IMG/VR virus record: IMGVR_UViG_3300037493_005407
Span: 945-64,944 of that record
Direction: 5' to 3' (one strand)
Length of the DNA stretch: 64,000 nucleotides
Source: a virus
Lineage: Duplodnaviria; Caudoviricetes
Shown here: piece by piece, positions 1-64,000 of the stretch
Position numbering within the stretch: position 1 is the stretch's first letter
How the letters are laid out: every line of letters starts with the position of its first letter
Program-made: the position numbers and the translations under genes
The notes under the pieces: generated by a model
The model's input: the letters and a program-made list of their open reading frames with translations, nothing else
Told to the model about the DNA's origin: nothing
Database searches by the model: none

Positions 1-266
1 TGGCTGATGACCTCTATGATGGCGAGCCCCTTCCGGGGTTCGAACTCCTAGAGATCATCGACAACGCGACGTTCATCGACATCCACGAAGACGTCGCGTA
101 TTGCGCTCTCGTGTGCCCAGACCACGAGAGCATCCTCACGTACGTTATGGAACGCACTCCTCGATGTGTTCATTACGTACCGCCCGCGGCCGAAGGTCGC
201 GTCATCGTCGGTATCAGGTTCGCGACTGATGCGAACCCCATGCCCGCAATCTTCAAACTCGCGTAG
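1..266 (+). CDS. hypothetical protein, 5' end outside window
   Basis: Open frame from nt 3 (ADDLYDGEPLPG...) to TAG 264-266, followed by the GGAGG RBS of the next gene. Confidence 0.55.
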   Translation, partial: ADDLYDGEPLPGFELLEIIDNATFIDIHEDVAYCALVCPDHESILTYVMERTPRCVHYVPPAAEGRVIVGIRFATDANPMPAIFKLA

Positions 267-274
267 GAGGTTTC

Positions 275-454
275 ATGTCTCTCGAAAATCGCTTCGCCAA
301 TATTGAAAAGGTTATGGCGGACCTGCGGGAACGCCTCAACGAAGCCAATCCAGCCAACGCGGAGTTGCTCCGCACCGCGCTCGCCGACCTCGAAAAGGTC
401 ATGAAGCGCGGCGCCGCTACCCTCAACGCTCTCCCGCCCGTTACCCGCCATTAG
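275..454 (+). CDS. 59-aa helical hypothetical protein (not in ORF track)
   Basis: AGGAGG RBS, ATG at 275, MSLENRFANIEKVMADLRERL...TRH, then TAG and a terminator. Confidence 0.7.
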   Translation: MSLENRFANIEKVMADLRERLNEANPANAELLRTALADLEKVMKRGAATLNALPPVTRH

Positions 455-480
455 CCACATCTCTGTGGCGTTTCTTTTGC
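454..480 (+). terminator. intrinsic terminator
   Basis: GCCACA-tctc-TGTGGC hairpin followed by a T-rich tract, between convergent genes. Confidence 0.6.
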
Positions 481-969
481 TTAGGAGAGGTACCGAGTCC
501 AAAGATTGGTGAGGTTAACGCGGCTAGCTACAGTCGTTATAACGTTGTACGTCCCCACGTTACTGTCCAGCTTGATGCAGATGTGCGCCAACCGCTTGTT
601 CATATCCATTGGATCTACTTCGGCTTCATCACCGAAAACTGACTTTCCGTTAGTTTTCACGACGGCCTCAATGCAGGCATGCGCGCGGTTACAGGGGATA
701 ACATCCTCGATAACAGCAATTCTCTTCAGAGGTATCATCACGTGCTTGTTGCCGCAGAAGAGGCGCGCTTGTCCGATGTCGGTGTTAAGCGCCCATTCAT
801 CCGCAATGAACCCGTAGATGGGAAGGTTGAGACCTTTCAACTCCCCGTCACTTCCGAACACCTCGTCGATTTCCTTGAGGGCTTTTAAGACGTATCCCCA
901 TCCGAGCTGGTAGTCTTCTTTTTCTAGGGGTTCGTAGAGATCAGTCCAGTCGATACGATAGTGCCGCAT
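481..969 (-). CDS. hypothetical protein
   Basis: 162-aa ORF with AAGGAG RBS. Confidence 0.7.
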   Translation of the reverse strand: MRHYRIDWTDLYEPLEKEDYQLGWGYVLKALKEIDEVFGSDGELKGLNLPIYGFIADEWALNTDIGQARLFCGNKHVMIPLKRIAVIEDVIPCNRAHACIEAVVKTNGKSVFGDEAEVDPMDMNKRLAHICIKLDSNVGTYNVITTVASRVNLTNLWTRYLS

Positions 970-1077
970 GCTGCTTGGCTCCTTTCTTGGTTGTGGTGGT
1001 AGTAAAACCTAACAGCATCTGCACCGTACCTCCTCTTTTTCTCCGTGTCAACTGTCAGACTCAGAACGCAACTCCGT

Positions 1078-1092
1078 CTTTGGTAAAAGAAG
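1078..1092 (+). promoter_or_regulatory. recurrent phage promoter-like motif TTGGTAAAAGAA
   Basis: Same motif at 3711, 43267 and 43668, each upstream of a gene start; resembles an extended -10 (TGnTAnnnn). Confidence 0.55.
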
Positions 1093-1172
1093 AGTGAAGA
1101 AATTCTCCGCAGTACGTGCCCCGGGCACGCGCGTACAGCGAACACTCAACGCCCATTTGAAAGGACATCCAA

Positions 1173-2177
1173 ATGAACGATCTCATCAATCACCCCGACG
1201 TAATCAATGACGCTCTGCAACAAGTGGAGGAGCTCGATGCTGCTCGGGCTAATAAGCCCCTCACCGACCGAGAGTTCAAAGCGGTCATTGCGTCGATCAA
1301 CACGGCGCACGACACGACCTTTGATCCCCCGACGGAGGAGGAGCGCAAAGCTGCCTTCGATCGTCTCCTCCACCTCGAGATGCACGACCAGCTCATTGCG
1401 GACCTCGCAAAAGACCTTGCCATCGCTTTGAATGCCGTCCCCCGCGAAAGCGACGGCCCCCTCTCCAACAGGGACTTCCATAGTCCCGCTCGTGCGTTGT
1501 GGCGCAAGGCCACATCCGGTATCCGCCAAGAGGCGCGCATCCAGGCCACCATCTGCGCAGCCCGGTTCGAGGCAGCCCGCCACGCCGGCTCGATGACCCA
1601 CAACAATATGGGAGACATCGACGTTTACGCGGCGTTCTGGCTGCTCATCGACCTCATCGGCCAGGGCGGGTCGATGGGTCTGGGCAACGGCTCGAGCGCC
1701 CGCGAAGGCGCCTTCGGGCGGTTGGGCAAAGGCCGGCGCCAGGCGAGTGACGGCGCTTGCTGGTACGCCGCCGCGGAGGCTGCGTACATCCGGCTCACAC
1801 TGGCTGCCTCGGGCAGTCTCCGCAACGCCGCCACCGGTCTCATCATCACCTATGATGAAACCGCGGGAGTCGTCGCGCAGCTCGACGGCTGGGGAATCAC
1901 CGTCGATCGCGACGACCCCACCCACGACAAGTACTGGGTGATGTTCACGGACTCGTTCGAGTTGTTCCCACTGTCCGGGTTGGCGCTCCTCCACGCCACC
2001 GCCCCGGACTCCTGCCCCATGCATGCCAATGCGTGGGTGAAGTTCGACTTGAGCATTGAGCAGGCCGCTCAGTGGTTTGACGATGTGCAAGCGGCGTGCA
2101 GGAAGCACAGCGCCGAGGTCAACGTCAAACCCGAACCCGCTGCAGCTGCTCCCGCCCCCGAACACGAGTACTGGTAG
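1173..2177 (+). CDS. hypothetical protein
   Basis: 334-aa ORF with AAAGGA RBS, GC3-rich codons and a downstream terminator. Confidence 0.75.
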   Translation: MNDLINHPDVINDALQQVEELDAARANKPLTDREFKAVIASINTAHDTTFDPPTEEERKAAFDRLLHLEMHDQLIADLAKDLAIALNAVPRESDGPLSNRDFHSPARALWRKATSGIRQEARIQATICAARFEAARHAGSMTHNNMGDIDVYAAFWLLIDLIGQGGSMGLGNGSSAREGAFGRLGKGRRQASDGACWYAAAEAAYIRLTLAASGSLRNAATGLIITYDETAGVVAQLDGWGITVDRDDPTHDKYWVMFTDSFELFPLSGLALLHATAPDSCPMHANAWVKFDLSIEQAAQWFDDVQAACRKHSAEVNVKPEPAAAAPAPEHEYW

Positions 2178-2200
2178 ACCCCGCCTTAGACCCACCTTAT

Positions 2201-2222
2201 AGGGAGCAATCCCTTTCTTTTT
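2201..2222 (+). terminator. intrinsic terminator
   Basis: AGGGA-GCAA-TCCCT hairpin plus T tract. Confidence 0.65.
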
Positions 2223-2253
2223 CCTTATGCCTGTGTTATGGGCTTATTCACCC

Positions 2254-2322
2254 TCACCTGTGGCCGACTGGAAGGCAAAGTCCTGCAGGTTCATATGCTA
2301 GGTTCGAATCCAGCCGGGTGGG
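2254..2322 (+). tRNA. degenerate tRNA-Cys(GCA)-like element, probable pseudo-tRNA
   Basis: Acceptor TCACCTG/CGGGTGG, D arm GCC-GACTGGAA-GGC, loop CTGCAGG, T loop GGTTCGAATCC; the anticodon stem (AAGTC/TTCAT) does not pair. Confidence 0.5.
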
Positions 2323-2329
2323 GGTTTAC

Positions 2330-2670
2330 GGGGCTGAAAGGTTTAGACGGTACAACTGAAGTTATGCTCGCACGCCCCTGATGACGCTTACAGGGTATAG
2401 AAGTGTCAAACATCAAATGCCGAACCGCAGGAGATGCTGAAAGCGGCTTGACCGCTCTCCGTCGTACAGTCCCTTCCCTCTGTAGAGGCTGATACGGCGT
2501 AATTAACCAGGGCGCTCTGACCAAAGGCTCTCAGTATGGTCAGCTAAGATACGAGAGAAAACTGATACGCTATCGTGGCAGGTAGCGTACCAAGAGAGAT
2601 GCCACCAAGCGTGTGGACGAGGGTGTAGAAGAAGATGTATCGGACCCGGTTTCGATTACCGGCAGCTCCA
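2330..2670 (+). ncRNA. ssrA: tmRNA, tag peptide (A)AEPQEMLKAA
   Basis: 5' GGGGCTGAAAGGTTTAGAC; 3' GGAC-CCGGT-TTCGATT-ACCGG-CAGCTCCA with the G3-U alanine identity pair; tag frame 2419-2451 ends in AA-stop; CCA not encoded. Confidence 0.92.
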
Positions 2671-2671
2671 A

Positions 2672-2803
2672 TCAGGTCCACTTTTCCGTTGCAAAGTTGA
2701 CGCAGAAAAAGACGCTTATGCTAAGGAACACGGATTTTTAGTTGTGAGACGCGCAACCGAGGTATACTGCGTGTTGGACCCAGCAGTACTCGAAGGGCTC
2801 TAG
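2672..2803 (+). pseudogene. possible C-terminal remnant of a Vsr/DUF559-like endonuclease
   Basis: Frame without a start codon reading KVDAEKDAYAKEHGFLVVRR...*. Confidence 0.3.
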
Positions 2804-2824
2804 TAAGAATAAACGGAGAAAAAC

Positions 2825-3307
2825 ATGGAAGAACCCAAAACAGAAACCAACCTTGACGACGCCATCACCTTCCGCTTGAACAACGAGCCCGGCGAACCCG
2901 CCATCAAGATGAGTTATGACGGGAAGTTCTTCGTGCAGGGTCGCGAAGTCACTGAGGACAAAGAGCTATACAACGCCTTCGTCGCCTTCTTCCGGGCGTC
3001 GGGGCATTACAAGGAGAATCCAATGACCGAAAAGACCCTCAACAACACGAACATGAACGAGCTCAAAGCCAACGTCTCTGACGTTCAACTCCACGGCGAC
3101 CCCGGTGCCTGGGTGTGCGTGTGCAAGGCTTCGAGCAAAGAGCAAGGCTGGATGAAGAGCACCAAGGCCATGAACATCGAAGGTCTCGGCGTCCTTGTCC
3201 AGGTGAGCACCCAGCAGGGTAATGAAGTCGCCGAGGCGCTGACGTTCGTTCCCGGTGGTAAGTTGCACGTAGACGAAAACGGCATTTACCACTTCACACT
3301 GCTTTAA
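2825..3307 (+). CDS. phage hypothetical protein with a second in-frame start at 3023
   Basis: GGAG RBS at the start; internal AAGGAG RBS plus ATG; C-terminal half contains GWMKSTKAM...VQVSTQQ...VAEALTFVPG. Confidence 0.75.
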   Translation: MEEPKTETNLDDAITFRLNNEPGEPAIKMSYDGKFFVQGREVTEDKELYNAFVAFFRASGHYKENPMTEKTLNNTNMNELKANVSDVQLHGDPGAWVCVCKASSKEQGWMKSTKAMNIEGLGVLVQVSTQQGNEVAEALTFVPGGKLHVDENGIYHFTLL

Positions 3308-3326
3308 CCAGTTGGCAGCTGGTCGA

Positions 3327-3357
3327 GCGGCCTGAGTACGCCGCCTTAAAACTGCTT
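3327..3357 (+). ncRNA. small H-type pseudoknot candidate
   Basis: Stem GCGGC/GCCGC; loop CTGAGTAC can pair with the downstream AAAACTGCTT. Confidence 0.35.
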
Positions 3358-3359
3358 GA

Positions 3360-3410
3360 CCCAGTAACTCCTTTACTTTGAGCGGTGCGGGAGTCTACTG
3401 GGTTTTTTTT
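3360..3410 (+). terminator. intrinsic terminator
   Basis: CCCAGTA...TACTGGG stem followed by T8. Confidence 0.6.
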
Positions 3411-3445
3411 ACCTTCAAGAGCTATCCTTGCCCCAGGAGGTCCCC

Positions 3446-3694
3446 ATGCTCAAAACAGCAGCACAAATCACAGACGAGATCCTGGCCAAGGTTGGCATGC
3501 CCATTCGCTTCGTGGGCCACAATGTTCCTCAGGTTACTCCCGAGGCTCTGGCAAAGGCACAAGAGCTTCTGCGTAAACAGATCGCCGCCATGGACAAAGC
3601 GCCCGGCCGCTTCTCAACCGACGCAGCGCATTTGGGTAACCAAGCGCGGGCTACCCTCTCCGACTCTGCTGCTAGCGCTCCTATCCAGCATTAA
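3446..3694 (+). CDS. small protein with K-x-A leader (MLKTAAQ...)
   Basis: AGGAGG RBS before ATG 3446. Confidence 0.65.
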   Translation: MLKTAAQITDEILAKVGMPIRFVGHNVPQVTPEALAKAQELLRKQIAAMDKAPGRFSTDAAHLGNQARATLSDSAASAPIQH

Positions 3695-3710
3695 AAAACC
3701 CAGCCCCGTT

Positions 3711-3722
3711 TTGGTAAAAGAA
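3711..3722 (+). promoter_or_regulatory. promoter-like motif TTGGTAAAAGAA
   Basis: Copy of the recurrent motif. Confidence 0.55.
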
Positions 3723-3765
3723 CATGTAGGAAAACCACAGCGCTAACGCGCTAGAGGAGGACCTC

Positions 3766-3822
3766 ATGTTCCAGAAGATTAAGGCGGTTATCCGCCTCTT
3801 CTCGAACCCCAGTGGACACTGA
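3766..3822 (+). CDS. 18-aa peptide MFQKIKAVIRLFSNPSGH
   Basis: GAGGAGG RBS, own promoter motif upstream, hairpin-T terminator (GTGAGT/ACTCAC) downstream. Confidence 0.55.
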   Translation: MFQKIKAVIRLFSNPSGH

Positions 3823-3897
3823 GGTTTGAGGAAGTGAGTACAAACTCACTTTTTATTTTGGTATGAGAGTACGCACCAACAACCAAAGGAGGTCCTA

Positions 3898-4338
3898 ATG
3901 CTTTATTCGTTTTCCTGTTCTAAGTGTGGCTGCACCAAACTCGAGGAGGTCACTGTCGATGCGACGGTCATAACCGTGTTCGATGAGGTCGATGATGATG
4001 GGTGCTACACTCCCATCGAGACTGACTACGAAGACGGTGAATTTTTGTGTTACCGCTGCTACAAGTGCAGCGAAAAGCTCTCCGCAGCCTGCCGCGAAGA
4101 GATGATCGAGTATCTCAAGACCCAGAACAACAGCACCGACCCCGTAGAGTTCCTCGTAGCCAGAGACGATCTCACCTGGAACATTGTCCGCGAGATCCCC
4201 CCGTTCAAGGTAACCCACGACATAACAGATCAACGCCTAGTCGAGTGGTTTCAGCGTGAGTTTTTCCCTCAGCTAAGCTATAAGAATGCCGTCCTAGTTT
4301 CCGTTTACAACCGCAACCCAGAACCGGAGGTATTATGA
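3898..4338 (+). CDS. Zn-ribbon hypothetical protein
   Basis: CxxC pairs (CSKC, CYKC); AAGGAGG RBS. Confidence 0.7.
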   Translation: MLYSFSCSKCGCTKLEEVTVDATVITVFDEVDDDGCYTPIETDYEDGEFLCYRCYKCSEKLSAACREEMIEYLKTQNNSTDPVEFLVARDDLTWNIVREIPPFKVTHDITDQRLVEWFQREFFPQLSYKNAVLVSVYNRNPEPEVL

Positions 4339-4679
4339 AACAGTTCAGTTGTCCTTTCTGCGAGAAGTCCACCACCTTTGAAGAAGTCCTCATCCACGGA
4401 GAGCTCGTCCGCACCGTGATTGAGCGCAACCCAGGTGGGCTGCTCTACGGTGAAGAGTCCAACACCATGGTGTTCGACCACTACCGCTGCTCCGTGTGCC
4501 ACTCCAAGCTCCCGGCGTACGACCTGTTCGCCCTGAACATCTGGCTGGACGCGCATGGGGTCGAAGTGGTGCCCCCCACCGATGTTACGCTGTTGCTTCA
4601 CACTGACCCGCCTATGACCGTGAAACCCGAACCCGAACCAGAAATCGAAGACAAACCCGAGGTAAAACCCTGGCCATGA
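4335..4679 (+). CDS. Zn-ribbon hypothetical protein, paralog-like to the upstream gene
   Basis: FSCPFC..FEEV and YRCSVC; ATGA overlap. Confidence 0.7.
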   Translation: MKQFSCPFCEKSTTFEEVLIHGELVRTVIERNPGGLLYGEESNTMVFDHYRCSVCHSKLPAYDLFALNIWLDAHGVEVVPPTDVTLLLHTDPPMTVKPEPEPEIEDKPEVKPWP

Positions 4680-4927
4680 AACCACTATTCAAAACGACGA
4701 TTATTATCTGGTCCGAGGCGAACACCGACAACGTCAGCGCGGAGGAGCTAGCTCACGACGCTGACAGCGGCGATTCGTACTGCAGTGTTAAGAACTGCAA
4801 ATTCGTTGAGAGCCCTGACCAGGACGAGGACTGGGACGACACCGAATTCTTTGGTGACGACGAGGAGGAAGAGGAAGAGGAAGAGGAAGAGGAAGAGGAA
4901 GAGGAAGAGGAAGAAGAGGATGAGTGA
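4676..4927 (+). CDS. small protein with poly-Glu tail
   Basis: ATGA overlap; ends DDE(19)DE. Confidence 0.7.
   Translation: MKPLFKTTIIIWSEANTDNVSAEELAHDADSGDSYCSVKNCKFVESPDQDEDWDDTEFFGDDEEEEEEEEEEEEEEEEEEEDE
4865..4912 (+). repeat. (GAGGAA)8 microsatellite
   Basis: Perfect hexamer tandem encoding poly-Glu. Confidence 0.9.
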
Positions 4928-5243
4928 TACGCCTGAGGAACTAGCAAAGAATCTCTTGGGGGGTACGCCCCCTCTCGAGTTTCTCGATTCAATGCTCGAC
5001 AAAGTCCACGATAACCTGCGCGTACGCAACGAGATCATTGCGTCGATAACGGCAAAAGAAAACAACATGTCCATTTTCGCTACTGACGCTCTCGGCCGCG
5101 TTCTCGATAACATCACGCTGGAACTCGGAGACCTCCCGCATGAGGATTACCTCGAGGTTCTCGAAAAGCTCAAGGCTGCCATCGAGACGCGTATCAAAGG
5201 TGTCCATGAGGATATCGCCAGAAAGGAAACAACGTGTCCCTAG
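4920..5243 (+). CDS. helical hypothetical protein
   Basis: True start MSDTPEE at 4920; shares DY(L/I)E.LE.L...IETR with the next gene. Confidence 0.7.
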   Translation: MSDTPEELAKNLLGGTPPLEFLDSMLDKVHDNLRVRNEIIASITAKENNMSIFATDALGRVLDNITLELGDLPHEDYLEVLEKLKAAIETRIKGVHEDIARKETTCP

Positions 5244-5479
5244 CCACTAACGCAATTGACCGTATCAAAGACCAAATCACCAGCGAAGCAGATGGTCTCT
5301 CTTTAGCGGATTATATCGAGCTCCTCGAAGAGCTCCAGGACGAGATCGAGACGCGCCTCGACGGAGCCAAAGAGGACAAAGAGCGTGCAGACAACGAGAC
5401 ATGGGAGGCCGCGGTAGACGCCGAGGTTGCGCAAGAGCTTGAAGCAAAGCGGGACTTGGATGGAAGTGAGGGCGAATGA
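5234..5479 (+). CDS. acidic helical hypothetical protein
   Basis: AAGGA RBS, GTG start. Confidence 0.7.
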   Translation: MSLATNAIDRIKDQITSEADGLSLADYIELLEELQDEIETRLDGAKEDKERADNETWEAAVDAEVAQELEAKRDLDGSEGE

Positions 5480-5772
5480 CAACCGAAGGCACCTACATCT
5501 ATTCCTGCCCAATGCCTGACCACAATACCCTGCAGGGAGGTCCTATACCATCTACAGGCGTTATTACTATAAGCACGCCCATCATGCTTACTGACCAGGA
5601 CCAGATTCAGAGCCTCATTGATACTGTTGCATCTCAACAGGAAGAAATCGAGTATCTCAAACTACAAGTTGAAATCTGCAAGCAAGCCATAGCTTTGGCT
5701 CGCAGCTACATGACCCCACGGCAGCTAGAGTCGCTGGGGTATATGTCGCAGCTTCTGAGAGCGCCCAAATGA
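5476..5772 (+). CDS. hypothetical protein
   Basis: ATGA-coupled ORF. Confidence 0.6.
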   Translation: MTTEGTYIYSCPMPDHNTLQGGPIPSTGVITISTPIMLTDQDQIQSLIDTVASQQEEIEYLKLQVEICKQAIALARSYMTPRQLESLGYMSQLLRAPK

Positions 5773-6050
5773 AAAAGGTATTGGTATGTGGCCTGACCTT
5801 GGGCTTGTTTATTGGTATGGGTATCGTGCTAGTGCTAGCGGAACATGCTCAAATAACCGTAGTAAAAGAGTCCAAAGCAAAAGAAGCAGAACTCCGCCAA
5901 CAACTCGATGATGTAAACAAGCAGTTGGACTCTTGCTACGAAGCGGCAGACACCTTCCGCGAGGATTATTTTAAGTGCGAGCGGGATAAAGGATTTGAGT
6001 GGAAAGAGCGCATGGAGCTTATGTGCTCTCACTTTAAAGAGGAGGACTGA
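5769..6050 (+). CDS. membrane-anchored coiled-coil protein
   Basis: N-terminal hydrophobic helix followed by heptads and Cys residues. Confidence 0.65.
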   Translation: MKKVLVCGLTLGLFIGMGIVLVLAEHAQITVVKESKAKEAELRQQLDDVNKQLDSCYEAADTFREDYFKCERDKGFEWKERMELMCSHFKEED

Positions 6051-6051
6051 A

Positions 6052-6312
6052 ATGACTGATGTAATTTTAAGAGCCGAGGTATTGCTTAGAGTCGCTAAGC
6101 GCGTTGACGACAACCTTATGCTTTTGCGTAATGACCGTTTTATAAAGTGTCCCTTTAAGAACGAGGACCCTTGTAACTCAGAGTGCGCCTTGTACCGCGA
6201 GGAAATACTCGAAAAGATTGTTATCGAGGAGGGAGAAGAGGACCAAGAAGTCGAACAGCTAAAAGCTTTTTGTGGCAGCAACGGCGTGATGTGCGAAATC
6301 GTTAACGTCTAA
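6052..6312 (+). CDS. Cys-rich hypothetical protein
   Basis: GAGGAGG RBS; CPF...CNSECALY. Confidence 0.6.
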   Translation: MTDVILRAEVLLRVAKRVDDNLMLLRNDRFIKCPFKNEDPCNSECALYREEILEKIVIEEGEEDQEVEQLKAFCGSNGVMCEIVNV

Positions 6313-6506
6313 TGTCCATCACACACGAAGTCGTAATCTGGTGCGACGTTTGCGGCACTTGGGAGCGTTCGATAGAGACGGCGGCTAAAGCCCGTAAGAA
6401 GCTCAAGGCTCTGGGGTGGGCTCGCATACCAGTGACTCGTGGGTATCCAGCGTTTCAGGACCTATGCAGCTATTGCTTTGCTAAACGAAAGGAGCAAAAG
6501 AAATGA
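6312..6506 (+). CDS. small Zn-finger protein
   Basis: WCDVCG...GW...DLCSYC. Confidence 0.65.
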   Translation: MSITHEVVIWCDVCGTWERSIETAAKARKKLKALGWARIPVTRGYPAFQDLCSYCFAKRKEQKK

Positions 6507-7537
6507 CAACCCACATCATCCACCACAATGACTTGGACGGCTACGCCAGCGCAGGCATAGCCAAAGCGTTCCTTGAAAAGCAGGGTATCCACCCCCACTT
6601 CATCGAGATGAACTACGGCATGACTTTGCCGGAAGTGTTCAACCAACAGGACACAGTTTATATGCTGGACTTCTCGCTGCAGCCCTTCGATGCAGCCATG
6701 GAAGCTCTAGCCAATAGCGTGGACAAGTTCATTTGGATTGACCATCACGCCAGCAGCATCAGCGCCTATAAGCTGTTGCAGCAAGAGAAGGGACTGTCCT
6801 GGGGCTATGACGGCGTCCGCCTCGATGGCTACTGCGGCGCAGAGTTGACGTGGGCGTGGTTCAACCTTCCCGGAAGGTCTCTCAGCGAACTTGAGGGTAT
6901 ATGCCAGGAAGCCCCCGACGCCATCAAGCTCGTCGGCGACTGGGACACCTGGCGTCACGCGAAGATGGTCGATAGCAAAGCGCCCTTCTTCAAGATGTAC
7001 TTTGATACAATGGTGCCTGAGGGTGTTATCGAGTGGTTTAGGGTGTACGCAGAAGAATCCTGGTTGGAAGGTTCTGGGCACGCCAAGTACATGGAAGAGG
7101 TAACAGCACAAGCTATCCATATTGGCACAAGCATCAAGATGTTCGAAGTCTCCGAAAGCGCAGCCCTCATGAAGAGCCGGGCGTTTGAGGCTAAGCTTGT
7201 CATCCCCGCAGCACCTGGCGTATCTCGTGACTCAGCTTATGCTGAAGTCGTTTACTCTGTCATCGCCGCCAATATGGGAGCCCGTGGCAGCGACCGCTTT
7301 GCCAGTGTGTACCAGCCCGAGAAGCACGAGCTCATGCTCGGCTTCGCGTACGAGAATACTGGCAAGGTCACGGTCAGCCTCTACTCCACCAACCCAGACA
7401 TCGACTGCGGCGCTATTGCAAAGCTCTGTGGTGAAGCTGGGCCATTTCCAGGTGGTGGTGGGCACAAAGGCGCAGCAGGGTTCCAGACGAGCTGGGAGTT
7501 CCTGATGGACAAGTTGCTTAAGCTACCACCGCAATGA
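6503..7537 (+). CDS. DHH/DHHA1 family phosphoesterase
   Basis: HHNDLDG, MLDFS, WIDHH, GDWDTW and C-terminal GGGGHKGAAG motifs. Confidence 0.9.
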   Translation: MTTHIIHHNDLDGYASAGIAKAFLEKQGIHPHFIEMNYGMTLPEVFNQQDTVYMLDFSLQPFDAAMEALANSVDKFIWIDHHASSISAYKLLQQEKGLSWGYDGVRLDGYCGAELTWAWFNLPGRSLSELEGICQEAPDAIKLVGDWDTWRHAKMVDSKAPFFKMYFDTMVPEGVIEWFRVYAEESWLEGSGHAKYMEEVTAQAIHIGTSIKMFEVSESAALMKSRAFEAKLVIPAAPGVSRDSAYAEVVYSVIAANMGARGSDRFASVYQPEKHELMLGFAYENTGKVTVSLYSTNPDIDCGAIAKLCGEAGPFPGGGGHKGAAGFQTSWEFLMDKLLKLPPQ

Positions 7538-7881
7538 AACCGACATTCGTTAATCAGATTCAGCAGCAAGTAACCGACGGGAGCATCACTGACCCCGTCG
7601 TCATTGGCTTGCTCGAGGAATACGACAAGCTCTTAAACACGTCGTTATCGACGATCTCCAAAATGGCCAAGGACCTCTTCGCAAAGGCATATATCGACGG
7701 AGTGGACGCCGCACAAAAGATTGTGATGGCGGAGCTCACACGACACGTGCCACTCGTTACTGCAATCTTGCATCAGATCGACAGAGACATGGCAAAACTA
7801 AAGGAGCCCTACAATGATCCAGATAAAAACGATCGGGAACGAGCTGACGACCACCGGCTATTACTGCGACCGCTGCGGTAA
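7534..7881 (+). CDS. hypothetical protein
   Basis: ATGA-coupled ORF. Confidence 0.6.
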   Translation: MKPTFVNQIQQQVTDGSITDPVVIGLLEEYDKLLNTSLSTISKMAKDLFAKAYIDGVDAAQKIVMAELTRHVPLVTAILHQIDRDMAKLKEPYNDPDKNDRERADDHRLLLRPLR

Positions 7882-8398
7882 GCCAGCGGCCGAAGGTAAT
7901 ATCCTGCATACCCTGGACCCGCTGCCCGCTCGTGGAGTAGTGAGCGGCAACATCATCGCAAAGTACCCGCGCTCACCCGTGCGACTGCACCTCATGACAC
8001 GGCACTTCAAGACGCACGAGCTGGTACCCGTCCAGCTCTGTACAGCGTGCGAAGACGCGTTCCATCCATGGTACCAAGAACGCATGTGTGGCGTGGTAAC
8101 ATTCAGTCAGCGTCATCTCTGGGAAAACACCTCCACAGAACGCGAGCGCTATCTAGGGCGCCGCGGTGCGGCGGTGAACATCCGGCACAACGCCCAGGCG
8201 GGTCGCTACGAAATCTGGAACGACGTGCGTGATTGGGACGGTGAGTCGGTGCATCTGGCGGAGCCGCGTCCGCAAGTCGAAGAGGTCTGCCTGGCCTGGC
8301 AAGCGACGCACGAGCTCTGCATCGTGTTCTGCGAGTCGATGCTCTGGTACCCGGGTGTTTACGAGGTGCCGATTACTGATGCTGCTGCAGAAGGTTGA
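7814..8398 (+). CDS. Zn-finger hypothetical protein
   Basis: AAGGAG RBS; YCDRCG...LCTAC. Confidence 0.65.
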   Translation: MIQIKTIGNELTTTGYYCDRCGKPAAEGNILHTLDPLPARGVVSGNIIAKYPRSPVRLHLMTRHFKTHELVPVQLCTACEDAFHPWYQERMCGVVTFSQRHLWENTSTERERYLGRRGAAVNIRHNAQAGRYEIWNDVRDWDGESVHLAEPRPQVEEVCLAWQATHELCIVFCESMLWYPGVYEVPITDAAAEG

Positions 8399-9779
8399 TC
8401 AGCTGCTGATTGAGCTTCTGCTTGTCCTGCGACATGTTGTCGAGCACGTCCTCCACCCCTGTCGGATCCATCCCAAACATCCTGCCTAGGAACCCGGCCC
8501 GCGGATGGGTCAGGTACTTCTGAACGCGCACGTTGCGCTCGTTCTCGGGTAGCGCCGAGTGCGAGCCGTGACGAATCGCGCGGCCAATCACCTGGTTCAA
8601 CTTCTCTTCATTCCAATGAGGCTCGAGGACCTGGAGGAGCTTAGTGCCCTTCAGGTCCAAGCCTTCTCCACCGGCGGAGGAGACGAGGAGGGCCTTTATT
8701 TTGCCCGCGTTGTACGCCTGCACCGCGGCGTCGCGCTCGGCCTTGGGGATGGACCCGGTGAAGAGCTGGCTCGCCACGCCCCGGCGCTCGAGCTCGCGCT
8801 TGTACTCGTCGAGGTTGTTGAGGAAGTTGGAGTAGACGACCGCCTTGAAGTTGGGGTCCTGGGCCTGTTGCTTGGAGAAGTTGTCGAGGGCGAGCTGCAG
8901 CTTGGGTGAGAGGCTGGGCTCTCCTTCGGTATCGAACTTGTTGGTCGAGCCAGCGATCTGCCGGGTCTGGCTCTCGAACTTGTTGAAGGCTGGCAGGTCC
9001 TTCTGCGTCGGCCGCATGCCCATCCTGAGCTTGATGCGCATGCCCAGTGGCAGCTTGTCCCAGGCGTAGTCATGCAGCATGGTCTGCCGCTTGTTCATGG
9101 GTACACGTAGGGTCTCGTCGGTGCGGGTGGGGAAGTCTCCCCCCTGGGGATTGTCGTAGTCGACCCACTTCTGGAGGCGCTGCTGCAGCTCGCGGGTGTT
9201 CTTCAAGTGTGGCGCGTTGTTGCCCATGAGCAAGCTGATGAAGCCGTTGTCGGGCTTTTCGACGTACCGGTCGTTGAAGTCGCGGTTGGTCGGTAGGACC
9301 CGGGCGCCGGCAGCCATGTTGACCAGTGGGGCGATGTCCGAGGGCCGGTTGTAGACCGGGGTTGCCGTGAGCAGCATGCGCTTCTTGGCGGGGTAGCCCA
9401 TGATGGACTGGTAGAGCTTCGAGCTCGTCTCCCGCGCCCGATGCGCCTCATCCACGATGAGTAGATCGCTAGGCTTTTGAATACCTTTGACTACATCCCC
9501 CTGCTGGCTACGCACGTCGATGCCCGGGTCGCCGAGGACGTGCTTGGCGATCTCCTTCTTGTAGTTCTCCTGGAGAGAGGCCGGCACGAGGGCAGTCGTC
9601 TTGCCGCCACCCTCCTGCAGCGCCGCGGCAATCGAGCTCAACGTCTTGCCGGTGCCGAGTCCGTGGGCCACGACGAGGCCAGGCTGGTCGTGCAAGCGGC
9701 GGAGAACGCGCTGCTGGTGAGGCAAGAGCGGGGTCTGCAGCTCGGCGGCTGCTTCAGCTAATTTTGCGAGGAGTCTCAT
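8373..9779 (-). CDS. SNF2-family (SF2) helicase/ATPase
   Basis: LLPHQ, HGLGTGKT, DEAH, LTATP, AGGEGLDL, HWN..QVIGRAIR motifs. Confidence 0.92.
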   Translation of the reverse strand: MRLLAKLAEAAAELQTPLLPHQQRVLRRLHDQPGLVVAHGLGTGKTLSSIAAALQEGGGKTTALVPASLQENYKKEIAKHVLGDPGIDVRSQQGDVVKGIQKPSDLLIVDEAHRARETSSKLYQSIMGYPAKKRMLLTATPVYNRPSDIAPLVNMAAGARVLPTNRDFNDRYVEKPDNGFISLLMGNNAPHLKNTRELQQRLQKWVDYDNPQGGDFPTRTDETLRVPMNKRQTMLHDYAWDKLPLGMRIKLRMGMRPTQKDLPAFNKFESQTRQIAGSTNKFDTEGEPSLSPKLQLALDNFSKQQAQDPNFKAVVYSNFLNNLDEYKRELERRGVASQLFTGSIPKAERDAAVQAYNAGKIKALLVSSAGGEGLDLKGTKLLQVLEPHWNEEKLNQVIGRAIRHGSHSALPENERNVRVQKYLTHPRAGFLGRMFGMDPTGVEDVLDNMSQDKQKLNQQLINLLQQHQ

Positions 9780-10004
9780 GGTCCAATGGTAGCAAAAGCA
9801 AAAGAAAGGGAATTGCTATTACAGCAACCCCTTTCGAAAATCATGCCGGCCTCGAGTTAGATATTTTGGTGATGCACTTTTGGCACGACTTACACGTGAC
9901 CTTTTTGAGGTCGAGGGTCACCTTGTACTTGAGGCCCTTGGCCCGTGAGAACGTCATGCACAGTGGACGCCCTTCCTTCCAGTAGTGCCATACCGCCTGC
10001 TCAG

Positions 10005-10178
10005 TCATCTCGGAAAAATCGTCGGGGTAGTCGAAGGAGCATCCAGGAGCCACTTCGTGATCGCCTTCTCGACTCCTATGCCCAAGATCGCGCCAATAAC
10101 AAGGATAACTGCCCCAACTGCCCCCGCTTTGGGTGTTGCAGTTAGGAGACTAGAACTAGAAAACGCTACAATCTTCAT
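10005..10178 (-). CDS. small membrane protein
   Basis: GAVGAVILVIGAILGIGV hydrophobic segment; start MKIVAF. Confidence 0.5.
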   Translation of the reverse strand: MKIVAFSSSSLLTATPKAGAVGAVILVIGAILGIGVEKAITKWLLDAPSTTPTIFPR

Positions 10179-10373
10179 CTGTTTTCTGCCTTTCGTTTGG
10201 TAGCTGTTTGATGATGTGGTGCGTTTTAAGATAGTCGTCCAAACGCACACCGTGTCCAGCGACTTCTGTCCAGAGGGTACCTGACCCGTCGCGTATTACT
10301 TTGCGTACCTCCTCTTTACCATTCTCCACACACCAGAACCATGCGGGCTTTTCTTGTGTGATATCTTCGAAGG

Positions 10374-11099
10374 TCATTTGTGCTCTTTTATCTCGTGTGT
10401 GCTGGTTACCTTGATGTCGTATCCGAGGGAGAGCTCCTCGAGCATAATGGGTGCCGTAGATGACACTCTGAACATCTTGCACGTGTCGGGCCTGTATCTC
10501 TCCACAAACTTGAATGCACTTTCACGGTTTGAGAAGTCATGGGTGTACACGTTGGAGCAGGCCCAGGCTCCTCGTCCTTCGACGATCAGGTAACGCTCGT
10601 GGATTGGGTTCTCTGTCATCCCCTCGTTTTCTTCTAGGGGTTTTATGTACGTGAGCTTTCCACCCACTAGGATAAAGGAGCAGCAGCAACTGGTACAGCG
10701 CCGTGGAGGATCCGGGAATCTTCTGATTTTGTCGGACTCCTCAATGGAGAATTTGAAATGACAACCAGGGCACTCGAGACGTTCAGGGACCTTGGGAGGC
10801 TCTTTCTTTCGGCACATCGCACACACTGGCTCAGCCCCACCCCTAACAGCCAGGGTGGTTTTGAATACGCCGCCGCAGTTCACGCATCTGGAGCGCTTGG
10901 GGGCTTCCTTGGGGACCTCAGCTGGCTTAATACTCATTGTTTTCTCTAGATATTCATAGCACTCAGCACACAGTGGCTTTTTGCTCCCTTTTCGATAATT
11001 TGCTTTACCTTGTGTATGGCACACACAATTAACACAGGTGAAGTACTCTGCTGCTCTGGCCTCTGCCTCCACCTTGATTTTTACGCCTTGTTTGGTCAT
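10374..11099 (-). CDS. multi Zn-finger protein
   Basis: Six CxxC-type pairs; GGAGGG RBS. Confidence 0.7.
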   Translation of the reverse strand: MTKQGVKIKVEAEARAAEYFTCVNCVCHTQGKANYRKGSKKPLCAECYEYLEKTMSIKPAEVPKEAPKRSRCVNCGGVFKTTLAVRGGAEPVCAMCRKKEPPKVPERLECPGCHFKFSIEESDKIRRFPDPPRRCTSCCCSFILVGGKLTYIKPLEENEGMTENPIHERYLIVEGRGAWACSNVYTHDFSNRESAFKFVERYRPDTCKMFRVSSTAPIMLEELSLGYDIKVTSTHEIKEHK

Positions 11100-11311
11100 A
11101 CCCCTCCCTCCGTGTTTTCGATTTCCTCTACCTCGTACTCAAAAACGGTAAGGGCTTCCGTGCTAAACCCAGCTTTGTTCTGCTGGTCTATTAGCTTACG
11201 AGCGGCCTCTCTATAGCCCCGTAAAGCGTTAATGACTTGTATGACAGCGGCCCGGTTGCCTGTCATGGCACGACGCTCGATGTCCTGGAGGGGTGTGCGT
11301 TCTTCTGTCAT
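11096..11311 (-). CDS. hypothetical protein
   Basis: ATGA-coupled ORF in the operon. Confidence 0.6.
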   Translation of the reverse strand: MTEERTPLQDIERRAMTGNRAAVIQVINALRGYREAARKLIDQQNKAGFSTEALTVFEYEVEEIENTEGGV

Positions 11312-11610
11312 TCATCACCTCGTAGCTCGTGCAGCTCTTTCACCTGTCGCTTGCACAGTTGGGTTAGGGCTTCAATATCGCGGTCCTTGCGCCCTATGTC
11401 TTCTTTGTACTTGTTTACCCACATCCTCCGGGTGCGGCTAATCGCCCACATAATGCAGGCAAGTGTGCCGTCGTCCTTTGCAGACGCGCGTTTCTTACTT
11501 CTGTGGCACGCTTCACACAGGCGAATAACCAGGGTAACGCTGCCCCCAAAGCCTGACTCTTCTATTGTCCATGAGCCATTGGGGTCTTCACATATGGTGC
11601 ATGGTTTCAT
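11308..11610 (-). CDS. Zn-finger/coiled-coil protein
   Basis: CTIC...CEAC, then WAISRTRR. Confidence 0.65.
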   Translation of the reverse strand: MKPCTICEDPNGSWTIEESGFGGSVTLVIRLCEACHRSKKRASAKDDGTLACIMWAISRTRRMWVNKYKEDIGRKDRDIEALTQLCKRQVKELHELRGDE

Positions 11611-11619
11611 TCTTTACTC

Positions 11620-11922
11620 CTAAGGATTCAGTGAGCAGTCTACGTCGAGGACGATGCGTCGCTGAATGTCCTCGCGCTCATCGGTTACGATGACGAGCTG
11701 CCGCACATACTGGCTCGTTTTTTCGTCCCAGACCATCTGGCAGTCCGTTTCAATCACGCCCTCGTAGCGCGCGTCGTTGAACTGCACCACAAACCACGTG
11801 TAGACCGTGATCGCCGCCGCCAAGGCGCAGACCCACCCAATTATCGCCACTGGGCGCAGATCCGGCCGCACGTACATGGGCAGAAAGACGGGCTCTTGTC
11901 CGCTTTCTCCGTTATCAATCAT
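11620..11922 (-). CDS. membrane protein
   Basis: Single TM helix (IIGWVCALAAAITVYTWFVV). Confidence 0.6.
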   Translation of the reverse strand: MIDNGESGQEPVFLPMYVRPDLRPVAIIGWVCALAAAITVYTWFVVQFNDARYEGVIETDCQMVWDEKTSQYVRQLVIVTDEREDIQRRIVLDVDCSLNP

Positions 11923-12139
11923 CCTTTTCTCCTTTCTCTTTGATTAGCCTCTCGAGACGGGCAATCTCCGCACAAATCTCTTTAGCCCTCTTGTCGTTCA
12001 CCCTCTGCTGCATCCGCAGTGTTTCGATCTCCAGCTGCATGCGGGTGTTCTCGTTATGCACCACGTTTAAACGCTTTTGTTGTGAGATGAGAGCGCGCTC
12101 GGGGTGAGTGTCGTCGGGGGCTACCTTGGGCTGTTTCAT
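11915..12139 (-). CDS. coiled-coil hypothetical protein
   Basis: GGAG RBS, start MKQPKV. Confidence 0.55.
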   Translation of the reverse strand: MKQPKVAPDDTHPERALISQQKRLNVVHNENTRMQLEIETLRMQQRVNDKRAKEICAEIARLERLIKEKGEKDD

Positions 12140-12525
12140 TACTTCTCCTTCGCCATTACCGATAGCTCGTGAATCCCATTCACACACTTGTTGGCGAGCT
12201 CGACGTAAACGGCACACCTAATCCCGCATGCTTCCTGTACCCAGTTGTTTTGCTTCTCTTCGCACTCCTTGAGGCGCTTATCCCAAACGCCCCTGGAGAC
12301 TTTAGACAGGGTTAAGCAGTCCTGCTTATCCCGCGTCTGTGTCTTCACTAGAGCGTTCAGCTGCGTGTTACTCTTCTGCATCTCCTCGACGCGTGCCTGC
12401 AGCGCGACGTTCTCTTCTTTAATGCGCCTGACATCTGTATAGTTGCAAGCCACCCAGATGCCGAGAATGAACACGGTTATCATCTCTATGGCGAGCAACG
12501 CGGTCATTACAGAGTTTTTGTTCAT
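12139..12525 (-). CDS. membrane-anchored coiled-coil protein
   Basis: Start MNKNSV, TM helix, heptads, several Cys. Confidence 0.6.
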   Translation of the reverse strand: MNKNSVMTALLAIEMITVFILGIWVACNYTDVRRIKEENVALQARVEEMQKSNTQLNALVKTQTRDKQDCLTLSKVSRGVWDKRLKECEEKQNNWVQEACGIRCAVYVELANKCVNGIHELSVMAKEK

Positions 12526-12965
12526 ACCTTTTCTTTTCCATAGTGCAGCAGCATCGCTCGCATGGCTTGCCACTCGTAATTACGGTAGCCGCTGTCCACG
12601 TAGATGCGTGTCTCACGCATGCGATGGCTGTTGGCCGCGATGTAGGCTTCTGCCGCCACCTCAGTGAAGAACGGTTGCACAAACTCCCACTGGTCCACGT
12701 ATCCAGTTCGGTGGTACTTTGAGGGGACCGTAAAGGTTTCCTGATACATCTCCTCGAGCCGTGTACGCTCCTCTGCGTCTACCTCCTGGCAGTCGTTCTC
12801 CCCGTCCAGCCAGATGATCTCGCTGTCGTCAACGATGTCGGGGTCTACGCCGTATAGGCGTTTCTTCTGCTGAACCAAGTAGATTGGCTCAGCGGTGCAG
12901 CGGTTGTCCTGGCCCACTATGTCTTTGGCTGACTAGGCTAGGACCTCGCTGTAGTCGGTTATCAT
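12522..12965 (-). CDS. phage protein with QDNRxTxxP motif; in-frame TAG at codon 11, or a GTG start at 12917
   Basis: MITDYSEVLA*SAKDIVGQDNRCTAEPIYLVQ...FFTEVAAEAYI...IYVDSGYRNYE. Confidence 0.6.
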
Positions 12966-12974
12966 AGTGGCTTG

Positions 12975-13418
12975 TTACCTCGGTACGTAGTCCTCGAGTT
13001 TCCAGTACAACTTCACGGCGTCACTCACGTCTAGCTTTCTAAACGCGGCAAAGACCTCCTCGGATGTTGGTTTCTTTTGCTCTCTTTTGTTCCAGTGCAG
13101 AATAGCGGCTTCTTTCAGTGTGTAAGGCCCCGTAACATGACAGTCCTCACAGCGAATCATCCGGTTAGGCCCAACCGGACGATTACCAATGATTTGCCCC
13201 TCTAGGAATTTGAGGTTGGTGCTGCCACAAAAGGGGCAAGGCAGCAACGTGTCCAAGTCGATGAAGTGTTCACAAGCGAGGTTAAACTCTCCGAATCTCC
13301 CCTTACGGAAAGCACACGTCGCCGAACCTATAGGTTGCTTTTCCTTGGCCGGGTCCCACGAAGGATGAAAGAGCTTGGCGTGTCTGCACCGAGTGCAGTA
13401 CTTCTCAGTAGAGTTCAC
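12975..13418 (-). CDS. Lar-family restriction-alleviation-like Zn-finger protein
   Basis: LLPCPFCGS...IRCEDCHVTGP...EAAILHWNKR. Confidence 0.7.
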   Translation of the reverse strand: MNSTEKYCTRCRHAKLFHPSWDPAKEKQPIGSATCAFRKGRFGEFNLACEHFIDLDTLLPCPFCGSTNLKFLEGQIIGNRPVGPNRMIRCEDCHVTGPYTLKEAAILHWNKREQKKPTSEEVFAAFRKLDVSDAVKLYWKLEDYVPR

Positions 13419-13427
13419 TGTACCTCC

Positions 13428-13697
13428 CTATTTACAGAGCTGGTAGGCACCCGCACCAGCAGCAAGACCACCCAACAACCCTCCCAGCAACTTGGCTGAA
13501 ATGCCAATCCCTATCCCAATACCCAGGGGAATAAGGCAGGTGCCAACCCCCACACCCCAGCCGGAACCAATGATGCCGATTCCGATCCCCATGCCAGTCC
13601 CAATAATGCCGATACCGAGAATCCCCAACAGCTGGATTAACAGCTGTCCCGCGAGATAACCGGCGAATGCTGATCCTAATATACCTAGTAGAAACAT
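13428..13697 (-). CDS. Gly/Ile-rich hydrophobic glycine-zipper protein
   Basis: GAAGGT RBS; 89 aa, nearly all hydrophobic or Gly. Confidence 0.6.
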   Translation of the reverse strand: MFLLGILGSAFAGYLAGQLLIQLLGILGIGIIGTGMGIGIGIIGSGWGVGVGTCLIPLGIGIGIGISAKLLGGLLGGLAAGAGAYQLCK

Positions 13698-13712
13698 TTT
13701 CTTTACCTTCCT

Positions 13713-13949
13713 TTACTTGAGTTCTTTGAGCCCATACGTCTCCACCCCCGCGTCTTCCTTGGTGCGGTACTGCATGGACCACACCTGTCCATGCCTACGA
13801 ACCATTTCCTCACAGGCGCTGTTGAACGTCCCGTGAATCACCTCGAACCTCCCGGCGTAGGGTTGTCCGCACCCAAAGGTGAAGATCCAGTCACGGGTCT
13901 CTTCTGCGGTGGGCAGCTCGCCCTTGAGGTCATAAACATTACTTGGCAT
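13713..13949 (-). CDS. conserved-type phage hypothetical protein
   Basis: WIFTFGCGQ...WSMQY; AGGAG RBS. Confidence 0.65.
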   Translation of the reverse strand: MPSNVYDLKGELPTAEETRDWIFTFGCGQPYAGRFEVIHGTFNSACEEMVRRHGQVWSMQYRTKEDAGVETYGLKELK

Positions 13950-14217
13950 TCATGTCTCCTATCTCTGTGGTTGTTTTCCCATACTTCCGTATGAGACCAT
14001 CTGTTGTGGCGATTTCTATACGCAACTTTTCTTCGAGAACTGCGATCTTATGCGCCAGTCTCCTGTGTTCCGCTTTTCGAGCTCGGTTAGCAGACCATTC
14101 TATGACTGACCACATAGTGTTCTCCGCTATCTTATTTCGCCGATAGCTGCTGGCACACGAGGAACACATTATGCGGCGCGTATCAGGTATTTCTTCGGAG
14201 CAGACGGTGCATATCAT
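13939..14217 (-). CDS. Zn-finger/coiled-coil protein
   Basis: CTVC..CSSC, then WSANRARKAEHRR. Confidence 0.6.
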   Translation of the reverse strand: MICTVCSEEIPDTRRIMCSSCASSYRRNKIAENTMWSVIEWSANRARKAEHRRLAHKIAVLEEKLRIEIATTDGLIRKYGKTTTEIGDMNAK

Positions 14218-14576
14218 TGTTTACCTCGTAACTCTTCTGCGCTGCTTAATAACCTTTCTAGTCTGTCTGCGCGGCGCTTTTGCTTATCACACTCGTAGGT
14301 CAGAAGGTTGATTCGGTCTGACTGCCTTCGGTTCTCAGCCTTACGCGAGACCCTAGCAGCCCAAGCCAGCATCTCGTGCGTCGCATTTTCTTGGGTGCTT
14401 GTGCGGCCACGCATGTGGGCAAATGCCCGCTGGCACCGCTTGCACATTAAGGGCTGTTCTACCTTTCCTTTGATATCGTACTCCTTGGGTATCCAGTGGT
14501 CCCACACGGGCATGAACCCGGCGGCATCTTTGCAGATGCAGCACTTGTGGCAGTCCCTGAGGGGTTTATCATTCAT
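14214..14576 (-). CDS. Zn-finger/coiled-coil protein
   Basis: CCIC..CKRC, then WAARVSRKAENRR; AGGAGG RBS. Confidence 0.65.
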   Translation of the reverse strand: MNDKPLRDCHKCCICKDAAGFMPVWDHWIPKEYDIKGKVEQPLMCKRCQRAFAHMRGRTSTQENATHEMLAWAARVSRKAENRRQSDRINLLTYECDKQKRRADRLERLLSSAEELRGKQ

Positions 14577-14889
14577 GGCTCCTCCTAAAGAGTCCCAGCT
14601 TTAGGTTTGTTACTTTTTCTTTGAGCTCCTTAACCTGGGTCAAAAGCTCTTTAACCTTTGGGGTGTGTTTTGGAAGGCACGCTTTGATGAGGTCCTCTTC
14701 GTCATCGTCGCCATCCCCGCTGTCATTCCATTCAATTGCCTTTAACGCAGCAGCCACGTCCCGTAGGTGATTCTTGAACGCCTGACGCAACAGGGGCGTT
14801 GTGCAGCCACTGTTCCCTCCGTCTAGGTCAATCTCTTCAGCTACGCGTTCAACCTTCAAGTAGGTGTAGTCGTAGGCACCTCCGCTCAT
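14569..14889 (-). CDS. phage hypothetical protein (MSGGxYDY type)
   Basis: MSGGAYDY...ALKAIEWNDSGD. Confidence 0.65.
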   Translation of the reverse strand: MSGGAYDYTYLKVERVAEEIDLDGGNSGCTTPLLRQAFKNHLRDVAAALKAIEWNDSGDGDDDEEDLIKACLPKHTPKVKELLTQVKELKEKVTNLKLGLFRRSHE

Positions 14890-15197
14890 TGGTGAACCCC
14901 TATGATCTTGTCGATGCTTTCCACCGAGAGCTGCCTCTCGGCGTCCTCACTCTGTAAGCTGAGCTGGCACTCCTGCAACCATTCTGCCTCCTGGCAGAAG
15001 TCTGCATAGAGCTCCGCGTTGCGGATCTCGAGCTCGGCGTTGCCTTCCTTGAGCTCGTCGACGACCTTTTGCAGCGCAGCCACTTCCGCCTCCGCAGTGG
15101 AAGCCTCGTGCACCAGCCACCCATAGATGGTCAGGAGTCCTGCTGTGCACAGAGTGGTTAACCCGTAGCTGATAAGGTTCTCTTTACGGGTTCTCAC
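14886..15197 (-). CDS. membrane-anchored coiled-coil protein
   Basis: TM helix followed by heptads with Cys. Confidence 0.6.
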   Translation of the reverse strand: MRTRKENLISYGLTTLCTAGLLTIYGWLVHEASTAEAEVAALQKVVDELKEGNAELEIRNAELYADFCQEAEWLQECQLSLQSEDAERQLSVESIDKIIGVHQ

Positions 15198-15424
15198 TCC
15201 ACCACCTCAAACTTGATATTCCCACCCCTCTCAAGCACACACTCAAACACCACCCCAGGAGACTCGTTACCATCCTTGTCGAGTTTGACTACGTTGTAGA
15301 TTTTGGCTGCGGTGCAGTCCGGGTTACAGCCATGCCCATGGCTCCAACACCACAGAGCAGACTGCGTCGTTACATCCCGGATGGCGTTACGGGTTCCGGT
15401 GCGGTCGATGGTTACCTGCTTCAT
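15194..15424 (-). CDS. hypothetical protein
   Basis: Coupled ORF; C..H..C...C. Confidence 0.55.
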   Translation of the reverse strand: MKQVTIDRTGTRNAIRDVTTQSALWCWSHGHGCNPDCTAAKIYNVVKLDKDGNESPGVVFECVLERGGNIKFEVVE

Positions 15425-15431
15425 TTCACTT

Positions 15432-16106
15432 TCATCCTATCTCTTTTGCACGTGCCGCAACTTCTAGTTCTATATCCCGTTTGTGTATAACCTTAGCTCC
15501 GTATACGCATTGTTCTTCCCACACGTAATCAGTGTCGCGTATCATATACGTAGTACCCCACCGAGCAGCGTACATAAAGCACCACACCCACATATGCTTT
15601 TCTCGTGGCCGGTGTAACGTAAAGTGCGCGCGGTCAGCTACCTGCTTAAAAAGATTCGGAGAACGGACGTTATAAGAATTAGTTAGCGTTAGTATTGCGG
15701 GTATTTTATTTGGGTGGGTATCCGTTGATATGAAACACCTACAAGATCTCGGGCTGTCCGGATTGTACATTTCTAAATATATTCCGTTATGCAGAAGGGT
15801 ATCACCTATAGCAATTACGGATTTTTGTCTTTCGTCGCCTTTTAACGTACGTCTCGGAGAATATGCGCGCTCTCTCATTTCGGATGTATCCGGAGGTAGA
15901 GTAGGTTTATACGCCGTCACAGGTACCGTAAGCGCTACTGGCGCTTTTCCTATTGAATCTCCAATGACCGAAAACTCGAATAGAATCTTTGTTTCGTCAT
16001 ACTCGCCCGTCTTTAAGTTCATGGGAACGCCGCGTGTGTTTAGCTCAATAGCCATCTCCAGTTCGCTCTTACCCATAAATTCTGCAAACTCTGCTATCTT
16101 TTTCAT
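15432..16106 (-). CDS. hypothetical protein in an AT-richer segment
   Basis: 224-aa ORF, TTG start overlapping the upstream stop. Confidence 0.6.
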   Translation of the reverse strand: MKKIAEFAEFMGKSELEMAIELNTRGVPMNLKTGEYDETKILFEFSVIGDSIGKAPVALTVPVTAYKPTLPPDTSEMRERAYSPRRTLKGDERQKSVIAIGDTLLHNGIYLEMYNPDSPRSCRCFISTDTHPNKIPAILTLTNSYNVRSPNLFKQVADRAHFTLHRPREKHMWVWCFMYAARWGTTYMIRDTDYVWEEQCVYGAKVIHKRDIELEVAARAKEIG

Positions 16107-17458
16107 TTCACAATAGCCCTCTTCTCTGTGATAGGTGCGGCTTCAGGTCCGCGCCAATGCGGCTGAATCCAAATGTGTTTTCGATCGAGATGCCCGACAC
16201 CACACGCCTGGTTTCTCCAGTGACCACCTACGAGCGTGCGCACTTTCATCTTCCAGGAGCGTCCTTCTTCGTCGGTTCCTTCCGCGGCAGTATCACCCCG
16301 TTTGATGGTGTAGTTTCCGCCAAGGACAATAACGGGCCGGGGAGTGAAGTCACGAAGACGGTCTTTCAGCTTTTCTCGCTTACCGCCGGTAGCGTCGAGC
16401 ATCCGCTTACGGAGTGCGTCGTACTCGGGGTTGGCATCTCGGAGTACTGCATCGACTTCGGAGTTGGTGATGTACAAAACGGTGTTCATCAGAAACTCGA
16501 ACACCTCTTTGGCGGACTTCAAAACCTCAGGAGGAGTCTGACGCGTATCTACGTGATCAAACGTCCCCGTATACGTTCCACCACTAATCAGCGGAACCGT
16601 ATACTCAAAATGCGCTTTTCCTTTCATTACGTCGATTGAGAAATCCACGCACTCATCTACGCTCTTGTCGTCGAAGAGGGGCATGTAGTAATGGAAGATT
16701 TGGGCCGCGCCTATAGTGGAAGTTCTGCTGTCATCGCACACCACCACCATGCGCCACATGCGCATATCTTGGGGATTAGGATCTTCGATGATGTATGCGC
16801 CGTTAACGCTAAGGCCCCCTAAAGTTACGGGGTCTGCGTCGCTTAGCCCAATGTTAACGATGTTCATAGTGAACATCCCAGGAGGAAACGAGACGTAGAC
16901 ACCCGGGTGGGGCAGCTTGAGTTGGTCAGCTTTGAATTTCTTGAGATGCGTAATACGGAGACCCTCTGCTAGCTTGGGGCTCACAACGTACGTTTTCTTG
17001 CCCTCGTTTTCCCATTCGAGATGCGCGAACAGCGCGATAAACTGGAGCATTACGTTATTGGCGATGTACATACGGACAGCCTTATCCGTGTTTCCGTCTT
17101 CGTCTACGAATCCCCCCAGCATGCAAAACGTGCGTACGTAAGCTTCACGTAACGCCTTGAACTCATTGGTGCTGCACAGCATGTTGAAAGAGTGGGCATA
17201 CGCGAACGCGTACATCAGGTGCTTCAGAGGGGTTCTTGCAGTAGCAGCCAACTGCTCTAAATTCTTTTTGCCTACGTAATTGGGTACAACGTGCTCCAAG
17301 TAACGCGCTAGGAGCTCGTAGAATGTAATCGACGGGTCAGACCTTTTCTGTGAGTCCCAGTACGCGTCGTACTTGGATAACCCCCGCATGAACTCGTTCA
17401 GTTGTTCTGGGTGTATGTTCTTAGGTATCACGTACTCTCCTCCACGAGCAGCTTCCAC
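16103..17458 (-). CDS. phage protein with C-terminal VxGHWR motif
   Basis: LVGGHWRNQACG...HIWIQPHWRGP; 451 aa. Confidence 0.75.
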   Translation of the reverse strand: MEAARGGEYVIPKNIHPEQLNEFMRGLSKYDAYWDSQKRSDPSITFYELLARYLEHVVPNYVGKKNLEQLAATARTPLKHLMYAFAYAHSFNMLCSTNEFKALREAYVRTFCMLGGFVDEDGNTDKAVRMYIANNVMLQFIALFAHLEWENEGKKTYVVSPKLAEGLRITHLKKFKADQLKLPHPGVYVSFPPGMFTMNIVNIGLSDADPVTLGGLSVNGAYIIEDPNPQDMRMWRMVVVCDDSRTSTIGAAQIFHYYMPLFDDKSVDECVDFSIDVMKGKAHFEYTVPLISGGTYTGTFDHVDTRQTPPEVLKSAKEVFEFLMNTVLYITNSEVDAVLRDANPEYDALRKRMLDATGGKREKLKDRLRDFTPRPVIVLGGNYTIKRGDTAAEGTDEEGRSWKMKVRTLVGGHWRNQACGVGHLDRKHIWIQPHWRGPEAAPITEKRAIVK

Positions 17459-17745
17459 AGCTCGTTGATCTCCTCACGGTTACGGGCCTCATATTCCTCT
17501 TCTCTCCGCAAACGTTCCCGTGCCTCATCGAGCTCACGCTTGGCCTTTTCAAAATACCGCTCGCACTCTTCGACTCCCTTCTTGTAAACGAATAGGTCGT
17601 GGACTACCTCCTTACGGAAGTCCCGTTTAGCGTCGTAGTCCTCCAGGATGCTGGCTTTACTCCTCTGCATAAACCTTCTCTCCTCGATATACTGACCGTG
17701 TGATTTCCCGGTACGCGTGGGGCTCCATAAAGAAGGAGTACTCAA
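17428..17745 (-). CDS. coiled-coil hypothetical protein
   Basis: Charged helical ORF; true start probably MQRSK. Confidence 0.55.
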   Translation of the reverse strand: MSTPSLWSPTRTGKSHGQYIEERRFMQRSKASILEDYDAKRDFRKEVVHDLFVYKKGVEECERYFEKAKRELDEARERLRREEEYEARNREEINELWKLLVEEST

Positions 17746-18136
17746 GGGCGGTTAAGAACCCTTTTTCATCTGCTAGCACGCGGTCGTTTTCATACGCCGA
17801 TTTCATTAACACCTCACGACTTGTTAACATAGTCCGGAACTTTTCCGCACACCTTATACCAACGAAGCATGTCATATGATGTTGCTAACGTTGGTTCTAC
17901 GTGGTGTTGTTTGAGGATCACTTCGTACAGCACGCAGCCGCACGCGAACGCATTGGGTGGATACTGGTCAGTCGCCGCGGCTGCCACTGTACGGAAACCT
18001 GCTTCGCGCACCTCGCCCCCGAAGGCGCTCGATGAGAAGAAGCCTTCCTGCAAGTCGTTGACGAACTCCGAGACCCGCTCGTATTGCGTCAACCTTCGTT
18101 TATTGGGCATGTGGGGATCCTAGTAAGGCGGACAGG

Positions 18137-18349
18137 TCAGTCGTCTACGCTCTCAACCTCGACCTTAACGGCCGACTGGAGCTCGTGCTCGCTGAGGTCT
18201 TCGAAGACACTCGCCAGCACGTCGGTGAGGATGCTGGGGTCGTCGATATAGACCTGGCGGTCGACGTCAGCGATCTTCGATGGAACTTCGGTCTCGTAGT
18301 CTTCCGGGGTCACATCGTACGTAACGTTGATCTTCAATCTCAGCTTCAT
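18137..18349 (-). CDS. acidic hypothetical protein
   Basis: GGAGG RBS, 70 aa. Confidence 0.6.
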   Translation of the reverse strand: MKLRLKINVTYDVTPEDYETEVPSKIADVDRQVYIDDPSILTDVLASVFEDLSEHELQSAVKVEVESVDD

Positions 18350-18942
18350 AACTTTGCCTCCGCCAGCACTCGGTGGTGCTCTGTGATGGTCATGTGTGGG
18401 TAATTCTCTGTTAATAACAGATGCCCCACCTCATGTAACACAAGCGCCCGGGAACGTCCAAGGTCTTTAGGGCACCACTCGATAGCTATCTTCATACCTG
18501 ACTGGTATCCCCCGATTTTTGTGTTAGGCCGATGTTGATCCTGTAACGCAGAGAACGGATTAAGCTCGACGTAGTAGTAGATATCTCCCACGTGATGGTT
18601 GATAGCGATCTGTGGATGCGCATCGAGGGCGGCATCTGCCAATAACGCAAAACTTCCGACGTACATCGCAAACTCCCGCATGTCTCTGGTTCCCCGGTCG
18701 TAGGCGTAATGGCACAAGACTTCGTGCCTCTTGCCGCGGTACAGCACCCGCCGTTCACGTCGCCATGCCTCCCAGATGAGCATCGCTGGGATGGCCGCGA
18801 ACACTGCCACCATCGCCGCAGTCACACCCCTGGCAGCAGCTGCTCCGCAGAACGAATACAGCCAGCTGCCTCCGATGATGACTAGAACGATAGCCAAACT
18901 GGGGAGAAAGAACCTGAGGATTGCGCGAGTACGTGCGGTCAT
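18346..18942 (-). CDS. membrane-anchored zincin-like metallopeptidase
   Basis: Two N-terminal TM helices; VLHEVGH (HExxH) with downstream EHH. Confidence 0.55.
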   Translation of the reverse strand: MTARTRAILRFFLPSLAIVLVIIGGSWLYSFCGAAAARGVTAAMVAVFAAIPAMLIWEAWRRERRVLYRGKRHEVLCHYAYDRGTRDMREFAMYVGSFALLADAALDAHPQIAINHHVGDIYYYVELNPFSALQDQHRPNTKIGGYQSGMKIAIEWCPKDLGRSRALVLHEVGHLLLTENYPHMTITEHHRVLAEAKL

Positions 18943-18950
18943 TGAACCTC

Positions 18951-19169
18951 CTACTTGATCAACATGTTGTCCGTCAGATCCGACTGTGGGGGCATCTTTC
19001 GCCCCTCACCGAAGTTTACAGTGACTCGAGCGCCACATTGCTTGCACTCAAACGTGTCACCGCTCCAGGAGATTCCGCACAGGTTATGGACTTCTTGGCC
19101 GGTCTTGTGACAGACCATGAACACGCCGCAGCGAGCGCACACAGGAACTTCGAGCTTGTTGATTGTCAT
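18951..19169 (-). CDS. Zn-ribbon protein
   Basis: CARCG...GDTFECKQCG. Confidence 0.6.
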   Translation of the reverse strand: MTINKLEVPVCARCGVFMVCHKTGQEVHNLCGISWSGDTFECKQCGARVTVNFGEGRKMPPQSDLTDNMLIK

Positions 19170-19448
19170 GGGAATAGGTCCTCTATCCAGCCGGGTAGTC
19201 TCTCTCCCGGGCATCCTCGGTATACATTTTTTAACGACACCTTTAGACTCTGCATCGTATGCGTCATCTGAACATGCACTCCGTACCAATCGAAAAGCCA
19301 GCTGCAGATAACCTCCCCAATCTGATAGATGTTATTTGCGTTATGCATTTGGTCGCGGGAAACCAAACCAAAGCCGAGGAGCTCACAATTTCCTAAGTAG
19401 TTCGTGAGTTCTCCACGCATAGCCTTTAGCCTAGTTTCTTCGATAACG

Positions 19449-20102
19449 TTAGAAATGCGCACGTCGGATCCTATCTTCCACGCCGAGAAACATTAGGTCC
19501 TCCAAGACACATGGATCAAACGTCAGATCGAAGCGTTTCTCCTTAAAGAGGGGTAGGCAGTGTGTAACGAAGTATTCGCGGACGGTGTGGTTGGTATAGT
19601 CCGAGCTGATCGCAACGCCAATCGCTGATACGGTGTCCCAGTTGATGCGGCTGAGTCCGTACCAGATTTTGGCGTCAGGAATATGCCGCTGCTTATTCCC
19701 TTTTCGGGTGTAGAACTCCTCGACATTATCCCCGCGTCCCCGTCCTTTTGATAAGTAGACTTCTACGCCGTTATTCATAATCTGTCGAAACGACGTTACG
19801 TCCTTATTAGGTGCGAGCCACCGGTAACTCTGTACGCCTTTGACGTGGTTTACCCAGTTGCCACAATGGCACTTGCGATTTAGGCCCTCTTTGAGCTCTT
19901 CGAACTCAAGGTAATCTGAGTGCTCGTCCACGTTGATGAGCATGGTGGGTTGGTTCTGATTGACATGTTCAACCAGGTCTTCGTGACTTTCCACTAACAC
20001 CGGCCGGCTGTAATGATTTCGGACTTTGTAGAAAAACTTGACGAGATCTGCCGGCGGTTTGGTGTTGAAGAAGTCGAGGTCAACGGATAGGTACGTCGAC
20101 AT
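19449..20102 (-). CDS. UPF0489/arginase-deacetylase-like metallohydrolase
   Basis: LSVDLDFF, ESHEDL, INVDEHSD, HCGNWV motifs. Confidence 0.6.
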   Translation of the reverse strand: MSTYLSVDLDFFNTKPPADLVKFFYKVRNHYSRPVLVESHEDLVEHVNQNQPTMLINVDEHSDYLEFEELKEGLNRKCHCGNWVNHVKGVQSYRWLAPNKDVTSFRQIMNNGVEVYLSKGRGRGDNVEEFYTRKGNKQRHIPDAKIWYGLSRINWDTVSAIGVAISSDYTNHTVREYFVTHCLPLFKEKRFDLTFDPCVLEDLMFLGVEDRIRRAHF

Positions 20103-20218
20103 TTACTACCTTTCTCTCTAGTTGGATACTGTCGAAGATGCACAGGATGGCGGCATCTCCTAGGACACCGCGGTCATTTGCGTAGTTCCAGGCGGTTTGG
20201 AATCCGATCATCGTGACG

Positions 20219-20839
20219 TTAGGTAAGTAGGACAGGGGCATGCAGAACCACGATGTCCTCGTACAGGACGCGGTGACTCTCGGGTAGGCAGCGCCACATA
20301 TCCTGTGCCAGGCGCTGGTATTCGAGGAGTGCATCCTTAGCGAGGCGCGTGTTGAACAGGTTGCGCAGCGACCGCGCGTTGATAGTGACGTGAAGCTGCG
20401 TCAGCATCGAATCGGGGATGGCGTATTTTGCTACGTCGTTGGGAATTTTCTCCTGTACCAACTCGCAAAGAGATTCCATCTGGCACTTGGACGCCATGTC
20501 TACCATCGCGTTTCCGGTGTGGTAATACAGCGCCTCAACGTCTACTTTCTTAGAAAGCAGTTTCTTGAGAGTGAAGCGAGAGCTGCGAACGCTCAGCGTC
20601 GCGATGCGGGTGCGGGCGAACTCCTGCAGGCAGGCCCGGGAGAGCTCGACCTCGAAGGTGTAGACGACGTGCTCGAGGACGCTGGTGTGGCCGCTCGAGA
20701 TGCAGTGGCGCAGTAGCTTGGCGTCGTTTGGTCCGAGTATGTCCTTTACCGAGTCGTACTTATCCGCGGAGTCCTTACAGATGCGTGCAGCCTCCACGGC
20801 CGAAGTGATATCCGTGTGTCTTAGAAGCTTTGCTGACAT
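20219..20839 (-). CDS. thyX: flavin-dependent thymidylate synthase
   Basis: GHTSVLEH, SRACLQEFARTRIATLSVRSSRFT, AKYAIP, INARSLRNLF..RL...ALLE. Confidence 0.88.
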   Translation of the reverse strand: MSAKLLRHTDITSAVEAARICKDSADKYDSVKDILGPNDAKLLRHCISSGHTSVLEHVVYTFEVELSRACLQEFARTRIATLSVRSSRFTLKKLLSKKVDVEALYYHTGNAMVDMASKCQMESLCELVQEKIPNDVAKYAIPDSMLTQLHVTINARSLRNLFNTRLAKDALLEYQRLAQDMWRCLPESHRVLYEDIVVLHAPVLLT

Positions 20840-21936
20840 TTCGTTGTTCCTCTATGAGTAGGTTGGCGGTCTCTTCAAGCACATCGAGTGCGTTCGACCC
20901 GTTGTCTGCGTCGTACGCGTACCAGTATGCCATGTTTATTCCGTTACGCGTGTCGAATTTTAGGCTAGCCATCACGCATAACCTTGAGTTCTTAATTCAC
21001 GGGATCTTACTAAGACATCTTGTAGCAGCGCTTCTTTAATATGAAATCGAGCGTTAACGTTTTCAGGAGTAACCGCTGCGTCACAACAGAGTTCTCCGGC
21101 GTAAAACCAGGCTACCCTAGAACCAGCCTGATCTACGTTCCTTGAGAACGTACCAGACTTAGACGCATATTTGATTTTTGGTTTCTTCGTCATTGTTTTG
21201 ATACCTCCGCAACCGACGCGTCAAGCACGCGGTATGCCCGCGGGTAGTAGAAGAACATCTTACTGTCTGCATCGCGCTTACACGTGTGCTGCCATGCTGT
21301 TAGGAAACCGTGGTAGTAATACTGCCAGTCGTCATCGTCTTCAGTGCGTTTCTTCTCCTTCTTCACCTTCATCCCAACCCCTTCCTAAGGAGCCTATCGA
21401 TCTTTTTCTTGTACGAATACTCCGCTGATTTTGTGACCTGCTCTAGGCCCCGGTGGTGTACCAGGAAATTAGGACCGCCGAACTGGTCAACGATGATCCG
21501 CATGCAGTTGGCGTAATTGCACGCCTCCATAAAGCCTTCTTCGACTGCGTGTCGGACGTCATACCCCTTCATTTTCTAACCTCACAGCTGTGCGGATAGA
21601 TTCTTCCACAAGGTTTCTGTTCATCACGTGGGTGTAAATAGGACCGAACACGCCGTTAGCCTGCTCGGTGCTCATGTAGCACGCGTAGTCGTACGCCGTT
21701 AAATAGCCACAGCGTATGCGGTCGTCCCTTTGGTAGGCTGGCTTCTTTTGCTTCTTCATCGGGAATCGTAAAGTAACTGGGCCATCCTTTCTTCATGGCT
21801 CATGTTGAGGCACGAGTTGTAGATCACCTCTCGAGAGTAGTCGTTACTCCTGGGTGTGTAGTTTAACGCCGCCGCGAATCCACGTATCATGACAATGGTT
21901 ACGATGCGGTCATTGTCCAATAGCGCGGACATCTCC

Positions 21937-22290
21937 TCAGTCTGCGTCCTCATCCTCGTCTTCGACATCGGTGTCGGCATTGAGCTCCTCTTCTGATACT
22001 TCTTCACCGGCGGCACGCCGTGCTCTCGCCGCGGAGAGACGCTCTGCAGCCGCTTGGCGCTGCTCTGGAGTGAAGACACGGGCTGCGTCCGTCTTGAGCA
22101 CGAGGCCCGCACGCTTGGGAGAGTACTTGACCCACTCGAGGTTGGGGGTGCTCTTCTTGTACGGCTGCCATGAGTAGAGCGAGCAGGCAGAGTTTCCGCA
22201 GTCCCGGTCACGGTCAAAGTAATGCCCCATGCAGTCGTGACACTTGGCAAGAACTGCAGCCTTCATGGATGGTTTGGCTTCTTTGGTCAT
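21937..22290 (-). CDS. small Zn-binding phage protein with acidic tail
   Basis: AVLAKCHDC...DC...CSLY..QPY; AAGGAG RBS. Confidence 0.7.
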   Translation of the reverse strand: MTKEAKPSMKAAVLAKCHDCMGHYFDRDRDCGNSACSLYSWQPYKKSTPNLEWVKYSPKRAGLVLKTDAARVFTPEQRQAAAERLSAARARRAAGEEVSEEELNADTDVEDEDEDAD

Positions 22291-23024
22291 CGGTTCTCCT
22301 TTGTTCCCATCAGGATTAACAGCTCTCCAATTTGGTCTAGGCTGATCATTCGCATGGATTCGTCGATAACAGTTTTTACTGCGCGGTTCGCATCGAGTAC
22401 TACCGTGCTAAACCCGAGCATTTCGTGAGCTTTTTCTTGCGGTATTACTACCTTGGGTAGGGGCCTCATCGTAGGTACAGATTCCCGTAGTCAGTGCACA
22501 TATGCCAAAGAGTATTCTCGATGGCGTGTGTGTCCTGATGCTCAACTGCGAAGTGCTTGCGCCTCCAATATTGGAGAATCCGCGCATGGCCCATCGCTTG
22601 CGTCATCCCCCAGAGTCCGTAGGTCTTGCTTACGATACGGGGCTTCTTAGACTGGTAGTCCACTACTTTCTCTTTTGTAGGAATGACTCACTCTCCTCTA
22701 ACGCGCTCAGTTCTATCATGTGGCGTTGATGACCGTTATAGTACAGGTTATCAGCGAGTACGGTAGCATGAATAAACGACGTTGTTAACCCGTACTTATG
22801 GATCAAGTAGTTTACTGTTATGCTGTTAGCTCGAATCTTTTGGTAATCCTTCGGGAGAGCGTCCGTACCACTCATCCTCATCTCCTTTCTCTTCGAACAT
22901 CCGCATACTGATGGTTATGACGCGAACAGCACGCGCTCCTCGCCACCCAATATCCGTCATCTTTGCGAGAGTGGTGGCGTGTTGGTTAGCGGTGTTGAAC
23001 CCGCGGAAGGCGTCCGCGATGGCG

Positions 23025-23495
23025 CTAGATGAGAACATGCGGATCCCACGCACACGGCAACGAAAGCCCTAGTGGCGCGCGGACAACGTAGTCTTCGATG
23101 TCGAAGCGCACCGAAGCAAAGAACATTTCTTGACTGTCGTGCAGTTTGAAAGTGATCTCGTGCGTGCTGCGTTCCGCGTGAATCTTCCAACCAGAGCGCC
23201 ACTCCCCCAATTCTTTCTGCTTCTTGCTGTACCTGCGAATAGAGCACCCGCCGCCGCCATTAAAGATGTGTGCGAACTTAGACGAGTGCACCCGTAGCTC
23301 ATCGCGCTCGGGCAATACAATCAAGATGTGGTTGTCGATGATGCCGTTTAGAAACGTGATAGTTGGATTTTTCACCAGATTCGTCCTATCTGTTGGCTCG
23401 TAATGCTGAGAGAGTCTTCCACTAGAATCTGCGCCTTTATAGGCACTCGTGATTCTTCGCAGTGATTCCAAACTTCGCTGTACCCGCAAAAACAT
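23025..23495 (-). CDS. hypothetical protein inserted in the small-ORF array
   Basis: Long GC3-rich ORF; start uncertain. Confidence 0.5.
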   Translation of the reverse strand: MFLRVQRSLESLRRITSAYKGADSSGRLSQHYEPTDRTNLVKNPTITFLNGIIDNHILIVLPERDELRVHSSKFAHIFNGGGGCSIRRYSKKQKELGEWRSGWKIHAERSTHEITFKLHDSQEMFFASVRFDIEDYVVRAPLGLSLPCAWDPHVLI

Positions 23496-24019
23496 GCTCG
23501 GTCTTCGTACGTGAGAACGTTATCTCCAAAGGTTTCTTCGTCTTTAATAACCGGAGTCACCGTATCCCAGAAGATAGTGTCGTTGACAAACTTCCACTTC
23601 TTTAGGTGCTGCTGGTACGCTGTATCAAACCCGTACTTGCGTAATGTGATTTTGTAGTCCGCTAGCATGCTGTTACCAGAAATAGTTACTACGGGTACGT
23701 GTCGCCATGTACGAGGCGTCGAGAAGGTTGTACGCCCGCTCGTTGTTACTATTCAGCGCGTGGGCCATGGCCGTACTAAAGCCGTAGTACGCAATCATCG
23801 CGTTGTGTTCAGGCACGTTGGTATTTCCTCCATGGGGTAGAAATGAAGTTCGCAGAGATGCGTGTCAGAGGGTACCGCATCTCCATCTGGTATGTTTCGA
23901 GGTCGTTAAGGCTTAAGGTAAGCTCGTAAATCTGAGCATCTCGACTGAGCATCGAACGTGTCTCATAACTAGAGCACTCCGCCGCGGTTTCAAATCCCGC
24001 TCGCAGGTAGAACACGGGG

Positions 24020-24451
24020 TTATTTTTGTACAGCTTTCTTCTTTCGCTTCGGCGTTTTCTCTTGAGTTTTTTCTGTTTTGCTTTCATTAAGAACCTCGTC
24101 CAATCTTCTTATCATAGCTGCGTACCCCTGCATACGGTCCATAACGCTCGACTCGTCTACTTTTACGAGATGTGTTTCGTCTAGAGCAAATGGCACGTGG
24201 CCTGTCTCTAGGAGGAATTTTGCGTTTCGGACAAGCTGGATAGAGACCAGACTGGGATAGCTGTTACCTCGAGCAGTACGATCCATTATCTTCACAACTT
24301 GGTATACGCCACCTCCACTTCCGTTGTTTTCGTTATACGTACTGAACACCAAGTCACCGATACGCAGTTTCTTAACCGTGCTGACAGTAGTCTTTCCAGT
24401 TTTTCTGACAGTACTGAACCGTGTCATAGATTCGGTTGGGGTAAAGGGCAT
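24020..24451 (-). CDS. SH3-like beta-rich hypothetical protein
   Basis: AGGAGG RBS; LRIGDLV...GVYQVVKI. Confidence 0.6.
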   Translation of the reverse strand: MPFTPTESMTRFSTVRKTGKTTVSTVKKLRIGDLVFSTYNENNGSGGGVYQVVKIMDRTARGNSYPSLVSIQLVRNAKFLLETGHVPFALDETHLVKVDESSVMDRMQGYAAMIRRLDEVLNESKTEKTQEKTPKRKKKAVQK

Positions 24452-25637
24452 GCTACCTCCTACTTGAAGTACCAGACGCTGTTATGCACCACGGCTACAG
24501 CCGCGACGCGTTCGGAGTGCAGATACATCTGGAGTTTGGCGAAGTCGTAGGCGGTGCTGAACCCCGCCTTCTCAACGCTCGATTTGGGGATTGGTGGTTT
24601 TGGTCTTACTGGTTTCATTCGTCTTCCATCCAAACTGGATGACGTGCGTAGTGCTCTGCCTCCTCACAGATGTCCAAGATCCACAGACGCAAGGTATGAC
24701 GGGCACATGGGCTTATGCGGGTGTAGTCACGTTTGAGCTCGTTGGCATACCGGAAGGCGACGCTGACACCCGCGCGCTGTAACTCACTTAGGTCTGGGTC
24801 AAAGAAGGCTTTGTTGTTCCAGTCTTTGCGTGTGCGGCTACTCCGGCGGCGGTTAGGGCTGAAGCCTCTTCCCACTATGTACTGCATGTTTCCTCTTTAT
24901 CGAGCATGTACTCCGGGACGTTCTTGGAGCAGTGTTGCCACGCTAAGATAAGGTCCTGTACATAGAACTTTTGAGCTTCAACAGTCATCCGTTGCCTACG
25001 CTCACAGATAATGATTCCTACATGGTCTATTTTGCCAGACTGAAACGCGCGGTAATACGCCGTATCCCATCCGTACCTAACATCCACTGGAGCATCCGGC
25101 ACATAACCAGCTGCAAAGGTAACTGAGCGGTATTCAATTGCGGCTAGGTTTAGAAAATGCCTCCTCCTCTTTAGTGACGCCGTCTTCTTTTCACGTTTAG
25201 TACGCCAGTCGTGACGTGAGTTGTGCGCCATGCTTTTTCTCCCACCCATAGCGGCCTAGCTTTCCATCTCCGGTGTACTCTCTAACTTGTGTGACGCTAT
25301 TTGTGATGATGGTAATATGGATATGACTCCACGCGTTGCAGTAAACAGTTCCGAAGCCAGCCCGATAGTTTTGCATGTACTGTTTGTCCATGTCTCGCGC
25401 AAGTTGTCTACGAGATACTGTCTCCCAATGATCTTCCCTGACGCATCGGAAATCAGCATGTGCTGCCGCTTCATGGTATCCAGGGACTTGTGTATCTCCC
25501 ATTCGACTCCTAGTCCGTCGCGGTTATCGTACGCGGTTGAGTAACCAAAGTAGTCAGCGAGGCTCTGATAGCTCAGAGGCATATACCACTCCGTAGTCTT
25601 TCCAGTTTTTCTGACACCACTGAACCGTGTCATAGAT
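24387..25637. repeat. 45-bp direct repeat, copies at 24387-24431 and 25593-25637, 2 mismatches
   Basis: GTAGTCTTTCCAGTTTTTCTGACA(GT/CC)ACTGAACCGTGTCATAGAT. Confidence 0.9.
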
Positions 25638-28600
25638 AACGTTGAACGGCCGCTCTACGGGTGGCTGCATCATCGAAGAGTGCTCGTACGCAACAGATAG
25701 TCCGAAGTGATTAACCAAATCCGAAAATATGCTCATACGCGCGTCCTCCCACTTTACAGGTATTAGTGTCGCAGCCATTCCATTTCCAGATCGCGCTGTG
25801 TGACGTGCAGCATAATCATCTGACGGTCGTCGTCGTAGATTGTGCCGTTGCGGAGCTCGAACAAGTGCTGCACGACTTCACGTAGACCGGCGACATCGAA
25901 CTTTCTGAAACCGTAGGTAAACCAGAAATAATTATCTGTATCGAGCGATGTAAAAATCTGTGGTTTCTCTTGTACCTCTCCATCTCTGTTATCTGGCACT
26001 TGGCTAGCTCCATGAGTCCGTGGAATTCAGCGGTTGCGAATCCCATCACAACTAAAAGATCCGCTGGTTGGGTGGTGTCAGACATACGCTGTCTCCGTAT
26101 TCAAGAGCACCCAAGTGCTCTCGCGGATGATATCCCTCCCGGTGTTGGTGAGCCCTAGGCATTTCTTACAGTGGTACACATAGTGTTCGTCCTCGATGGT
26201 TTTCGCGTATTCCCAGGAAGTCTTAAACCCTTTCGTAGTTACGTGCGTGTGATGCACGTTTACCATGAGGCCAGAGCATGTGCGGTTGTTCATGGCCACG
26301 GAGGATTCCGTAACTGTTTAGCTTTTTCGATAGACATAAAGATAGTGGTATATCCCGCAGCATAAAGGACTGTTTTTGAGTGGCTCAGCGCTTCCCAGTA
26401 TCCCGCGGCAAAGGCGACTCTATCCCGGTCTAGGTCACTTGTAATGTGCAGGGGGTTCCAAGTACGTACACTCGGTTTTTTGAACGACATGCTTCACCGT
26501 GTTGGGTAGAAAAATTCCTTCTTCTCGATTGTGAGTGATTCGTGCAACTTCCACATTACTTTGGCGTCGTACTCATCTTCTATAATCTCGTACGTGTAAT
26601 CTAGGACGGTCCAGTAACCTCGCTGAATAGCGATACTATCACGCTCGGTGTCATCCCGGACAGTCGTTTTGGCCGCAACAGCGCGCCGCTGCCCACTCAT
26701 GTCCCAGATCCACGTGACATCCTTTGTTATGCGCTGCTGGTCTGGCTTAGGTCTAGGCATGTCTGCGCCTCGATGCTCTCCCAGATAACGTTATGTATCC
26801 GCCCAAACAGATTTCCTTTCATCTTGGACATGGAGTACCAGTACGCCTCGGCAAACCCGTCGAGGCAATCTAGGAGGGTTGGGCTGTTACCGTCCATGGA
26901 TCACCAGTCTAGTGACGGTATCATAGAGCTCGGAAGCATCAGGACCCTGGAGGACGTTAAAGGTCTTTACCAGCGTCTTCAGCTCGTGACTGTACTCGAG
27001 ACTTTCTACGTGGTGCAAGGCCGCTGCGAATCCGTAGCGTTCGGCATTGTCCTGAAACTGGTTTTTGTCGAACTTACCAACGTAGACGTTACTATACGGC
27101 GGTAGGATCACCTGGTAGTTCCTTTCCTGCGAAATACGACAACGTCTTTTTCACTTCCGCGAACTGATGCTGCTGTTGTGGCGACCCCCACTGCTCATTC
27201 AGCTCCAGGTAGCCGACGATGTTATAAACCGTTAGCATCCCCCAGGCTTCAATAAATGCACTGTGGCGTATGGTCAGATGTGCTCTCGTCATGCCTCCTC
27301 CAGTGTTCCTCCGTCATGGACCTTCCTAGGGCCTCGAGTTGTTCACTCTCCCGGTAGTACTCCTTACCGTTTCTGAGGGTGTATACGTCCATGTGTTTCC
27401 GAGCCGTGTAGAATCCGAGCTGCTTATATTGCGTGGGATCGAAGCGTAAGACCATCTATGGCCCTCCGTATCAGCGTTAAGTGCAGCATGGACTGTGCCC
27501 AGCCTTCATCGATCATGATATGTGAATACGCAGTACCAAAGCCAGCGTCTTCAGCTTGTTCTTGGTAGACCAGTGCCATCGCTTGCTCCTAGTAATTTGA
27601 AGAAGTTGACGCTGCGGGAGACCTCAATCAAATGCGAGCGGTTGATACCGCGAGGAGCGGCGCACGTAATGTACTCCCGTATGGCGTAGAAGCCCCACTT
27701 CTCATGCTCGGGCCAGTTTACCGGCGTGTCATACCCATCGTTTCGTTCTGTATAGCCGTTACCACGCTGCACCGTAACATGCGCATGCCGTCCCATGGTT
27801 TACGCCTCTTTTTGAGTTTTTGGTAAATGTTCGTGGTGTAAACAAAGGCTGACCAGTAGCCGTACGTTTCGTAAGCGAGGCTCTCCTCGTCGAACAGCAC
27901 GGTGCTGATGAGCTTGTTTCGTTCTTGGGTTTCGGGGTCTGGTTTTACTACCAACCTACGCCTCTTATAAGGGTTTCGAGTGTCATGTGAAGTGCATTGA
28001 TTTGGTTCGCTACCTGCTCGTGTTGCCAGCAACGCGGTATGTACTTTTTGATGCATCCCGTTGCAACGGCGAGGTCGTTCGAGAATTCGCGAGCGGTGCG
28101 TAACCCGCATACTTCGTACAGGTCACGCATGGGCTTATAGAGCATGACCTTTTCCCCATTCCCTCCATAGATTGTTTAGGGTGTCTATGATTGCGTCCAC
28201 TTGGTAACGCACCGACTCGCTTTTTCCGTGCCATACGTCTGGTAGTTCGTCGTCTGCTACGTACTCCTTGTCTTGTGTGTATCGGCGGGCTGTTAGGACT
28301 CCTACCGTCGCGTATTGAACACGTCGTTCTTCAGAGATGTGCAGGGGTGGTTTCATTTGGGCTCGATAGCAGTAGCGCTACAATAGTTCGTTGAATTTCT
28401 TCCCATTCTCTCCTGGACACGGTCCACCGGTTATCTTCCATTAAATAATGGAGTATCGTTTCTAACCCAGCGTCTTGATAACGCTTAAAGAAGGGCGGTA
28501 GTGATTTCATAGATTGTTTCCAAATCAGACAGGGTGTAGCGAAGTTCATTCCACGCGCCTGTGTACTTTTCGCTGTGCTCCAGGAGCAGTAGGTGACTGA

Positions 28601-28668
28601 TCGCTATGAGAGTTCCGTGTAGGTGGTGGCGCGCGAAGTAGGCGTGGTTTAATAAACCCTCAGATTTA

Positions 28669-29034
28669 TCACCACTTGTTAACGGCATCGCGTACCTGAT
28701 TTTGAAGGTCACGCATCTGCCATCCCCGGCCCATCTTGGAACTGAAGATGCCGAGGTCCGCGGCGATCTTCTTCATGAGGGCAAGCCCGTGCACGCCTTC
28801 CAGGGCATTGATGGGAGCACCGTTCATGTCGAACAGCTGGGACTTAGGATTCCGCTTTTCCGTGGTGTGGCGCTCGGCGACATCCTTGAGGACTGTGGGA
28901 GGCACTCCCAGCTCGACGAGTTGTGCGATTGCGTAAATGGTGTGACCGTCTCCGCCGAGGAAATCGAGAATCTCTTCGACCTTTTCTTTTCCGAGTTCTT
29001 TGGTCCAATTCATTGTGGTTGAATCTGTAGCCAT
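28669..29034 (-). CDS. hypothetical protein inserted in the array
   Basis: GAGGA RBS; 121 aa. Confidence 0.65.
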   Translation of the reverse strand: MATDSTTMNWTKELGKEKVEEILDFLGGDGHTIYAIAQLVELGVPPTVLKDVAERHTTEKRNPKSQLFDMNGAPINALEGVHGLALMKKIAADLGIFSSKMGRGWQMRDLQNQVRDAVNKW

Positions 29035-29447
29035 GGGTAATCCTCTCTTGCTGCGTTTTCGATGCTTTGAGCGAGTTCGAAGCGGGATATGTCAAGGACA
29101 CATCCTGGGATGTTTAGTTGGTGCCAAGCGGCCGTGGTGTAACCACAGTCATCGGCGATTTGTGTGAACCTTGCGGAGTAGTTCCATTCAAACAGGGTGT
29201 CTTCCATTCAGAGGCTCCAAGACGATTAGGATGGTGTGGTCTGGAAGGATTTCGCAGATAACGACTCAGAGCTCCGGGTGTGCCTCGAGCTGGTTACCCG
29301 CTGTACGTAGGGCGCCTTCAGGCGTCATCACAATGCGGATGCGCGTTAGTGAACCCTCAGCATTCTTCTCCTGGACATAGGACCCCTGCATGACGACTAC
29401 CTCCTGGATTTGTGTTTTGGTGCACCCACCTAGGAGAAAGGCTAGTA

Positions 29448-29690
29448 CTACAACGAGCCTTTTACCAAAAGTGCATGCGGATTCCATTGCAGAGGTCCGT
29501 CGTATTTTTTCCATTGTCCGTTCACTTTACTATAAACGACGTCGCATTCACAACATTGAATAACCGTCTCAGAGTACATCATGATGTTACTCGCGCACTC
29601 GGGGCACGTGTCGAACTCGGGCATGATTATGGTTTCCAATCCAGGAACTCCTTCTGGTGAAAACAAAACCCGATAGCCGTTGCCAGACAA
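29448..29690 (-). CDS. Zn-ribbon protein
   Basis: CPEC...CCECD. Confidence 0.5.
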   Translation of the reverse strand: MSGNGYRVLFSPEGVPGLETIIMPEFDTCPECASNIMMYSETVIQCCECDVVYSKVNGQWKKYDGPLQWNPHALLVKGSL

Positions 29691-30456
29691 TACGCCCTGT
29701 TGTTTTTCAAGATCTCGTCACAGTAACTTAGGACCGTAGTGAATCCTTGGTCATACGCAAAGAATATGACTCCATCGTTGCTTTCCCCAGAGGCCATCAC
29801 AACCCTATTTAGTAAACGGTATTCGTCTAAACGTGGGATATCTTCAGTTAAGAAACGTAAAAAATATTCACGTGTACTAAAGTGCGGATTACTGCTCATT
29901 TCTTGCGGCCTCTTCCGTCACCATACTGATATGCATTTGCATGTTACGGTAGATAAGGGTGGCTGTTTCGCTTCTTTCCCACCTACCCTGTGTATGACTT
30001 AGGAAGATACTGTGTGTTGTTACCGTATAGAAGCCGGCAGCTTCTCCATAGTGCATATTGAGATTTCTGAAGTCGAGCTGAGCAGAGTCGCTAATCATCT
30101 TTTGTTTCCTCCGCGATTACTCCTTCGTTCATGCGGGAGCTTACTGTTTCGAGAATGAGTTCAACGGCGAGGGCGGTCGTTACGGAGCGGAGGGCTGTTT
30201 CGAAGCCTTCCCCATCGGCTAAGGCATAGAGCATTTCGGTGGCGATGTCAGCTCCCATACCGCCCCTTTCAGCGTGTCGTTAAGGTCAGGAAAAAAGGCG
30301 TGTAGGTCTTTGCCCTGAAGGACGTCCAAGGTGTCCAGGATGACCTGCCCCGCTTCGCCGCGCCACGCCATCATATGCACCGTAATTAGACCGTGCTCCT
30401 TGAGGGCGTGCATGCGAAAGACACCTTCGAGATTTTCGTTTGGTTTATCCTGGTGC

Positions 30457-30696
30457 TTAAGCGTCATACTTAACCTCAACCGTGATGCTTTCCAGTACCG
30501 CTTCGAGAGCCTCCTTGGCTATCGCGATTGGGATATGGTTGTCCGTGATAACGCCTACGATAGCCGTCATCAGCGTCGTCATCATCTCTGCGGGTTCCCA
30601 CTCGTCGTCGTCACAGTCGAATGAGACGACCTGGTCCGTTTCGTTGATACTCGTTAGCCCGATAATGATTGTCTTAGTGTCGTCTTCAGCCGCCAT
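30457..30696 (-). CDS. acidic hypothetical protein
   Basis: Start MAAEDD. Confidence 0.55.
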   Translation of the reverse strand: MAAEDDTKTIIIGLTSINETDQVVSFDCDDDEWEPAEMMTTLMTAIVGVITDNHIPIAIAKEALEAVLESITVEVKYDA

Positions 30697-30958
30697 TGCG
30701 TGCCTTTTGTAGTGCCTCTTCGCCCCCAAGCGCGTTTAATAGGCGTGCGTATTCCGTGTCTGTGCCTAGGTGGCGCCATGTATACTCAAAAGCGGCATCT
30801 ATTATCGCAGTACATACGGGCTCGCACAAGTCCCCATCTTCAGTGCATTTCATTGTAAATACGCAGAAAGGCCGACAAACAGTATGCGATTCGTGGAGCC
30901 GGTAATGCTCACAAGTATGGTCACACCGTGTTTTCCCCCGACGGGTGTTCAGGTCCAT
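30686..30958 (-). CDS. Cys-rich hypothetical protein
   Basis: GGAGGA RBS. Confidence 0.55.
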   Translation of the reverse strand: MDLNTRRGKTRCDHTCEHYRLHESHTVCRPFCVFTMKCTEDGDLCEPVCTAIIDAAFEYTWRHLGTDTEYARLLNALGGEEALQKARNGG

Positions 30959-31136
30959 TGGATATTCCTCCGAGCTTGTCGAGCTCTGCGAGTTCCCGCC
31001 GTATCTTACCGGCGTAGAGATTGATGTACTCCGCTTGTCCGCAGGTGCGTGTTATGAGCCTAGCCAGGTGTGCAATTGCGAGGAGGTGCTGCATCCGCTT
31101 TCCAGCGGTTTCAACCGTGGGAGGAACGAGCGTCAT
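30921..31136 (-). CDS. hypothetical protein
   Basis: GGAGGG RBS. Confidence 0.55.
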   Translation of the reverse strand: MTLVPPTVETAGKRMQHLLAIAHLARLITRTCGQAEYINLYAGKIRRELAELDKLGGISNGPEHPSGENTV

Positions 31137-31145
31137 GGTGCCCTC

Positions 31146-31370
31146 CTAGTAGAAGTCCAGACCGAGAGCTGATGTCTCCTTCAGTCTACCCTCCGCAAGC
31201 TCATCGTCGATCCACTTTGAAAGGTCTTCACACGTACCGCGAAGAACGCGGAGGCGCCGAGCAACATCTGCCCACGCTTCAGCGCGTGTAGCAAATGCTC
31301 CCGGCGTGTCCTCCGCGACCTCACAGACAAGAACCACTCGAGCGTCGAGTTTTACTTGAGGCTGGTACAT
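31146..31370 (-). CDS. hypothetical protein
   Basis: Operon-packed ORF. Confidence 0.5.
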   Translation of the reverse strand: MYQPQVKLDARVVLVCEVAEDTPGAFATRAEAWADVARRLRVLRGTCEDLSKWIDDELAEGRLKETSALGLDFY

Positions 31371-31372
31371 GC

Positions 31373-32014
31373 CTAAAGGTTAGGCGCGTTGTCTATCCCG
31401 TGGTCCCAAGGCACTTGGGAAGTGAAACCGTCCAGCTTGGCCATCTTGACATGTTCCTGGCAGACGTAGATGTGCGAACCATCTGCATGGCCAAGGCATA
31501 AGCAGGACCAGCGTGCGCAGTCTTTGTCGATGCTGCTGCACGCCTTAGGCTGGATCTGCACCCCCTCGATGGGCTGCACCATCCAGGAGCTCATCTTGTC
31601 CGGGTCTGAGCAGTGTACCTCGGCGGTGTCGTGGTCGACCGTCTTGATGACACGTAGACCGTTGAACCGCCCGCGGACACCCTGACCCACGTGTGCGTGC
31701 ACGACGACGCCGTACGCCTTCACCCAGGCAAGACGTAGCTTGCGGTAGGCGCTGCGCTGGTGATAGTCCGCTTGGTCGAGGATCTCGACGAGGTTTGAAT
31801 CCGGACTCCAACCCTTGTGCTCGAGGTCCTTGGCGAGCTCGTAGCCGTCCCAGCTGACTGAGTCCACGAGCACACCAGAGACGTCCTCTTCTACTTGGTC
31901 CGAATCGACGTTCTTTTCCCACTTCAAAAGAGCCGGCAGCAGCTCTTTGACGACTGCGCGGCAGACTTCGACCCCGCGCTCTTTGGGACTGTCCGGAATG
32001 TTTTTGTAGTTCAT
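31373..32014 (-). CDS. phage hypothetical protein (DGYELAKxLE motif)
   Basis: AAGGAG RBS; 213 aa. Confidence 0.7.
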   Translation of the reverse strand: MNYKNIPDSPKERGVEVCRAVVKELLPALLKWEKNVDSDQVEEDVSGVLVDSVSWDGYELAKDLEHKGWSPDSNLVEILDQADYHQRSAYRKLRLAWVKAYGVVVHAHVGQGVRGRFNGLRVIKTVDHDTAEVHCSDPDKMSSWMVQPIEGVQIQPKACSSIDKDCARWSCLCLGHADGSHIYVCQEHVKMAKLDGFTSQVPWDHGIDNAPNL

Positions 32015-32247
32015 GTGATCTCCTTCAATAGTGCTTCACGTTCTTCGGCGTCGAGCTCATAGAAACAGTCCGCATTGGTGCACTTGATATTGTCGATGCT
32101 GAGCGTCTCGCAGAATTCGGGCTCACCCCACATGAAGTATTCGCTGTGCGTTTTGGGATCGTACTCTAAATGGATTGCTTGTTTTTCGTAGATGGTTTGG
32201 TCTGCTTCAAACTCTTGCTTGCCGCATTTTGGGCACTTAAAAGGCAT
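32011..32247 (-). CDS. Zn-ribbon protein
   Basis: FKCPKCG...IKCTNADC. Confidence 0.6.
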   Translation of the reverse strand: MPFKCPKCGKQEFEADQTIYEKQAIHLEYDPKTHSEYFMWGEPEFCETLSIDNIKCTNADCFYELDAEEREALLKEIT

Positions 32248-32525
32248 TCGGCTTTCTCCTTCGGTATCAGTCCGCGGCCTTTACAGCAGAGGCACTCGAC
32301 GAGGTTGTGTTTTGCTTGTAGCGTCTTTGCAAACACTTTACCGGTGGTCTGCTTACCGCACGCGTGGCATTCTATTGGGTCGTTTGTGTGTAGTAGCTCA
32401 CACTCTTCGTCTTTTTCGTCGTCGTCCCAGTATTCAATAGTGAAATTGTCCTTCTCCCCACATACCGGACACTTCCATTCTTCGTCGGTTGGCTGATACG
32501 GCGTGTGTTTGCGATTACAAGGCAT
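32166..32525 (-). CDS. Zn-finger protein
   Basis: CPVCG, CHACG, CLCCKGRG. Confidence 0.6.
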   Translation of the reverse strand: MPCNRKHTPYQPTDEEWKCPVCGEKDNFTIEYWDDDEKDEECELLHTNDPIECHACGKQTTGKVFAKTLQAKHNLVECLCCKGRGLIPKEKAECLLSAQNAASKSLKQTKPSTKNKQSI

Positions 32526-32772
32526 CGTTACCCTTTCTTATACGCGTCCAGCGTATCATGACCTCATTGAGCTTGTTTTCAGTCTCGAACTCAATGAAGT
32601 CGTCCTTCTTGTTCAAACCCTCGTCGTAAATGACCCTTACTCGGAGGTCTCCTTCTTGCTCCAATTCGACATGCTCGAATGGGATACGCGCCCGTACCTC
32701 ACGGGACACCCCTAAGAAGGTGTCCAAGGTACCGGGGTCTGTGCGAAAGTACTGAAATGTGTATTGCGTCAT
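32515..32772 (-). CDS. hypothetical protein
   Basis: GAAGGA RBS; first gene after a terminator/promoter. Confidence 0.6.
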   Translation of the reverse strand: MTQYTFQYFRTDPGTLDTFLGVSREVRARIPFEHVELEQEGDLRVRVIYDEGLNKKDDFIEFETENKLNEVMIRWTRIRKGNDAL

Positions 32773-32824
32773 TCGTCATCCTTCTTGTTTTCAAAAACAG
32801 CTCAAGAAGCGATTAAGATACCAG

Positions 32825-32860
32825 AAAAAAAAGGGAAGGGCTATCGCTAGCCCCTCCCCC
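32825..32860 (-). terminator. intrinsic terminator
   Basis: GGGAGGGGCTA-GCGA-TAGCCCTTCCC followed by T8 on the minus strand. Confidence 0.8.
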
Positions 32861-32872
32861 TTCCCCCATGGA

Positions 32873-33226
32873 TTACTCCGGCTTTGCAGCCGTCTCCATT
32901 TGGAGTTGGTTGGTGATATATTCCTTGAGGCTCGTGGCGGGACGGCTGCGGGAGGCGTTGTCTCTGTAATAGACCACCGCCTCATAAATGAGGATGTTCA
33001 ACGGCATGCCGCGTTCGGTTGCTGTTTCGTAGATTTCGCGTGCCTGCGAATACAGCATGTAAACAGCGATCTGCTCAGTGTGCCGACGGATGAAGCCCGC
33101 GGTAACGCCGAAGCTCTTGGCCAGACTCTGCACCGGACGCTTATAGACCTGGCGCCCGTCGAGGATGTTTACGAGAACGTTGGCCATCACTGAGATGGCG
33201 GTTTCAGCTACGGGTTGCTTACTCAT
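32873..33226 (-). CDS. hypothetical protein
   Basis: AGGAG RBS; ends before the terminator. Confidence 0.65.
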   Translation of the reverse strand: MSKQPVAETAISVMANVLVNILDGRQVYKRPVQSLAKSFGVTAGFIRRHTEQIAVYMLYSQAREIYETATERGMPLNILIYEAVVYYRDNASRSRPATSLKEYITNQLQMETAAKPE

Positions 33227-33690
33227 TCTACTTCTCCTGAGAATTTGGGTTTGGGATCTGCGTCACTCTGTGTCTTCCAGAATTTGACGCCTTCGATTTC
33301 TTTTGTGATGACCTTCATACCGTTAGGACTTCTCTTCGCAAAGGTATAACGGGTCTTGCTTACCATGTCACTGTTAACTACACGGCCGCATAACTGCGTC
33401 ATACCCTTCTCGATCTCCGCTGAAGAGTGCCAGTTACCGTCACTCATTACCTTGGCATAAGCCTCTTTGAGGGGGATGTCCGCGTAAAATACTTTTCGCT
33501 TTTCATGGGGAGGAGGACTTGGAGTGAGTTTATACTCGGGAGCAGCGCGCTCTGCTTCCTTAGTGATGCTTTCTTTGATGAGACTTTCTACCTTGGGGAA
33601 AAGATCGAGCACGCGGTTGATTTCATCCGCACGCGTCAGGAGCTCGTCTCTCTTCTCCATCAGCACTTTCCGTAATTCCTGCAGGTTCAT
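33223..33690 (-). CDS. coiled-coil plus possible winged-helix protein
   Basis: GAGGAG RBS; helical C-terminal domain. Confidence 0.6.
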   Translation of the reverse strand: MNLQELRKVLMEKRDELLTRADEINRVLDLFPKVESLIKESITKEAERAAPEYKLTPSPPPHEKRKVFYADIPLKEAYAKVMSDGNWHSSAEIEKGMTQLCGRVVNSDMVSKTRYTFAKRSPNGMKVITKEIEGVKFWKTQSDADPKPKFSGEVE

Positions 33691-33919
33691 CTGTATCTCC
33701 TCGTTTGGTAATTGACACCTGGGTTATCCAGCCCAGGAGCTCAGAGAGTGATTGGGCATCGTGCTTTGTTATCTGTGTGTACTTGTTCGAATACCCCTTC
33801 TCGATTGCTACTATGCGGCGCTCACACGCCTTGAGTACGTCTTCAACGAGCGCGAGCGGCTGGCGCTTGAGCGCTAACAGTTTACGCACGTTCGCCATTA
33901 CCGCAGAAACACTGGGCAT
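33623..33919 (-). CDS. hypothetical protein
   Basis: AAGGAGG RBS. Confidence 0.55.
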   Translation of the reverse strand: MPSVSAVMANVRKLLALKRQPLALVEDVLKACERRIVAIEKGYSNKYTQITKHDAQSLSELLGWITQVSITKRGDTDEPAGITESADGEERRAPDACG

Positions 33920-34278
33920 GACCGTCCTCCTTATACCTACGTTTGCTAGTCTTTTGGGAGAGTCCCCTGTAGCTGACGTAATACCCGAAGCTGCCTACGA
34001 ACGCGTTCCCACCCTCCATATATGAAGGTATGCTCTTTCGTGAGCTTGAGTCTGTCTACTGTCTCACGGTACGCGTTATCCACTGAAACCAGTGCCTCAA
34101 CCATCTTGTTAATGTCTACGAGGTGCATTTGGTATGCACGCGGACAATCGGCTCTGCGAGTCCATCCGCAAAGTCCACTTCCACGCAATTCTCTGCGTGT
34201 TTGCAGACGTAGACACGCTGTCCTTTTTCGTACTTTTCGATTTTGAATGACACGTCTCTGACGGTCAGACGGACAGCC

Positions 34279-34614
34279 TTAGCGGGGTGCGTGCTTTCCC
34301 ACATGTTGCGGTATCCTCGAGTTGGGGCACACGAGGACTGTACCGCAAATCTGGGTACCCAGTACCTCGCTCGCCGGTTTGTTATAGAAAGATGCAATAC
34401 GTGCAACGCGCACGTTAACCAAACCAATGATACCGGGCTCTACGCGGCTGGGAACGATTCCTAAAGTGAGGGACTCTAGGTAATGCGCCAACTCTTGCGA
34501 CGAGTAGCGCTCTCCGTCTTTAGGTGCGATGATGTCGTATATCCCACCCGGGTAGTACAGAAGGTCATGTAGGGATGACTGGGTCATTAGGTAACGCTTT
34601 TTTAAGCCGATCAA
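34279..34614 (-). CDS. DUF3846-like phage protein
   Basis: PKDGERYSSQEL...LVN...YNKPAS...ICGTVLVC. Confidence 0.5.
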   Translation of the reverse strand: MIGLKKRYLMTQSSLHDLLYYPGGIYDIIAPKDGERYSSQELAHYLESLTLGIVPSRVEPGIIGLVNVRVARIASFYNKPASEVLGTQICGTVLVCPNSRIPQHVGKHAPR

Positions 34615-34990
34615 TCACCGTGGTTATCGCGGCGCCGGCAGAATCGATGTCGCGGATCCATCCAAGCTCAGCTGGGACGAACCCCAAACAGATTGAAAAA
34701 GTTTCTTCACCCGCGCTTACCCAAGTGCGGATACCCGCTTCATAGAAGATTGGGCACGCTTTGGCAACACATATCCCGATAGCTTCCCACTCTATCTCCC
34801 CCGTGGGGATTACGCGCAGATGGTCATCTGGGCTCGAAGAGATTGACACCTGCATTCCAGGAATAATCCCACGAGCTACCTCGAGTCCCTCGGCTAACCC
34901 ACCCAGTAACTTGGACGGCAGTAAGCGCATCACTTGCTGGGCAAGCGTTTGCAGCTCCCGCCCACTCAGGCTATCAAAAGATGTTGGCAT
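34565..34990 (-). CDS. hypothetical protein
   Basis: AGGAGG RBS. Confidence 0.6.
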   Translation of the reverse strand: MPTSFDSLSGRELQTLAQQVMRLLPSKLLGGLAEGLEVARGIIPGMQVSISSSPDDHLRVIPTGEIEWEAIGICVAKACPIFYEAGIRTWVSAGEETFSICLGFVPAELGWIRDIDSAGAAITTVIDRLKKALPNDPVIPT

Positions 34991-35008
34991 GTGTGCCTCC
35001 TATGGCTC

Positions 35009-35269
35009 TCAAAGCGTAGCACATTTACAAGACTTAGGTCGATAGCGCTCGTCGAGCTCGCAGTCTGGGCACTGCGTATCGATCGTGGTAAGCAGCCGGC
35101 GGTAGAACACCGCGGTGTCCTGATTGTGCGCGACCGCGATCTGTACTTTTCCGCAGTCACGACAGGCGTACAAAACCTCGAACAGAGGCTTAGACGTTGG
35201 TACCGTGATACAACCCAGATACGCTGTTTTGTTGAGCATGTTTTCTCCTTGTTTAGATGGTTTGCTCAT
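35009..35269 (-). CDS. Zn-finger protein
   Basis: CRDCG...CPDC. Confidence 0.55.
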   Translation of the reverse strand: MSKPSKQGENMLNKTAYLGCITVPTSKPLFEVLYACRDCGKVQIAVAHNQDTAVFYRRLLTTIDTQCPDCELDERYRPKSCKCATL

Positions 35270-35286
35270 CAGGTTTTTATATCAAA

Positions 35287-36123
35287 TTACTCAGGCGTTT
35301 CCAGCAGATTACGCATTCGAATGGCCCGCTCAGTAGACCACCCACGATGGTACATCATCGCCGACGAACGGAAGTACTCTCGGTGCTTCTCCTCGTAGTC
35401 GTATGGATAGTTGGGATACCGCGCTTTAAGAGATTCGAGTTTTCCAGGAAGCGGTTCAAATCTCTTGAGATTCATATTCCAAAATGCAACGTCGTAACGC
35501 TGACTCGGCGTCGGGATAGCGATGAGGATGGTGCTCGTATCCGTTTCTTTCATTACGCGTATGTGATCTGGATGGGAGTCCTCTTCATTGTGTACAAGCG
35601 CCTCGGCCAGGTCAGCGTTAAACCAATTCATGAGAATCGTTAAGGTGTTTGTGCTCATATTAGGGTGACTCAGCACGGTGTTTCCGTTGATCGTTGGATC
35701 TACCACCATCGTTCCACGGTCGCCCATGAGACCACACACGATAACTGCGGTATGCCACCAGACGGCTTTTAGGTCGCCACTGGTATGTGCCGCCACTCGG
35801 GGAAGAAGCTCTTTGATGTACGACGGGGTGCTGACATTCTCAATGCAAAAGACGATGCGCTCTGCGATGCCGAAGTCCTCGCCCGCTAGCGCAAACCGAA
35901 CACCTGCAGCGTCACCAAACCTAAAGCTCAGCCAATCGGCGAACGCCCAGGTTACGACGTGCCACTGGGACGCAATCTGCAGATGCGCTTCTTGGAGTTG
36001 TTTAAAGGGATCGGTCGGGATGGATTTCGTGAGCAGCTCTTCCAAGGAACTCCCCCATGCAGGCGTATGCCCGGGAAAATAGGTACACCGCGTCCTCGTA
36101 CTGATTTGCCTCCAGCCGCGCAC
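35287..36123 (-). CDS. hypothetical protein
   Basis: 278-aa ORF; start uncertain. Confidence 0.6.
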   Translation of the reverse strand: MRGWRQISTRTRCTYFPGHTPAWGSSLEELLTKSIPTDPFKQLQEAHLQIASQWHVVTWAFADWLSFRFGDAAGVRFALAGEDFGIAERIVFCIENVSTPSYIKELLPRVAAHTSGDLKAVWWHTAVIVCGLMGDRGTMVVDPTINGNTVLSHPNMSTNTLTILMNWFNADLAEALVHNEEDSHPDHIRVMKETDTSTILIAIPTPSQRYDVAFWNMNLKRFEPLPGKLESLKARYPNYPYDYEEKHREYFRSSAMMYHRGWSTERAIRMRNLLETPE

Positions 36124-36283
36124 GACTCGCCGCCAGCTGCATCTCCGCGTTGTTGAATTTCGTCAATGTAGTAGAGCTGAGTTTGCCTTGTTCGATGTGT
36201 GTGGTAGCCTGTTCTTTGAGCTTCTTCAGTTGCTCCTCGAGAGTGTCCATTCGTTCGCTAAAGGCCGCGGTCAGTGTCTTCAT
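36002..36283 (-). CDS. helical hypothetical protein
   Basis: AGGAGG RBS. Confidence 0.6.
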   Translation of the reverse strand: MKTLTAAFSERMDTLEEQLKKLKEQATTHIEQGKLSSTTLTKFNNAEMQLAASRARLEANQYEDAVYLFSRAYACMGEFLGRAAHEIHPDRSL

Positions 36284-36292
36284 GGTGTCCTC

Positions 36293-36532
36293 CTAAAAAT
36301 CACTGTCAGGTGCGTTACCATGAGGATAAACGATGTTGCGTTGTTTTGCCACCTCTTCGCTGTATGCGGCATACGTCAGTAACGCTGCGAGTCCCCCGAT
36401 AGAAAAAATGACGAGTGTTGTAGCCCCGGCCATCGCGCCAATCGCGATACCTGCTACGAGTCCAATCCCAGTAGCACTACGACGTTTTTTCACGGCCTTT
36501 TTGTAGTCTTTCTGTGCCTTCCCCGTTACCAT
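36293..36532 (-). CDS. small membrane protein
   Basis: AAGGAG RBS; GIGLVAGIAIGAMAG TM segment. Confidence 0.65.
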   Translation of the reverse strand: MVTGKAQKDYKKAVKKRRSATGIGLVAGIAIGAMAGATTLVIFSIGGLAALLTYAAYSEEVAKQRNIVYPHGNAPDSDF

Positions 36533-36635
36533 TTCTGGCTCCTTCTTTGTTGTGAAATTACCCTCTAGCGACTTGTACCAATAACGACTAGAATTTCCGG
36601 CAGACGGTTCCTAATCTGTTCAACGGAGGTTTGTC

Positions 36636-36959
36636 ATGCACCCAGCAATGATTCACGGTTACGCCGATGTCCTGATTCGTCTTGGTATGCAAAAAGAAGC
36701 GGATGAGCTCCTGAAGCGCGCCGCTGGCCCGCTCGGCGCTGGTCCGGTTGCCGCGCCGGCTCCCAAGCCCGCCGCGCTCCCGCCGCAAGCACGGGCGAAG
36801 GCTCCCGGCGCCGCCAACGCCGCCAACCTGGGCATGCCCACTGGCAAGCCCCCGGCTCCGGCGCTCGCGGCTTCCTCTGGCCCCAGCGCTGCAGCGAAGG
36901 CCCAGGCCAAGAGCTACGCCAACATGATCCCGGCTCCCCCCTCGATTCCCGGGATGTGA
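36636..36959 (+). CDS. Ala/Pro-rich putative internal virion protein
   Basis: GGAGG RBS; leader HGYADVLIRLGMQKEA. Confidence 0.7.
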   Translation: MHPAMIHGYADVLIRLGMQKEADELLKRAAGPLGAGPVAAPAPKPAALPPQARAKAPGAANAANLGMPTGKPPAPALAASSGPSAAAKAQAKSYANMIPAPPSIPGM

Positions 36960-36968
36960 GGTGACATC

Positions 36969-37553
36969 ATGACGCCGTATGACATGGGATGCTGGTCATC
37001 CCTGAAGCGACTCGGCATGCTCAAGGTAGCCGATGCCGCACTGCAGCTGGACTTCCTGGACACGGTCCCACGTCTCCGCGGTGAGAGTGGTGTACTTTCC
37101 GTGCATGGGGAGAAACTAGCCACCTGGCGTTTCGACAAGTTGGGCGGGCTCGGTAGCTGGGTCAAAAACCTGTTCAGACGCCGTGCTGCTATGAAGGCAG
37201 CGCCCAGCGCGGGCGTCATCGACGACGCTGAGACGGCGTTTGCCGGGCGTGCGCGTCGTCCGCCGAGCCGCGGTGAGAACCGTGCCGCCGAGCGCAACAT
37301 GGCTGGGATTCCGCCACGGCAGACCGGCGGTGGCGCAGGAGCTGCAGCTGGTGGAGCGCCTCCCCCACCCAACGCCAAGGGGATGAGCCCCGCGGCCAAG
37401 TGGGGCCTCGGAGCAGGTGCCGGCGGTCTCGCCGCAGGCTACTACCTAGGAAGCCCGTCCGCCCCGCAGCAACCCTTGCAGCAGTACGGCCAACCAGGTG
37501 AAACTCCGTATGGCGCTTACGGTACAGGCATGACTCCCGGTGGTGGGTTCTAG
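36969..37553 (+). CDS. Gly/Ala-rich putative internal virion protein
   Basis: GAGGT RBS; leader MGCWSSLKRLGMLKVA; C-terminal GLGAGAGGLAAGYYLG. Confidence 0.7.
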   Translation: MTPYDMGCWSSLKRLGMLKVADAALQLDFLDTVPRLRGESGVLSVHGEKLATWRFDKLGGLGSWVKNLFRRRAAMKAAPSAGVIDDAETAFAGRARRPPSRGENRAAERNMAGIPPRQTGGGAGAAAGGAPPPPNAKGMSPAAKWGLGAGAGGLAAGYYLGSPSAPQQPLQQYGQPGETPYGAYGTGMTPGGGF

Positions 37554-37554
37554 T

Positions 37555-38019
37555 TTAGCGCTGCGCGGCAAACACCGAAGACGTGATGGAGAGGGCGATG
37601 ATAGCGGCGAGCTCGACTCCGGCCGTTACCTTCCAGCCGATCGCGTAATGCTTGAAGTCCTTGTCCAACTGTAGATTGTACTTCCGCTCGTCTTCCACAC
37701 GGGCTCGCAGGTAGTCTCTCTCGGTCTTTAAAAATGAGACTTCATCCTTGAGGTTTTTCACCCGCTGGTCGTACGTAGCTGTCAGTATCGAGTAGTCCGA
37801 CATTGTCCCTTCCGCGACTTTGTTGAGCTCGTACAGCCGAACGTACTCGTTGGCGAGGAGCAGGATATCTCGCCATTGTTCCGTGTTCGCACAGCGCACA
37901 TCTTCAGTGCCACGCTTTGTGCTTGGAACATCTGGTAGGTACATACGCTCTTCACTGAACGCGTACCACGCCATGAAGAACACAGTGCATCCAACCAGAA
38001 CTGCCCGGAGCATGTTCAT
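37555..38019 (-). CDS. signal-peptide, coiled-coil, C-terminal TM protein (spanin-like?)
   Basis: Hydrophobic N- and C-termini; ATGA-coupled to the upstream gene. Confidence 0.55.
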   Translation of the reverse strand: MNMLRAVLVGCTVFFMAWYAFSEERMYLPDVPSTKRGTEDVRCANTEQWRDILLLANEYVRLYELNKVAEGTMSDYSILTATYDQRVKNLKDEVSFLKTERDYLRARVEDERKYNLQLDKDFKHYAIGWKVTAGVELAAIIALSITSSVFAAQR

Positions 38020-38438
38020 GGTCTCACCAATCCCAGTTTACGTTCAAGACGTTGCAAGTCATCCATCGACTTTGCGCTGTTAAGAGCATCCGCTGCGACG
38101 GCGTGTTCCATGTTATTCATCTTCGCTTCTTGCTGCCTAACCAAAAGAGAAGTCCGAAGCTCTTGGAGCTTTGCCTCGTACTCAGCGTCAGCCTCGTCCG
38201 CGGCTGCTACCGCTGCGTCCGTACCCTTGGCAATTACGGCATCCGCGGTCGGGACTGGAGGCGGTGATGCCGGGGGTTCCTTCGATGATGTGCTCGCCCC
38301 CGAAGGAGCGGGTCGAGTAAAAAAAATCTTCACGATGAACAGAAGCACAAGGAAGATGAGCACGGCAAAACCGAGTATCTTCCACCAGGGCTTCAGACCC
38401 AGGTACCAATTCAGCACGGTGGTGTATAGTTTTTCCAT
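38016..38438 (-). CDS. N-terminal TM coiled-coil protein (i-spanin-like?)
   Basis: ILGFAVLIFLVLLFIVKIFF, Pro-rich linker, heptads. Confidence 0.55.
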   Translation of the reverse strand: MEKLYTTVLNWYLGLKPWWKILGFAVLIFLVLLFIVKIFFTRPAPSGASTSSKEPPASPPPVPTADAVIAKGTDAAVAAADEADAEYEAKLQELRTSLLVRQQEAKMNNMEHAVAADALNSAKSMDDLQRLERKLGLVRP

Positions 38439-38452
38439 GCTGTAATCGTAGT

Positions 38453-38790
38453 AAAAAAGAGCCTACCTACCACCAAGAGTGTTGGTCTTGAACTGGGCAA
38501 GAACAACCTTTTCGTCATTCGGCGACGTGCCGATTCCGGCATGTAACACACCGGGGTCGTCTAAAACAGTTACTGGTAGGTAGACCCTATGTTCCTTACA
38601 CACCTGAGATGGTAATCGCGAAGCGGGACTTCGAGCGTGTGAACATTTTCGCCCTGGAAAATTTTCACGTAGCGAGAAGCGGCGCAGCAATTACCTCACT
38701 GGCTACGGCTATTATCGCCGTTTACGCGAGTAACTCGCGCGACGCATCGCACGTCACAATGCAAGAAGCGTGTGCAAGGAACACAAGGAC
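38453..38790 (-). ncRNA. unknown highly structured non-coding RNA candidate
   Basis: 19-bp stem (38770-38788 with 38585-38603) and 12-bp stem (38574-38585 with 38461-38472) with G-U pairs on the minus strand; internal hairpins; TGGTATAAG motif upstream and a U-tract downstream. Confidence 0.6.
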
Positions 38791-38803
38791 TTATACCAGG
38801 TAT

Positions 38804-38944
38804 CTACTTGGATTTGGGAGTGGGAATTTTGGTCTTGTTACCGGTGTGCTCCTGACGCTTCTCCCACTTGCGCCGGTCATCCTCTTTTGGAGGACGCGGC
38901 GGAAGGTTCTTCGTAGGAAGCCGGTATATGGTTGGTGCGCCCAT
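38804..38944 (-). CDS. 46-aa basic Pro-rich peptide (not in ORF track)
   Basis: MGAPTIYRLPTKNLPPRPPKEDDRRKWEK..., starting 3 nt after the upstream stop. Confidence 0.4.
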   Translation of the reverse strand: MGAPTIYRLPTKNLPPRPPKEDDRRKWEKRQEHTGNKTKIPTPKSK

Positions 38945-38947
38945 TTT

Positions 38948-39355
38948 TTAGAATGAAGACATGTGCTGAACAGGTCCGTTGATACGCACTTGCTCTCCCA
39001 TGCTGTACCCCATGGGATTCTGCTGATACACACGGCCGTTCTGCATGGCCATCTCGTACTGGATTTTCTTGCGCTCGTCGTTACGCGCCTTTTGCGCGGC
39101 CAGCGTACCGATGATGATCGCTCCCAGAGCTCCAGCGACTAGCGGCATCATCTTGGTCTTGGTCAATGCCGCGGTAGCCCTGCGCACAGTCTCTTCTTGC
39201 GCATGGATGGTAGGCTGAAGCATCTTGCGCAACAGCATGTACGCCCCGACCCCGCCTGCGCCGCCAGCAACTACGGGCATCGCATACTGCCCCATCCCTT
39301 GGGACGCATTAGGGTCGTTCGCAAATTTCGCAAGCATCGAAAGTGCGCGCATCAT
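38948..39355 (-). CDS. Gly-rich putative virion protein
   Basis: LAKFA leader; two Gly-rich hydrophobic segments. Confidence 0.65.
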   Translation of the reverse strand: MMRALSMLAKFANDPNASQGMGQYAMPVVAGGAGGVGAYMLLRKMLQPTIHAQEETVRRATAALTKTKMMPLVAGALGAIIIGTLAAQKARNDERKKIQYEMAMQNGRVYQQNPMGYSMGEQVRINGPVQHMSSF

Positions 39356-40041
39356 TTTCCTCCCGGCAACACAGCGTGCGGAACTTGAGCGTGCGCCGTC
39401 TCTGCTTGATTCGCGTGAATCATCGGAACGTACGGGTCATCCACCGGGATAGATTTGCGGATATCCTTGGCAAACCTACGCCGCAAGGGATGCGATTCAG
39501 GCAGCGTACTGAGTAGCGTCGAGTTGTCGAGCATCTGCTCTCGGGACAAACCCTTGGATGCCTCAATCGCTTGCTGCATCCGGTCGTCTTTCCCGCGATG
39601 CCACATCGCCGCTCCTGCAAGGGCACCGGCACCGGCACCAGCTACTGGTGCCAAACGCGCGGCAAGTGGAACTTTTGCCAATGCTGCCAGGATGCTCTTG
39701 GGAGTGTTACCTTTGAGTCCCTGCTCCCACAGCGCAGTCATCGGTGCGTGCGCCGCCTCTCCTGCCCAAAGGCGCCCACCAACAGACCCCGCAACACCGC
39801 CGCCGGCAGCCCCCATAGCAACACTGTTCAGAGCTCCGTGCGATGCCACTTCTTGAAGGATTTCTTGCGGGTCCTTCTTCTCACGCATCCCACGATTCAC
39901 TATCTCGATAATCTCAGGGTCTACTCCTTGGTCCATACCACTCAGGCGTATCGGCTGAGGTTGTCGACTGGATATAGTGATGGGTACCCCAGGCACCCGG
40001 ATCATGGTGTCTAATGCGCGTTTGAGAATCCCTTGCCGCAT
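39352..40041 (-). CDS. Gly-zipper putative virion protein
   Basis: GAAGGGVAGSVGG and AGAGAGALAG segments; GAGGA RBS. Confidence 0.65.
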   Translation of the reverse strand: MRQGILKRALDTMIRVPGVPITISSRQPQPIRLSGMDQGVDPEIIEIVNRGMREKKDPQEILQEVASHGALNSVAMGAAGGGVAGSVGGRLWAGEAAHAPMTALWEQGLKGNTPKSILAALAKVPLAARLAPVAGAGAGALAGAAMWHRGKDDRMQQAIEASKGLSREQMLDNSTLLSTLPESHPLRRRFAKDIRKSIPVDDPYVPMIHANQAETAHAQVPHAVLPGGK

Positions 40042-40049
40042 GTTTCCTC

Positions 40050-40313
40050 TCAGTGAGCCGGTCGAGCCATCCCTCCAGGACCTGACTGAAGTTTAGTCGC
40101 AGGACGGTCACCATGGGTGTGAACATAGCCTGCCTTGAGTCTCTTGGACCCTGGGTAGGCGATGATGATGGTGGTGGGTAGCGCCGGGGACTTCTTCCAG
40201 ATGCGCTGCATCGTCTTCGAACATGCCGGACATTTCACAGTTGAACACTCGTCGAGGTCGATGATTTCTTCCGTTTCGGTACCGCACGCACACACGAAAT
40301 CGTACATAGGCAT
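40050..40313 (-). CDS. FmdB-family zinc-ribbon protein
   Basis: MPMYDFVCACG..E...CPACSKTMQRI. Confidence 0.75.
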   Translation of the reverse strand: MPMYDFVCACGTETEEIIDLDECSTVKCPACSKTMQRIWKKSPALPTTIIIAYPGSKRLKAGYVHTHGDRPATKLQSGPGGMARPAH

Positions 40314-40335
40314 GTCACACCTTTTTCTGCGTCCT

Positions 40336-42150
40336 TCACACCACAATAGGTAAGAAGGAGTTGTCGAAAGCGGTTAGGATTGGATCAGGTACTTTACAGA
40401 GTTTGATGGTAGGCTCGAGCGCTTCGGTAAACGGAGCAGTGTCTACCGCAGACTCTGGTGTTGTTGTTTCTTCCGACATCTCGTCTGTAAAGGTAACCTT
40501 CTCAGCTTCTTTGGTTGCCTCCCCCAATCCACTCAGTAGGTTGTTTAGCTCTTCTTGTTTACCTTCAAACTGTTGTCCAAAGAGTAAAGCGATAAGGCCC
40601 ATCGTCTTACGCACGTCGACTTCTGGGCCACCCGCAAGAAGAACCGCGCCGGTTACATATTCATCACCGCGATGAAAGGGGGGAGCATTTGGATATCCGT
40701 TCGACAACGACGTAGCAAGATCTGACAAAAAGAATTCGTTACCACCCTGACCAAAGAACACACGCGTGTATATTCCTCCAGCTACCTTCGGAATCTTAAG
40801 CATCTCAATGATCGCTTTTATCTGATCAAGCATGCTCTGTATGAGATCCTCGTAACGCTGCACCTCGTTGTTCAAGAGCTCCAGGTAATTCTTTAGGAAG
40901 TCGCTTACCCCCATGATGCGTTTGGCAAACGCTTCTAGGTACCCGATGATGAGTCGGAAAAAGTAAGCAAGCTGCGGGAAGCAGTCCGCAATCGAAGGTG
41001 TCCGTACCCAGTCGGGAGTGGTGCTTCCAGGAGCCAGCGGGAAAGGAACAACACGGGCCATGTTCGAGATGTACCAGTACCCCAGGGGTGTGCCGGCATC
41101 TGTGAGGATGTTCGCGTCTTTGTGGTACGCGTTGAGTTTCCAAGCGACACAGAAATGCAGCGAGTCATCGTCAGTGCATGAGAGGCCCCGGATAAGGGCC
41201 GAGGTCTTGGTAATGCTGTACGGTTCTTCCACCAATACCGACGCGTAACCCATCGGAGTTTTACGGAAGCTGTTAATACTGAGGTCAGTGGTACCAAAGA
41301 TCTGGTTAACGTTTCCAGATGACGCTAACTGACAGTCGTTCTTGATTACAATAACCGCGTACCGTTCTGGGTATAACACAGCACTACCCATGTCCGGCAA
41401 GGTAAACACGGGGACCTCTTCTGCGTCCCATGTAACCAGCGCCGTAAGCACGCCGTGGACATCCCCACCTTTGGGTTTCGTGAGTGCTTGTGCCTGGACA
41501 TTCTTAGGCTTGGGAACCTTGAGGTTATCGGACCCCGCGGTCAACCCTCCGAACATGCCCCATAACCGCCACAGCGCGTCAAGGAGCTCAAAGGGATCCA
41601 GGTCTGTACCAAACAGAATGGTGAGTCCACCTACGAAGTCAGTAGAGTCATTGAATTGTGGACGATTCGAGTCACCCGGATCTTGCAGAGATGCCGCTAC
41701 CGTTCTGTAATACCCGTGGTTACCGCCAGCGTACTTATTGAGCTCAGCTAAGAATTGCTTTTGGTTTGGACTTTGGAGATTTGTGGGTGAAGGAGCAAAC
41801 AGCGCCGAAGTACGCGGGGGAGTTAGGTCTCCTAGTCCCATAAACGTCGTATTAAAACGCTTAGCAATCGGAACGAACAACATGTAGATTCCGACATCGC
41901 CTAAGAAGCCCTCGAGAATTTGCTTTATCTTATCGATAATGAGTTTGATGGCCGTCGCCAACGCGTCTTGGAGACCCATTATCAATTTAGCAATCAAGTC
42001 GATAATGCCGACGATGACTCTTAGGACTTCTTTAACCTTATCGATAAACTCGATGAGCTTTTGAAGCGGAGAGAGATCGGGTACGATGATCTCTAGCTTT
42101 TTCCAGGGCTTATTAGCCGCGCTAGTCCACTGGTCAGCTGGGGTTACCAT
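40336..42150 (-). CDS. large hypothetical, probably structural, protein
   Basis: 604 aa; two amphipathic helical bundles, each followed by GG(N)..(F/Y)...L, flanking an FN3-like segment. Confidence 0.7.
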   Translation of the reverse strand: MVTPADQWTSAANKPWKKLEIIVPDLSPLQKLIEFIDKVKEVLRVIVGIIDLIAKLIMGLQDALATAIKLIIDKIKQILEGFLGDVGIYMLFVPIAKRFNTTFMGLGDLTPPRTSALFAPSPTNLQSPNQKQFLAELNKYAGGNHGYYRTVAASLQDPGDSNRPQFNDSTDFVGGLTILFGTDLDPFELLDALWRLWGMFGGLTAGSDNLKVPKPKNVQAQALTKPKGGDVHGVLTALVTWDAEEVPVFTLPDMGSAVLYPERYAVIVIKNDCQLASSGNVNQIFGTTDLSINSFRKTPMGYASVLVEEPYSITKTSALIRGLSCTDDDSLHFCVAWKLNAYHKDANILTDAGTPLGYWYISNMARVVPFPLAPGSTTPDWVRTPSIADCFPQLAYFFRLIIGYLEAFAKRIMGVSDFLKNYLELLNNEVQRYEDLIQSMLDQIKAIIEMLKIPKVAGGIYTRVFFGQGGNEFFLSDLATSLSNGYPNAPPFHRGDEYVTGAVLLAGGPEVDVRKTMGLIALLFGQQFEGKQEELNNLLSGLGEATKEAEKVTFTDEMSEETTTPESAVDTAPFTEALEPTIKLCKVPDPILTAFDNSFLPIVV

Positions 42151-42806
42151 CAGTACTCCATTGTCTCAGTCGGTGCTTTGCCTGGCCCGGTGCTTGTCAA
42201 ACTACCCTGGTACTTTGCGAGTTGAAATGTGAATTCACACTCATAAAGCACAAAGGTTTTGAGAGCCCGGACTGACCACGTAATTATAGTCCCGCGAGCA
42301 TTCGCAACATACTCGGCGACCTTTGTGTACGCGGCTCCGGCATCGTTTGACGTAACACCGGAGTCCACCCAGATCTTGGTGAATGCTGGGTAGTCTAGTT
42401 GATTGAGCAGATAAGCGCAACGCCAAAAGTCTTCGTTATAAGCAGTAAAAATCGTAGGGTATTTGGTATAAAGAAAGAACGAGTCACGGTTTAGCGCGTG
42501 CATCCAAACGTAGGTGCATGTGCTCGGGCTTAACAGGTCATCTGCAGTTTTTCCTACCTCTTGTGCGTTCGTTATGCTCGCACGCAGATAACCCCCAGGT
42601 GGATTTGCAAAATCCGAATTGCAACGCAACACATGCGCCAATGGCAGAACACGAGGTGCCTCTCCGAGATATTTATCTACAAAACTTCCGAAGAACTTGT
42701 TTACGAGTTTGAATTTTTCTCGATTCAGTTTAGCGAGATACTTGGCGTCCCGCTGACCCGTCTCCACATTGAGGTATGTCAAAAGTCTTTCCTTTCCTCC
42801 ACCCAC
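42150..42806 (-). CDS. hypothetical protein
   Basis: 218-aa ORF coupled to its neighbours. Confidence 0.6.
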   Translation of the reverse strand: MGGGKERLLTYLNVETGQRDAKYLAKLNREKFKLVNKFFGSFVDKYLGEAPRVLPLAHVLRCNSDFANPPGGYLRASITNAQEVGKTADDLLSPSTCTYVWMHALNRDSFFLYTKYPTIFTAYNEDFWRCAYLLNQLDYPAFTKIWVDSGVTSNDAGAAYTKVAEYVANARGTIITWSVRALKTFVLYECEFTFQLAKYQGSLTSTGPGKAPTETMEY

Positions 42807-43024
42807 TGCACCGCAGAAGGTTTAAGGAGTTCCTCCGACTTCTTGACCTCATTGTAGGCGTGTACTCTGTACGCGGCGGCTAGCCCGGATTCTATGCCTT
42901 GCGTCCGCAATAGATGGTCTGCTTGCGCAACTTTTTGGTAGAGAAAAATCCGTCCTAACCTCGCAACCAGGAGTCCCAGGTTTTGGAGAACCTGTGGCTC
43001 CGTAACTCCTTGGTTCCATACCAT
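42779..43024 (-). CDS. hypothetical protein
   Basis: 81-aa ORF. Confidence 0.5.
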   Translation of the reverse strand: MVWNQGVTEPQVLQNLGLLVARLGRIFLYQKVAQADHLLRTQGIESGLAAAYRVHAYNEVKKSEELLKPSAVQWVEERKDF

Positions 43025-43058
43025 GGGTCAAGGATATCATCGAAGGAGGGGTACATCA

Positions 43059-43223
43059 ATGGTCGCTGCTACTGCTTGGAAAGTACTTGGAATGCGCGTT
43101 TTAGAGGCAGCTTTGACCGCAGCGGTAATCGCCGCTGCCACGGCGTTGCTCGGAGCTCTGTCCGGTAAGGCAACACCAGCAGTAAAAGTAAAAGAAGCAG
43201 AAGTACCAAAGACCCAAGAGTAA
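43059..43223 (+). CDS. small membrane peptide
   Basis: AAGGAGG RBS, start MVAATAWK, Ala-rich TM. Confidence 0.6.
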   Translation: MVAATAWKVLGMRVLEAALTAAVIAAATALLGALSGKATPAVKVKEAEVPKTQE

Positions 43224-43265
43224 CAACGGTAATAAACAATTTTGAAGTCAAAAACGGGGCCTGTT

Positions 43266-43691
43266 CTTGGTAAAAGGATATGAAGACAAAGAGTGGTTCC
43301 GAGAGGAATCGCCAACCCCCGTGTGCCGTCGACCGGTGCACGTAAAAGAAAGGCCCCACATGTTCAAGAAACTCGTCGAAGCCGCAGTGCAGTCCGCCCC
43401 TGAAATCGCGTCTGATACCGCCGAGATCGTGGTTGAAGAAACCGTGAAGACGGGTCTCAGCACCGCAGCCAAGTTCGGAATCGCGGCGGGCGGCATCGCT
43501 CTGCTCGCGGCCGGCGTCTACGGAATCGTCCGGCTCTTCAGCTCTTCCGACGAAGACGAATCACTGGTTGAGCGCGAAGTCACCTGCTGACGTCGATGTT
43601 TACGGACCCCTAGGGTCCGACACGCGAAAGCGTGCTGTTCTTTTGCTTCCAAAAATACCCGGGGATCTTGGTAAAAGAATATGAAGACAAA
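43266..43691 (+). promoter_or_regulatory. duplicated 25-bp promoter block, copies at 43266-43290 and 43667-43691
   Basis: CTTGGTAAAAG(G/A)ATATGAAGACAAA, 1 mismatch. Confidence 0.75.
43360..43590 (+). CDS. small single-TM protein MFKKLVEAA...
   Basis: AAAGG RBS, TM helix, downstream hairpins. Confidence 0.7.
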   Translation: MFKKLVEAAVQSAPEIASDTAEIVVEETVKTGLSTAAKFGIAAGGIALLAAGVYGIVRLFSSSDEDESLVEREVTC

Positions 43692-43736
43692 CCACACGCT
43701 GCACATGCTGCAGCTAAACCATCCAAGGAGTCAAAC

Positions 43737-43973
43737 ATGTTCAAGAAATTGGTCGAAGAAGCTGGTAAAGAAGTTGCGGTAAACGTCGGATTCGGCGGGT
43801 TCACGGTATTTATCGCGTTCTGCGTCGGAGCCTGGATCGGGTCCATCGCGCAGGAGAGAGACGAAGCCCGTCGCGATGCAGCACGTGCTCGCGCCGATAA
43901 GGCCGAGGCTGAGCGCCGTGCGGCACCGGTCGCTGAGCCGGTCGCCGAAAAGAAGGAGAAGAAGAGCGCATAG
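43737..43973 (+). CDS. small single-TM protein MFKKLVEEA...
   Basis: AAGGAG RBS; N-terminus matches the upstream gene. Confidence 0.7.
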   Translation: MFKKLVEEAGKEVAVNVGFGGFTVFIAFCVGAWIGSIAQERDEARRDAARARADKAEAERRAAPVAEPVAEKKEKKSA

Positions 43974-44110
43974 CTCTCTCCGCAAAGTCCCAACATAGGC
44001 AGACACCTAACGGTGTGCTGTCTCTTTTGCTTTCTTTTTTGTTTGACCATAACGTTTTAATACGTTACTGCTTAATAAACGCAGTTTTTACCATCTAAGA
44101 GGAGAGAAGG

Positions 44111-44809
44111 ATGCTCGCGATGCGACACAAACCGTTCTTTATCCCGGCCTCCATCGTTGGAAAATTTCAAACATGCTGTATCTCTGAGGGCTCCGATGTG
44201 TGCGGAGGTGACGCCTGCGACGAGGTTGTTGCCACCCTAAAGGACGGAACTGTTTTGCGAATTCCCGTTTGCTCAAGCAATGAGCACCAGCGCGTAGCGG
44301 TCGCCGCCAAGCGGCAGCTCGAGCAGGGGATTGCTCCCGAAGACATCGAAGACGTGATCTGGGAGTGGATGTTCATCCAGCCCCCGGAGCGCTCAGAAAA
44401 ATGCAAGCTACCAAGCTGGCGCGTTTATCTCTCTCAGCAGTCTGTCCCACCCGTTATCGAAATTCCCAAGCAAAAGAAAATCATCTCGTCTGTCCAAGCC
44501 GCCGCGCCCCGGGTCATAAAAGAGGCGATGGTTGGCTGGCAGTGGATCGAAGATATTAACAAGTGGATGTCAGTCACCGGGGAGATTGTCCCGGTTCACA
44601 AGCTCAGCAACCCTGAGCTCATCGCGACTGCGATTGCCATCAAGGAAGCGAACGGCGTAACGCGCCGCTCCGTGTGGGTGAAGGACCTCATCGCACCAGC
44701 GGAGGAGTACCGCTGGCCTGCTGGATCTCTAAAGGTGGGTGTGGAGCTGGCCGGGGACAAGCTCGACGACTTCAAGGACAGCGCAGCCGACCGAGGACTT
44801 TTACGGTAA
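44111..44809 (+). CDS. hypothetical protein with N-terminal Cys/His cluster
   Basis: GAGGAG RBS; 232 aa. Confidence 0.7.
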   Translation: MLAMRHKPFFIPASIVGKFQTCCISEGSDVCGGDACDEVVATLKDGTVLRIPVCSSNEHQRVAVAAKRQLEQGIAPEDIEDVIWEWMFIQPPERSEKCKLPSWRVYLSQQSVPPVIEIPKQKKIISSVQAAAPRVIKEAMVGWQWIEDINKWMSVTGEIVPVHKLSNPELIATAIAIKEANGVTRRSVWVKDLIAPAEEYRWPAGSLKVGVELAGDKLDDFKDSAADRGLLR

Positions 44810-44842
44810 AGATAGGGGTGGTGCTGCCACCCCTTTCTTTTG
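44810..44842. terminator. terminator between convergent genes
   Basis: AGGGGTGG-tgctg-CCACCCCT followed by a T tract. Confidence 0.7.
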
Positions 44843-44845
44843 GTC

Positions 44846-45721
44846 CTAGGCGTTGGTGGTGATGAAGGTCAGAGTGGAGACGATGCGGTCTTCACACCAG
44901 TACGCGAGCTGCGCACGGCCACCGTCTGTTGGGCCGCTGGCGAGGTTAGGAGTGCTGAAGGTGAAGGTCGAACCGTCCGCAGCGAAGGCCGTGAAAAGAC
45001 AGTCCGCGCCACCAGCCGTCAGCTTGACGCCATTGCCGGCGCCGCCAGTAAGAGCTGTCGCAGCCTGGAGAGCGACGTTGCCGGCGCCGTTGCCCCCGAC
45101 CACCGCGTACAGGGTGTTCGGGAATGCAGTGTTGATAGCTCCCGCCACCAGCGTCGCAGTGTGCGCAGCGCCATGGAAGTCGACTGTGTACGTGATCCGG
45201 TCGGGCACGGTGGCATCGTGTGCATGCGTACAAGCTAGGACGCCAGCATCCGCGGAGTCGATGACGACGATGGTGAAGTTGTTGCCGTTGGCACCGGGGA
45301 GCATCGAGCGTACGGTGACCGTGGTGTTAGCAACAGCGCCTGCAGCCGTCAGCACCGCGCTGGCGAACGTGTTCTGACCAGCCAGGTGCACGCCCTTGGC
45401 CACGATGCCCGTCTCACCGCCGATGGTGATGGAACCCACGGAAGTAGTGTAGATATCCGGCTGACCGTGGACACCCACGTAGGCGTCACCGAACACGTCG
45501 ATACCTTCCGTGGTGAAGTCGCCTCCGGCGATGACACCGTAGTTGCCGTCTTCGAACGCACGGAACTGCGACGCCATGCGCTTCAGGACGTCATTTTCGA
45601 GGTCGAGCGTTACGCTCGTTCCGGCTGCAACGGTATGGACAGTCTTACCCGTCGCAGGATGCGGATCCTGGAAGGTGAAAGACGGGCTAGTGCTGTACGA
45701 GGTCACGGTAATCTTCGGCAT
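44846..45721 (-). CDS. virion structural protein with one sheath-like beta domain
   Basis: VRSMLPGANGNNFTIVV motif; N-terminal domain paralogous to 45762..47912. Confidence 0.65.
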   Translation of the reverse strand: MPKITVTSYSTSPSFTFQDPHPATGKTVHTVAAGTSVTLDLENDVLKRMASQFRAFEDGNYGVIAGGDFTTEGIDVFGDAYVGVHGQPDIYTTSVGSITIGGETGIVAKGVHLAGQNTFASAVLTAAGAVANTTVTVRSMLPGANGNNFTIVVIDSADAGVLACTHAHDATVPDRITYTVDFHGAAHTATLVAGAINTAFPNTLYAVVGGNGAGNVALQAATALTGGAGNGVKLTAGGADCLFTAFAADGSTFTFSTPNLASGPTDGGRAQLAYWCEDRIVSTLTFITTNA

Positions 45722-45761
45722 AGGAGATCTCCTTTCACAGGGTTTTCAGGGGAAGTATACG

Positions 45762-47912
45762 TCAGGCAATCGCCGGCAACGACAGCGTGGCAACGCCAAT
45801 GTGATCGCGGTACACGATGTTGACCATTTCGCCCGCGGCGCTGTTCGTGAGCGCTGGGGCATCGAATGTGACGATGCCGCCGGCAGTGAACGCCGTGATG
45901 GTGCAGATGGTACCTGCAACGCAGATGACTGGGGTTCCCACAGTCGGAGCGCCGGTAAAGCTGGTGTACGCCTGCAGCGCGACGTTGCCGAGGCCCGTAC
46001 CGCCCGCAGTCACAACGACGCTGGCCAGGAGGTGCGGATCAGCGTCGATGAGGATCTTCACCGCCGCCGCTGTCGGAGTCGCACCACCCAAGTTGATGTC
46101 GATGTAGGTTACCCCAATGCTGGTGGAGTGCGTCACAGCCGCGCCGCCAACGCCGCTGTCTACAACGCGAACACGGAAAGTCAGACCGTATTCACCGGGT
46201 AGAAGTGACTGGATACGGAGGCTGTTATTATCCCCGCCGTCGTAGTCACCAACGTCGGCGTACGCGAAGCCCGTACCGGTATCCCAGCCAGCTTCGAGCT
46301 CAATCACAACACCAGTCGCACCCGCCACTGAGATGTCGTCTTGTTCACAGCGTGCGATGGCCGGGTAAATGGCACCACCGGTCATAATCTGCAGGGGCAT
46401 CGTGGCAACACCGTTTTGGCATCCGAATGCCAGTTCAACCGTGGTACCCGTAAGCGAGGTCGGCGGAAGATCGAAGGTAATCACACCAGCAGCGGTGTAA
46501 CCAGTGATGGTGCAGTTTACGCCACCGATTGTGATCCAGGGGCTTGTCAGCTGCGCCGTAATGGGAGCACCTACGAACCGCGTTGCCACCTGCTCGACCA
46601 CCGTACCTGCGCCCGTGCCACCTGCGGTCAGGACGTAATTGGCTGCCAAGTACGCGTCTAGTGCCCACGCTCCAACGATGTCGTTCGGAGTAACCGTTGC
46701 ACCGCCGAGGTCGATGCTGATGACATAGTCGAGACTCGTGTGGGTGTAGGTAATCGCAAGACCACCGGCGTCCGAGTCCACCACCTCGATGGTGTTGTAG
46801 TTACCCGCGTTGCCCGGCAGAAGGGCGCGGATGTGGAGGCTGTTGTTCTCTGGTACGCTGTAGTCGCCAATGTCCGCGGACGCAAACCCCGAGCCATCGA
46901 GCGAATTGATGACCTTCATAACAAGGCCAGTTTCCGATGTCCGGCTGATGGGATTTTTGCTGACATACTCGATTCGAGGAGCAGTCATTCCCACGTCCCC
47001 GATACGCGTTGCGACATTGGCAAATGCCTCTTGGCCATCCGACATGAGGGAGATCTGAACGGCACTTCCCGCGTTCCACATCGTGTAGTCGTAAAGGTCT
47101 GGGTCATCGAGGCTCGTTACTGGAGCGCTGAAGTTGACTAGGATGTAGTCGTTAGCTGCCGGAGCTGGCCATGAGTAGTTGTACCATGCGCGGATCTCTG
47201 CCGTAATGCCAGCGACCGTGACAGTAGCGCCGAGTCCGGTACCGTTCGCGAACAGCGTGGGACCCTGCACAACGGGATCCGACGCCCCGGTACCCAGAAT
47301 GGTCGCGGTAAACAGCACGCGGATAGTCTCATCTGCATTGAGCGCGGTTCTAAGCGTCGCAGCGTCCGGAGTTGCGCCACCAAGATCGATCGTGATGATC
47401 TTGTTAACCGTATCGATGCTGAGCGCAACACCGCCACCGGCGTCGTCAGTGACTTCCACCGACCACTCGTTGGCCCAGTGGCCCGGGCTGTTTGCGGTAA
47501 GACGCAAGGTGCTGTTGACCGACATGGTGGCATCACCAATGTCCGCATAACCAAACGTCTGTCCCTGCAGCGCGTCGCGGCAGAGAATCATGAGCGAGCC
47601 GGTTGGCTGGGAGTGCATACCATGCGCGACATCGATGAAGTTCTTGTCGACGCCAATGATCTTCATGCCGCTCGCATGTTCGTCAGCCCAGCTCGGCGTG
47701 CCCGTAGCCGGCGTCAGCGTGAACGTGCATTTGCCTGATTCGAAGTAGCTGTTGAGGGTGGGGGAGACACGCTCCAGCTGACCGTCGGAGATGTCTTTGG
47801 TCTCCGTAGTACCAGCGGCGATAACCATAACGAACAGTCCTTCCGTGGGGAAGGAATCCTGCAGTACCAGGGTAGGCTTCCCCGCAGGGACCGTGACAGT
47901 CAGTTTCAACAT
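45762..47912 (-). CDS. virion structural protein with three sheath-like repeats
   Basis: LTANSPGHWANEWSVEV, IRALLPGNAGNYNTIEV, IQSLLPGEYGLTFRVRV, each followed by IDLGGAT. Confidence 0.7.
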   Translation of the reverse strand: MLKLTVTVPAGKPTLVLQDSFPTEGLFVMVIAAGTTETKDISDGQLERVSPTLNSYFESGKCTFTLTPATGTPSWADEHASGMKIIGVDKNFIDVAHGMHSQPTGSLMILCRDALQGQTFGYADIGDATMSVNSTLRLTANSPGHWANEWSVEVTDDAGGGVALSIDTVNKIITIDLGGATPDAATLRTALNADETIRVLFTATILGTGASDPVVQGPTLFANGTGLGATVTVAGITAEIRAWYNYSWPAPAANDYILVNFSAPVTSLDDPDLYDYTMWNAGSAVQISLMSDGQEAFANVATRIGDVGMTAPRIEYVSKNPISRTSETGLVMKVINSLDGSGFASADIGDYSVPENNSLHIRALLPGNAGNYNTIEVVDSDAGGLAITYTHTSLDYVISIDLGGATVTPNDIVGAWALDAYLAANYVLTAGGTGAGTVVEQVATRFVGAPITAQLTSPWITIGGVNCTITGYTAAGVITFDLPPTSLTGTTVELAFGCQNGVATMPLQIMTGGAIYPAIARCEQDDISVAGATGVVIELEAGWDTGTGFAYADVGDYDGGDNNSLRIQSLLPGEYGLTFRVRVVDSGVGGAAVTHSTSIGVTYIDINLGGATPTAAAVKILIDADPHLLASVVVTAGGTGLGNVALQAYTSFTGAPTVGTPVICVAGTICTITAFTAGGIVTFDAPALTNSAAGEMVNIVYRDHIGVATLSLPAIA

Positions 47913-47978
47913 CTCAATTCCTCCTGGAAAGAGTTCGGTTTTGTCGGGAAAAGTATAGGATGCAGAACACGCAGTAAT

Positions 47979-49496
47979 TTAGGCGCCCATCACTACGCGC
48001 AGACTTTTTACTGCGGCCATCAAGGGGGTGACAGTCGTGTTGAATCCCGCCAGAGCAGGAGCCATCGCAGGACCAGAAGGTCCCCACGTAGTTGTGTGTG
48101 TATGCGAGTCTAAGAGGGTAATGAGCTGCGTCATCAGCGTCTGCCACTTTAGGAATAGCATCGCCCAGTCAGTAGGCGGATTCAACGCCGCTTCAGCGTA
48201 AGGACCCGGAGCAACACACCCAAGACCAATAGAGTCTGGTTTAAGAGAGTTGAGGCTGACAGTCGATACTACGCCAGGCTGCTTGGGGTCACTACCTAGG
48301 ATCACCGCGCCATTATAAACATAAACCTTATAGCCAGGTATCGCAGAGGGAATCGCGCTGTCTTTGGGGTTACCCACCATGATCACATAGCTGCCATTCA
48401 CGCAGCGTAATTCTGCAGCGTTGTTTGTGGGTAGAGCATCCGCAGGTGTACCACCCAATATAGTTATGTTCTGTTGCCCGCCAACACTCTTTAGGTCATG
48501 CCGTCCGATGGTCTTATTCGAATCTACGCCGACGGTGGTCGTAGCAACATTCTGGACAGCTTGAGTGACGTCACCGGCGACATTGAGCGTTTTGTTATTG
48601 CCGATCCATTCACGCTTCTCTCCTTGAATACGGCGTACGACATTGCCACCAATGTTCTCCCGCCGCTCTCCCGCCCCCGTAATGTTCACACCTTTTTCAC
48701 CGAAGATTTCTACGTAACCATCTGGAGATATTTTGATTTCTGCGTAGGTCTTTGAGGCATCAGGAGAGGTCACCTTCATGCTGAAGATACGCCCCTCGTC
48801 CCCGATGTCCAAGTGAAACGTAGGCTGTCCCTTTTCGTTTAGCTGATCAGCAGATCCACGTAACGACAGCGTGTGTCTTCCATTCTTGTTCTCAATCTTG
48901 AGCTCACCAAAAGAAGAGAAGTGCTCGAAGTTCTCACAGATTATACGTACTAGATTGTGCTGACCAAGACACATCACCTGCGCATTTTCACTGCCATACA
49001 GCTGCGCAAATTTCCCGCGCTTCGTAGCAAGGTAACTGCCATCAGGGTTAACCAGGCACACGTCACCTGGGAGCATCCCCTTTGGCGTCATCGCTGAACG
49101 AAAAGTTCCTGACGTACCTGTAGGTGTAGAACCTTCACCGACATCCATGGCGGTAAAGTCGGGCGCTACGTCCGGAGCTTCCAGCCGTGCGACAGCGTCT
49201 TTATCCAGAACACCGTCGATGTACGGAAAACCGAGTGTGAAATCTACGATGACCGCGGTGCTTGCGCTGAGAACTACGTGTTCTCCGGGGTATGACTTCT
49301 TACGGGGAATACCCGGTATTCTCCTACCAGAGTCTCCTGCGACGCGCTTATTGCCTTCTGTTGAAACGGTGTACGTATCCGAGCTCTCATCATACTCGAG
49401 GATACTTCCAAATGCTTTACCCGTAGGCATGTAGTCGCCAGACATGGCGACGTTTCCGCGTACGAGATCTTTTCTTTTGATGTGAGAGTCTCCCAT
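47979..49496 (-). CDS. baseplate central spike (gp5/gpV-like)
   Basis: N-terminal OB-like region, 8-residue VxG beta-helix repeats, C-terminal SHTH metal-binding motif. Confidence 0.7.
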   Translation of the reverse strand: MGDSHIKRKDLVRGNVAMSGDYMPTGKAFGSILEYDESSDTYTVSTEGNKRVAGDSGRRIPGIPRKKSYPGEHVVLSASTAVIVDFTLGFPYIDGVLDKDAVARLEAPDVAPDFTAMDVGEGSTPTGTSGTFRSAMTPKGMLPGDVCLVNPDGSYLATKRGKFAQLYGSENAQVMCLGQHNLVRIICENFEHFSSFGELKIENKNGRHTLSLRGSADQLNEKGQPTFHLDIGDEGRIFSMKVTSPDASKTYAEIKISPDGYVEIFGEKGVNITGAGERRENIGGNVVRRIQGEKREWIGNNKTLNVAGDVTQAVQNVATTTVGVDSNKTIGRHDLKSVGGQQNITILGGTPADALPTNNAAELRCVNGSYVIMVGNPKDSAIPSAIPGYKVYVYNGAVILGSDPKQPGVVSTVSLNSLKPDSIGLGCVAPGPYAEAALNPPTDWAMLFLKWQTLMTQLITLLDSHTHTTTWGPSGPAMAPALAGFNTTVTPLMAAVKSLRVVMGA

Positions 49497-49532
49497 GCCA
49501 CCAAGTGTAACACAGGAGCTAGGAGGAGAGTA

Positions 49533-50306
49533 CTAAGCGTTGTCGCCGAAACCAGTTACCCAACCGGTAGAGGCGTCGTTCCCTGCAGTCATCGCGCCGA
49601 CGTTGGAATCGGTAAACCCGATCATCGCGTCCAGCGTCTGGCGCTGCAGCGGTGTCTCGCCGAGGAGAGCCACTGGAGAGAAGGGGAATAGGCGGTCGCA
49701 CAACCCGCTCACATCCTCGAGCACCATGTTCTGACCCGCCGTAAACCCGAGGGTGTACATCTGGATCATGCAGAGCTCGCAGTAGAACGCGCCGAGCATC
49801 TCGTCCGCCTTGTCCTTGAACATGATGCCCAAGCCAAACGGTACGTAGTAGAGCTCGGAATCCAGGTTGATGTAGAAGGTGCTGTTCACCGTTCCACCAC
49901 CCGTCGGGACAACCGGGTCTCCGAAGTTCTCAACCGACAGGCCCGTCGCCACTGCGTTGTGATAGAGCACACGCAGCAGGTTGCGGCCGTTGGTCAGAAG
50001 CCGGCCTACGCGCCACGTCGATTGGCTTTTGCCGCTGACGTAGAACGTACGCCCGGAGCCGATGGCCATCATGGGCTGGGTCGGCTTCTGCGAGGTGACT
50101 TGGAAAGTCTGCAGCATACCGATGGCCAAGAGACTGGAGACACCCGTCGTCTCGGCCTGATTTGCATCAGAGAACCGCGGAGGACCCGCGAGCACCAGCG
50201 TATCTTCAGGATGCGCCGATGAGTACGCGGCGTTGTCCATCAGACGTTCAACGTTATTCCCCTGTACCTGCCAGGTGGAAATACCTTTGGTTACCTTGAG
50301 CGCCAT
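49533..50306 (-). CDS. tail tube protein
   Basis: Downstream of the sheath; IGMLQTFQV...PMMAIGSGRTFYVSG. Confidence 0.7.
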   Translation of the reverse strand: MALKVTKGISTWQVQGNNVERLMDNAAYSSAHPEDTLVLAGPPRFSDANQAETTGVSSLLAIGMLQTFQVTSQKPTQPMMAIGSGRTFYVSGKSQSTWRVGRLLTNGRNLLRVLYHNAVATGLSVENFGDPVVPTGGGTVNSTFYINLDSELYYVPFGLGIMFKDKADEMLGAFYCELCMIQMYTLGFTAGQNMVLEDVSGLCDRLFPFSPVALLGETPLQRQTLDAMIGFTDSNVGAMTAGNDASTGWVTGFGDNA

Positions 50307-50319
50307 ATCTATTCCTCCG

Positions 50320-50817
50320 TCAGCTCTTCATGAAGGGGCTGAGCGCCAATGTTCCTAGCATGCCAGCATTTCCGACATTACCGACAGTCCTGCCCTTATT
50401 GTAGGCGCCTGCGGCACCCTGGGCCACGTTCTTGGTATCTGTGCCGAACATGCCCTTAAAGAACCCACCGACTCTGTTTCCCATCGTCGGAGCTGCAGCA
50501 CCCGGGGTCTTTGCCATGTAACCAGTTGGCATGTTAGCCACGCGCCCTGGAACATTCGCTACACCCCGCGCCATGTTTCCGACGCCGCTAACCGCTTTGC
50601 CGGCCAGGTTCCCAATTCCACTGACCGCTTTACCTGCAAGTGACCCCAGCCCTTTTGCGGCCATCCCCAAAAGTCCGGCCTCTTTCTGTATCCACTCAGC
50701 CTCTTCAGCTGAAAGACCAGCGGATTTAAGAAAGTCCTGCACAGCAGGCTCGGGGAAGCCAAGTCTGTGCAGGGCTGTTACTTGCCCGACGTAGTAGGCC
50801 GCGGTCTTCTGCATCAC
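50320..50817 (-). CDS. Gly-rich putative internal virion protein
   Basis: MMQKTAAYYVGQVTALHRLG...IQKEAG; repeated LAGKAVSG. Confidence 0.65.
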   Translation of the reverse strand: MMQKTAAYYVGQVTALHRLGFPEPAVQDFLKSAGLSAEEAEWIQKEAGLLGMAAKGLGSLAGKAVSGIGNLAGKAVSGVGNMARGVANVPGRVANMPTGYMAKTPGAAAPTMGNRVGGFFKGMFGTDTKNVAQGAAGAYNKGRTVGNVGNAGMLGTLALSPFMKS

Positions 50818-53561
50818 GCTACCAGGTGCAGCCCGATGACATTCAAGGTCATCGGCAGGTTAACGCTGACGTACGCCTCGATGCGATCCGAGGATACGTC
50901 GGTGTTCTGGAAGACGCTATCGATGGTCGCATCGATGAGCGGCGCACCGATCTTCGCCCGGTATTGCGATTTGAGATTCGCAACCGTGGAGTACAGCGAC
51001 TGCTTGACGAACCGAATCGCGTCCGGCGTGATGTTCCACTTGCCCAGGAACGGGAACAGGGTGTCGAGGAACGTCCAGGCGACGTAGTCGAAGTCCTTGA
51101 CGACCATGTACTCGCCAGTCTCCAAGGACAGAACATCCGTGGTGACTTCGTGGATGCTGTACGGGAGCGCCGTCGGGTTGTCCTGCACGAAGACATACAC
51201 GCCGCTGTTGGACAGCGTTGTGAGCTGCGTCTCCGTGAAGTACTCGCTCGAGTTGTAAATCCTCGCGATGGCATTGACCCCCATGTTCGTGAAGCCCTGC
51301 TGCGGGGGTTGCCCGGCAGTCTGCCCACCCACACAACACGCCAGGTAGTACCCGGGCTGCGCATCAGCGGCAATCGCCTCGGTGCTCGTTCCGCGCGGGA
51401 GGCTTCCGTCAACCAGGTCTGTGACATCGACCTCGTCGGGGTAGCAGAGCAGGGTGCGCTTGCTCGAGAAGCTCGTCGCTACCTCGGACATGTACGTTAC
51501 CTGCTGGTCACGCGTCATGTCGCGCATCACGCGGAAGTACACGGTACCTGCGGAGACCATACGGTCAGTCGCCGCCGTGCGCTTGACACCGTGCGGAAGC
51601 TCGTTCTCCAGCTCAGCCTGGTTCGTGCCGTTATTCACGATGCGAAGACGAGTACTGCTCTCCGTTTCCGCGACAGTGAACGTGCTGTAAGTCGTGAAAC
51701 TGTTGACCTCCGGATCCGTTGGGACCTGGATGTAGTCACCCGGAACCACACCACTCGAGATGAAGTCTGCAGTGGGGCAGGACAGCCTCAAAAAGAGCGT
51801 GTCGAGCGCTGTGGTGGTCAGCGTGAACGCGCGAGAACCGACGATGTTCGAGTCGAGGTCCACCTTGGGAGTGCCGCCGGCAGCCGCGGTGATGGTCACG
51901 AAGTCCGCGTCGTTCGGAACCACAGCGCCTGAGATATTCGGAAGCTCGGTAGCCCCGACTTCAGACGAAACTTCGAGAACCTGTGCCGCCGTCACCGGAG
52001 AACAGACATGCGCAACAGTGAAGGGACCGTAGCTCACGCCGCCGTAACCAAATTCCAGAACGTCACCGGGAATGACGCCATCGGCAGCGAAGTCTGCCGT
52101 CGCAACCTGGTTGGTCTGCGTTGCGATAGTGAAGGTATGCCGCGTCGTGCCCGGCACCGTACCAGCAACCGCCGCAGTTGAAGCACCACCTGTTGCCGCA
52201 ACCACGTACTTCTGCGTCGCGAGGTCCACAGCACCGAGGATGACCCGGAACTTTTGCTTGATACCGTGCGACAGGACGTACGTGGGATCCGAGTAGTTCT
52301 CAGCCATTGACTTGAGTGCGCCCAGAATGGCGGTGTCGTAAGTCAAGGGCACGATGGCGTAGATGTTACGCTCCGAGCTCGTGCGGTCGATGAAGTCCAG
52401 GTACCCGGCCAGGTCGTCCGACGCCAGGCCGTACACCTTGATGGGTGTCGTGGTGTTGGCCTGCGCCACGTACGCCCCGACGAACAGCGGATTGCGCGCA
52501 TCGAGCTTGCCGAGCTCATCCCCCATCAGCGCGAATGAGCTGAACTCGGTGACATTCTGCAAGTCCTGACGAAGAGCTTTGTACTCGACGTAGATCTTGG
52601 CGTACGACACCGTCTTGTTTGTCAGCGTGCTGGACACATCAACGGTAATCGCGGAGTTGACCGTGGTAACTTTCGATGTGGGGTCCACACTGAACTGGGT
52701 AGACTCGAGCTCCACATCCGACAGGGTGCGTTCCACACGCCACTTGCGATTCGGATTCGAAACATTGGTGGAGGCGAAATCGGAAGTCATGCGTGCGTGA
52801 CACCAGTCACCCAGGCTGACGCCGGCCTGGTTGTACTTCTCAGTACCAGCCGCACTCGTGATCAACACCGTGGCAACGCCCACGGCGCCAACCAAGTTCG
52901 TGGCGTCTTGGATCTCAATCGAATCCGCGACAACCGAGCCGCTCGCGACGAACTTGTTCTTAACGATGTACGTACCGTTACGCGCAGGACTCGCGGCATC
53001 CGCGGAGACCGTGATGATGTCGCCCGCTTCAACACCTGCAGTGGTGAAGCTCAACGGCGTTCCTGCTCCAGAATCGAACAGAATGAACGCCATCTCTTTG
53101 ACGGTTTTCACGTAGTCGGTGGGCGTAGCGTTATACTGCGTGACCAGCTTATCGCCAGCCTGCATGCCGATGGCGTTGAAGTTGGCGCCAGTCGTACGCG
53201 TCGTCCAGAAGAGGTTGTCGCCTGTGTAGAACGTCGCGGCATTGGCACCAGTTCCCACAGCGTCTGCGTACAGAACTGCTTGAACGGTGTCGAAGAACAC
53301 GCGCACGCTCTCGTCGACCAGGAGCGCTCCCGCTGCCATACCGGGAGGCGTCGAGATGCTCACCGCCGCGATGGTGGTCAGCGGATTCGCCGCGTCTACC
53401 GTACCGTAGAGGGTAGAGTAGAGATCGGCCTTGTCATCGACGTAGTCCATCAGCTGGTAGCATGGACCAACGATGAGGCAGTTTAGGTCCGGGACATCAG
53501 GAGCAACGGTGATGTTCCGGTATTCCTGGTATACGATCACATTTGGTCTCTGTACCGCCAT
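50814..53561 (-). CDS. contractile tail sheath protein
   Basis: N-terminal RPNVIVYQEY; C-terminal sheath domain (QGFTN, GVYVFVQ, GKWNIT, VNLPMTLNVIGLHL). Confidence 0.85.
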   Translation of the reverse strand: MAVQRPNVIVYQEYRNITVAPDVPDLNCLIVGPCYQLMDYVDDKADLYSTLYGTVDAANPLTTIAAVSISTPPGMAAGALLVDESVRVFFDTVQAVLYADAVGTGANAATFYTGDNLFWTTRTTGANFNAIGMQAGDKLVTQYNATPTDYVKTVKEMAFILFDSGAGTPLSFTTAGVEAGDIITVSADAASPARNGTYIVKNKFVASGSVVADSIEIQDATNLVGAVGVATVLITSAAGTEKYNQAGVSLGDWCHARMTSDFASTNVSNPNRKWRVERTLSDVELESTQFSVDPTSKVTTVNSAITVDVSSTLTNKTVSYAKIYVEYKALRQDLQNVTEFSSFALMGDELGKLDARNPLFVGAYVAQANTTTPIKVYGLASDDLAGYLDFIDRTSSERNIYAIVPLTYDTAILGALKSMAENYSDPTYVLSHGIKQKFRVILGAVDLATQKYVVAATGGASTAAVAGTVPGTTRHTFTIATQTNQVATADFAADGVIPGDVLEFGYGGVSYGPFTVAHVCSPVTAAQVLEVSSEVGATELPNISGAVVPNDADFVTITAAAGGTPKVDLDSNIVGSRAFTLTTTALDTLFLRLSCPTADFISSGVVPGDYIQVPTDPEVNSFTTYSTFTVAETESSTRLRIVNNGTNQAELENELPHGVKRTAATDRMVSAGTVYFRVMRDMTRDQQVTYMSEVATSFSSKRTLLCYPDEVDVTDLVDGSLPRGTSTEAIAADAQPGYYLACCVGGQTAGQPPQQGFTNMGVNAIARIYNSSEYFTETQLTTLSNSGVYVFVQDNPTALPYSIHEVTTDVLSLETGEYMVVKDFDYVAWTFLDTLFPFLGKWNITPDAIRFVKQSLYSTVANLKSQYRAKIGAPLIDATIDSVFQNTDVSSDRIEAYVSVNLPMTLNVIGLHLVA

Positions 53562-53603
53562 GATTAGCTCCTCGTCAGGTGCGTTGCTAAAATCACTTCA
53601 ATT

Positions 53604-54413
53604 CTACTCTTCGCGCACCGTGTCGCGTAACGCGATTTGCGTGTAGTACGCGTCGGGGTTTCCGTACTTCGAAATATTGACAGCGACATCACGGAGGAGG
53701 GGCGCAATGCTACGCACCCCCCAACGGTGTTCAACCTGCACGTTGAAAGACACCACTGTTTTCCAAACGTCTTTGTCTTCATTCTCGGGCATCGTACGTC
53801 CGAGCACCGGCTCGGAGACGTCGTACAAACCAAAATGTTGGCGAAACACCAGGCGAGTAGCCAGGATGTAATACCAAACCGTTTCAGCTATCGCGCAGGA
53901 CTCCACCGGTAGTTCCGAATGGCACTCAATAACGAGCGGCATGTTACCGAGAATCATGTACGACTTACCGGCACTCTGATTGTGCATCCCCACGAAGTTA
54001 CCCACAGCCATAGGTGCAGGGGTTACGTCCCCGCGGTCCACAAAAATAGCTGGGCGGTAATTTCGCGCACCTTTGGCCATATTGAAGGCCGGGTCGATTA
54101 GGATTTTTTTAGGCGCATCAATTCCAGGTGTGCCGCTGCATTCGTCAGATGGTTGTAACTCTGTACTCCAAATCCACGGAAGAGGCTCTACCGTTTCTGG
54201 CTCTTGCCAATCCGGGTCCTCTTCCATACCCCCCTCACTCCCGCCTCCGACGAAACCTTTACCAGTAGTGCCGGGAGAAAATCGGTGGCGTAAAGCGAGC
54301 ACGAAGAGTCCGATTACAGCTGTTGGAGACCCTGGAGCAATAAGGTTGTGCTCCGCTGCGAGCCGTGGAATTGCAGAGCCGGTATAGTCATGGTCTGTTA
54401 AGATAATCGGCAT
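53604..54413 (-). CDS. tail completion/terminator-like protein
   Basis: Directly upstream of the sheath; RPAIFVDRG motif. Confidence 0.55.
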   Translation of the reverse strand: MPIILTDHDYTGSAIPRLAAEHNLIAPGSPTAVIGLFVLALRHRFSPGTTGKGFVGGGSEGGMEEDPDWQEPETVEPLPWIWSTELQPSDECSGTPGIDAPKKILIDPAFNMAKGARNYRPAIFVDRGDVTPAPMAVGNFVGMHNQSAGKSYMILGNMPLVIECHSELPVESCAIAETVWYYILATRLVFRQHFGLYDVSEPVLGRTMPENEDKDVWKTVVSFNVQVEHRWGVRSIAPLLRDVAVNISKYGNPDAYYTQIALRDTVREE

Positions 54414-54414
54414 A

Positions 54415-55308
54415 TCATACCCACCAACACGGTTCACGCCAGGGTTCTACGTTTATCCCGAACTCAATAGAAGACGGAGATATCTCAGACACCATGAGCT
54501 CAGTGTGGATATCGTAGTTGTGAATCTGCGTGGTGTTCGATTGCTCAATTATGAACCGGTGTCCTGACCGCATAAAAACAACAATGTCGTTTTTCTCGAG
54601 AGCTGGGTAATTGCCAGCAACGATTTGTGTTTTTCGTACGTCTTTTTCACCTTGAATAGCGAGCGTCGTGCTTACCGGAACTGAGGCCATCTGTGCGTAG
54701 GCGTAAATGGGATTCCAGTAACCGCCCACAAAAGAAGTTCCAAAGCACGTCGTGCAATTTGCTTTGGTACTCATCCCCGTAGCCGTGAGGCATATTGGGC
54801 ACTTCGTTCCCCAATACCGGCGTCGGAGATACGCCACCTCGGTACCAACTGCCCGTTGTAACGCGATGTGACAATCACGAATGAGTTTACGCGCAATTCC
54901 CCAACGTCGTTGATCGAGGTACGGATCTAGCTCCCCAATAGTGCTGTAGATTACCGGGTTAGATTGGCCATGCACTTGTGCGGTGACCTTATAAACGACG
55001 TTGCGTGTAATCGAAAGAAGGTCCGGAGTACCTGTATTCAGATTTGCTGCGAAATCGTCATCTACGTAGAAAAACGTATCAGCAAGAGGCGTCGTAGTAA
55101 GGAGTTCCCAAGGACCATTTTCTGCTCCAGACCGGTACACATTGAAGTCGTACCCTGTAGCAGCCCCGGGATTACGTAGAACCCATTGTATTACTACTCT
55201 CCTAGGCCACATCGGTAAACTTCGCGTAACCTCCAAATACGGCGTATTCGACGTCTTAATTGGAGGGCGTTGGACACCAGCTACTACAGATGTGGGATAC
55301 TGCGTCAC
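54415..55308 (-). CDS. neck/head-closure protein with FN3-like and Zn-finger domains
   Basis: FNVYRSG...GPWE; GTKCPIC...CTTCFGTSFVGGY; GTGA-coupled start. Confidence 0.6.
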   Translation of the reverse strand: MTQYPTSVVAGVQRPPIKTSNTPYLEVTRSLPMWPRRVVIQWVLRNPGAATGYDFNVYRSGAENGPWELLTTTPLADTFFYVDDDFAANLNTGTPDLLSITRNVVYKVTAQVHGQSNPVIYSTIGELDPYLDQRRWGIARKLIRDCHIALQRAVGTEVAYLRRRYWGTKCPICLTATGMSTKANCTTCFGTSFVGGYWNPIYAYAQMASVPVSTTLAIQGEKDVRKTQIVAGNYPALEKNDIVVFMRSGHRFIIEQSNTTQIHNYDIHTELMVSEISPSSIEFGINVEPWREPCWWV

Positions 55309-55772
55309 GTAGTCCACCGACCAAGATACCGATAACCTGAAGACAATGACCCGTAGCAAGACTCCATGTTGTTTTGCATCTTGATGTTGCGCACATGGAA
55401 ATCAAACTCTTGCTGCATGCGGTCAGCCCACGCAGCGTACTGCGCCTGCTTCTCGTCCAGATTTACGGGAGCGATGCCACCGTCTTGAGCCCGTACTTCA
55501 TTTCTGTTCTGCCGAAGACCTTCAGAGCGCAGCAGGATGGCACACACCCCACATAAAAGAACGTACTCGTTCAGGTTACCTGCGTCGACCAGCGTCTGTG
55601 GCGTTACCGCGTTGTACTTCGCAACCGTGAACCTGATAGCCCGCGTAATGTCATCCTGCGAGAACTCAACCGAGTCTGGCAATAGGATGTTATGCTGTGG
55701 AGTATCACGCAAAAACCACCGAACATCGTCGGTGGTAAGGGGCGTCTGGTTTACGGGCAGCGTTACAGTCAT
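55305..55772 (-). CDS. head-tail adaptor/neck protein
   Basis: VRWFLRD..NIL...EFS...; QDGGI; located after the capsid genes. Confidence 0.6.
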   Translation of the reverse strand: MTVTLPVNQTPLTTDDVRWFLRDTPQHNILLPDSVEFSQDDITRAIRFTVAKYNAVTPQTLVDAGNLNEYVLLCGVCAILLRSEGLRQNRNEVRAQDGGIAPVNLDEKQAQYAAWADRMQQEFDFHVRNIKMQNNMESCYGSLSSGYRYLGRWTT

Positions 55773-55775
55773 TTG

Positions 55776-56234
55776 TTACCTGTGCCAGTTTACGCGAGAG
55801 CAGTAGATGTCGATGGTGCCTGGAACAGTGGTCACAACCTTTATGTAATTGTTTGGGATTACAAAAATGGTTGGAGAGCAGCTAACATACGCGTGCACTC
55901 CTGGTTCAGTTGTGTAAATCCGCGTTGCTTCACTGGATACACGGTCAACTAGGTCGAGCGTGAAGGTACCAAGAGCGTCTAACTTGGCGTGAATGGACGT
56001 AATCGCGTAGAACACGTCCGTACCCATGTCAAAGATACCGCCGTCTGTTAGGTCTACCAGTGTCTTGTCGTCCGCGTTGCAGTACGTATGAATGCCTTTT
56101 GCATAGAGCGCAGGCGTGTACGCTACATCAGGGTCCGCCGGGTCGACCGCTGCACCCACAGGAGCAACGCCCGTCAGCTTCGTACTCGAGTACTGCCGTA
56201 ACGCAACAGACACTTCGCTGAAGTGAATAGTCAT
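55776..56234 (-). CDS. structural protein, tandem paralog B
   Basis: 152 aa, ends GTIDIYCSRVNWHR. Confidence 0.7.
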   Translation of the reverse strand: MTIHFSEVSVALRQYSSTKLTGVAPVGAAVDPADPDVAYTPALYAKGIHTYCNADDKTLVDLTDGGIFDMGTDVFYAITSIHAKLDALGTFTLDLVDRVSSEATRIYTTEPGVHAYVSCSPTIFVIPNNYIKVVTTVPGTIDIYCSRVNWHR

Positions 56235-56238
56235 CAGC

Positions 56239-56697
56239 TTACCTGTGCCAATCGATACGTGAGCAATACACGTCGATCGTTCCTGCTCTGTTTGTAACGA
56301 TTTTCACGGTGTTTGCGGGCACGACCAGTAGGGTCGGAGCAAAACTGAAGTACGCACTCACTGCCGCCGCGCCGTCCAACACACGCACGTACTCAGTACC
56401 AGCGGTACGGTCCTGCACGTCAAGTGTGATGGTCCCACCGGCTGCGAGTTTGGCGTGAATCGTAGTGATGCAGTAGAACACGTCATCACCGACGTCTATG
56501 AGTCCGCCATCCGTGAGGTGGAACAGCGAATAGTCCGCAGGGTCACAGTACGTGTGCACGCCCCCGGAATAAAGTTTCGGCTCGTACAAGTGGCTGTGAG
56601 GCGCGGGGCCTACCGGAGCTACTCCCGTCATACCCGTAGCAATGGCGGTATGCATGCGCAAAGCCGAGGCGTATTCACTGAAGAAGAGAGATGACAT
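56239..56697 (-). CDS. structural protein, tandem paralog A
   Basis: 152 aa, ends GTIDVYCSRIDWHR. Confidence 0.7.
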   Translation of the reverse strand: MSSLFFSEYASALRMHTAIATGMTGVAPVGPAPHSHLYEPKLYSGGVHTYCDPADYSLFHLTDGGLIDVGDDVFYCITTIHAKLAAGGTITLDVQDRTAGTEYVRVLDGAAAVSAYFSFAPTLLVVPANTVKIVTNRAGTIDVYCSRIDWHR

Positions 56698-57476
56698 TAC
56701 TGGTCCTTGCCGGTTCTCTTGAGTTCATTCTTGAGAGCCTGGTCTACGACTTGGTCTAATTGTACATCGTCGAGCTGGGGAGCTGCAGCAGATATGACCT
56801 GACGCAGCTCTTTGCGCCTAGCTTGCAGATACGCATTGGTCGTGGCCGGTTTTACCGTCTGACCTTGTGACGCTTTAGAAATGGAATCGGTAATGCGGTA
56901 CTCTAGTTTACTCAATTGCTCTGTGAGTTCTTTCGTACGGGCAACTTCCCCTACGTAATACTCTTTTTTAAAGCCCTTATAGTCTTCGGACAGCTCTTTA
57001 ACGTTTGCATTAACCTCGCTGATATCCGCTTTTGTGCTTTCAACAGCGCCAGTTAATGTATAAAACTGCCACAGCCAGCCACCAATAACTGCCAGCGCGC
57101 CCGCACTACCCACCGCCACCGTGTTGCGGAAGAAAGTCCGCCACCCCTCAACTGCGCGTTTCATGTCCTCAAACTCCTCAGCCCGTTGGCACTTCGTAAG
57201 TCCCTTGAGCTGTTCTTTTAGGAGGTCTACCTGGGTGGTAATCTCCTGTTCTCGAGCCTGGACGACATCTTTACCTGCTTTTTCATGCGACAATCTTTTG
57301 AGTTCAGATTGAATCCATACTACGTCGTTGCTGCGACCTGACGAATGCGGCGGAAAAGTAGTTAACGGGTAAGGGCCAGAAGACAACTGTTCCGACGCCG
57401 CACGTTTGGCGGAATTGGAAGGACGGATCTCAGATCCTTCCGGAGGAGTACCGCTGTATGGGTCGCGCTCTGCCAT
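56697..57476 (-). CDS. single-TM coiled-coil protein
   Basis: Start MAERDP after AGGA; central TM flanked by heptads. Confidence 0.6.
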   Translation of the reverse strand: MAERDPYSGTPPEGSEIRPSNSAKRAASEQLSSGPYPLTTFPPHSSGRSNDVVWIQSELKRLSHEKAGKDVVQAREQEITTQVDLLKEQLKGLTKCQRAEEFEDMKRAVEGWRTFFRNTVAVGSAGALAVIGGWLWQFYTLTGAVESTKADISEVNANVKELSEDYKGFKKEYYVGEVARTKELTEQLSKLEYRITDSISKASQGQTVKPATTNAYLQARRKELRQVISAAAPQLDDVQLDQVVDQALKNELKRTGKDQ

Positions 57477-57487
57477 AACCCATCCTA

Positions 57488-57757
57488 TCAGGTTGTGACT
57501 TCGACCGTAATAGGACCAAACATTGTCGTTTTTTCGAAGTGCACAATATACGTTTGAGACTCGTCCAGCAGAAAGGGCGTTACCCATTTTCCGTTTACGT
57601 CCGTAGTGGTCTCTGCCAACCACGTATCACGGACATCTGCGGCGTACGCCGCTAACGTAAATGCCCGGACAACGACGTTCTCTATGGGGTCCCCATTAGG
57701 GTCTAGGACCGTCATGTCATCCGTGTGCGGATAATTGTGGTCTACACTGACGCTCAT
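57488..57757 (-). CDS. small Ig/prealbumin-fold structural protein
   Basis: DPNGDPIENVVV...TTTDVNGKW...YIVHF. Confidence 0.6.
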   Translation of the reverse strand: MSVSVDHNYPHTDDMTVLDPNGDPIENVVVRAFTLAAYAADVRDTWLAETTTDVNGKWVTPFLLDESQTYIVHFEKTTMFGPITVEVTT

Positions 57758-57793
57758 GCCCGAATTTTAGGACGGAATGGAAACGAGGAAAGG

Positions 57794-58339
57794 TCAGCCG
57801 CGGTTCTTCTTGCGCTTGCCGCTCGGGCGGGGTTCTTCGGTGGGTTCAGCGTCTTCCGTCACTGTCTCGAGGACCGGCTCCTGACTCTCGTCGGGAACTT
57901 CCTCAACAGCTGCTTCCGGGAGAACTTCTTCTACCACCGGCGCGTCGACCGCGTCTTCAACAAGAACCACTGGGGGGAGGCAGACCGACTCAACGACCGG
58001 CTCTGAAGGGGTATCTGTCCCCACGGGTGTTGCCGGTGCAACCGGAACAACCGGAACCTCTTCCACCGCCGGCACAACGACCGGTGTAGGTACAGGTGCC
58101 GGCGCCGGCTGCGGGGCAGGAAGGGTAACCTCCTGCGCCTTTTGCTTCGGCGATTCGATCTCTTCCACTAGCTGAAGCCCCTTGCCGAGAAACACGCGCA
58201 CGGCGGGATGCTTTACCGTGGTAGGGTGAACACCCTTCTGCTCCCCGGGGTTGAAGACCAAGGGTTGCCCCTCCATGTCGCGGAGACCCGTCAACATGAT
58301 CTTCCGTTCCGAGAAGTTTTTAAGCCAGACTTTAGCCAT
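57794..58339 (-). CDS. capsid-adjacent protein with acidic Pro-rich tail
   Basis: GAGGT RBS; directly downstream of the major capsid gene. Confidence 0.65.
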   Translation of the reverse strand: MAKVWLKNFSERKIMLTGLRDMEGQPLVFNPGEQKGVHPTTVKHPAVRVFLGKGLQLVEEIESPKQKAQEVTLPAPQPAPAPVPTPVVVPAVEEVPVVPVAPATPVGTDTPSEPVVESVCLPPVVLVEDAVDAPVVEEVLPEAAVEEVPDESQEPVLETVTEDAEPTEEPRPSGKRKKNRG

Positions 58340-58359
58340 CGTTCTTACCTCTCACCGGA

Positions 58360-59274
58360 TCAAGTGAAGGTGATTTCCTGCATCGACAGGCGGTTACCGA
58401 TACCGATGCCGAGAGCTTCGTAACTCCAGAACGTGATGATGTCCGCGCGCTGCTCGATGAACAGCGTGGCATCCTGCAGGAGGTAGAAGTTCCCGAGGAA
58501 GTTGTTCGGGCTCTGCGGAGCGAACAGCCACGCCTTGTTGGTCGGATAGATGTCCGACTTGATGGTCGTGACGACCGGGAGGCCCCACAGCTTCTGCGAG
58601 GACTCGATACCCTCGTCGAAGTGGCGCTGAGCGATCTCGTCGCCGACCGTGGTCGCCGGCAGATCGATGGCGTCCATGAAGCGGCTCTTGGTCATGAGCA
58701 GCTTGCCGACCGGCCGACGGCGATTGAGCATCGCTTGGCAGGCGGTCTTGATGGTCGCGCTCTGGAACGGACCATTGGTCTGCTGCGCGGGGTTCGCGCT
58801 CACGATGGCATTGACGAGACCATAGAACTTCGTGTCCTCTTGGTCCGCCATGTCCTTCACGCTGTTGTCCGAAAGGATCTTCCGGATGTCGGACGTGTAG
58901 GTCATGAGCTCGAACTTCGACTTCGTGAAGCGCTGCGACTCGACCTTGCCGAAGAAGATCGCGTAACGGCTGCCCTTGAACCAGGTCCGCCGGCCGGTGC
59001 CCTGGAACTGGACGAACGTCGCGACCGAGTCGGGCTCTTTGTCGACGATCTTCTTGGGCTGGTCGGTGTTCTCGTCGCGGTCGATCTCTTCCTCGGTGAT
59101 GCCCTGAGGAACGATGATCTCACGGACGGCGGCTTCCTGGCGCAGCTTGTCGCGGATGAAAGCCGAGCTCTCGGCTTCCGCCTGCTTGATCTGGCCGGAC
59201 TCGATCTTGCGCACGAAGCTCGAGTTGATGAACTGCGCGCTGACTTGCGGATTCTCTACGGCGTAGCTAGACAT
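58360..59274 (-). CDS. major capsid protein (HK97-fold, inferred)
   Basis: 304 aa, strongest codon bias, AAGGAGG RBS; FIRDKLRQE, EPDS, KFELMTY..DIRKI, LGIGIGN; position after protease and scaffold genes. Confidence 0.8.
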   Translation of the reverse strand: MSSYAVENPQVSAQFINSSFVRKIESGQIKQAEAESSAFIRDKLRQEAAVREIIVPQGITEEEIDRDENTDQPKKIVDKEPDSVATFVQFQGTGRRTWFKGSRYAIFFGKVESQRFTKSKFELMTYTSDIRKILSDNSVKDMADQEDTKFYGLVNAIVSANPAQQTNGPFQSATIKTACQAMLNRRRPVGKLLMTKSRFMDAIDLPATTVGDEIAQRHFDEGIESSQKLWGLPVVTTIKSDIYPTNKAWLFAPQSPNNFLGNFYLLQDATLFIEQRADIITFWSYEALGIGIGNRLSMQEITFT

Positions 59275-59291
59275 CTCTCATTCCTCCTTTA

Positions 59292-59798
59292 TCAGGCGTG
59301 CGCCGGGCAAACGCCCTGCGGGATGATGACGTCCAGAACGGCGTTGGTCGCATCGAGACCGAGGGGACCCACGAAGCCGTAGATCTGCTCGCCGCTGGCG
59401 GCAGCGCGGAACAGACCGGCGTCGGCGGTCGTACCGCACGTCAGGTGAGCGCCCGGAGCGTAGGAGGCCGCGACGTACTTCGGCGTCTTGATCTCGCAAC
59501 CGCCCTGGATGCAGGTGATCTTGTGCACGAACGCACCGTCGAGGTCCATGTCGCCATCGGCGGCAACGAACATCAGGCACGGCGCGTCGGTCGTGGACAG
59601 GTTGTTGTCCGCAACGATTGCTTGACCGCTGGAATTCATCACGACGATGGAGCCCGCGGCGATGGTGCCGGCCGTCGGAGTACCCTCCGTGGACGGAGCC
59701 GGAGCACCATAGACATCCAACACGACGACCAGCGACGCCAGAGCGTTCGAATGCGGGTCATGCGTGATGATGTCGAACTTGCTTGTCAGAATAGACAT
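59292..59798 (-). CDS. capsid decoration/cement protein
   Basis: Directly upstream of the capsid gene; highly biased codons; KITCIQGG..YAPGAHLT. Confidence 0.6.
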   Translation of the reverse strand: MSILTSKFDIITHDPHSNALASLVVVLDVYGAPAPSTEGTPTAGTIAAGSIVVMNSSGQAIVADNNLSTTDAPCLMFVAADGDMDLDGAFVHKITCIQGGCEIKTPKYVAASYAPGAHLTCGTTADAGLFRAAASGEQIYGFVGPLGLDATNAVLDVIIPQGVCPAHA

Positions 59799-59825
59799 GT
59801 TCGCATCCCTTTCGTTAGCTCATCC

Positions 59826-60167
59826 TCAGCCAAGGATGAAGTTCAAGAATCGCGCGTCGGAGCCGCCCATCCCTTGAGCGTCTGACGCGGTCTTCGCATT
59901 ATCATCTTCCGGCCCACCGAGGCTATCCGGGGCGCCGCTGCCAGCCAGGCGCTCGAGCAACGACGCAATCTCCGGATCCGTCTCAGCAAGCTTACTGACG
60001 ATGCTGTCGTCGATACGCTCACCGGTGGCATCCTTGATGCGGTTTGCCAGCTTCGACGCGCCGTCGACTTTCGTCTGCGTCTCTTTCGCGGCTTGTTCCT
60101 GCACGAGCGAGTCGATGCAATCCGCCGCAGCTTTCAGGACTTCAGCGATTTTCGTTCTGTCCATCAT
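59826..60167 (-). CDS. scaffold-like head protein
   Basis: Helical; KIA and KTAS motifs; ends DARFLNFILG. Confidence 0.6.
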   Translation of the reverse strand: MMDRTKIAEVLKAAADCIDSLVQEQAAKETQTKVDGASKLANRIKDATGERIDDSIVSKLAETDPEIASLLERLAGSGAPDSLGGPEDDNAKTASDAQGMGGSDARFLNFILG

Positions 60168-60337
60168 CGACTCCCGTTCAGCAGCGTACGCAGTGTTCCA
60201 ATCGCACGCGCCGCAGTGAGGATCTGCGCGATCTTCACAGTCTTACTGGAGGTCGGCTGCTTAACGGGCTCATTCTCGAGCTCTTCAGCAGCTTTCCGAA
60301 GGCGCTTCGCGATTTCTGTGGCGGCATTTTTATCCAT
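60164..60337 (-). CDS. 57-aa head-module protein (not in ORF track)
   Basis: MDKNAATEIAKRLRKAA...KTVKIAQILTAARAIGTL, coupled to both neighbours. Confidence 0.6.
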   Translation of the reverse strand: MDKNAATEIAKRLRKAAEELENEPVKQPTSSKTVKIAQILTAARAIGTLRTLLNGSR

Positions 60338-60558
60338 CACATCAATCCTCGCGCAAAGTTTACGACATCATCGACAGTTACGACGTTGTCGTTTTCGGGC
60401 ATAGCCGAAATTTCAGACGCGAATTTTTGCAACTTCTGAGCGAGCACCGTAGTCAGAACAGCTGCAGGCGCAGCGGCGGTTTTTTCCGTCGCTCTTGCCG
60501 CAGCCAGCTCCTTAACGTGAGCTACGATCTCATTTACGTTTGGGAGAGGTCTGGGCAT
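60337..60558 (-). CDS. small head-module protein
   Basis: EKTAAA motif. Confidence 0.6.
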   Translation of the reverse strand: MPRPLPNVNEIVAHVKELAAARATEKTAAAPAAVLTTVLAQKLQKFASEISAMPENDNVVTVDDVVNFARGLM

Positions 60559-60689
60559 TGCTGTCCGCCTGTGTCTGGTTGTCGGCGGCTTCCTCGGGCT
60601 TTACGCCCAATGAAGAGGCGAGCTTTTCAGCCGCTGCCTTAAAAAGCTCGGCATACCGCTTACGAGTTTTCGGTGTGTACAGCATTTCC

Positions 60690-61238
60690 TCAGCGACCGT
60701 ACGCCTGACGCGCCAGGGTCTCTACCTCAGCATCGCCCTTCAGGAACTCTTCCTGCGCCGTCTTGTAGACCGCGTCGAGAGCCGCTTGCTGACCCTCTTG
60801 GAATTGCTCCGCAGCGATCTTCTCGCGCGTCTCATTGTAGCCCGCTTCCGCCGCAGCTTTGACCATCGCGTCGAGCGTGGGGTCATACGCCACACCAGGA
60901 GCAGCGGCATACTTTGACTGCGCATCTTGGAGAGCCGCCGTTTTCGCGAGCGCATCTGCTGACGCAAACGCTTCGAGCATGGCATCCGCCATCACCCGGC
61001 CGCATTGCGCCGCGTGAACGAGCTCAGCCTGCTTCTCCTGCTCGGCCAGCATCGATGCCATTTTCAGCAGCGAGTCCACCGCATCCGGAGAAGCGGAGGT
61101 GACCGGAGCAGCCGTCTTCTCGAGAGCAGCATCCAGAGCAGTTTTCGCAGCCTGGTCAGCCGTCTTCTGGCTCGCACTCGCGGTTTTCTCCTGCGGAGTG
61201 GAGTTGCGCATGTCCTGCAACATTGTGCTGAAATCCAT
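60690..61238 (-). CDS. scaffold-like head protein rich in K-x-A motifs
   Basis: Start MDFSTML after AAAGGA; about eight KxA motifs. Confidence 0.7.
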   Translation of the reverse strand: MDFSTMLQDMRNSTPQEKTASASQKTADQAAKTALDAALEKTAAPVTSASPDAVDSLLKMASMLAEQEKQAELVHAAQCGRVMADAMLEAFASADALAKTAALQDAQSKYAAAPGVAYDPTLDAMVKAAAEAGYNETREKIAAEQFQEGQQAALDAVYKTAQEEFLKGDAEVETLARQAYGR

Positions 61239-61291
61239 GGTATTCGCGTCCTTTCTCTTACGGTTCGCCACCAATCATACGGTGGCTTTTT

Positions 61292-64000
61292 TCAACCAAC
61301 AAGAACCATCCCAATAAGCTCCGCCACTTTGTTAAAGTCAACGCAGGGGAGAAGTACTGTGTCTGTCGGTTGTAACTGTAGCTCTGCAGAAATGTCCATC
61401 GACATCTTTTCTGAATTAGCGGCCCACTGCCGAAACTTTTCGTCTGTTCCTTTTGCCCAATCACCTACCGTAGCTCTAATGCGCTCACGGTTCATCCTGC
61501 CGTGTTGCGCTAGAGGTCTTACGATATTTTTTGCAAGGTATTGCGCGGCGGGCGTTTGCCCAAAGGCCCTCAATCCCAGCGTACCGCCTACTGCGGTAAG
61601 CAACGGATGATTTACCGCTACGGATTCCAGCGCATTCATCGCCCGCGTTGGTGCTGGGTCATAGGGATCTACTTCAGGTTCTCCGCGGTTAATACGACTA
61701 TGGTAATCGTGCGCGGCTAAACCCATCAAACCAAGTGTTCCAAACAGCGGCAGAGCTAATGACGCAGAGCCAGTTTTTGTCGTTAACTCAGTCGTTATCG
61801 GAATAGGAATTCCCTGGTCCGTCATGTAATGCCGGCCCATAGTAGGCCACTGCGAAAGTCCTACTCCGGCTAAGGTAGCGCCTACCAGTGGTCGTAGATT
61901 TCCTAGACCTTTGGAGCGTAACCCTGAAGCCATCATCTTGTAGGCGCCACCTAAAAGCGCGCCGCCACCCACTACTTTGTAGAGATTACGCTTTGCGACG
62001 TCGTCATGCGACGCGATGGCTGCCCGTCGCGTAGTCGCGTACTGCTGCCCAGACACCGGGTCTGTTATCGTAAGCGGAGTTGTCTGGTCATATTCTTCGC
62101 GGTACTGCGAAGGAACAACTTTACGCTTGAGGTACTCCATAATGCCTGATCTTTTTTCAAGATACGGCATTATAACCTCAGCTACCTTTGCGTCGATGTG
62201 ACTCGGAGCAATATCGAACACTCCACTCTGGTCAATCGAGTCCAACAACTGCGGCATGTCCTCGAACAAACGCATAACTGAACCACGAAGAGCCGTAATA
62301 CGGTCGACCAAGTCATCCGGGATTTGCCCGATACCTGGGTGAGACTTGTAAATTACGATTTTGGTAACCTCAGGGGTGTTCATCAACATCCCTGAAGAGA
62401 GCGTGGTTGTCACGACGTTACGCAAAGGGTGTGTAGCGAGCTCTTGGAGTGTACTGTCGCTCATGGTGGGCATGCGCTGTCCCATACGCAGGGCTTCGTC
62501 ACGCATCTTTGTAACGTTGCCGAGCTCCACCGGGTCAATACCCTCCGACTTAGCGTCCAGGGGGACACCCTGTATCACCTTGTCGATTACAGCTAGCTTA
62601 TGCGCTGCGAGCTTCCGCTCCTGCATCTCTTCGAGATACTCGCCCGCCGCTGCTCCAGAAATAACGTACGGTTGTTCATACGCGACTTTCTTCATCATGT
62701 ATGCCGTCGGGTCTGCAGGTCTAATCACCCAAGAGATGTCGAAGAACTTGGGACTCGGATTGAGTGCAGCAACCTTTACACCGTCGAAAACGTCGCGCAT
62801 GTGAAAGCGCAGATGGTCACAATACTGTGCACGGGTTGGCGCACGGTTACCGCAGATAGTACAGTTGTGGCTGCAGATACCCTCAGCCAAGTAACTCTCA
62901 TCATCCTCAACCGCTAGGTTGTGCACAACGTTGGTGGCGTCGGAGGAGCTCTCTATTTTTTTGACCGGTGTACACCAGTAGGAGCTCCAGAAGAAACTTT
63001 TTGGGCTTCCGTGCTGGGGTATTTTTTGAATCCAAGACGCTTTGGCTGAGTATGGCTTTAGCTTCTGCAAGTCGTGAGCTGTGACGAAAGCGTGGTAGCT
63101 AGGTATGCGCGTAGTCCCATCGAAGCTTACAGGGTGTCCTGCGTTTCCCGCAGTTACATGTAACCCTACTGACAAACCAAGGCGCTGTGTGTCGATGAGT
63201 AACGCGGGGTTAGTAGATAAAATTCTGCCTACACCCTTAGCCGCGTCCACAGAGCCATCAGTATCCAAATACCCACCAAGAACGCTTAGCTTCTCGTTGA
63301 CGCTCCAGCTAAAAACGCTCTCGTGTATCTTCTTCTCCTTTGATTTAGACCCACCCAGCTCCAAAATAGTAGCCGCTAACTCAGGGCTGTTTACGTGAAT
63401 AGCCGCTTCTGTTTTGTCGGGGTTATCGTATCTGTTCCAACCATTAGGAAGCGCGAGTTCGTCAAGAGCATCACAAAGGTGTTTAATACAGTCCTCTTGA
63501 GTCAAGTTCATACTGAACTGAACCCCACGAGGAAACTTAATCCTGGGTGTGCTGGTGTCGTACGCTGTTTCGTGCCTTTCACTCCAGATAACAGAACCGT
63601 TACCCAGGTAGAAACCAAATACCGTCGCTAAAGCAGTACCGACAGTGTCTTTAGGGTTGCAGGTATCTACCGGAATAAGAGCGTAGTCACCCACTCGAAT
63701 GTCTTCAGCGGGAGTCCACTCAGGTGTTAATTCGACAGCACGATTACAACGAGGGCACGTAGGCTCCGCGTCTTTTTGGAACTTGTGGCGAAGACGTTCA
63801 CCGTTCGCTGACCCCGTACAAGTTCGTACATCTTCCTTCTTCAGGATTAAGAAGGGATGTTTTCCTGTGGCCGTAATAGGGTGAGCTACGCCACTCGCTG
63901 TTACGGTGTAAAGGTCTTCGTCTGTCTCGTGAACATAGTGGGCTGTTACTCGCTTCAGTGCTCCGGTGTGTGTGCGTACTGTTTCGCCAATCTCGATGTC
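61292..64000 (-). CDS. prohead (maturation) protease containing an intein; 5' end outside window
   Basis: Frame open to 64000; C-extein CTICGN...YCDH...NPSPKFFDISWVIRPAD; heads the capsid module. Confidence 0.75.
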   Translation of the reverse strand, partial: DIEIGETVRTHTGALKRVTAHYVHETDEDLYTVTASGVAHPITATGKHPFLILKKEDVRTCTGSANGERLRHKFQKDAEPTCPRCNRAVELTPEWTPAEDIRVGDYALIPVDTCNPKDTVGTALATVFGFYLGNGSVIWSERHETAYDTSTPRIKFPRGVQFSMNLTQEDCIKHLCDALDELALPNGWNRYDNPDKTEAAIHVNSPELAATILELGGSKSKEKKIHESVFSWSVNEKLSVLGGYLDTDGSVDAAKGVGRILSTNPALLIDTQRLGLSVGLHVTAGNAGHPVSFDGTTRIPSYHAFVTAHDLQKLKPYSAKASWIQKIPQHGSPKSFFWSSYWCTPVKKIESSSDATNVVHNLAVEDDESYLAEGICSHNCTICGNRAPTRAQYCDHLRFHMRDVFDGVKVAALNPSPKFFDISWVIRPADPTAYMMKKVAYEQPYVISGAAAGEYLEEMQERKLAAHKLAVIDKVIQGVPLDAKSEGIDPVELGNVTKMRDEALRMGQRMPTMSDSTLQELATHPLRNVVTTTLSSGMLMNTPEVTKIVIYKSHPGIGQIPDDLVDRITALRGSVMRLFEDMPQLLDSIDQSGVFDIAPSHIDAKVAEVIMPYLEKRSGIMEYLKRKVVPSQYREEYDQTTPLTITDPVSGQQYATTRRAAIASHDDVAKRNLYKVVGGGALLGGAYKMMASGLRSKGLGNLRPLVGATLAGVGLSQWPTMGRHYMTDQGIPIPITTELTTKTGSASLALPLFGTLGLMGLAAHDYHSRINRGEPEVDPYDPAPTRAMNALESVAVNHPLLTAVGGTLGLRAFGQTPAAQYLAKNIVRPLAQHGRMNRERIRATVGDWAKGTDEKFRQWAANSEKMSMDISAELQLQPTDTVLLPCVDFNKVAELIGMVLVG
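62864..64000 (-). mobile_element. intein with LAGLIDADG homing endonuclease (N-terminus outside window)
   Basis: Block B ATGKHPF; FGFYLGNG and LGGYLDTDG; block F/G VHNLAVEDDESYLAEGICSHN, then Cys+1. Confidence 0.9.

What the first reader, a model, noticed from the sequence alone, without database searches (positions are those of the whole stretch)
17657..30479. About 40 tandem micro-genes sharing one G-F-x-T-A-x-x-Y/H motif
Seen: a ~13 kb minus-strand run of overlapping or translationally coupled ORFs of 45-125 aa with little overall similarity but one shared short motif. Copies by ORF left coordinate: GFLTALEY 17657, GFRTVAAA 17814, GFQTAWNY 20080, GINMAYWY 20775, GSRVAWFY 20972, GFLTAWQH 21190, GFMEACNY 21369, GYLTAYDY 21559, GFAAALNY 21756, GFSTVVLD 22287, GMTQAMGH 22466, GLTTSFIH 22663, GFNTANQH 22826, GFDTAYQQ 23372, GFSTAMAH 23673-23816, GFETAAEC 23809, GFSTAYDF 24460-24618, GVSVAFRY 24615, GWDTAYYR 24875, GFGTVYCN 25197, GYSTAYDN 25256, GLSVAYEH 25554, GFATAEFH 25816, GFKTSWEY 26078, GYWEALSH 26290, GYWTVLDY 26494, GFAEAYWY 26727-26897, GFAAALHH 26887, GMLTVYNI 27092, GFYTARKH 27249, GFGTAYSH 27424-27579, GFYAIREY 27551, GYWSAFVY 27718, GLRTAREF 27948, GVLTARRY 28135, GLETILHY 28331, GYTTAAWH 29010, GFTTVLSY 29627, GFYTVTTH 29889, GFETALRS 30091-30234, GLITVHMM 30219. 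Five of these (ranges given) are below the ORF-track cutoff. Codons under the motif vary synonymously, so conservation is at the protein level. Many have basic or Pro-rich N-termini and a second helix 15-25 aa downstream. Inference: a greatly expanded, diversified family of helical mini-proteins with a common docking motif and variable surfaces, for example a library of adaptors, decoys or anti-defence factors that plug into one partner. I recognise no described family.
Basis: partly seen in the sequence, partly recalled or inferred. Interest (0 to 1): 0.88.

Follow-up and report, generated by a model that had tools for sequence, protein, structure and literature searches.

The report
Forty-copy mini-protein family in a phage
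A 13 kb stretch of an uncultivated sediment phage encodes about forty very diverged copies of one new 50-70 residue helical protein, and close strains gain, lose and swap these copies one gene at a time, as viral host-interaction gene families do.

Summary
On the minus strand of 17657-30479, G-F-x-T-A occurs 12 times and nowhere else on that strand of the window. It is also the top gapped word in an unbiased count. Its codons vary synonymously. A second motif, [ILV]-x-x-[ST]-[ILVM], lies 15-41 residues downstream in 30 of 41 candidates; shuffles gave 6.8 +/- 2.2. Of the 41 candidates, 33 are well supported, 6 moderately and 2 not. Strain differences are mostly synonymous in the predicted frames.

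The family matches nothing in Pfam, PHROGs, NCBIfam, PDB sequences or fold libraries. I found it only in this phage and its roughly 95%-identical strains. Those strains differ by deletion or replacement of whole genes. More distant relatives have only 1.7-4.5 kb where this phage has about 20 kb of small genes.

AlphaFold2 with the paralogues as alignment gives a small helical domain, pLDDT 81. My best reading (about 0.4) is one scaffold with variable surfaces, used against host defence or other host proteins. The motif is probably the packing core, not a docking site; this is inferred, not shown.

The parts
17657..30479 (-). Whole array: tiled, mostly overlapping or abutting minus-strand small ORFs. 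About 40 carry the family domain. ThyX and about 12 unrelated small genes are interspersed.
   Evidence: (tiling; many junctions overlap by 1-14 nt)
30219..30467 (-). Candidate GLITVHMM: NOT supported as a member
   Evidence: leave-one-out -0.5 bits; 863 null positions score as well
30091..30258 (-). Member GFETALRS
   Evidence: 2 of 116,805 null positions as good
29889..30098 (-). Member GFYTVTTH (moderate support)
   Evidence: 14 null positions as good; orthologues kept in other strains; 2 synonymous and 1 non-synonymous strain changes
29627..29797 (-). Member GFTTVLSY
   Evidence: leave-one-out above all non-members
29010..29207 (-). Member GYTTAAWH
28331..28549 (-). Member GLETILHY (moderate support); roughly the stretch skipped in strains X3 and X4
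   Evidence: 8 null positions as good; skip 28296->28503
28135..28356 (-). Member GVLTARRY
   Evidence: 0 null positions as good
27948..28145 (-). Member GLRTAREF
27718..27954 (-). Member GYWSAFVY
   Evidence: 0 null positions as good
27551..27796 (-). Member GFYAIREY. It overlaps both neighbours in another frame, and its motif region is a same-length diverged segment between strains.
   Evidence: 1 null position as good; 27621->27713 'same length, diverged'
27424..27579 (-). Member GFGTAYSH
   Evidence: 15.4 bits
27249..27455 (-). Member GFYTARKH
   Evidence: orthologue P0015
27092..27292 (-). Member GMLTVYNI
   Evidence: orthologue P0050
26887..27111 (-). Member GFAAALHH
   Evidence: 15.2 bits
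26727..26897 (-). Member GFAEAYWY
26494..26700 (-). Member GYWTVLDY (the ORF may start at 26760)
   Evidence: 15.0 bits
26290..26490 (-). Member GYWEALSH
26078..26293 (-). Member GFKTSWEY
   Evidence: 15.7 bits; orthologue P0049
25816..26085 (-). Member GFATAEFH (moderate support); its 3' part overlaps ORF 25763-25999 in another frame
   Evidence: 8 null positions as good
25554..25736 (-). Member GLSVAYEH
   Evidence: 2 null positions as good; orthologue P0011 with H->Y at motif position +7
25256..25633 (-). Member GYSTAYDN. The domain lies in the first ~55 residues, and a long 3' tail overlaps the next member.
25197..25391 (-). Member GFGTVYCN
   Evidence: 0 null positions as good
24875..25249 (-). 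Member GWDTAYYR (moderate support; start uncertain)
   Evidence: 12 null positions as good
24615..24887 (-). Member GVSVAFRY
   Evidence: 6.5 bits against 5.6 for the best non-member; weak
24460..24618 (-). Member GFSTAYDF; folded as model 2
   Evidence: 23.0 bits; in-frame 15-nt deletion in other strains
23809..24087 (-). Member GFETAAEC with a strongly basic N-terminus
   Evidence: 2 null positions as good; pI 10.2
23673..23816 (-). Member GFSTAMAH
   Evidence: 14.0 bits
23372..23668 (-). Two-domain member: GFDTAYQQ and GYSEVWNH
   Evidence: orthologue P0007 differs at 11 of 98 residues
22826..23038 (-). Member GFNTANQH
   Evidence: orthologues P0012-P0014
22663..22881 (-). Member GLTTSFIH
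22466..22663 (-). Member GMTQAMGH (moderate support); replaced by 195 other letters in strains X3 and X4
   Evidence: 20 null positions as good; joint 22483->22691
22287..22469 (-). Candidate GFSTVVLD: weak, not supported by motif 1 alone
   Evidence: 113 null positions as good; leave-one-out 3.0 bits
21756..21932 (-). Member GFAAALNY
   Evidence: 1 null position as good
21559..21759 (-). Member GYLTAYDY; skipped in strains X2 and X3
   Evidence: 17.4 bits; joint 21572->21765
21369..21572 (-). Member GFMEACNY
21190..21372 (-). Member GFLTAWQH; folded as model 1
   Evidence: 22.8 bits; orthologues P0017-P0019
20972..21193 (-). Member GSRVAWFY; removed exactly as one gene in strains X3 and X4
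   Evidence: 1 null position as good; joint 20972->21197
20775..20972 (-). Member GINMAYWY
   Evidence: 2 null positions as good
20080..20241 (-). Member GFQTAWNY
   Evidence: 12.6 bits
17814..18110 (-). Member GFRTVAAA (moderate support)
   Evidence: 9 null positions as good
17657..17806 (-). Member GFLTALEY
   Evidence: 20.8 bits; orthologues P0025-P0027
20219..20839 (-). Not a member: flavin-dependent thymidylate synthase ThyX, embedded in the array
   Evidence: PF02511, E 5.7e-37
16103..17458 (-). Not a member: conserved 451-aa protein just downstream of the array, used as the synteny anchor

Best explanation
Shown or strongly supported:
- The region encodes about 39 real copies (33 well supported, 6 moderate) of one new protein domain of about 45-50 residues.
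- Each copy has a variable N-terminal lead-in, often basic.
- Then comes a helix carrying [A/Y/V]-[E/D]-x-[A/Y]-G-[F/Y]-x-T-A-[Y/L/W]-x-[Y/H]-[A/S].
- A loop of variable length follows, and then a second helix carrying [I/L/V]-x-x-[S/T]-[I/L/V/M].
- The genes are packed end to end on one strand, so they are probably made from long polycistronic messages with coupled translation.
- They are under purifying selection in the predicted frames.
- Among strains about 4% apart in DNA, the array changes by loss, gain or replacement of whole genes.
- More distant relatives have nothing of the kind at the matching genome position.

Inferred:
- The conserved residues are the packing core of a tiny helical scaffold: small residues G, T, A and an aromatic on one helix face, meeting the Ser/Thr-hydrophobic face of the next helix.
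- Everything else on the surface is free to change.
- The phage therefore carries a repertoire of about 40 binders on one scaffold.
- These are made early or with the replication genes. Each neutralises or redirects a different host protein, or a different variant of one.
- The most likely targets are components of host anti-phage defence or other host-takeover targets.
- The repertoire arose by repeated tandem duplication followed by fast divergence, and is kept current by gene-by-gene exchange between co-circulating strains.
For: The family is real:
- Motif enrichment.
- An independent second motif in 30 of 41 candidates, against 6.8 +/- 2.2 (maximum 14) in 2000 shuffles and 18% of 1700 control windows.
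- Leave-one-out HMM: 23 of 41 beat every non-member. The position matrix supports 10 more strongly and 6 moderately.

The genes are coding:
- Synonymous codon diversity under the motif.
- ORFs are kept in other strains, with indels in multiples of three.
- Of the 40 strain differences the tool listed (out of 1098), those in family genes are 9 synonymous and 4 non-synonymous. Those in other genes are 22 and 2.

Fold: two AlphaFold2 models with the paralogues as the alignment, pLDDT 81.0 and 80.9. Both are helical around the two motifs.

Variable surface: pI 4.1-10.2 (16 below 6, 10 between 6 and 8, 15 above 8). No family pair is found by BLASTP at E<1e-3.

Turnover between strains:
- Joint 20972->21197 removes gene 20972-21193.
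- Joint 21572->21765 removes gene 21559-21759.
- Joint 22483->22691 replaces a gene with 195 other letters.
- Joint 28296->28503 skips 206 bases.
- Joint 29794->29897 replaces 102 bases with 126.

Lineage-specific region: window 10374-17458 is colinear with L002, and window 37555-42806 also has its counterpart there. In L002, L003 and L004 the two blocks lie only 1.7-4.5 kb apart, against about 20 kb here. No member was found in those records or loci, nor in phage Arash. The same search found 33 matches in the window's own record, as a positive control.

Precedent from established knowledge: a small T4 anti-defence gene, tifA, is amplified in tandem under selection by a host toxin-antitoxin defence (abstract of PMC9391042). 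Hyperplastic regions of T4-type phages change by cassettes (search listings with abstract openings of PMC2839356 and PMC4122927).
Against: - No member has any detectable relative of known function, and no binding partner is known.
- Expression is not shown.
- I could not inspect model coordinates, so the claim that the motif packs against helix 2 is untested.
- The two models disagree on whether the invariant Gly sits inside a continuous helix or at a kink.
- Adjacent copies are not more alike than random pairs (p = 0.15), so there is no trace of recent duplication.
- Strain-level variation is only weakly lower at motif positions: 5 of 114 against 49 of 549, p = 0.13.
- The excess of non-synonymous change in family genes over the other genes rests on 13 sites.
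- The record is only 36% complete, so its gene programme (early or late) is unknown.
Confidence: 0.4

Rival explanations
1. The motif is an exposed docking face that plugs every paralogue into one common partner, for example a phage or host polymerase, a protease, a chaperone or the neighbouring 451-aa protein. The variable remainder recruits different cargos, so the proteins are adaptors or decoys.
For: - One invariant Gly and a one-sided stripe of conserved residues that includes polar T and Y/H.
- The rest of each protein is unconstrained.
Against: - A second conserved motif of core type, hydrophobic-x-x-S/T-hydrophobic, lies in the next helix. Conserved hydrophobic positions at -4, -1, +1, +4, +5 and +8 look like a folding core.
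- No candidate partner was tested.
Confidence: 0.2
2. Small nucleic-acid-binding regulators. A short helix, a Gly turn and a second helix act like a helix-turn-helix, helped by basic N-terminal tails, and the paralogues recognise different DNA or RNA sites.
For: - Model 2 has a helix, a break at G-F and then a helix.
- Ala is common at -4 and Gly is invariant, as in classical helix-turn-helix motifs (the comparison is recalled).
- 15 of 41 members have pI above 8 and several have Lys/Arg-rich N-termini.
Against: - No helix-turn-helix family hit in Pfam for any of the 41 at E<0.1.
- No fold match.
- 16 of 41 members are acidic.
- Model 1 shows a continuous helix through the Gly.
- The loop before the last helix varies by 26 residues, which is unlike compact DNA-binding domains.
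Confidence: 0.1
3. Capsid-targeted or injected proteins. The shared N-proximal motif is a packaging or targeting signal, like the capsid-targeting sequence shared by the otherwise unrelated T4 internal proteins. The variable parts act in the next host after injection.
For: - A shared short N-proximal motif on otherwise unrelated small proteins in a variable locus resembles T4 internal proteins (recalled knowledge, not tested).
- An acidic residue is frequent at -3 before the Gly.
Against: - The motif starts anywhere from residue 3 to about 60, not at the N-terminus.
- A second conserved motif lies further in.
- The genes sit with ThyX and helicase-type genes, far from the capsid gene at 58360-59274.
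Confidence: 0.07
4. Functionless remains: old duplicates drifting apart, or chance ORFs in a fast-changing spacer region.
For: - Extreme divergence.
- Individual genes are dispensable between strains.
- Two listed candidates are not supported.
Against: - Frames are kept open and tiled over 13 kb.
- Strain differences are biased to synonymous sites.
- Indels are in threes.
- Two motifs are conserved through saturated divergence.
Confidence: 0.05
5. Precursor peptides of a ribosomally made natural product. A conserved leader is recognised by one modifying enzyme and is followed by hypervariable cores, as in prochlorosin gene sets.
For: Many small genes share a conserved N-terminal part and differ in the rest. 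A membrane protein with an HExxH motif lies at 18346-18942 (read).
Against: - Several members end 4-11 residues after the second conserved motif, which leaves no core peptide.
- No modifying-enzyme family appeared among the 20 other window proteins scanned with Pfam.
Confidence: 0.03

Closest known systems
Tandem amplification of small counter-defence genes in viruses (T4 tifA against ToxIN; poxvirus K3L 'accordion', recalled)
   Same: A small viral gene multiplied in tandem in an accessory region, under selection from host defence (abstract of PMC9391042).
   Different: Those copies are near-identical and transient. Here there is no DNA-level repeat and no pairwise protein similarity at E<1e-3, so the copies are old or very fast-evolving, and each is distinct.
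Multigene families of large eukaryotic DNA viruses (African swine fever virus MGF110/360/505, poxvirus ankyrin and BTB families; recalled)
   Same: Dozens of diverged paralogues sit in variable genome regions. Copy number differs between strains, and the families are linked to host range and immune evasion.
   Different: Those are eukaryotic viruses with much larger proteins. I know of no phage case of this size, and my three literature searches found none.
Hyperplastic regions of T4-type phages with mobile promoter/stem-loop cassettes
   Same: A region of small accessory genes lies between conserved blocks, and close strains differ by insertion, deletion and replacement of single genes (search listings with abstract openings of PMC2839356 and PMC4122927).
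   Different: Genes in those regions are unrelated to one another. Here they are one family. No repeated flanking DNA motif was found, and no sigma-70-like promoter on the coding strand inside the array.
T4 internal proteins sharing a capsid-targeting sequence (recalled)
   Same: Otherwise dissimilar small proteins share one short N-proximal motif, and their loci are variable.
   Different: That signal is at the extreme N-terminus and is cleaved off. Here the motif lies at a variable depth and is paired with a second internal motif.
Arrays of diverged immunity genes beside bacterial polymorphic-toxin loci (recalled)
   Same: Tandem small paralogues on a common scaffold, each thought to neutralise a different partner.
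   Different: Those are bacterial and adjacent to a toxin gene. No toxin gene was recognised here.

Membership tests
Any family in Pfam-A, PHROGs v4 or NCBIfam 20 | Significant match of members to the family profile | tested here: not met
   All 41 were scanned singly. Pfam: 5 single-member chance matches, best E 0.0015. PHROGs: 1 member at E 0.0088. NCBIfam: 1 member at E 0.0063. No family was hit by more than one member.
Any protein with a solved structure | Sequence-profile or fold match | tested here: inconclusive
   Profile against PDB sequences: best E 0.14. Foldseek PDB: best E 1.8 and 6.3. VIA-align wide: best Z 4.8 and 3.9, generic helical hairpins. BFVD: best hit an uncharacterised 66-aa protein of Pseudomonas phage phiPMW, TM 0.63, E 0.36.
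Helix-turn-helix DNA-binding domains | Profile match to a helix-turn-helix family; compact three-helix fold with a tight turn | tested here: inconclusive
   No helix-turn-helix family at E<0.1 in 41 members. The models disagree on a break at the Gly. There are no fold matches, and the fold-search tool notes say that a missing match does not exclude a fold.
Type IV pilin-like prepilin signal (G|F-T-L-I-E plus hydrophobic stretch; recalled definition) | Glu five residues after the Gly, followed by about 20 hydrophobic residues | tested here: not met
   Position +5 is Y 11, L 8, W 4, R 4, A 3, F 3, M 2. Only one listed member (GFATAEFH) has Glu there. The following residues are polar or charged.
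Gene accordion (recent tandem amplification) | Near-identical tandem DNA copies | tested here: not met
   No direct repeat longer than 52 nt in 17400-31400, and that one is unrelated to the motif. Neighbours are not more alike than random pairs.
T4-type hyperplastic region with promoter/stem-loop cassettes | (a) Single-gene indels between close strains; (b) a conserved promoter/stem-loop at cassette borders | tested here: inconclusive
   (a) Met. (b) Not found: there is no sigma-70-like site on the minus strand within 20103-30479, both minus-strand sites (19754 and 15805) lie in or beside non-family genes, and there is no repeated border motif. The phage may use promoters that the scan does not cover.
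T4-type internal proteins with capsid-targeting sequence | Shared motif at the extreme N-terminus; protein packaged in the head | tested here: not met
   The motif Gly lies at residues 3-49 of the called proteins, typically 12-30. Packaging cannot be tested with these tools.
Ribosomal natural-product precursor sets (prochlorosin-like) | Conserved leader followed by a core peptide; a modifying enzyme nearby | tested here: not met
   Tails after the second motif are as short as 4-11 residues. No such enzyme appeared among the 20 other proteins scanned. The other 64% of the genome is unseen.
Diversity-generating retroelement target | Template/variable repeat pair and a reverse transcriptase | tested here: inconclusive
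   No repeat pair matches the diverged segments 27621-27713 or 19940-20026. I did not search specifically for a reverse transcriptase.

The most novel reading that the evidence does not exclude
A phage carries an inherited repertoire of about 40 binders built on a single 45-residue scaffold, each tuned to a different host defence protein or allele. The repertoire is kept current by swapping single genes between co-infecting strains. This would be a bacterial-virus counterpart of the immune-evasion multigene families of large eukaryotic viruses. It would also be a natural, evolvable mini-binder library whose scaffold rules (G-F-x-T-A-x-x-Y/H plus I-x-x-S-I) could be read directly from the 40 copies.
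Probability: 0.3. Interest if true: 0.85.

Novelty: new variant of a known kind. Interest (0 to 1): 0.72.

Why it matters
- Expanded, diversifying gene families are a hallmark of host-virus arms races in large eukaryotic viruses, but are rarely described in phages. Three literature searches turned up no phage case of this size.
- This family cannot be found by pairwise comparison. Only a motif or a profile reveals it, so similar repertoires may be hidden in the unannotated small-ORF regions of other large phages.
- If the members are counter-defence or host-takeover binders, 40 natural variants of one minimal scaffold would give many testable inhibitors at once. They would also form a ready data set on how a tiny fold tolerates surface change.
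- The gene-by-gene differences between strains make the evolutionary dynamics directly observable in metagenomes.

Tried and rejected
Searches for relatives that found nothing:
- Megablast of the array against 50,697 phage records: no match.
- tblastn of the 505-aa spike-like protein against the same records: no match.
- Single-protein scans of viral contigs with ThyX, the 451-aa protein and the 98-aa member: no relatives.
- Metagenome scan with P0007: nothing.
- P0023 was too short for that tool.

Profile searches of the big libraries:
- Profile search of 1.84 billion representatives gave 7 hits at E<=0.001. Four are the window's own proteins, one is a close orthologue differing at 11 of 98 residues, and two are repetitive unrelated proteins.
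- This search could not have found an equally diverged array elsewhere. Left-out members score at most 23 bits, and about 36-40 bits are needed at that library size.
- The word-indexed search with the profile collected only 22 candidates. It returned only the window's proteins and their strain orthologues.

Other look-ups:
- ESM Atlas: no usable feature hit, and the structure rows were unrelated.
- Fold searches: nothing above generic helical hairpins.

Binding and expression:
- Homodimer prediction for the core of 21190-21372: no verdict, score 0.02. It counts neither way.
- No RNA holder was listed among the sequencing runs. That says nothing about expression.

Abandoned or failed steps:
- A two-motif DNA pattern for scanning viral contigs was dropped. 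Even in this array it matches at most once per gap range.
- Two broad literature searches returned mostly irrelevant papers.

Readings considered and rejected (see the rival explanations and membership tests): pilin-like signal, natural-product precursors, diversity-generating retroelement target, and a DNA- or RNA-level signal translated by chance. The last is rejected by codon diversity.

Full report
WHAT THE RECORD IS. The window is bases 945-64944 of a 64,944-bp virus record. The source classes it as linear, and CheckV rates it 36% complete. By extrapolation the whole genome may be about 180 kb.
- It has no DNA-level relative among 50,697 phage records.
- Few of its large proteins match Pfam or PHROGs.
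- Recognisable genes: an SNF2-type helicase (8373-9779), a DHH phosphoesterase (6503-7537), a gp5-like spike (47979-49496) and ThyX (20219-20839).
- The capsid protein at 58360-59274 is 41% identical to the major capsid protein of Salmonella phage Arash, a 180.8-kb phage. Arash also has the closest helicase, at 39% identity.
- Near-identical and about 95%-identical DNA occurs in sediment metagenomes from several studies.

From 17.4 to 31 kb the minus strand is tiled with small ORFs. Most overlap their neighbour by 1-14 nt or abut it.
- GFxTA occurs 12 times on the minus strand, all inside 17657-30479. It occurs once on the plus strand, outside the region.
- The looser G[FYWLM]xT[AV] occurs 26 times inside the region, 3 times elsewhere on the minus strand and 6 times on the plus strand.
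- In 83 other loci (827 kb), GFxTA occurs 13 times per 1.65 million six-frame residues.
- A count of all gapped four-residue words in the array's 97 minus-strand fragments ranks GF.TA first, followed by overlapping pieces of the same motif. The rest of the genome yields only low-complexity words.
- The four Gly codons are used 12, 12, 9 and 8 times. The Thr and Ala codons are similarly mixed.
- The only notable DNA repeat in the region has nothing to do with the motif.
Conservation is therefore in the protein.

IT IS A HOMOLOGOUS FAMILY, NOT JUST A SHARED WORD.
- Anchoring the sequences on the Gly shows an extended first motif: [A/Y/V]-[E/D]-x-[A/Y]-G-[F/Y]-x-T-A-[Y/L/W]-x-[Y/H]-[A/S].
- A second motif, [I/L/V]-x-x-[S/T]-[I/L/V/M], lies 15-41 residues further on.
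- The second motif is present in 30 of 41 candidates. Shuffled tails gave 6.8 +/- 2.2 (maximum 14 in 2000 shuffles), and 18% of 1700 control windows have it.
- In a leave-one-out HMM test, 23 of 41 candidates outscore every non-member six-frame fragment of the genome (1307 fragments in all).
- The remaining 18 were scored with a matrix built from those 23. Ten are matched by at most 2 of 116,805 null positions, six by 8-20, and two are not supported: 22287 and 30219.
- The 98-residue ORF 23372-23668 contains two copies of the domain.
- No further member lies elsewhere in the record.
- The copies are so diverged that BLASTP finds no family pair at E<1e-3. Neighbours are no more alike than random pairs (p = 0.15).

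THE GENES ARE CODING AND CONSTRAINED.
- The same ORFs are called in other assemblies. Length differences are multiples of three, for example 11+2+2 nt left out of 24460-24618, giving 47 residues instead of 52.
- The read-laying tool printed 40 of 1098 strain differences. In family genes these are 9 synonymous and 4 non-synonymous. In the other genes they are 22 and 2.
- At the protein level, 5 of 114 motif positions and 49 of 549 other positions vary between strains. This is a trend only (p = 0.13). Four of the five motif changes move to residues common in the family: H to Y at +7, and T or S to Ala at +8.

THE ARRAY TURNS OVER GENE BY GENE. Contigs from four other runs were laid on the region. 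By my sum of the pieces of the 42-kb contig, they differ by about 4% in sequence. They carry these joints:
- 20972->21197 removes exactly gene 20972-21193.
- 21572->21765 removes gene 21559-21759.
- 22483->22691 replaces gene 22466-22663 with 195 other letters.
- 28296->28503 skips about one gene.
- 29794->29897 replaces 102 letters with 126.
- 27621-27713, which holds the motif region of one member, is a same-length diverged segment.

THE REGION IS SPECIFIC TO THIS LINEAGE.
- The 451-aa protein just downstream of the array has relatives at 37-43% identity in three viral contigs, L002-L004.
- Window 10374-17458 is colinear with L002. The block at window 37555-42806 is also present there, but inverted and only 1.7 kb from the 451-aa gene. 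I measured a gap of 1.7 kb in L002, 4.5 kb in L003 and 1.7 kb in L004 (to a second copy of the gene), against about 20 kb of small genes here.
- Neither those records nor their loci searched with my own HMM hold a member. Nor do the L003 gap region read directly, the 59 metagenome loci or phage Arash.
- The same genome search found 33 matches in the window's own record.
- The search of 1.84 billion representatives found only the window's proteins, one close orthologue and two repetitive false hits. That search lacked the power to detect an equally diverged array elsewhere, because left-out members reach at most 23 bits.

STRUCTURE.
- With the paralogues as the alignment, AlphaFold2 gives pLDDT 81.0 for 21190-21372: helix 11-30, a short hairpin at 31-41 and helix 44-59.
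- It gives pLDDT 80.9 for 24460-24618: helix 12-18, a break at the invariant G-F, helix 21-33 and helix 38-51.
- Both models place the first motif in a helix and the second motif in the last helix. They disagree on whether the Gly kinks the chain.
- Nothing in the PDB or BFVD matches beyond generic helical hairpins. No sequence profile match exists.
- G, T, A and Y/H fall at i, i+3, i+4 and i+7, which is one face of a helix. Hydrophobic positions at -4, -1, +1, +5 and +8 flank them.
- I infer that this small-residue face packs against the Ser/Thr-hydrophobic face of the last helix and forms the core of a minimal scaffold. I could not check this, because model coordinates are not given.

HOW IT MOST LIKELY WORKS.
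- Shown: one new domain in about 40 copies, coding, constrained in two short motifs, otherwise free to vary (pI 4.1-10.2). It is packed into one transcription direction together with nucleotide-metabolism genes, in a lineage-specific region that changes by whole genes between close strains.
- Inferred: the family is a repertoire of small binders on one scaffold aimed at host proteins, most probably anti-phage defence components or other takeover targets. It grew by tandem duplication and is kept diverse by an arms race and by recombination between strains.
- This reading rests on analogy. A small T4 counter-defence gene expands in tandem under selection (abstract of PMC9391042). Accessory regions of T4-type phages are built from cassettes (search listings with abstract openings of PMC2839356 and PMC4122927). 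Large eukaryotic viruses carry multigene families (recalled).
- I put it at about 0.4.
- Small nucleic-acid binders (0.1), capsid-targeted proteins (0.07), functionless remains (0.05) and natural-product precursors (0.03) are less likely, for the reasons given under each.

NOVELTY AND VERDICT.
- The kind of thing, an expanded and diversifying viral gene family in a variable region, is known. A phage array of about 40 hyper-diverged copies of a 45-residue domain is not something I found described in three literature searches, and the family itself is new to the libraries searched.
- I rate it a new variant of a known kind, with interest 0.72.
- Supplementary files of papers were not consulted and do not bear on these claims.

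Noticed in passing
window 2330-2671 (+): A full-length tmRNA gene (Rfam RF00023, 89.1 bits, E 2.9e-33). ARAGORN gives the tag peptide AEPQEMLKAA. It is a phage-borne tmRNA in a record with no tRNA genes.
   Followed up: partly
window 24387-24438 and 25593-25644: A 52-nt direct repeat, 90% identical, gives two otherwise different ORFs (24020-24451 and the family member 25256-25633) the same N-terminal peptide, MTRFS.VRKTGKTT. Other strains lack 45-48 nt at exactly 24385-24434. It looks like a small mobile or recombining N-terminal segment.
   Followed up: partly
window 37555-42806 versus L002 318-8298: This conserved gene block, which includes the 604-aa protein, is inverted relative to the 451-aa gene block in the relatives L002-L004 and lies next to it there.
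   Followed up: partly
window 16103-17458; L004 9075-9902: The conserved 451-aa protein carries a precomputed label PF26125 in the protein collection. The local Pfam copy reported no family for it; only its C-terminus hits phrog_15934. The relative L004 has a second, diverged copy directly upstream.
   Followed up: no
window 18346-18942 (-): A 198-aa protein with hydrophobic N-terminal segments and an HEVGH (HExxH) motif, read from the translation. It has no Pfam or PHROG hit. It may be a membrane metalloprotease inside the small-gene region.
   Followed up: partly
window 55776-56234 and 56239-56697 (-); 44846-45721 and 45762-47912 (-): Two pairs of ordinary paralogues in the structural region: 50% identity over 156 residues, and 33% over 201 residues.
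   Followed up: no
window 61292-63694 (-): An 800-aa ORF with a weak LAGLIDADG-like match (E 3e-4, below the Pfam cut-off). Part of it is similar to a structural protein of phage Arash. It may carry an inserted homing-endonuclease-like segment.
   Followed up: no
window 25197-25633, 25763-26085, 27424-27954: Several family members overlap a neighbour by 60-190 nt in a different frame. The conserved domain lies in the non-overlapped part, and a long low-scoring tail runs into the next gene.
   Followed up: partly

What the first reader, a model, noticed from the sequence alone, without database searches (positions are those of the whole stretch)
38453..38790. Unannotated ~335-nt structured RNA with its own promoter motif and U-tract
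Seen on the minus strand: CCTTGTGTTCCTTGCACAC (38788-38770) pairs fully over 19 bp with GTGTGTAAGGAACATAGGG (38603-38585). Three pairs are G-U, which would be A-C mismatches on the plus strand, so the structure is strand-specific. The stem encloses hairpins GTGACG/CGTCGC, GCGAG/CTCGC, ACGGC/GCCGT and a long arm GGTAATTGC/GCGATTACC containing GTGAAAATTTT/AAAATGTTCAC. A second domain is closed by GTCTACCTACCA/TGGTAGGTAGGC (12 bp), holds CCGGTGTG/CATGCCGG and TCGGC/GCCGA hairpins, and ends in U6. A TGGTATAAG promoter-like motif abuts the 5' end (38790-38798). It lies between putative virion genes and a spanin-like pair. Inference: a novel phage ncRNA (sponge, packaging or structural RNA, or lysis regulator). 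It does not look like tRNA, tmRNA, SRP or RNase P RNA.
Basis: partly seen in the sequence, partly recalled or inferred. Interest (0 to 1): 0.75.

Follow-up and report, generated by a model that had tools for sequence, protein, structure and literature searches.

The report
Unknown structured RNA gene in giant phage
A roughly 330-base, very tightly folded non-coding RNA gene sits in an uncultured giant phage exactly where related phages keep their tRNA and tmRNA genes; it matches no known RNA family and its function is unknown.

Summary
It folds at -137.3 kcal/mol (z = -6.6) and is the strongest folding outlier of 564 tiles across the window. It matches no Rfam family, even at E<=10.

The only close homologue found (L023, 86% identical) differs by 1- and 2-base indels. 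It keeps the fold (5 compensatory pairs, 5 broken, of 117) and breaks the overlapping antisense ORF.

The window is a 36%-complete fragment of a jumbo phage. The element lies directly after a conserved 46-aa gene and a conserved sigma70-type promoter (TGGTATAAG), and ends in a stem plus U6.

In related phages the same slot holds one of two things:
- tRNA-Met plus tmRNA and tRNA arrays.
- Other 200-530-nt RNAs, unrelated in sequence but equally structured (z = -5 to -12).

Several of these RNAs share two closed domains, each with one hairpin carrying a G-UNA-C three-base loop.

My reading is a real, independently transcribed stable RNA from the phage's RNA island. Its closest analogues by context are GOLLD, ROOL and T4 RNAC/RNAD. 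No expression data exist, so the function is inferred only.

The parts
38790..38798 (-). Extended -10 promoter element TGGTATAAG (TGn + TATAAG). The expected transcription start is near 38784-38782.
   Evidence: Sequence. The same motif, (T)GGTAnAA(G), often with TTGAAA or an A-run about 17 nt upstream, follows the stop of the 46-aa gene in 18 of 18 representative relatives printed. TGGTAHAA occurs 11 times in the window against 3.3 expected. The start site is inferred, not shown.
38585..38788 (-). Domain 1: a multi-helix junction closed by the long stem 38788-38770 / 38603-38585.
   Evidence: MFE and centroid folds; RNAalifold with L023; covariance model R2 hits only the window and L023.
38724..38740 (-). 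Hairpin A: GCGCGAG-UUA-CUCGCGU, a 7-bp stem with a three-base loop closed by G-C.
   Evidence: Identical in L023 while the neighbouring hairpin loops differ.
38609..38696 (-). Long arm of domain 1 (GGUAAUUGC/GCGAUUACC enclosing GUGAAAAUUUUC.../GAAAAUGUUCAC).
   Evidence: With L023, RNAalifold finds three compensatory double changes here (alignment columns 98/178, 103/173, 113/161). The window's own MFE adds a fourth at 96/180.
38461..38585 (-). Domain 2: closed by the 12-bp stem 38585-38574 / 38472-38461.
   Evidence: About 95% identical to L023. Model R1 hits only the window and L023.
38536..38554 (-). Hairpin B: CCGGUGUG-UUA-CAUGCCGG, an 8-bp stem with two G-U pairs and a three-base loop closed by G-C.
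   Evidence: Invariant in L023 and in the four laid runs.
38481..38507 (-). Alternative hairpin GUUGnUCUUG / CAAGAnCAAC. It competes with the MFE hairpin at RNA nt 301-317, so the inner fold of domain 2 is uncertain here.
   Evidence: My reading. The central U-C mismatch becomes G-C in L023 and run X7, while the G317A change seen in all four runs breaks the MFE hairpin.
38453..38458 (-). U6 tract directly after the domain-2 closing stem; presumed intrinsic terminator.
   Evidence: Sequence, identical in L023. The consensus terminator scan did not call it because the enclosed 'loop' is about 100 nt. Related slot RNAs end in canonical hairpin + U-tract terminators.
38804..38944 (-). Upstream neighbour: a conserved 46-aa basic protein (p46), used as the anchor of the slot.
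   Evidence: 46 of 46 aa identical in L023. tblastn homologues at 32-59% identity lie in the same gene order in many relatives. No Pfam or PHROGs family.
38016..38438 (-). Downstream neighbour: a 140-aa membrane-anchored protein (p140). Its ATG lies 15 nt after the U-tract.
   Evidence: Only weak, sub-threshold family matches.

Best explanation
This is a genuine, independently transcribed, stable non-coding RNA of about 330 nt from an uncultured jumbo phage.

It is made from a conserved sigma70-type promoter (extended -10 TGGTATAAG) just after the 46-aa gene. It ends at the domain-2 closing stem plus U6. It folds into two tandem closed domains, each carrying one invariant hairpin with a G-UNA-C three-base loop.

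It occupies the phage family's RNA island, the slot where sister phages encode tRNA-Met, tmRNA and tRNA arrays or other RNAs of similar build. It therefore belongs to an undescribed, fast-evolving group of phage accessory RNAs.

I infer, without direct evidence, that it acts in trans as a scaffold or decoy. Its two triloop hairpins would be the contact points for a protein or for another copy of the RNA. This would be in the manner proposed for the tRNA-island RNAs GOLLD and ROOL. Any effect on read-through into the downstream membrane-protein genes would be secondary.

**Shown here:** the structure signal, non-coding status, conservation, and the promoter and slot context.
**Inferred:** transcription, stability, action in trans and the partner.
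For: **Fold**
- z = -6.59 on the minus strand against -3.69 on the plus strand.
- Top outlier of 564 tiles across the window.

**Non-coding**
- Against L023 (86% identity over 335 nt) the indels are 1, 2, 1 and 1 nt.
- The antisense ORF 38609-38956 is split in L023, while the flanking p46 is 46/46 identical.
- In my comparison of the translations, the five residue differences in the 32-aa minus-strand ORF are all replacements.

**Structure kept**
- On the window's own MFE, 117 pairs give 5 double compensatory changes, 9 one-sided changes that keep pairing, and 5 broken pairs.
- Slid controls give 0-2 double changes.

**Promoter**
- The motif is conserved at the same place in 18 of 18 representatives.

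**Slot**
- Of 27 slot sequences (26 loci plus the window, several of them duplicates of one contig), ARAGORN finds tRNA or tmRNA in 14 and nothing in 13.
- Rfam confirms tmRNA at 100-115 bits right after p46 in L005, L008, L009 and L013.
- The tRNA-less slots I folded hold RNAs with z = -5.1 to -11.9.
- Covariation is good in two lineages: 35 of 103 pairs in the L002 group and 12 of 39 in the L010 group.

**Shared hallmark (defined post hoc)**
- Hairpins of at least 6 bp with a G-(UUA/UAA/AUA/CUA)-C loop number 2 of the 4 on the window's whole minus strand.
- In 9 relatives there are 14 in 3,621 nt of slot RNA against 9 in 121,514 nt elsewhere. Five of those 9 lie beside my RNA borders.
- There is one per domain in the window, L023, L004, L025 and L003; in L002 too, although its second domain is split in the MFE.
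- L003:13303-13681 has the same two-domain build, lies flush between two tRNAs, and has z = -6.35.

**Precedent**
- GOLLD and ROOL are phage RNAs often found near tRNA islands (passages read in 10.1101/2024.12.08.627333 and PMC5737381).
- T4 RNAC and RNAD come from the T4 tRNA region and have unknown roles (passage in PMC3014915).
Against: - No expression data exist.
- Only one close homologue was found, so covariation for this RNA itself is weak. In the shuffle control 53 of 500 shuffles reach 5 double changes.
- Most strain-level variants in four runs do not preserve MFE pairs: G317A in all four, U300C, G167A and deletion of A297. The inner fold of domain 2 is therefore not settled.
- Models R1, R2 and R3 found no cross-lineage homology in 43 sources totalling 622,823 nt. 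The 'family' rests on context, architecture and a motif I defined after seeing the data.
- The distance from closing stem to triloop looked constant (39-44 nt in domain 2). It is not discriminating. Arbitrary windows around background hairpins also gave enclosing helices at 18-38 nt.
- The terminator is non-canonical and was not called by the scan.
- No terminator separates p46 from the element, so it could also be made as the 3' end of the upstream operon.
- No partner, target or complementarity was found. The best matches elsewhere in the window are 12-mers at chance level.
Confidence: 0.55

Rival explanations
1. Cis-acting leader or attenuator. The promoter-RNA-terminator unit works like the lambda pR'-6S-tR' arrangement. 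It gates transcription into the downstream membrane-protein genes p140 and p154, which may be lysis genes, and has no function in trans.
For: - The U-tract ends 15 nt before the p140 ATG, and I see no clear separate promoter or Shine-Dalgarno sequence there.
- Two mutually exclusive hairpins exist in the 3' part of domain 2.
- p140 and p154 are membrane proteins.
Against: - The same kind of RNA lies before other genes in L025 and L044, and between two tRNAs in L003. Linkage to p140 is therefore not conserved.
- In L002, L004 and L010, p140 has its own -10-like element and Shine-Dalgarno sequence after the terminator (read by eye).
- The same promoter drives tRNA and tmRNA genes in sister phages.
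- Spanin or holin identity is not supported.
- About 69% of bases are paired in two closed domains, far more than a leader needs.
- The lambda comparison is recalled from memory; no call tested it.
Confidence: 0.12
2. Structured 3' untranslated end, acting as terminator or insulator for the upstream p229-p135-p46 operon. The folds only protect that mRNA from 3' exonucleases and stop transcription.
For: - No terminator lies between the p46 stop (38804) and the element.
- Domain 2 plus U6 is the first terminator-like signal downstream.
Against: - A conserved promoter sits between p46 and the RNA in all 18 representatives.
- In L003 the equivalent RNA is separated from p46 by an ORF and a tRNA.
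- L045 has the promoter and a small terminator hairpin but no large RNA, so termination does not need 330 nt.
Confidence: 0.12
3. DNA-level element or mobile remnant: an origin, packaging site or recombination site, or a MITE-like insertion with 19-bp terminal inverted repeats. In this reading it is not a functional RNA.
For: - Domain 1 is flanked by a 19-nt inverted repeat.
- The slot content differs between lineages like an insertion hot spot, and L044 against L045 looks like presence versus absence.
Against: - About 13 G-U pairs would be A-C mismatches in the other strand or in DNA. The plus strand folds much worse.
- There is no second copy in the window and none in IMG/VR or GTDB by pattern.
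- A promoter and a U-tract frame it in the sense orientation.
- Compensatory changes keep Watson-Crick or wobble pairing.
Confidence: 0.06
4. Decayed relic of the tRNA/tmRNA island that once occupied the slot. The functional tmRNA has moved to 2330-2671.
For: - The slot holds tmRNA and tRNAs in sister phages.
- The window carries its tmRNA elsewhere and has no tRNA.
Against: - There is no tmRNA, tRNA or permuted-tmRNA match even at E<=10, and nothing from ARAGORN.
- A relic should lose structure. This is instead the best-folding segment of the window, far above the real tmRNA.
- The fold is kept in L023.
- L003 has both a tmRNA elsewhere and an RNA of this build.
Confidence: 0.05

Closest known systems
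GOLLD and ROOL RNAs (large ornate RNAs of phages and prophages)
   Same: - They are encoded in phages, often next to tRNA islands. One GOLLD example lies downstream of a Met-tRNA.
- They are highly structured and multi-domain, have no known function, and are not linked to a partner protein gene (passages read).
- The window RNA sits in the slot that holds tRNA-Met, tmRNA and tRNAs in sister phages.
   Different: - There is no match to any Rfam model, GOLLD and ROOL included, at the gathering threshold or at E<=10.
- It is 338 nt, against about 580 nt (ROOL) and over 800 nt (GOLLD).
- Its build is simpler: two closed junction domains.
- No pseudoknots have been shown.
- Oligomerisation is untested.
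Phage T4 RNAC and RNAD (small stable RNAs of the T4 tRNA region)
   Same: They are stable RNAs of unknown role, transcribed from a phage's tRNA gene region (passage in PMC3014915).
   Different: No sequence or model was available to compare. My recollection, not from any call, is that the T4 species are much shorter. The window phage fragment has no tRNA at all.
tmRNA (RF00023)
   Same: - It has a similar length.
- It occupies the same genomic slot, under the same promoter, in sister phages.
   Different: - The covariance model does not match and ARAGORN finds nothing.
- The 5' end pairs with the middle of the RNA, not with the 3' end.
- I see no T-arm or CCA end and no tag reading frame.
- The window already has a normal tmRNA at 2330-2671.
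Lambda 6S RNA (pR'-tR' leader transcript); recalled, not from a call
   Same: It is a short promoter-to-terminator transcript placed directly upstream of genes that may act late.
   Different: - The window element has far more structure.
- Its promoter is shared with tRNA and tmRNA genes in relatives.
- The downstream gene is not conserved across lineages.
- No antiterminator was identified.

Membership tests
tmRNA (Rfam RF00023 and the permuted tmRNA models) | Covariance-model score at or above the gathering threshold (47 bits for RF00023) | tested here: not met
   No tmRNA-clan hit in 38200-39100 even at E<=10. The model does find the window's real tmRNA at 89.1 bits.
tmRNA (Rfam RF00023 and the permuted tmRNA models) | tRNA-like domain formed by the paired 5' and 3' ends, and a tag-peptide reading frame | tested here: not met
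   ARAGORN finds no tRNA or tmRNA here. In the fold the 5' end pairs with nt 186-204, not with the 3' end.
GOLLD / ROOL | Match to the Rfam covariance model | tested here: not met
   All 4227 Rfam 15 families were searched. There was nothing at gathering and only three chance-level hits to unrelated families at E = 2.4-3.6.
GOLLD / ROOL | Phage location near a tRNA island | tested here: met
   Met by synteny. The same slot holds tRNA-Met, tmRNA and tRNA arrays in L005, L008, L009 and L013. An RNA of the same build lies between two tRNAs in L003. The window fragment itself has no tRNA.
GOLLD / ROOL | Length of about 580-800+ nt with many junctions and pseudoknots, and RNA-only multimeric cages | tested here: not met
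   The length is 338 nt, so the size criterion is not met. Pseudoknots and multimerisation could not be tested with these tools.
Sigma70-type extended -10 promoter | TGnTATAAT-like element upstream of the transcript, conserved in position | tested here: met
   TGGTATAAG matches 8 of 9 positions. The motif is kept after the p46 stop in 18 of 18 representatives, many with TTGAAA 17 nt upstream. The generic -35/-10 scan did not call it because the -35 is weak. Activity was not tested.
Intrinsic (Rho-independent) terminator | G+C-rich stem followed at once by a U-tract | tested here: inconclusive
   A 12-bp stem plus UCUUUUUU is present and conserved. The stem encloses about 100 nt, so the scan (loop of 3-8 nt) does not list it.
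RNAs tied to a partner enzyme (retron msr/msd, IscB/TnpB guide RNAs, CRISPR-like RNAs) | Adjacent reverse transcriptase, nuclease or Cas gene, and a match to the family model | tested here: not met
   The ten neighbouring proteins have no such Pfam or PHROGs domain. There was no Rfam hit, and blastn-short of the RNA against the window found no repeat or second copy.
Protein-coding gene (either strand) | A reading frame conserved in the homologue | tested here: not met
   Indels of 1, 2, 1 and 1 nt. The 115-aa antisense ORF is split in L023, and the sense ORFs change frame.

The most novel reading that the evidence does not exclude
The element is one member of a previously unrecognised class of modular phage RNAs. 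The class has two tandem closed domains, each presenting an invariant G-UNA-C triloop hairpin.

The class lives in the tRNA/tmRNA island of a clade of sediment jumbo phages. It keeps its architecture while its sequence turns over completely between lineages.

It would carry out a new RNA-based function. Candidates are a decoy or scaffold that works with the phage's own translation RNAs, or an RNA-only assembly like the GOLLD and ROOL cages.
Probability: 0.3. Interest if true: 0.75.

Novelty: new variant of a known kind. Interest (0 to 1): 0.6.

Why it matters
Large structured RNAs beside phage tRNA islands (GOLLD, ROOL, T4 RNAC/RNAD) are a long-standing puzzle. None has a known function.

This locus adds a smaller and simpler example, with three useful properties:
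- It has a defined promoter, terminator and two-module build.
- The slot is conserved, and its content can be compared across lineages: tRNA/tmRNA, several unrelated structured RNAs, or nothing.
- It offers a short candidate recognition element, the G-UNA-C triloop hairpin, that can be mutated or used as bait.

If the class is real, it gives a tractable entry point to what such RNAs do during infection. It would also show that phage RNA islands hold more than tRNAs.

Tried and rejected
**Known families**
- Rfam at gathering over the whole window, and at E<=10 over 38200-39100. Only the tmRNA at 2330-2671 was found, plus chance hits to HOTAIR_3, PhotoRC-I and H19_2.
- Rfam at E<=10 on the L002 slot gave nothing credible.
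- ARAGORN found only the tmRNA.

**Search for homologues**
- blastn 'distant' against 50,697 phage records: no match.
- Single-protein locus search: none.
- Profile search: 20 IMG/VR loci and 59 metagenome loci. None in GTDB genomes.
- nhmmer and blastn of the RNA against all loci found only L023.
- Pattern scans with invariant stretches found 0 in IMG/VR and 0 in GTDB.
- The invariant L010-type hairpin was found only in its own three contigs.
- Models R1, R2 and R3 hit only their own lineages.
- The contig of P0002 (61% identical p604 on a 122-kb ENA contig) would be the ideal intermediate.

**Expression**
- No RNA holder was listed among 15 runs.
- The four runs laid are DNA contigs. They show strain variants only.

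**Targets**
- No complementarity beyond chance 12-mers to the rest of the window, the tmRNA included.

**Geometry**
- The distance from closing helix to triloop is not discriminating. Arbitrary windows around background hairpins give similar values.

**Neighbours**
- The ten flanking proteins and ten large proteins are nearly all without a family.
- The spanin reading of p140/p154 was rejected.

**Tools and literature**
- The genome search 'relatives' is not available for a virus record.
- Four literature searches found no description of this RNA or hairpin. PMC12595487 concerns islands at bacterial tmRNA genes and does not bear on this.
- Supplementary files were not consulted. The motif lists in the supplement of PMC5737381 could in principle hold a related motif. 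Those motifs should be in Rfam, and that search was negative.

Full report
**1. What the window is**

- The window is 64,000 of the 64,944 bases of an IMG/VR virus record that CheckV rates 36% complete.
- Relatives of its 604-aa protein lie on contigs of 170-180 kb. It is therefore a fragment of a jumbo phage of roughly that size.
- Runs holding near-identical DNA are sediment and freshwater metagenomes.
- Nearly all genes are on the minus strand, and almost none has a Pfam or PHROGs family.
- One tmRNA lies at 2330-2671 on the plus strand. There is no tRNA.

**2.

- The minus-strand RNA 38790-38453 folds at -137.3 kcal/mol with z = -6.59. No shuffle of 100 does as well, and the MFE reproduces the listed stems.
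- The plus strand reaches only z = -3.69.
- In a GC-corrected scan of 564 tiles the element is the strongest outlier, at -4.0 sd against -3.0 for the next.
- In the same kind of test the window's real tmRNA reaches only z = -1.8.

**3. It is not a known RNA**

- Rfam 15 (4227 families) gives nothing at gathering. At E<=10 it gives only three chance-level hits to unrelated families.
- ARAGORN gives nothing.

**4. It is non-coding and conserved**

- The only homologue I could reach is L023:9361-9697, on a metagenome contig whose 604-aa protein is 93% identical. The RNA is 86% identical over 335 nt.
- The two copies differ by indels of 1, 2, 1 and 1 nt.
- The 115-aa antisense ORF 38609-38956 is split in L023, and the sense-strand ORFs change frame. 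The flanking 46-aa gene is 46/46 identical.
- Background nucleotide identity of the flanking genes is 77-93% per 100 nt. The two bins inside domain 1 are 81-82%, and the bin inside domain 2 is 94%.

On the window's own MFE, the 117 pairs break down as follows:

| Outcome in L023 | Pairs |
|---|---|
| Double compensatory change | 5 |
| One-sided change that keeps pairing | 9 |
| Broken | 5 |

- Slid controls give 0-2 double changes.
- With two sequences this is supportive rather than decisive: 53 of 500 shuffles reach the observed value.

Strain-level variants come from four DNA runs.
- Within the RNA they are 38474 C>T in all four runs, and 38485, 38491, 38494del, 38503 and 38624 in some.
- Most do not preserve MFE pairs.
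- They favour an alternative hairpin at 38507-38481, whose central mismatch becomes G-C in L023 and in run X7.
- The inner fold of domain 2 is therefore unsettled.

**5. Transcription signals**

- TGGTATAAG matches an extended -10 element.
- In 18 of 18 representative relatives, (T)GGTAnAA(G) follows the stop of the 46-aa gene. It often has TTGAAA or an A-run 17 nt upstream.
- TGGTAHAA occurs 11 times in the window against 3.3 expected. Several copies share the upstream A-run.
- The implied start is near 38784-38782. The outer 5-6 pairs of the '19-bp' stem then probably lie outside the RNA. L023 has a non-pairing change at the outer end of that stem and a second one further in.
- The 3' end is the 12-bp closing stem of domain 2 followed by UCUUUUUU, identical in L023. 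The generic scan does not list it because the stem encloses about 100 nt.

**6. The slot**

- The gene order p218-p604-Zn-ribbon-p229-p135-p46-[slot]-p140-p154 is kept in many relatives.
- I examined 27 slot sequences. Several are the same contig held in two collections.
- ARAGORN finds tRNA and/or tmRNA in 14 and nothing in 13.
- Rfam places a tmRNA (100-115 bits) right after p46 in L005, L008, L009 and L013, followed by tRNA arrays.
- The tRNA-less slots hold promoter-to-terminator units with no sequence similarity between lineages. All those I folded are extremely structured:

| Slot RNA | Folding z-score |
|---|---|
| L002 | -10.6 |
| L004 | -8.5 |
| L025 | -7.8 |
| L010 | -5.6 |
| L042 | -5.1 |
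| L044 | -5.8 |
| L050 | -11.9 |
| L031 | -6.6 |

- L045 has only a small terminator hairpin.
- The L002/L004/L025 group shows 35 of 103 pairs with compensatory changes. The L010 group shows 12 of 39.
- tmRNA presence does not trade off with these RNAs.
  - The window and L003's genome have both a tmRNA and an RNA of this kind.
  - The 97%-complete genome of L002 has none by RF00023.

**7. A shared hallmark (found post hoc)**

- The window RNA has two hairpins with a three-base loop closed by G-C. They are GCGCGAG-UUA-CUCGCGU in domain 1 and CCGGUGUG-UUA-CAUGCCGG in domain 2.
- Only four such hairpins (at least 6 bp, loop UUA/UAA/AUA/CUA) exist on the whole minus strand.
- In nine relatives, 14 lie in 3,621 nt of slot RNA and 9 in 121,514 nt elsewhere. 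Five of those nine lie just outside my RNA borders.
- They also occur inside the tRNA islands of L003, L005, L013 and L046. They are absent from L008, L009, L014 and L045.
- Both hairpins are invariant between the window and L023 while neighbouring loops vary.
- The L010-type hairpin is invariant in five sequences. The L002-type stems covary.
- With borders set by promoter, terminator or flanking tRNAs, the MFE gives two tandem closed domains with one triloop hairpin each in the window, L023, L004, L025 and L003. In L002 the second domain is split.
- L003:13303-13681 lies flush between two tRNAs, has z = -6.35, and shows the same order in both domains. That order is closing stem, hairpin, triloop hairpin, small hairpin, long arm.

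Caveats:
- I defined the motif after seeing the data.
- Lineages, not loci, are the independent units, and there are about six.
- Models R1, R2 and R3 detect no cross-lineage homology.
- The near-constant stem-to-loop distance is not informative, because arbitrary windows around background hairpins give similar values.

**8. Reading**

- The best explanation is a real, independently transcribed, stable RNA of the phage's RNA island. It would be one of a fast-evolving set of accessory RNAs with a common modular build.
- The function is unknown. I favour a scaffold or decoy acting in trans that uses the two triloop hairpins as contact points. The reasoning is by analogy with the tRNA-island RNAs GOLLD and ROOL (passages read) and T4 RNAC/RNAD (passage read).
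- A dedicated leader for p140/p154 is unlikely because the downstream gene differs between lineages.
- A pure 3' UTR is unlikely because a conserved promoter precedes the RNA.
- A DNA-level element is unlikely given the G-U pairs and the strand asymmetry.
- A decayed tmRNA is unlikely given the exceptional, conserved fold and the lack of any model match.

**9. Novelty**

- There is no Rfam family.
- Four full-text searches found no description.
- The kind, a structured RNA of unknown role in a phage tRNA region, is known. This sequence family and its two-module triloop build are not.
- No expression evidence could be obtained.

Noticed in passing
window 2330-2671 (+): A phage-borne tmRNA (RF00023, 89.1 bits; ARAGORN tag AEPQEMLKAA) lies 36 kb from the slot where sister phages keep theirs. 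The fragment has no tRNA.
   Followed up: partly
window 1081, 3712, 42464, 43268, 43669 (+); 17861, 29467, 36580, 44093 (-): Copies of the same promoter-like motif: an A-run or TTGAAA, about 13-17 nt, then TGGTAnAAG. The plus-strand copies are very alike (…AAAAA…TGGTAAAAGAA). This is probably the phage's general promoter type.
   Followed up: partly
L003:13303-13681 (+): A 379-nt RNA lies flush between two tRNA genes (z = -6.35). It has two closed domains, and each holds a G-UAA-C triloop hairpin. This is the same build as the window RNA with no sequence similarity.
   Followed up: partly
L050 slot (about 526 nt after its p46 homologue): This slot RNA has the most extreme fold (z = -11.9). It includes a near-perfect hairpin of roughly 100 bp.
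   Followed up: no
records G001 (L002, 97% complete) and G004 (L014, 95% complete): These near-complete relatives have no tmRNA detectable with RF00023, whereas G003 and G005 have one.
   Followed up: no
window 38804-38944 (-): A 46-aa, very basic, proline- and lysine-rich protein always marks the upstream edge of the RNA slot. It is 46/46 identical in L023 and 32-59% identical in distant relatives. It has no family and could be an RNA-binding peptide, which was not tested.
   Followed up: no
window 32520-32880 (-): This is the second-ranked structured stretch (z = -5.2). It includes a strong terminator-like hairpin GGGGGAAGGGGGAGGGGCUAGCGAUAGCCCUUCCC followed by U8. The rest may be coding.
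   Followed up: no
window 36533-37554: A G+C-rich, low-complexity stretch has overlapping ORFs on both strands (194 aa on +, 161 aa on -). Identity to L023 is only 54-82% and there are many indels. The coding status is unclear.
   Followed up: no
window 37555-38019 (-): The 154-aa protein has an N-terminal LVGC lipobox-like motif only in the window and L023. Homologues in other lineages show ordinary signal peptides plus a C-terminal membrane anchor, so a spanin role is doubtful (judged by eye).
   Followed up: partly
window 47979-49496 (-) and 61292-63694 (-): The first has a T4 gp5 C-terminal trimerisation domain (E = 2.7e-7), typical of a tail spike or baseplate hub. The second has a weak LAGLIDADG-like match (E = 3e-4) in an 800-aa protein.
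   Followed up: no
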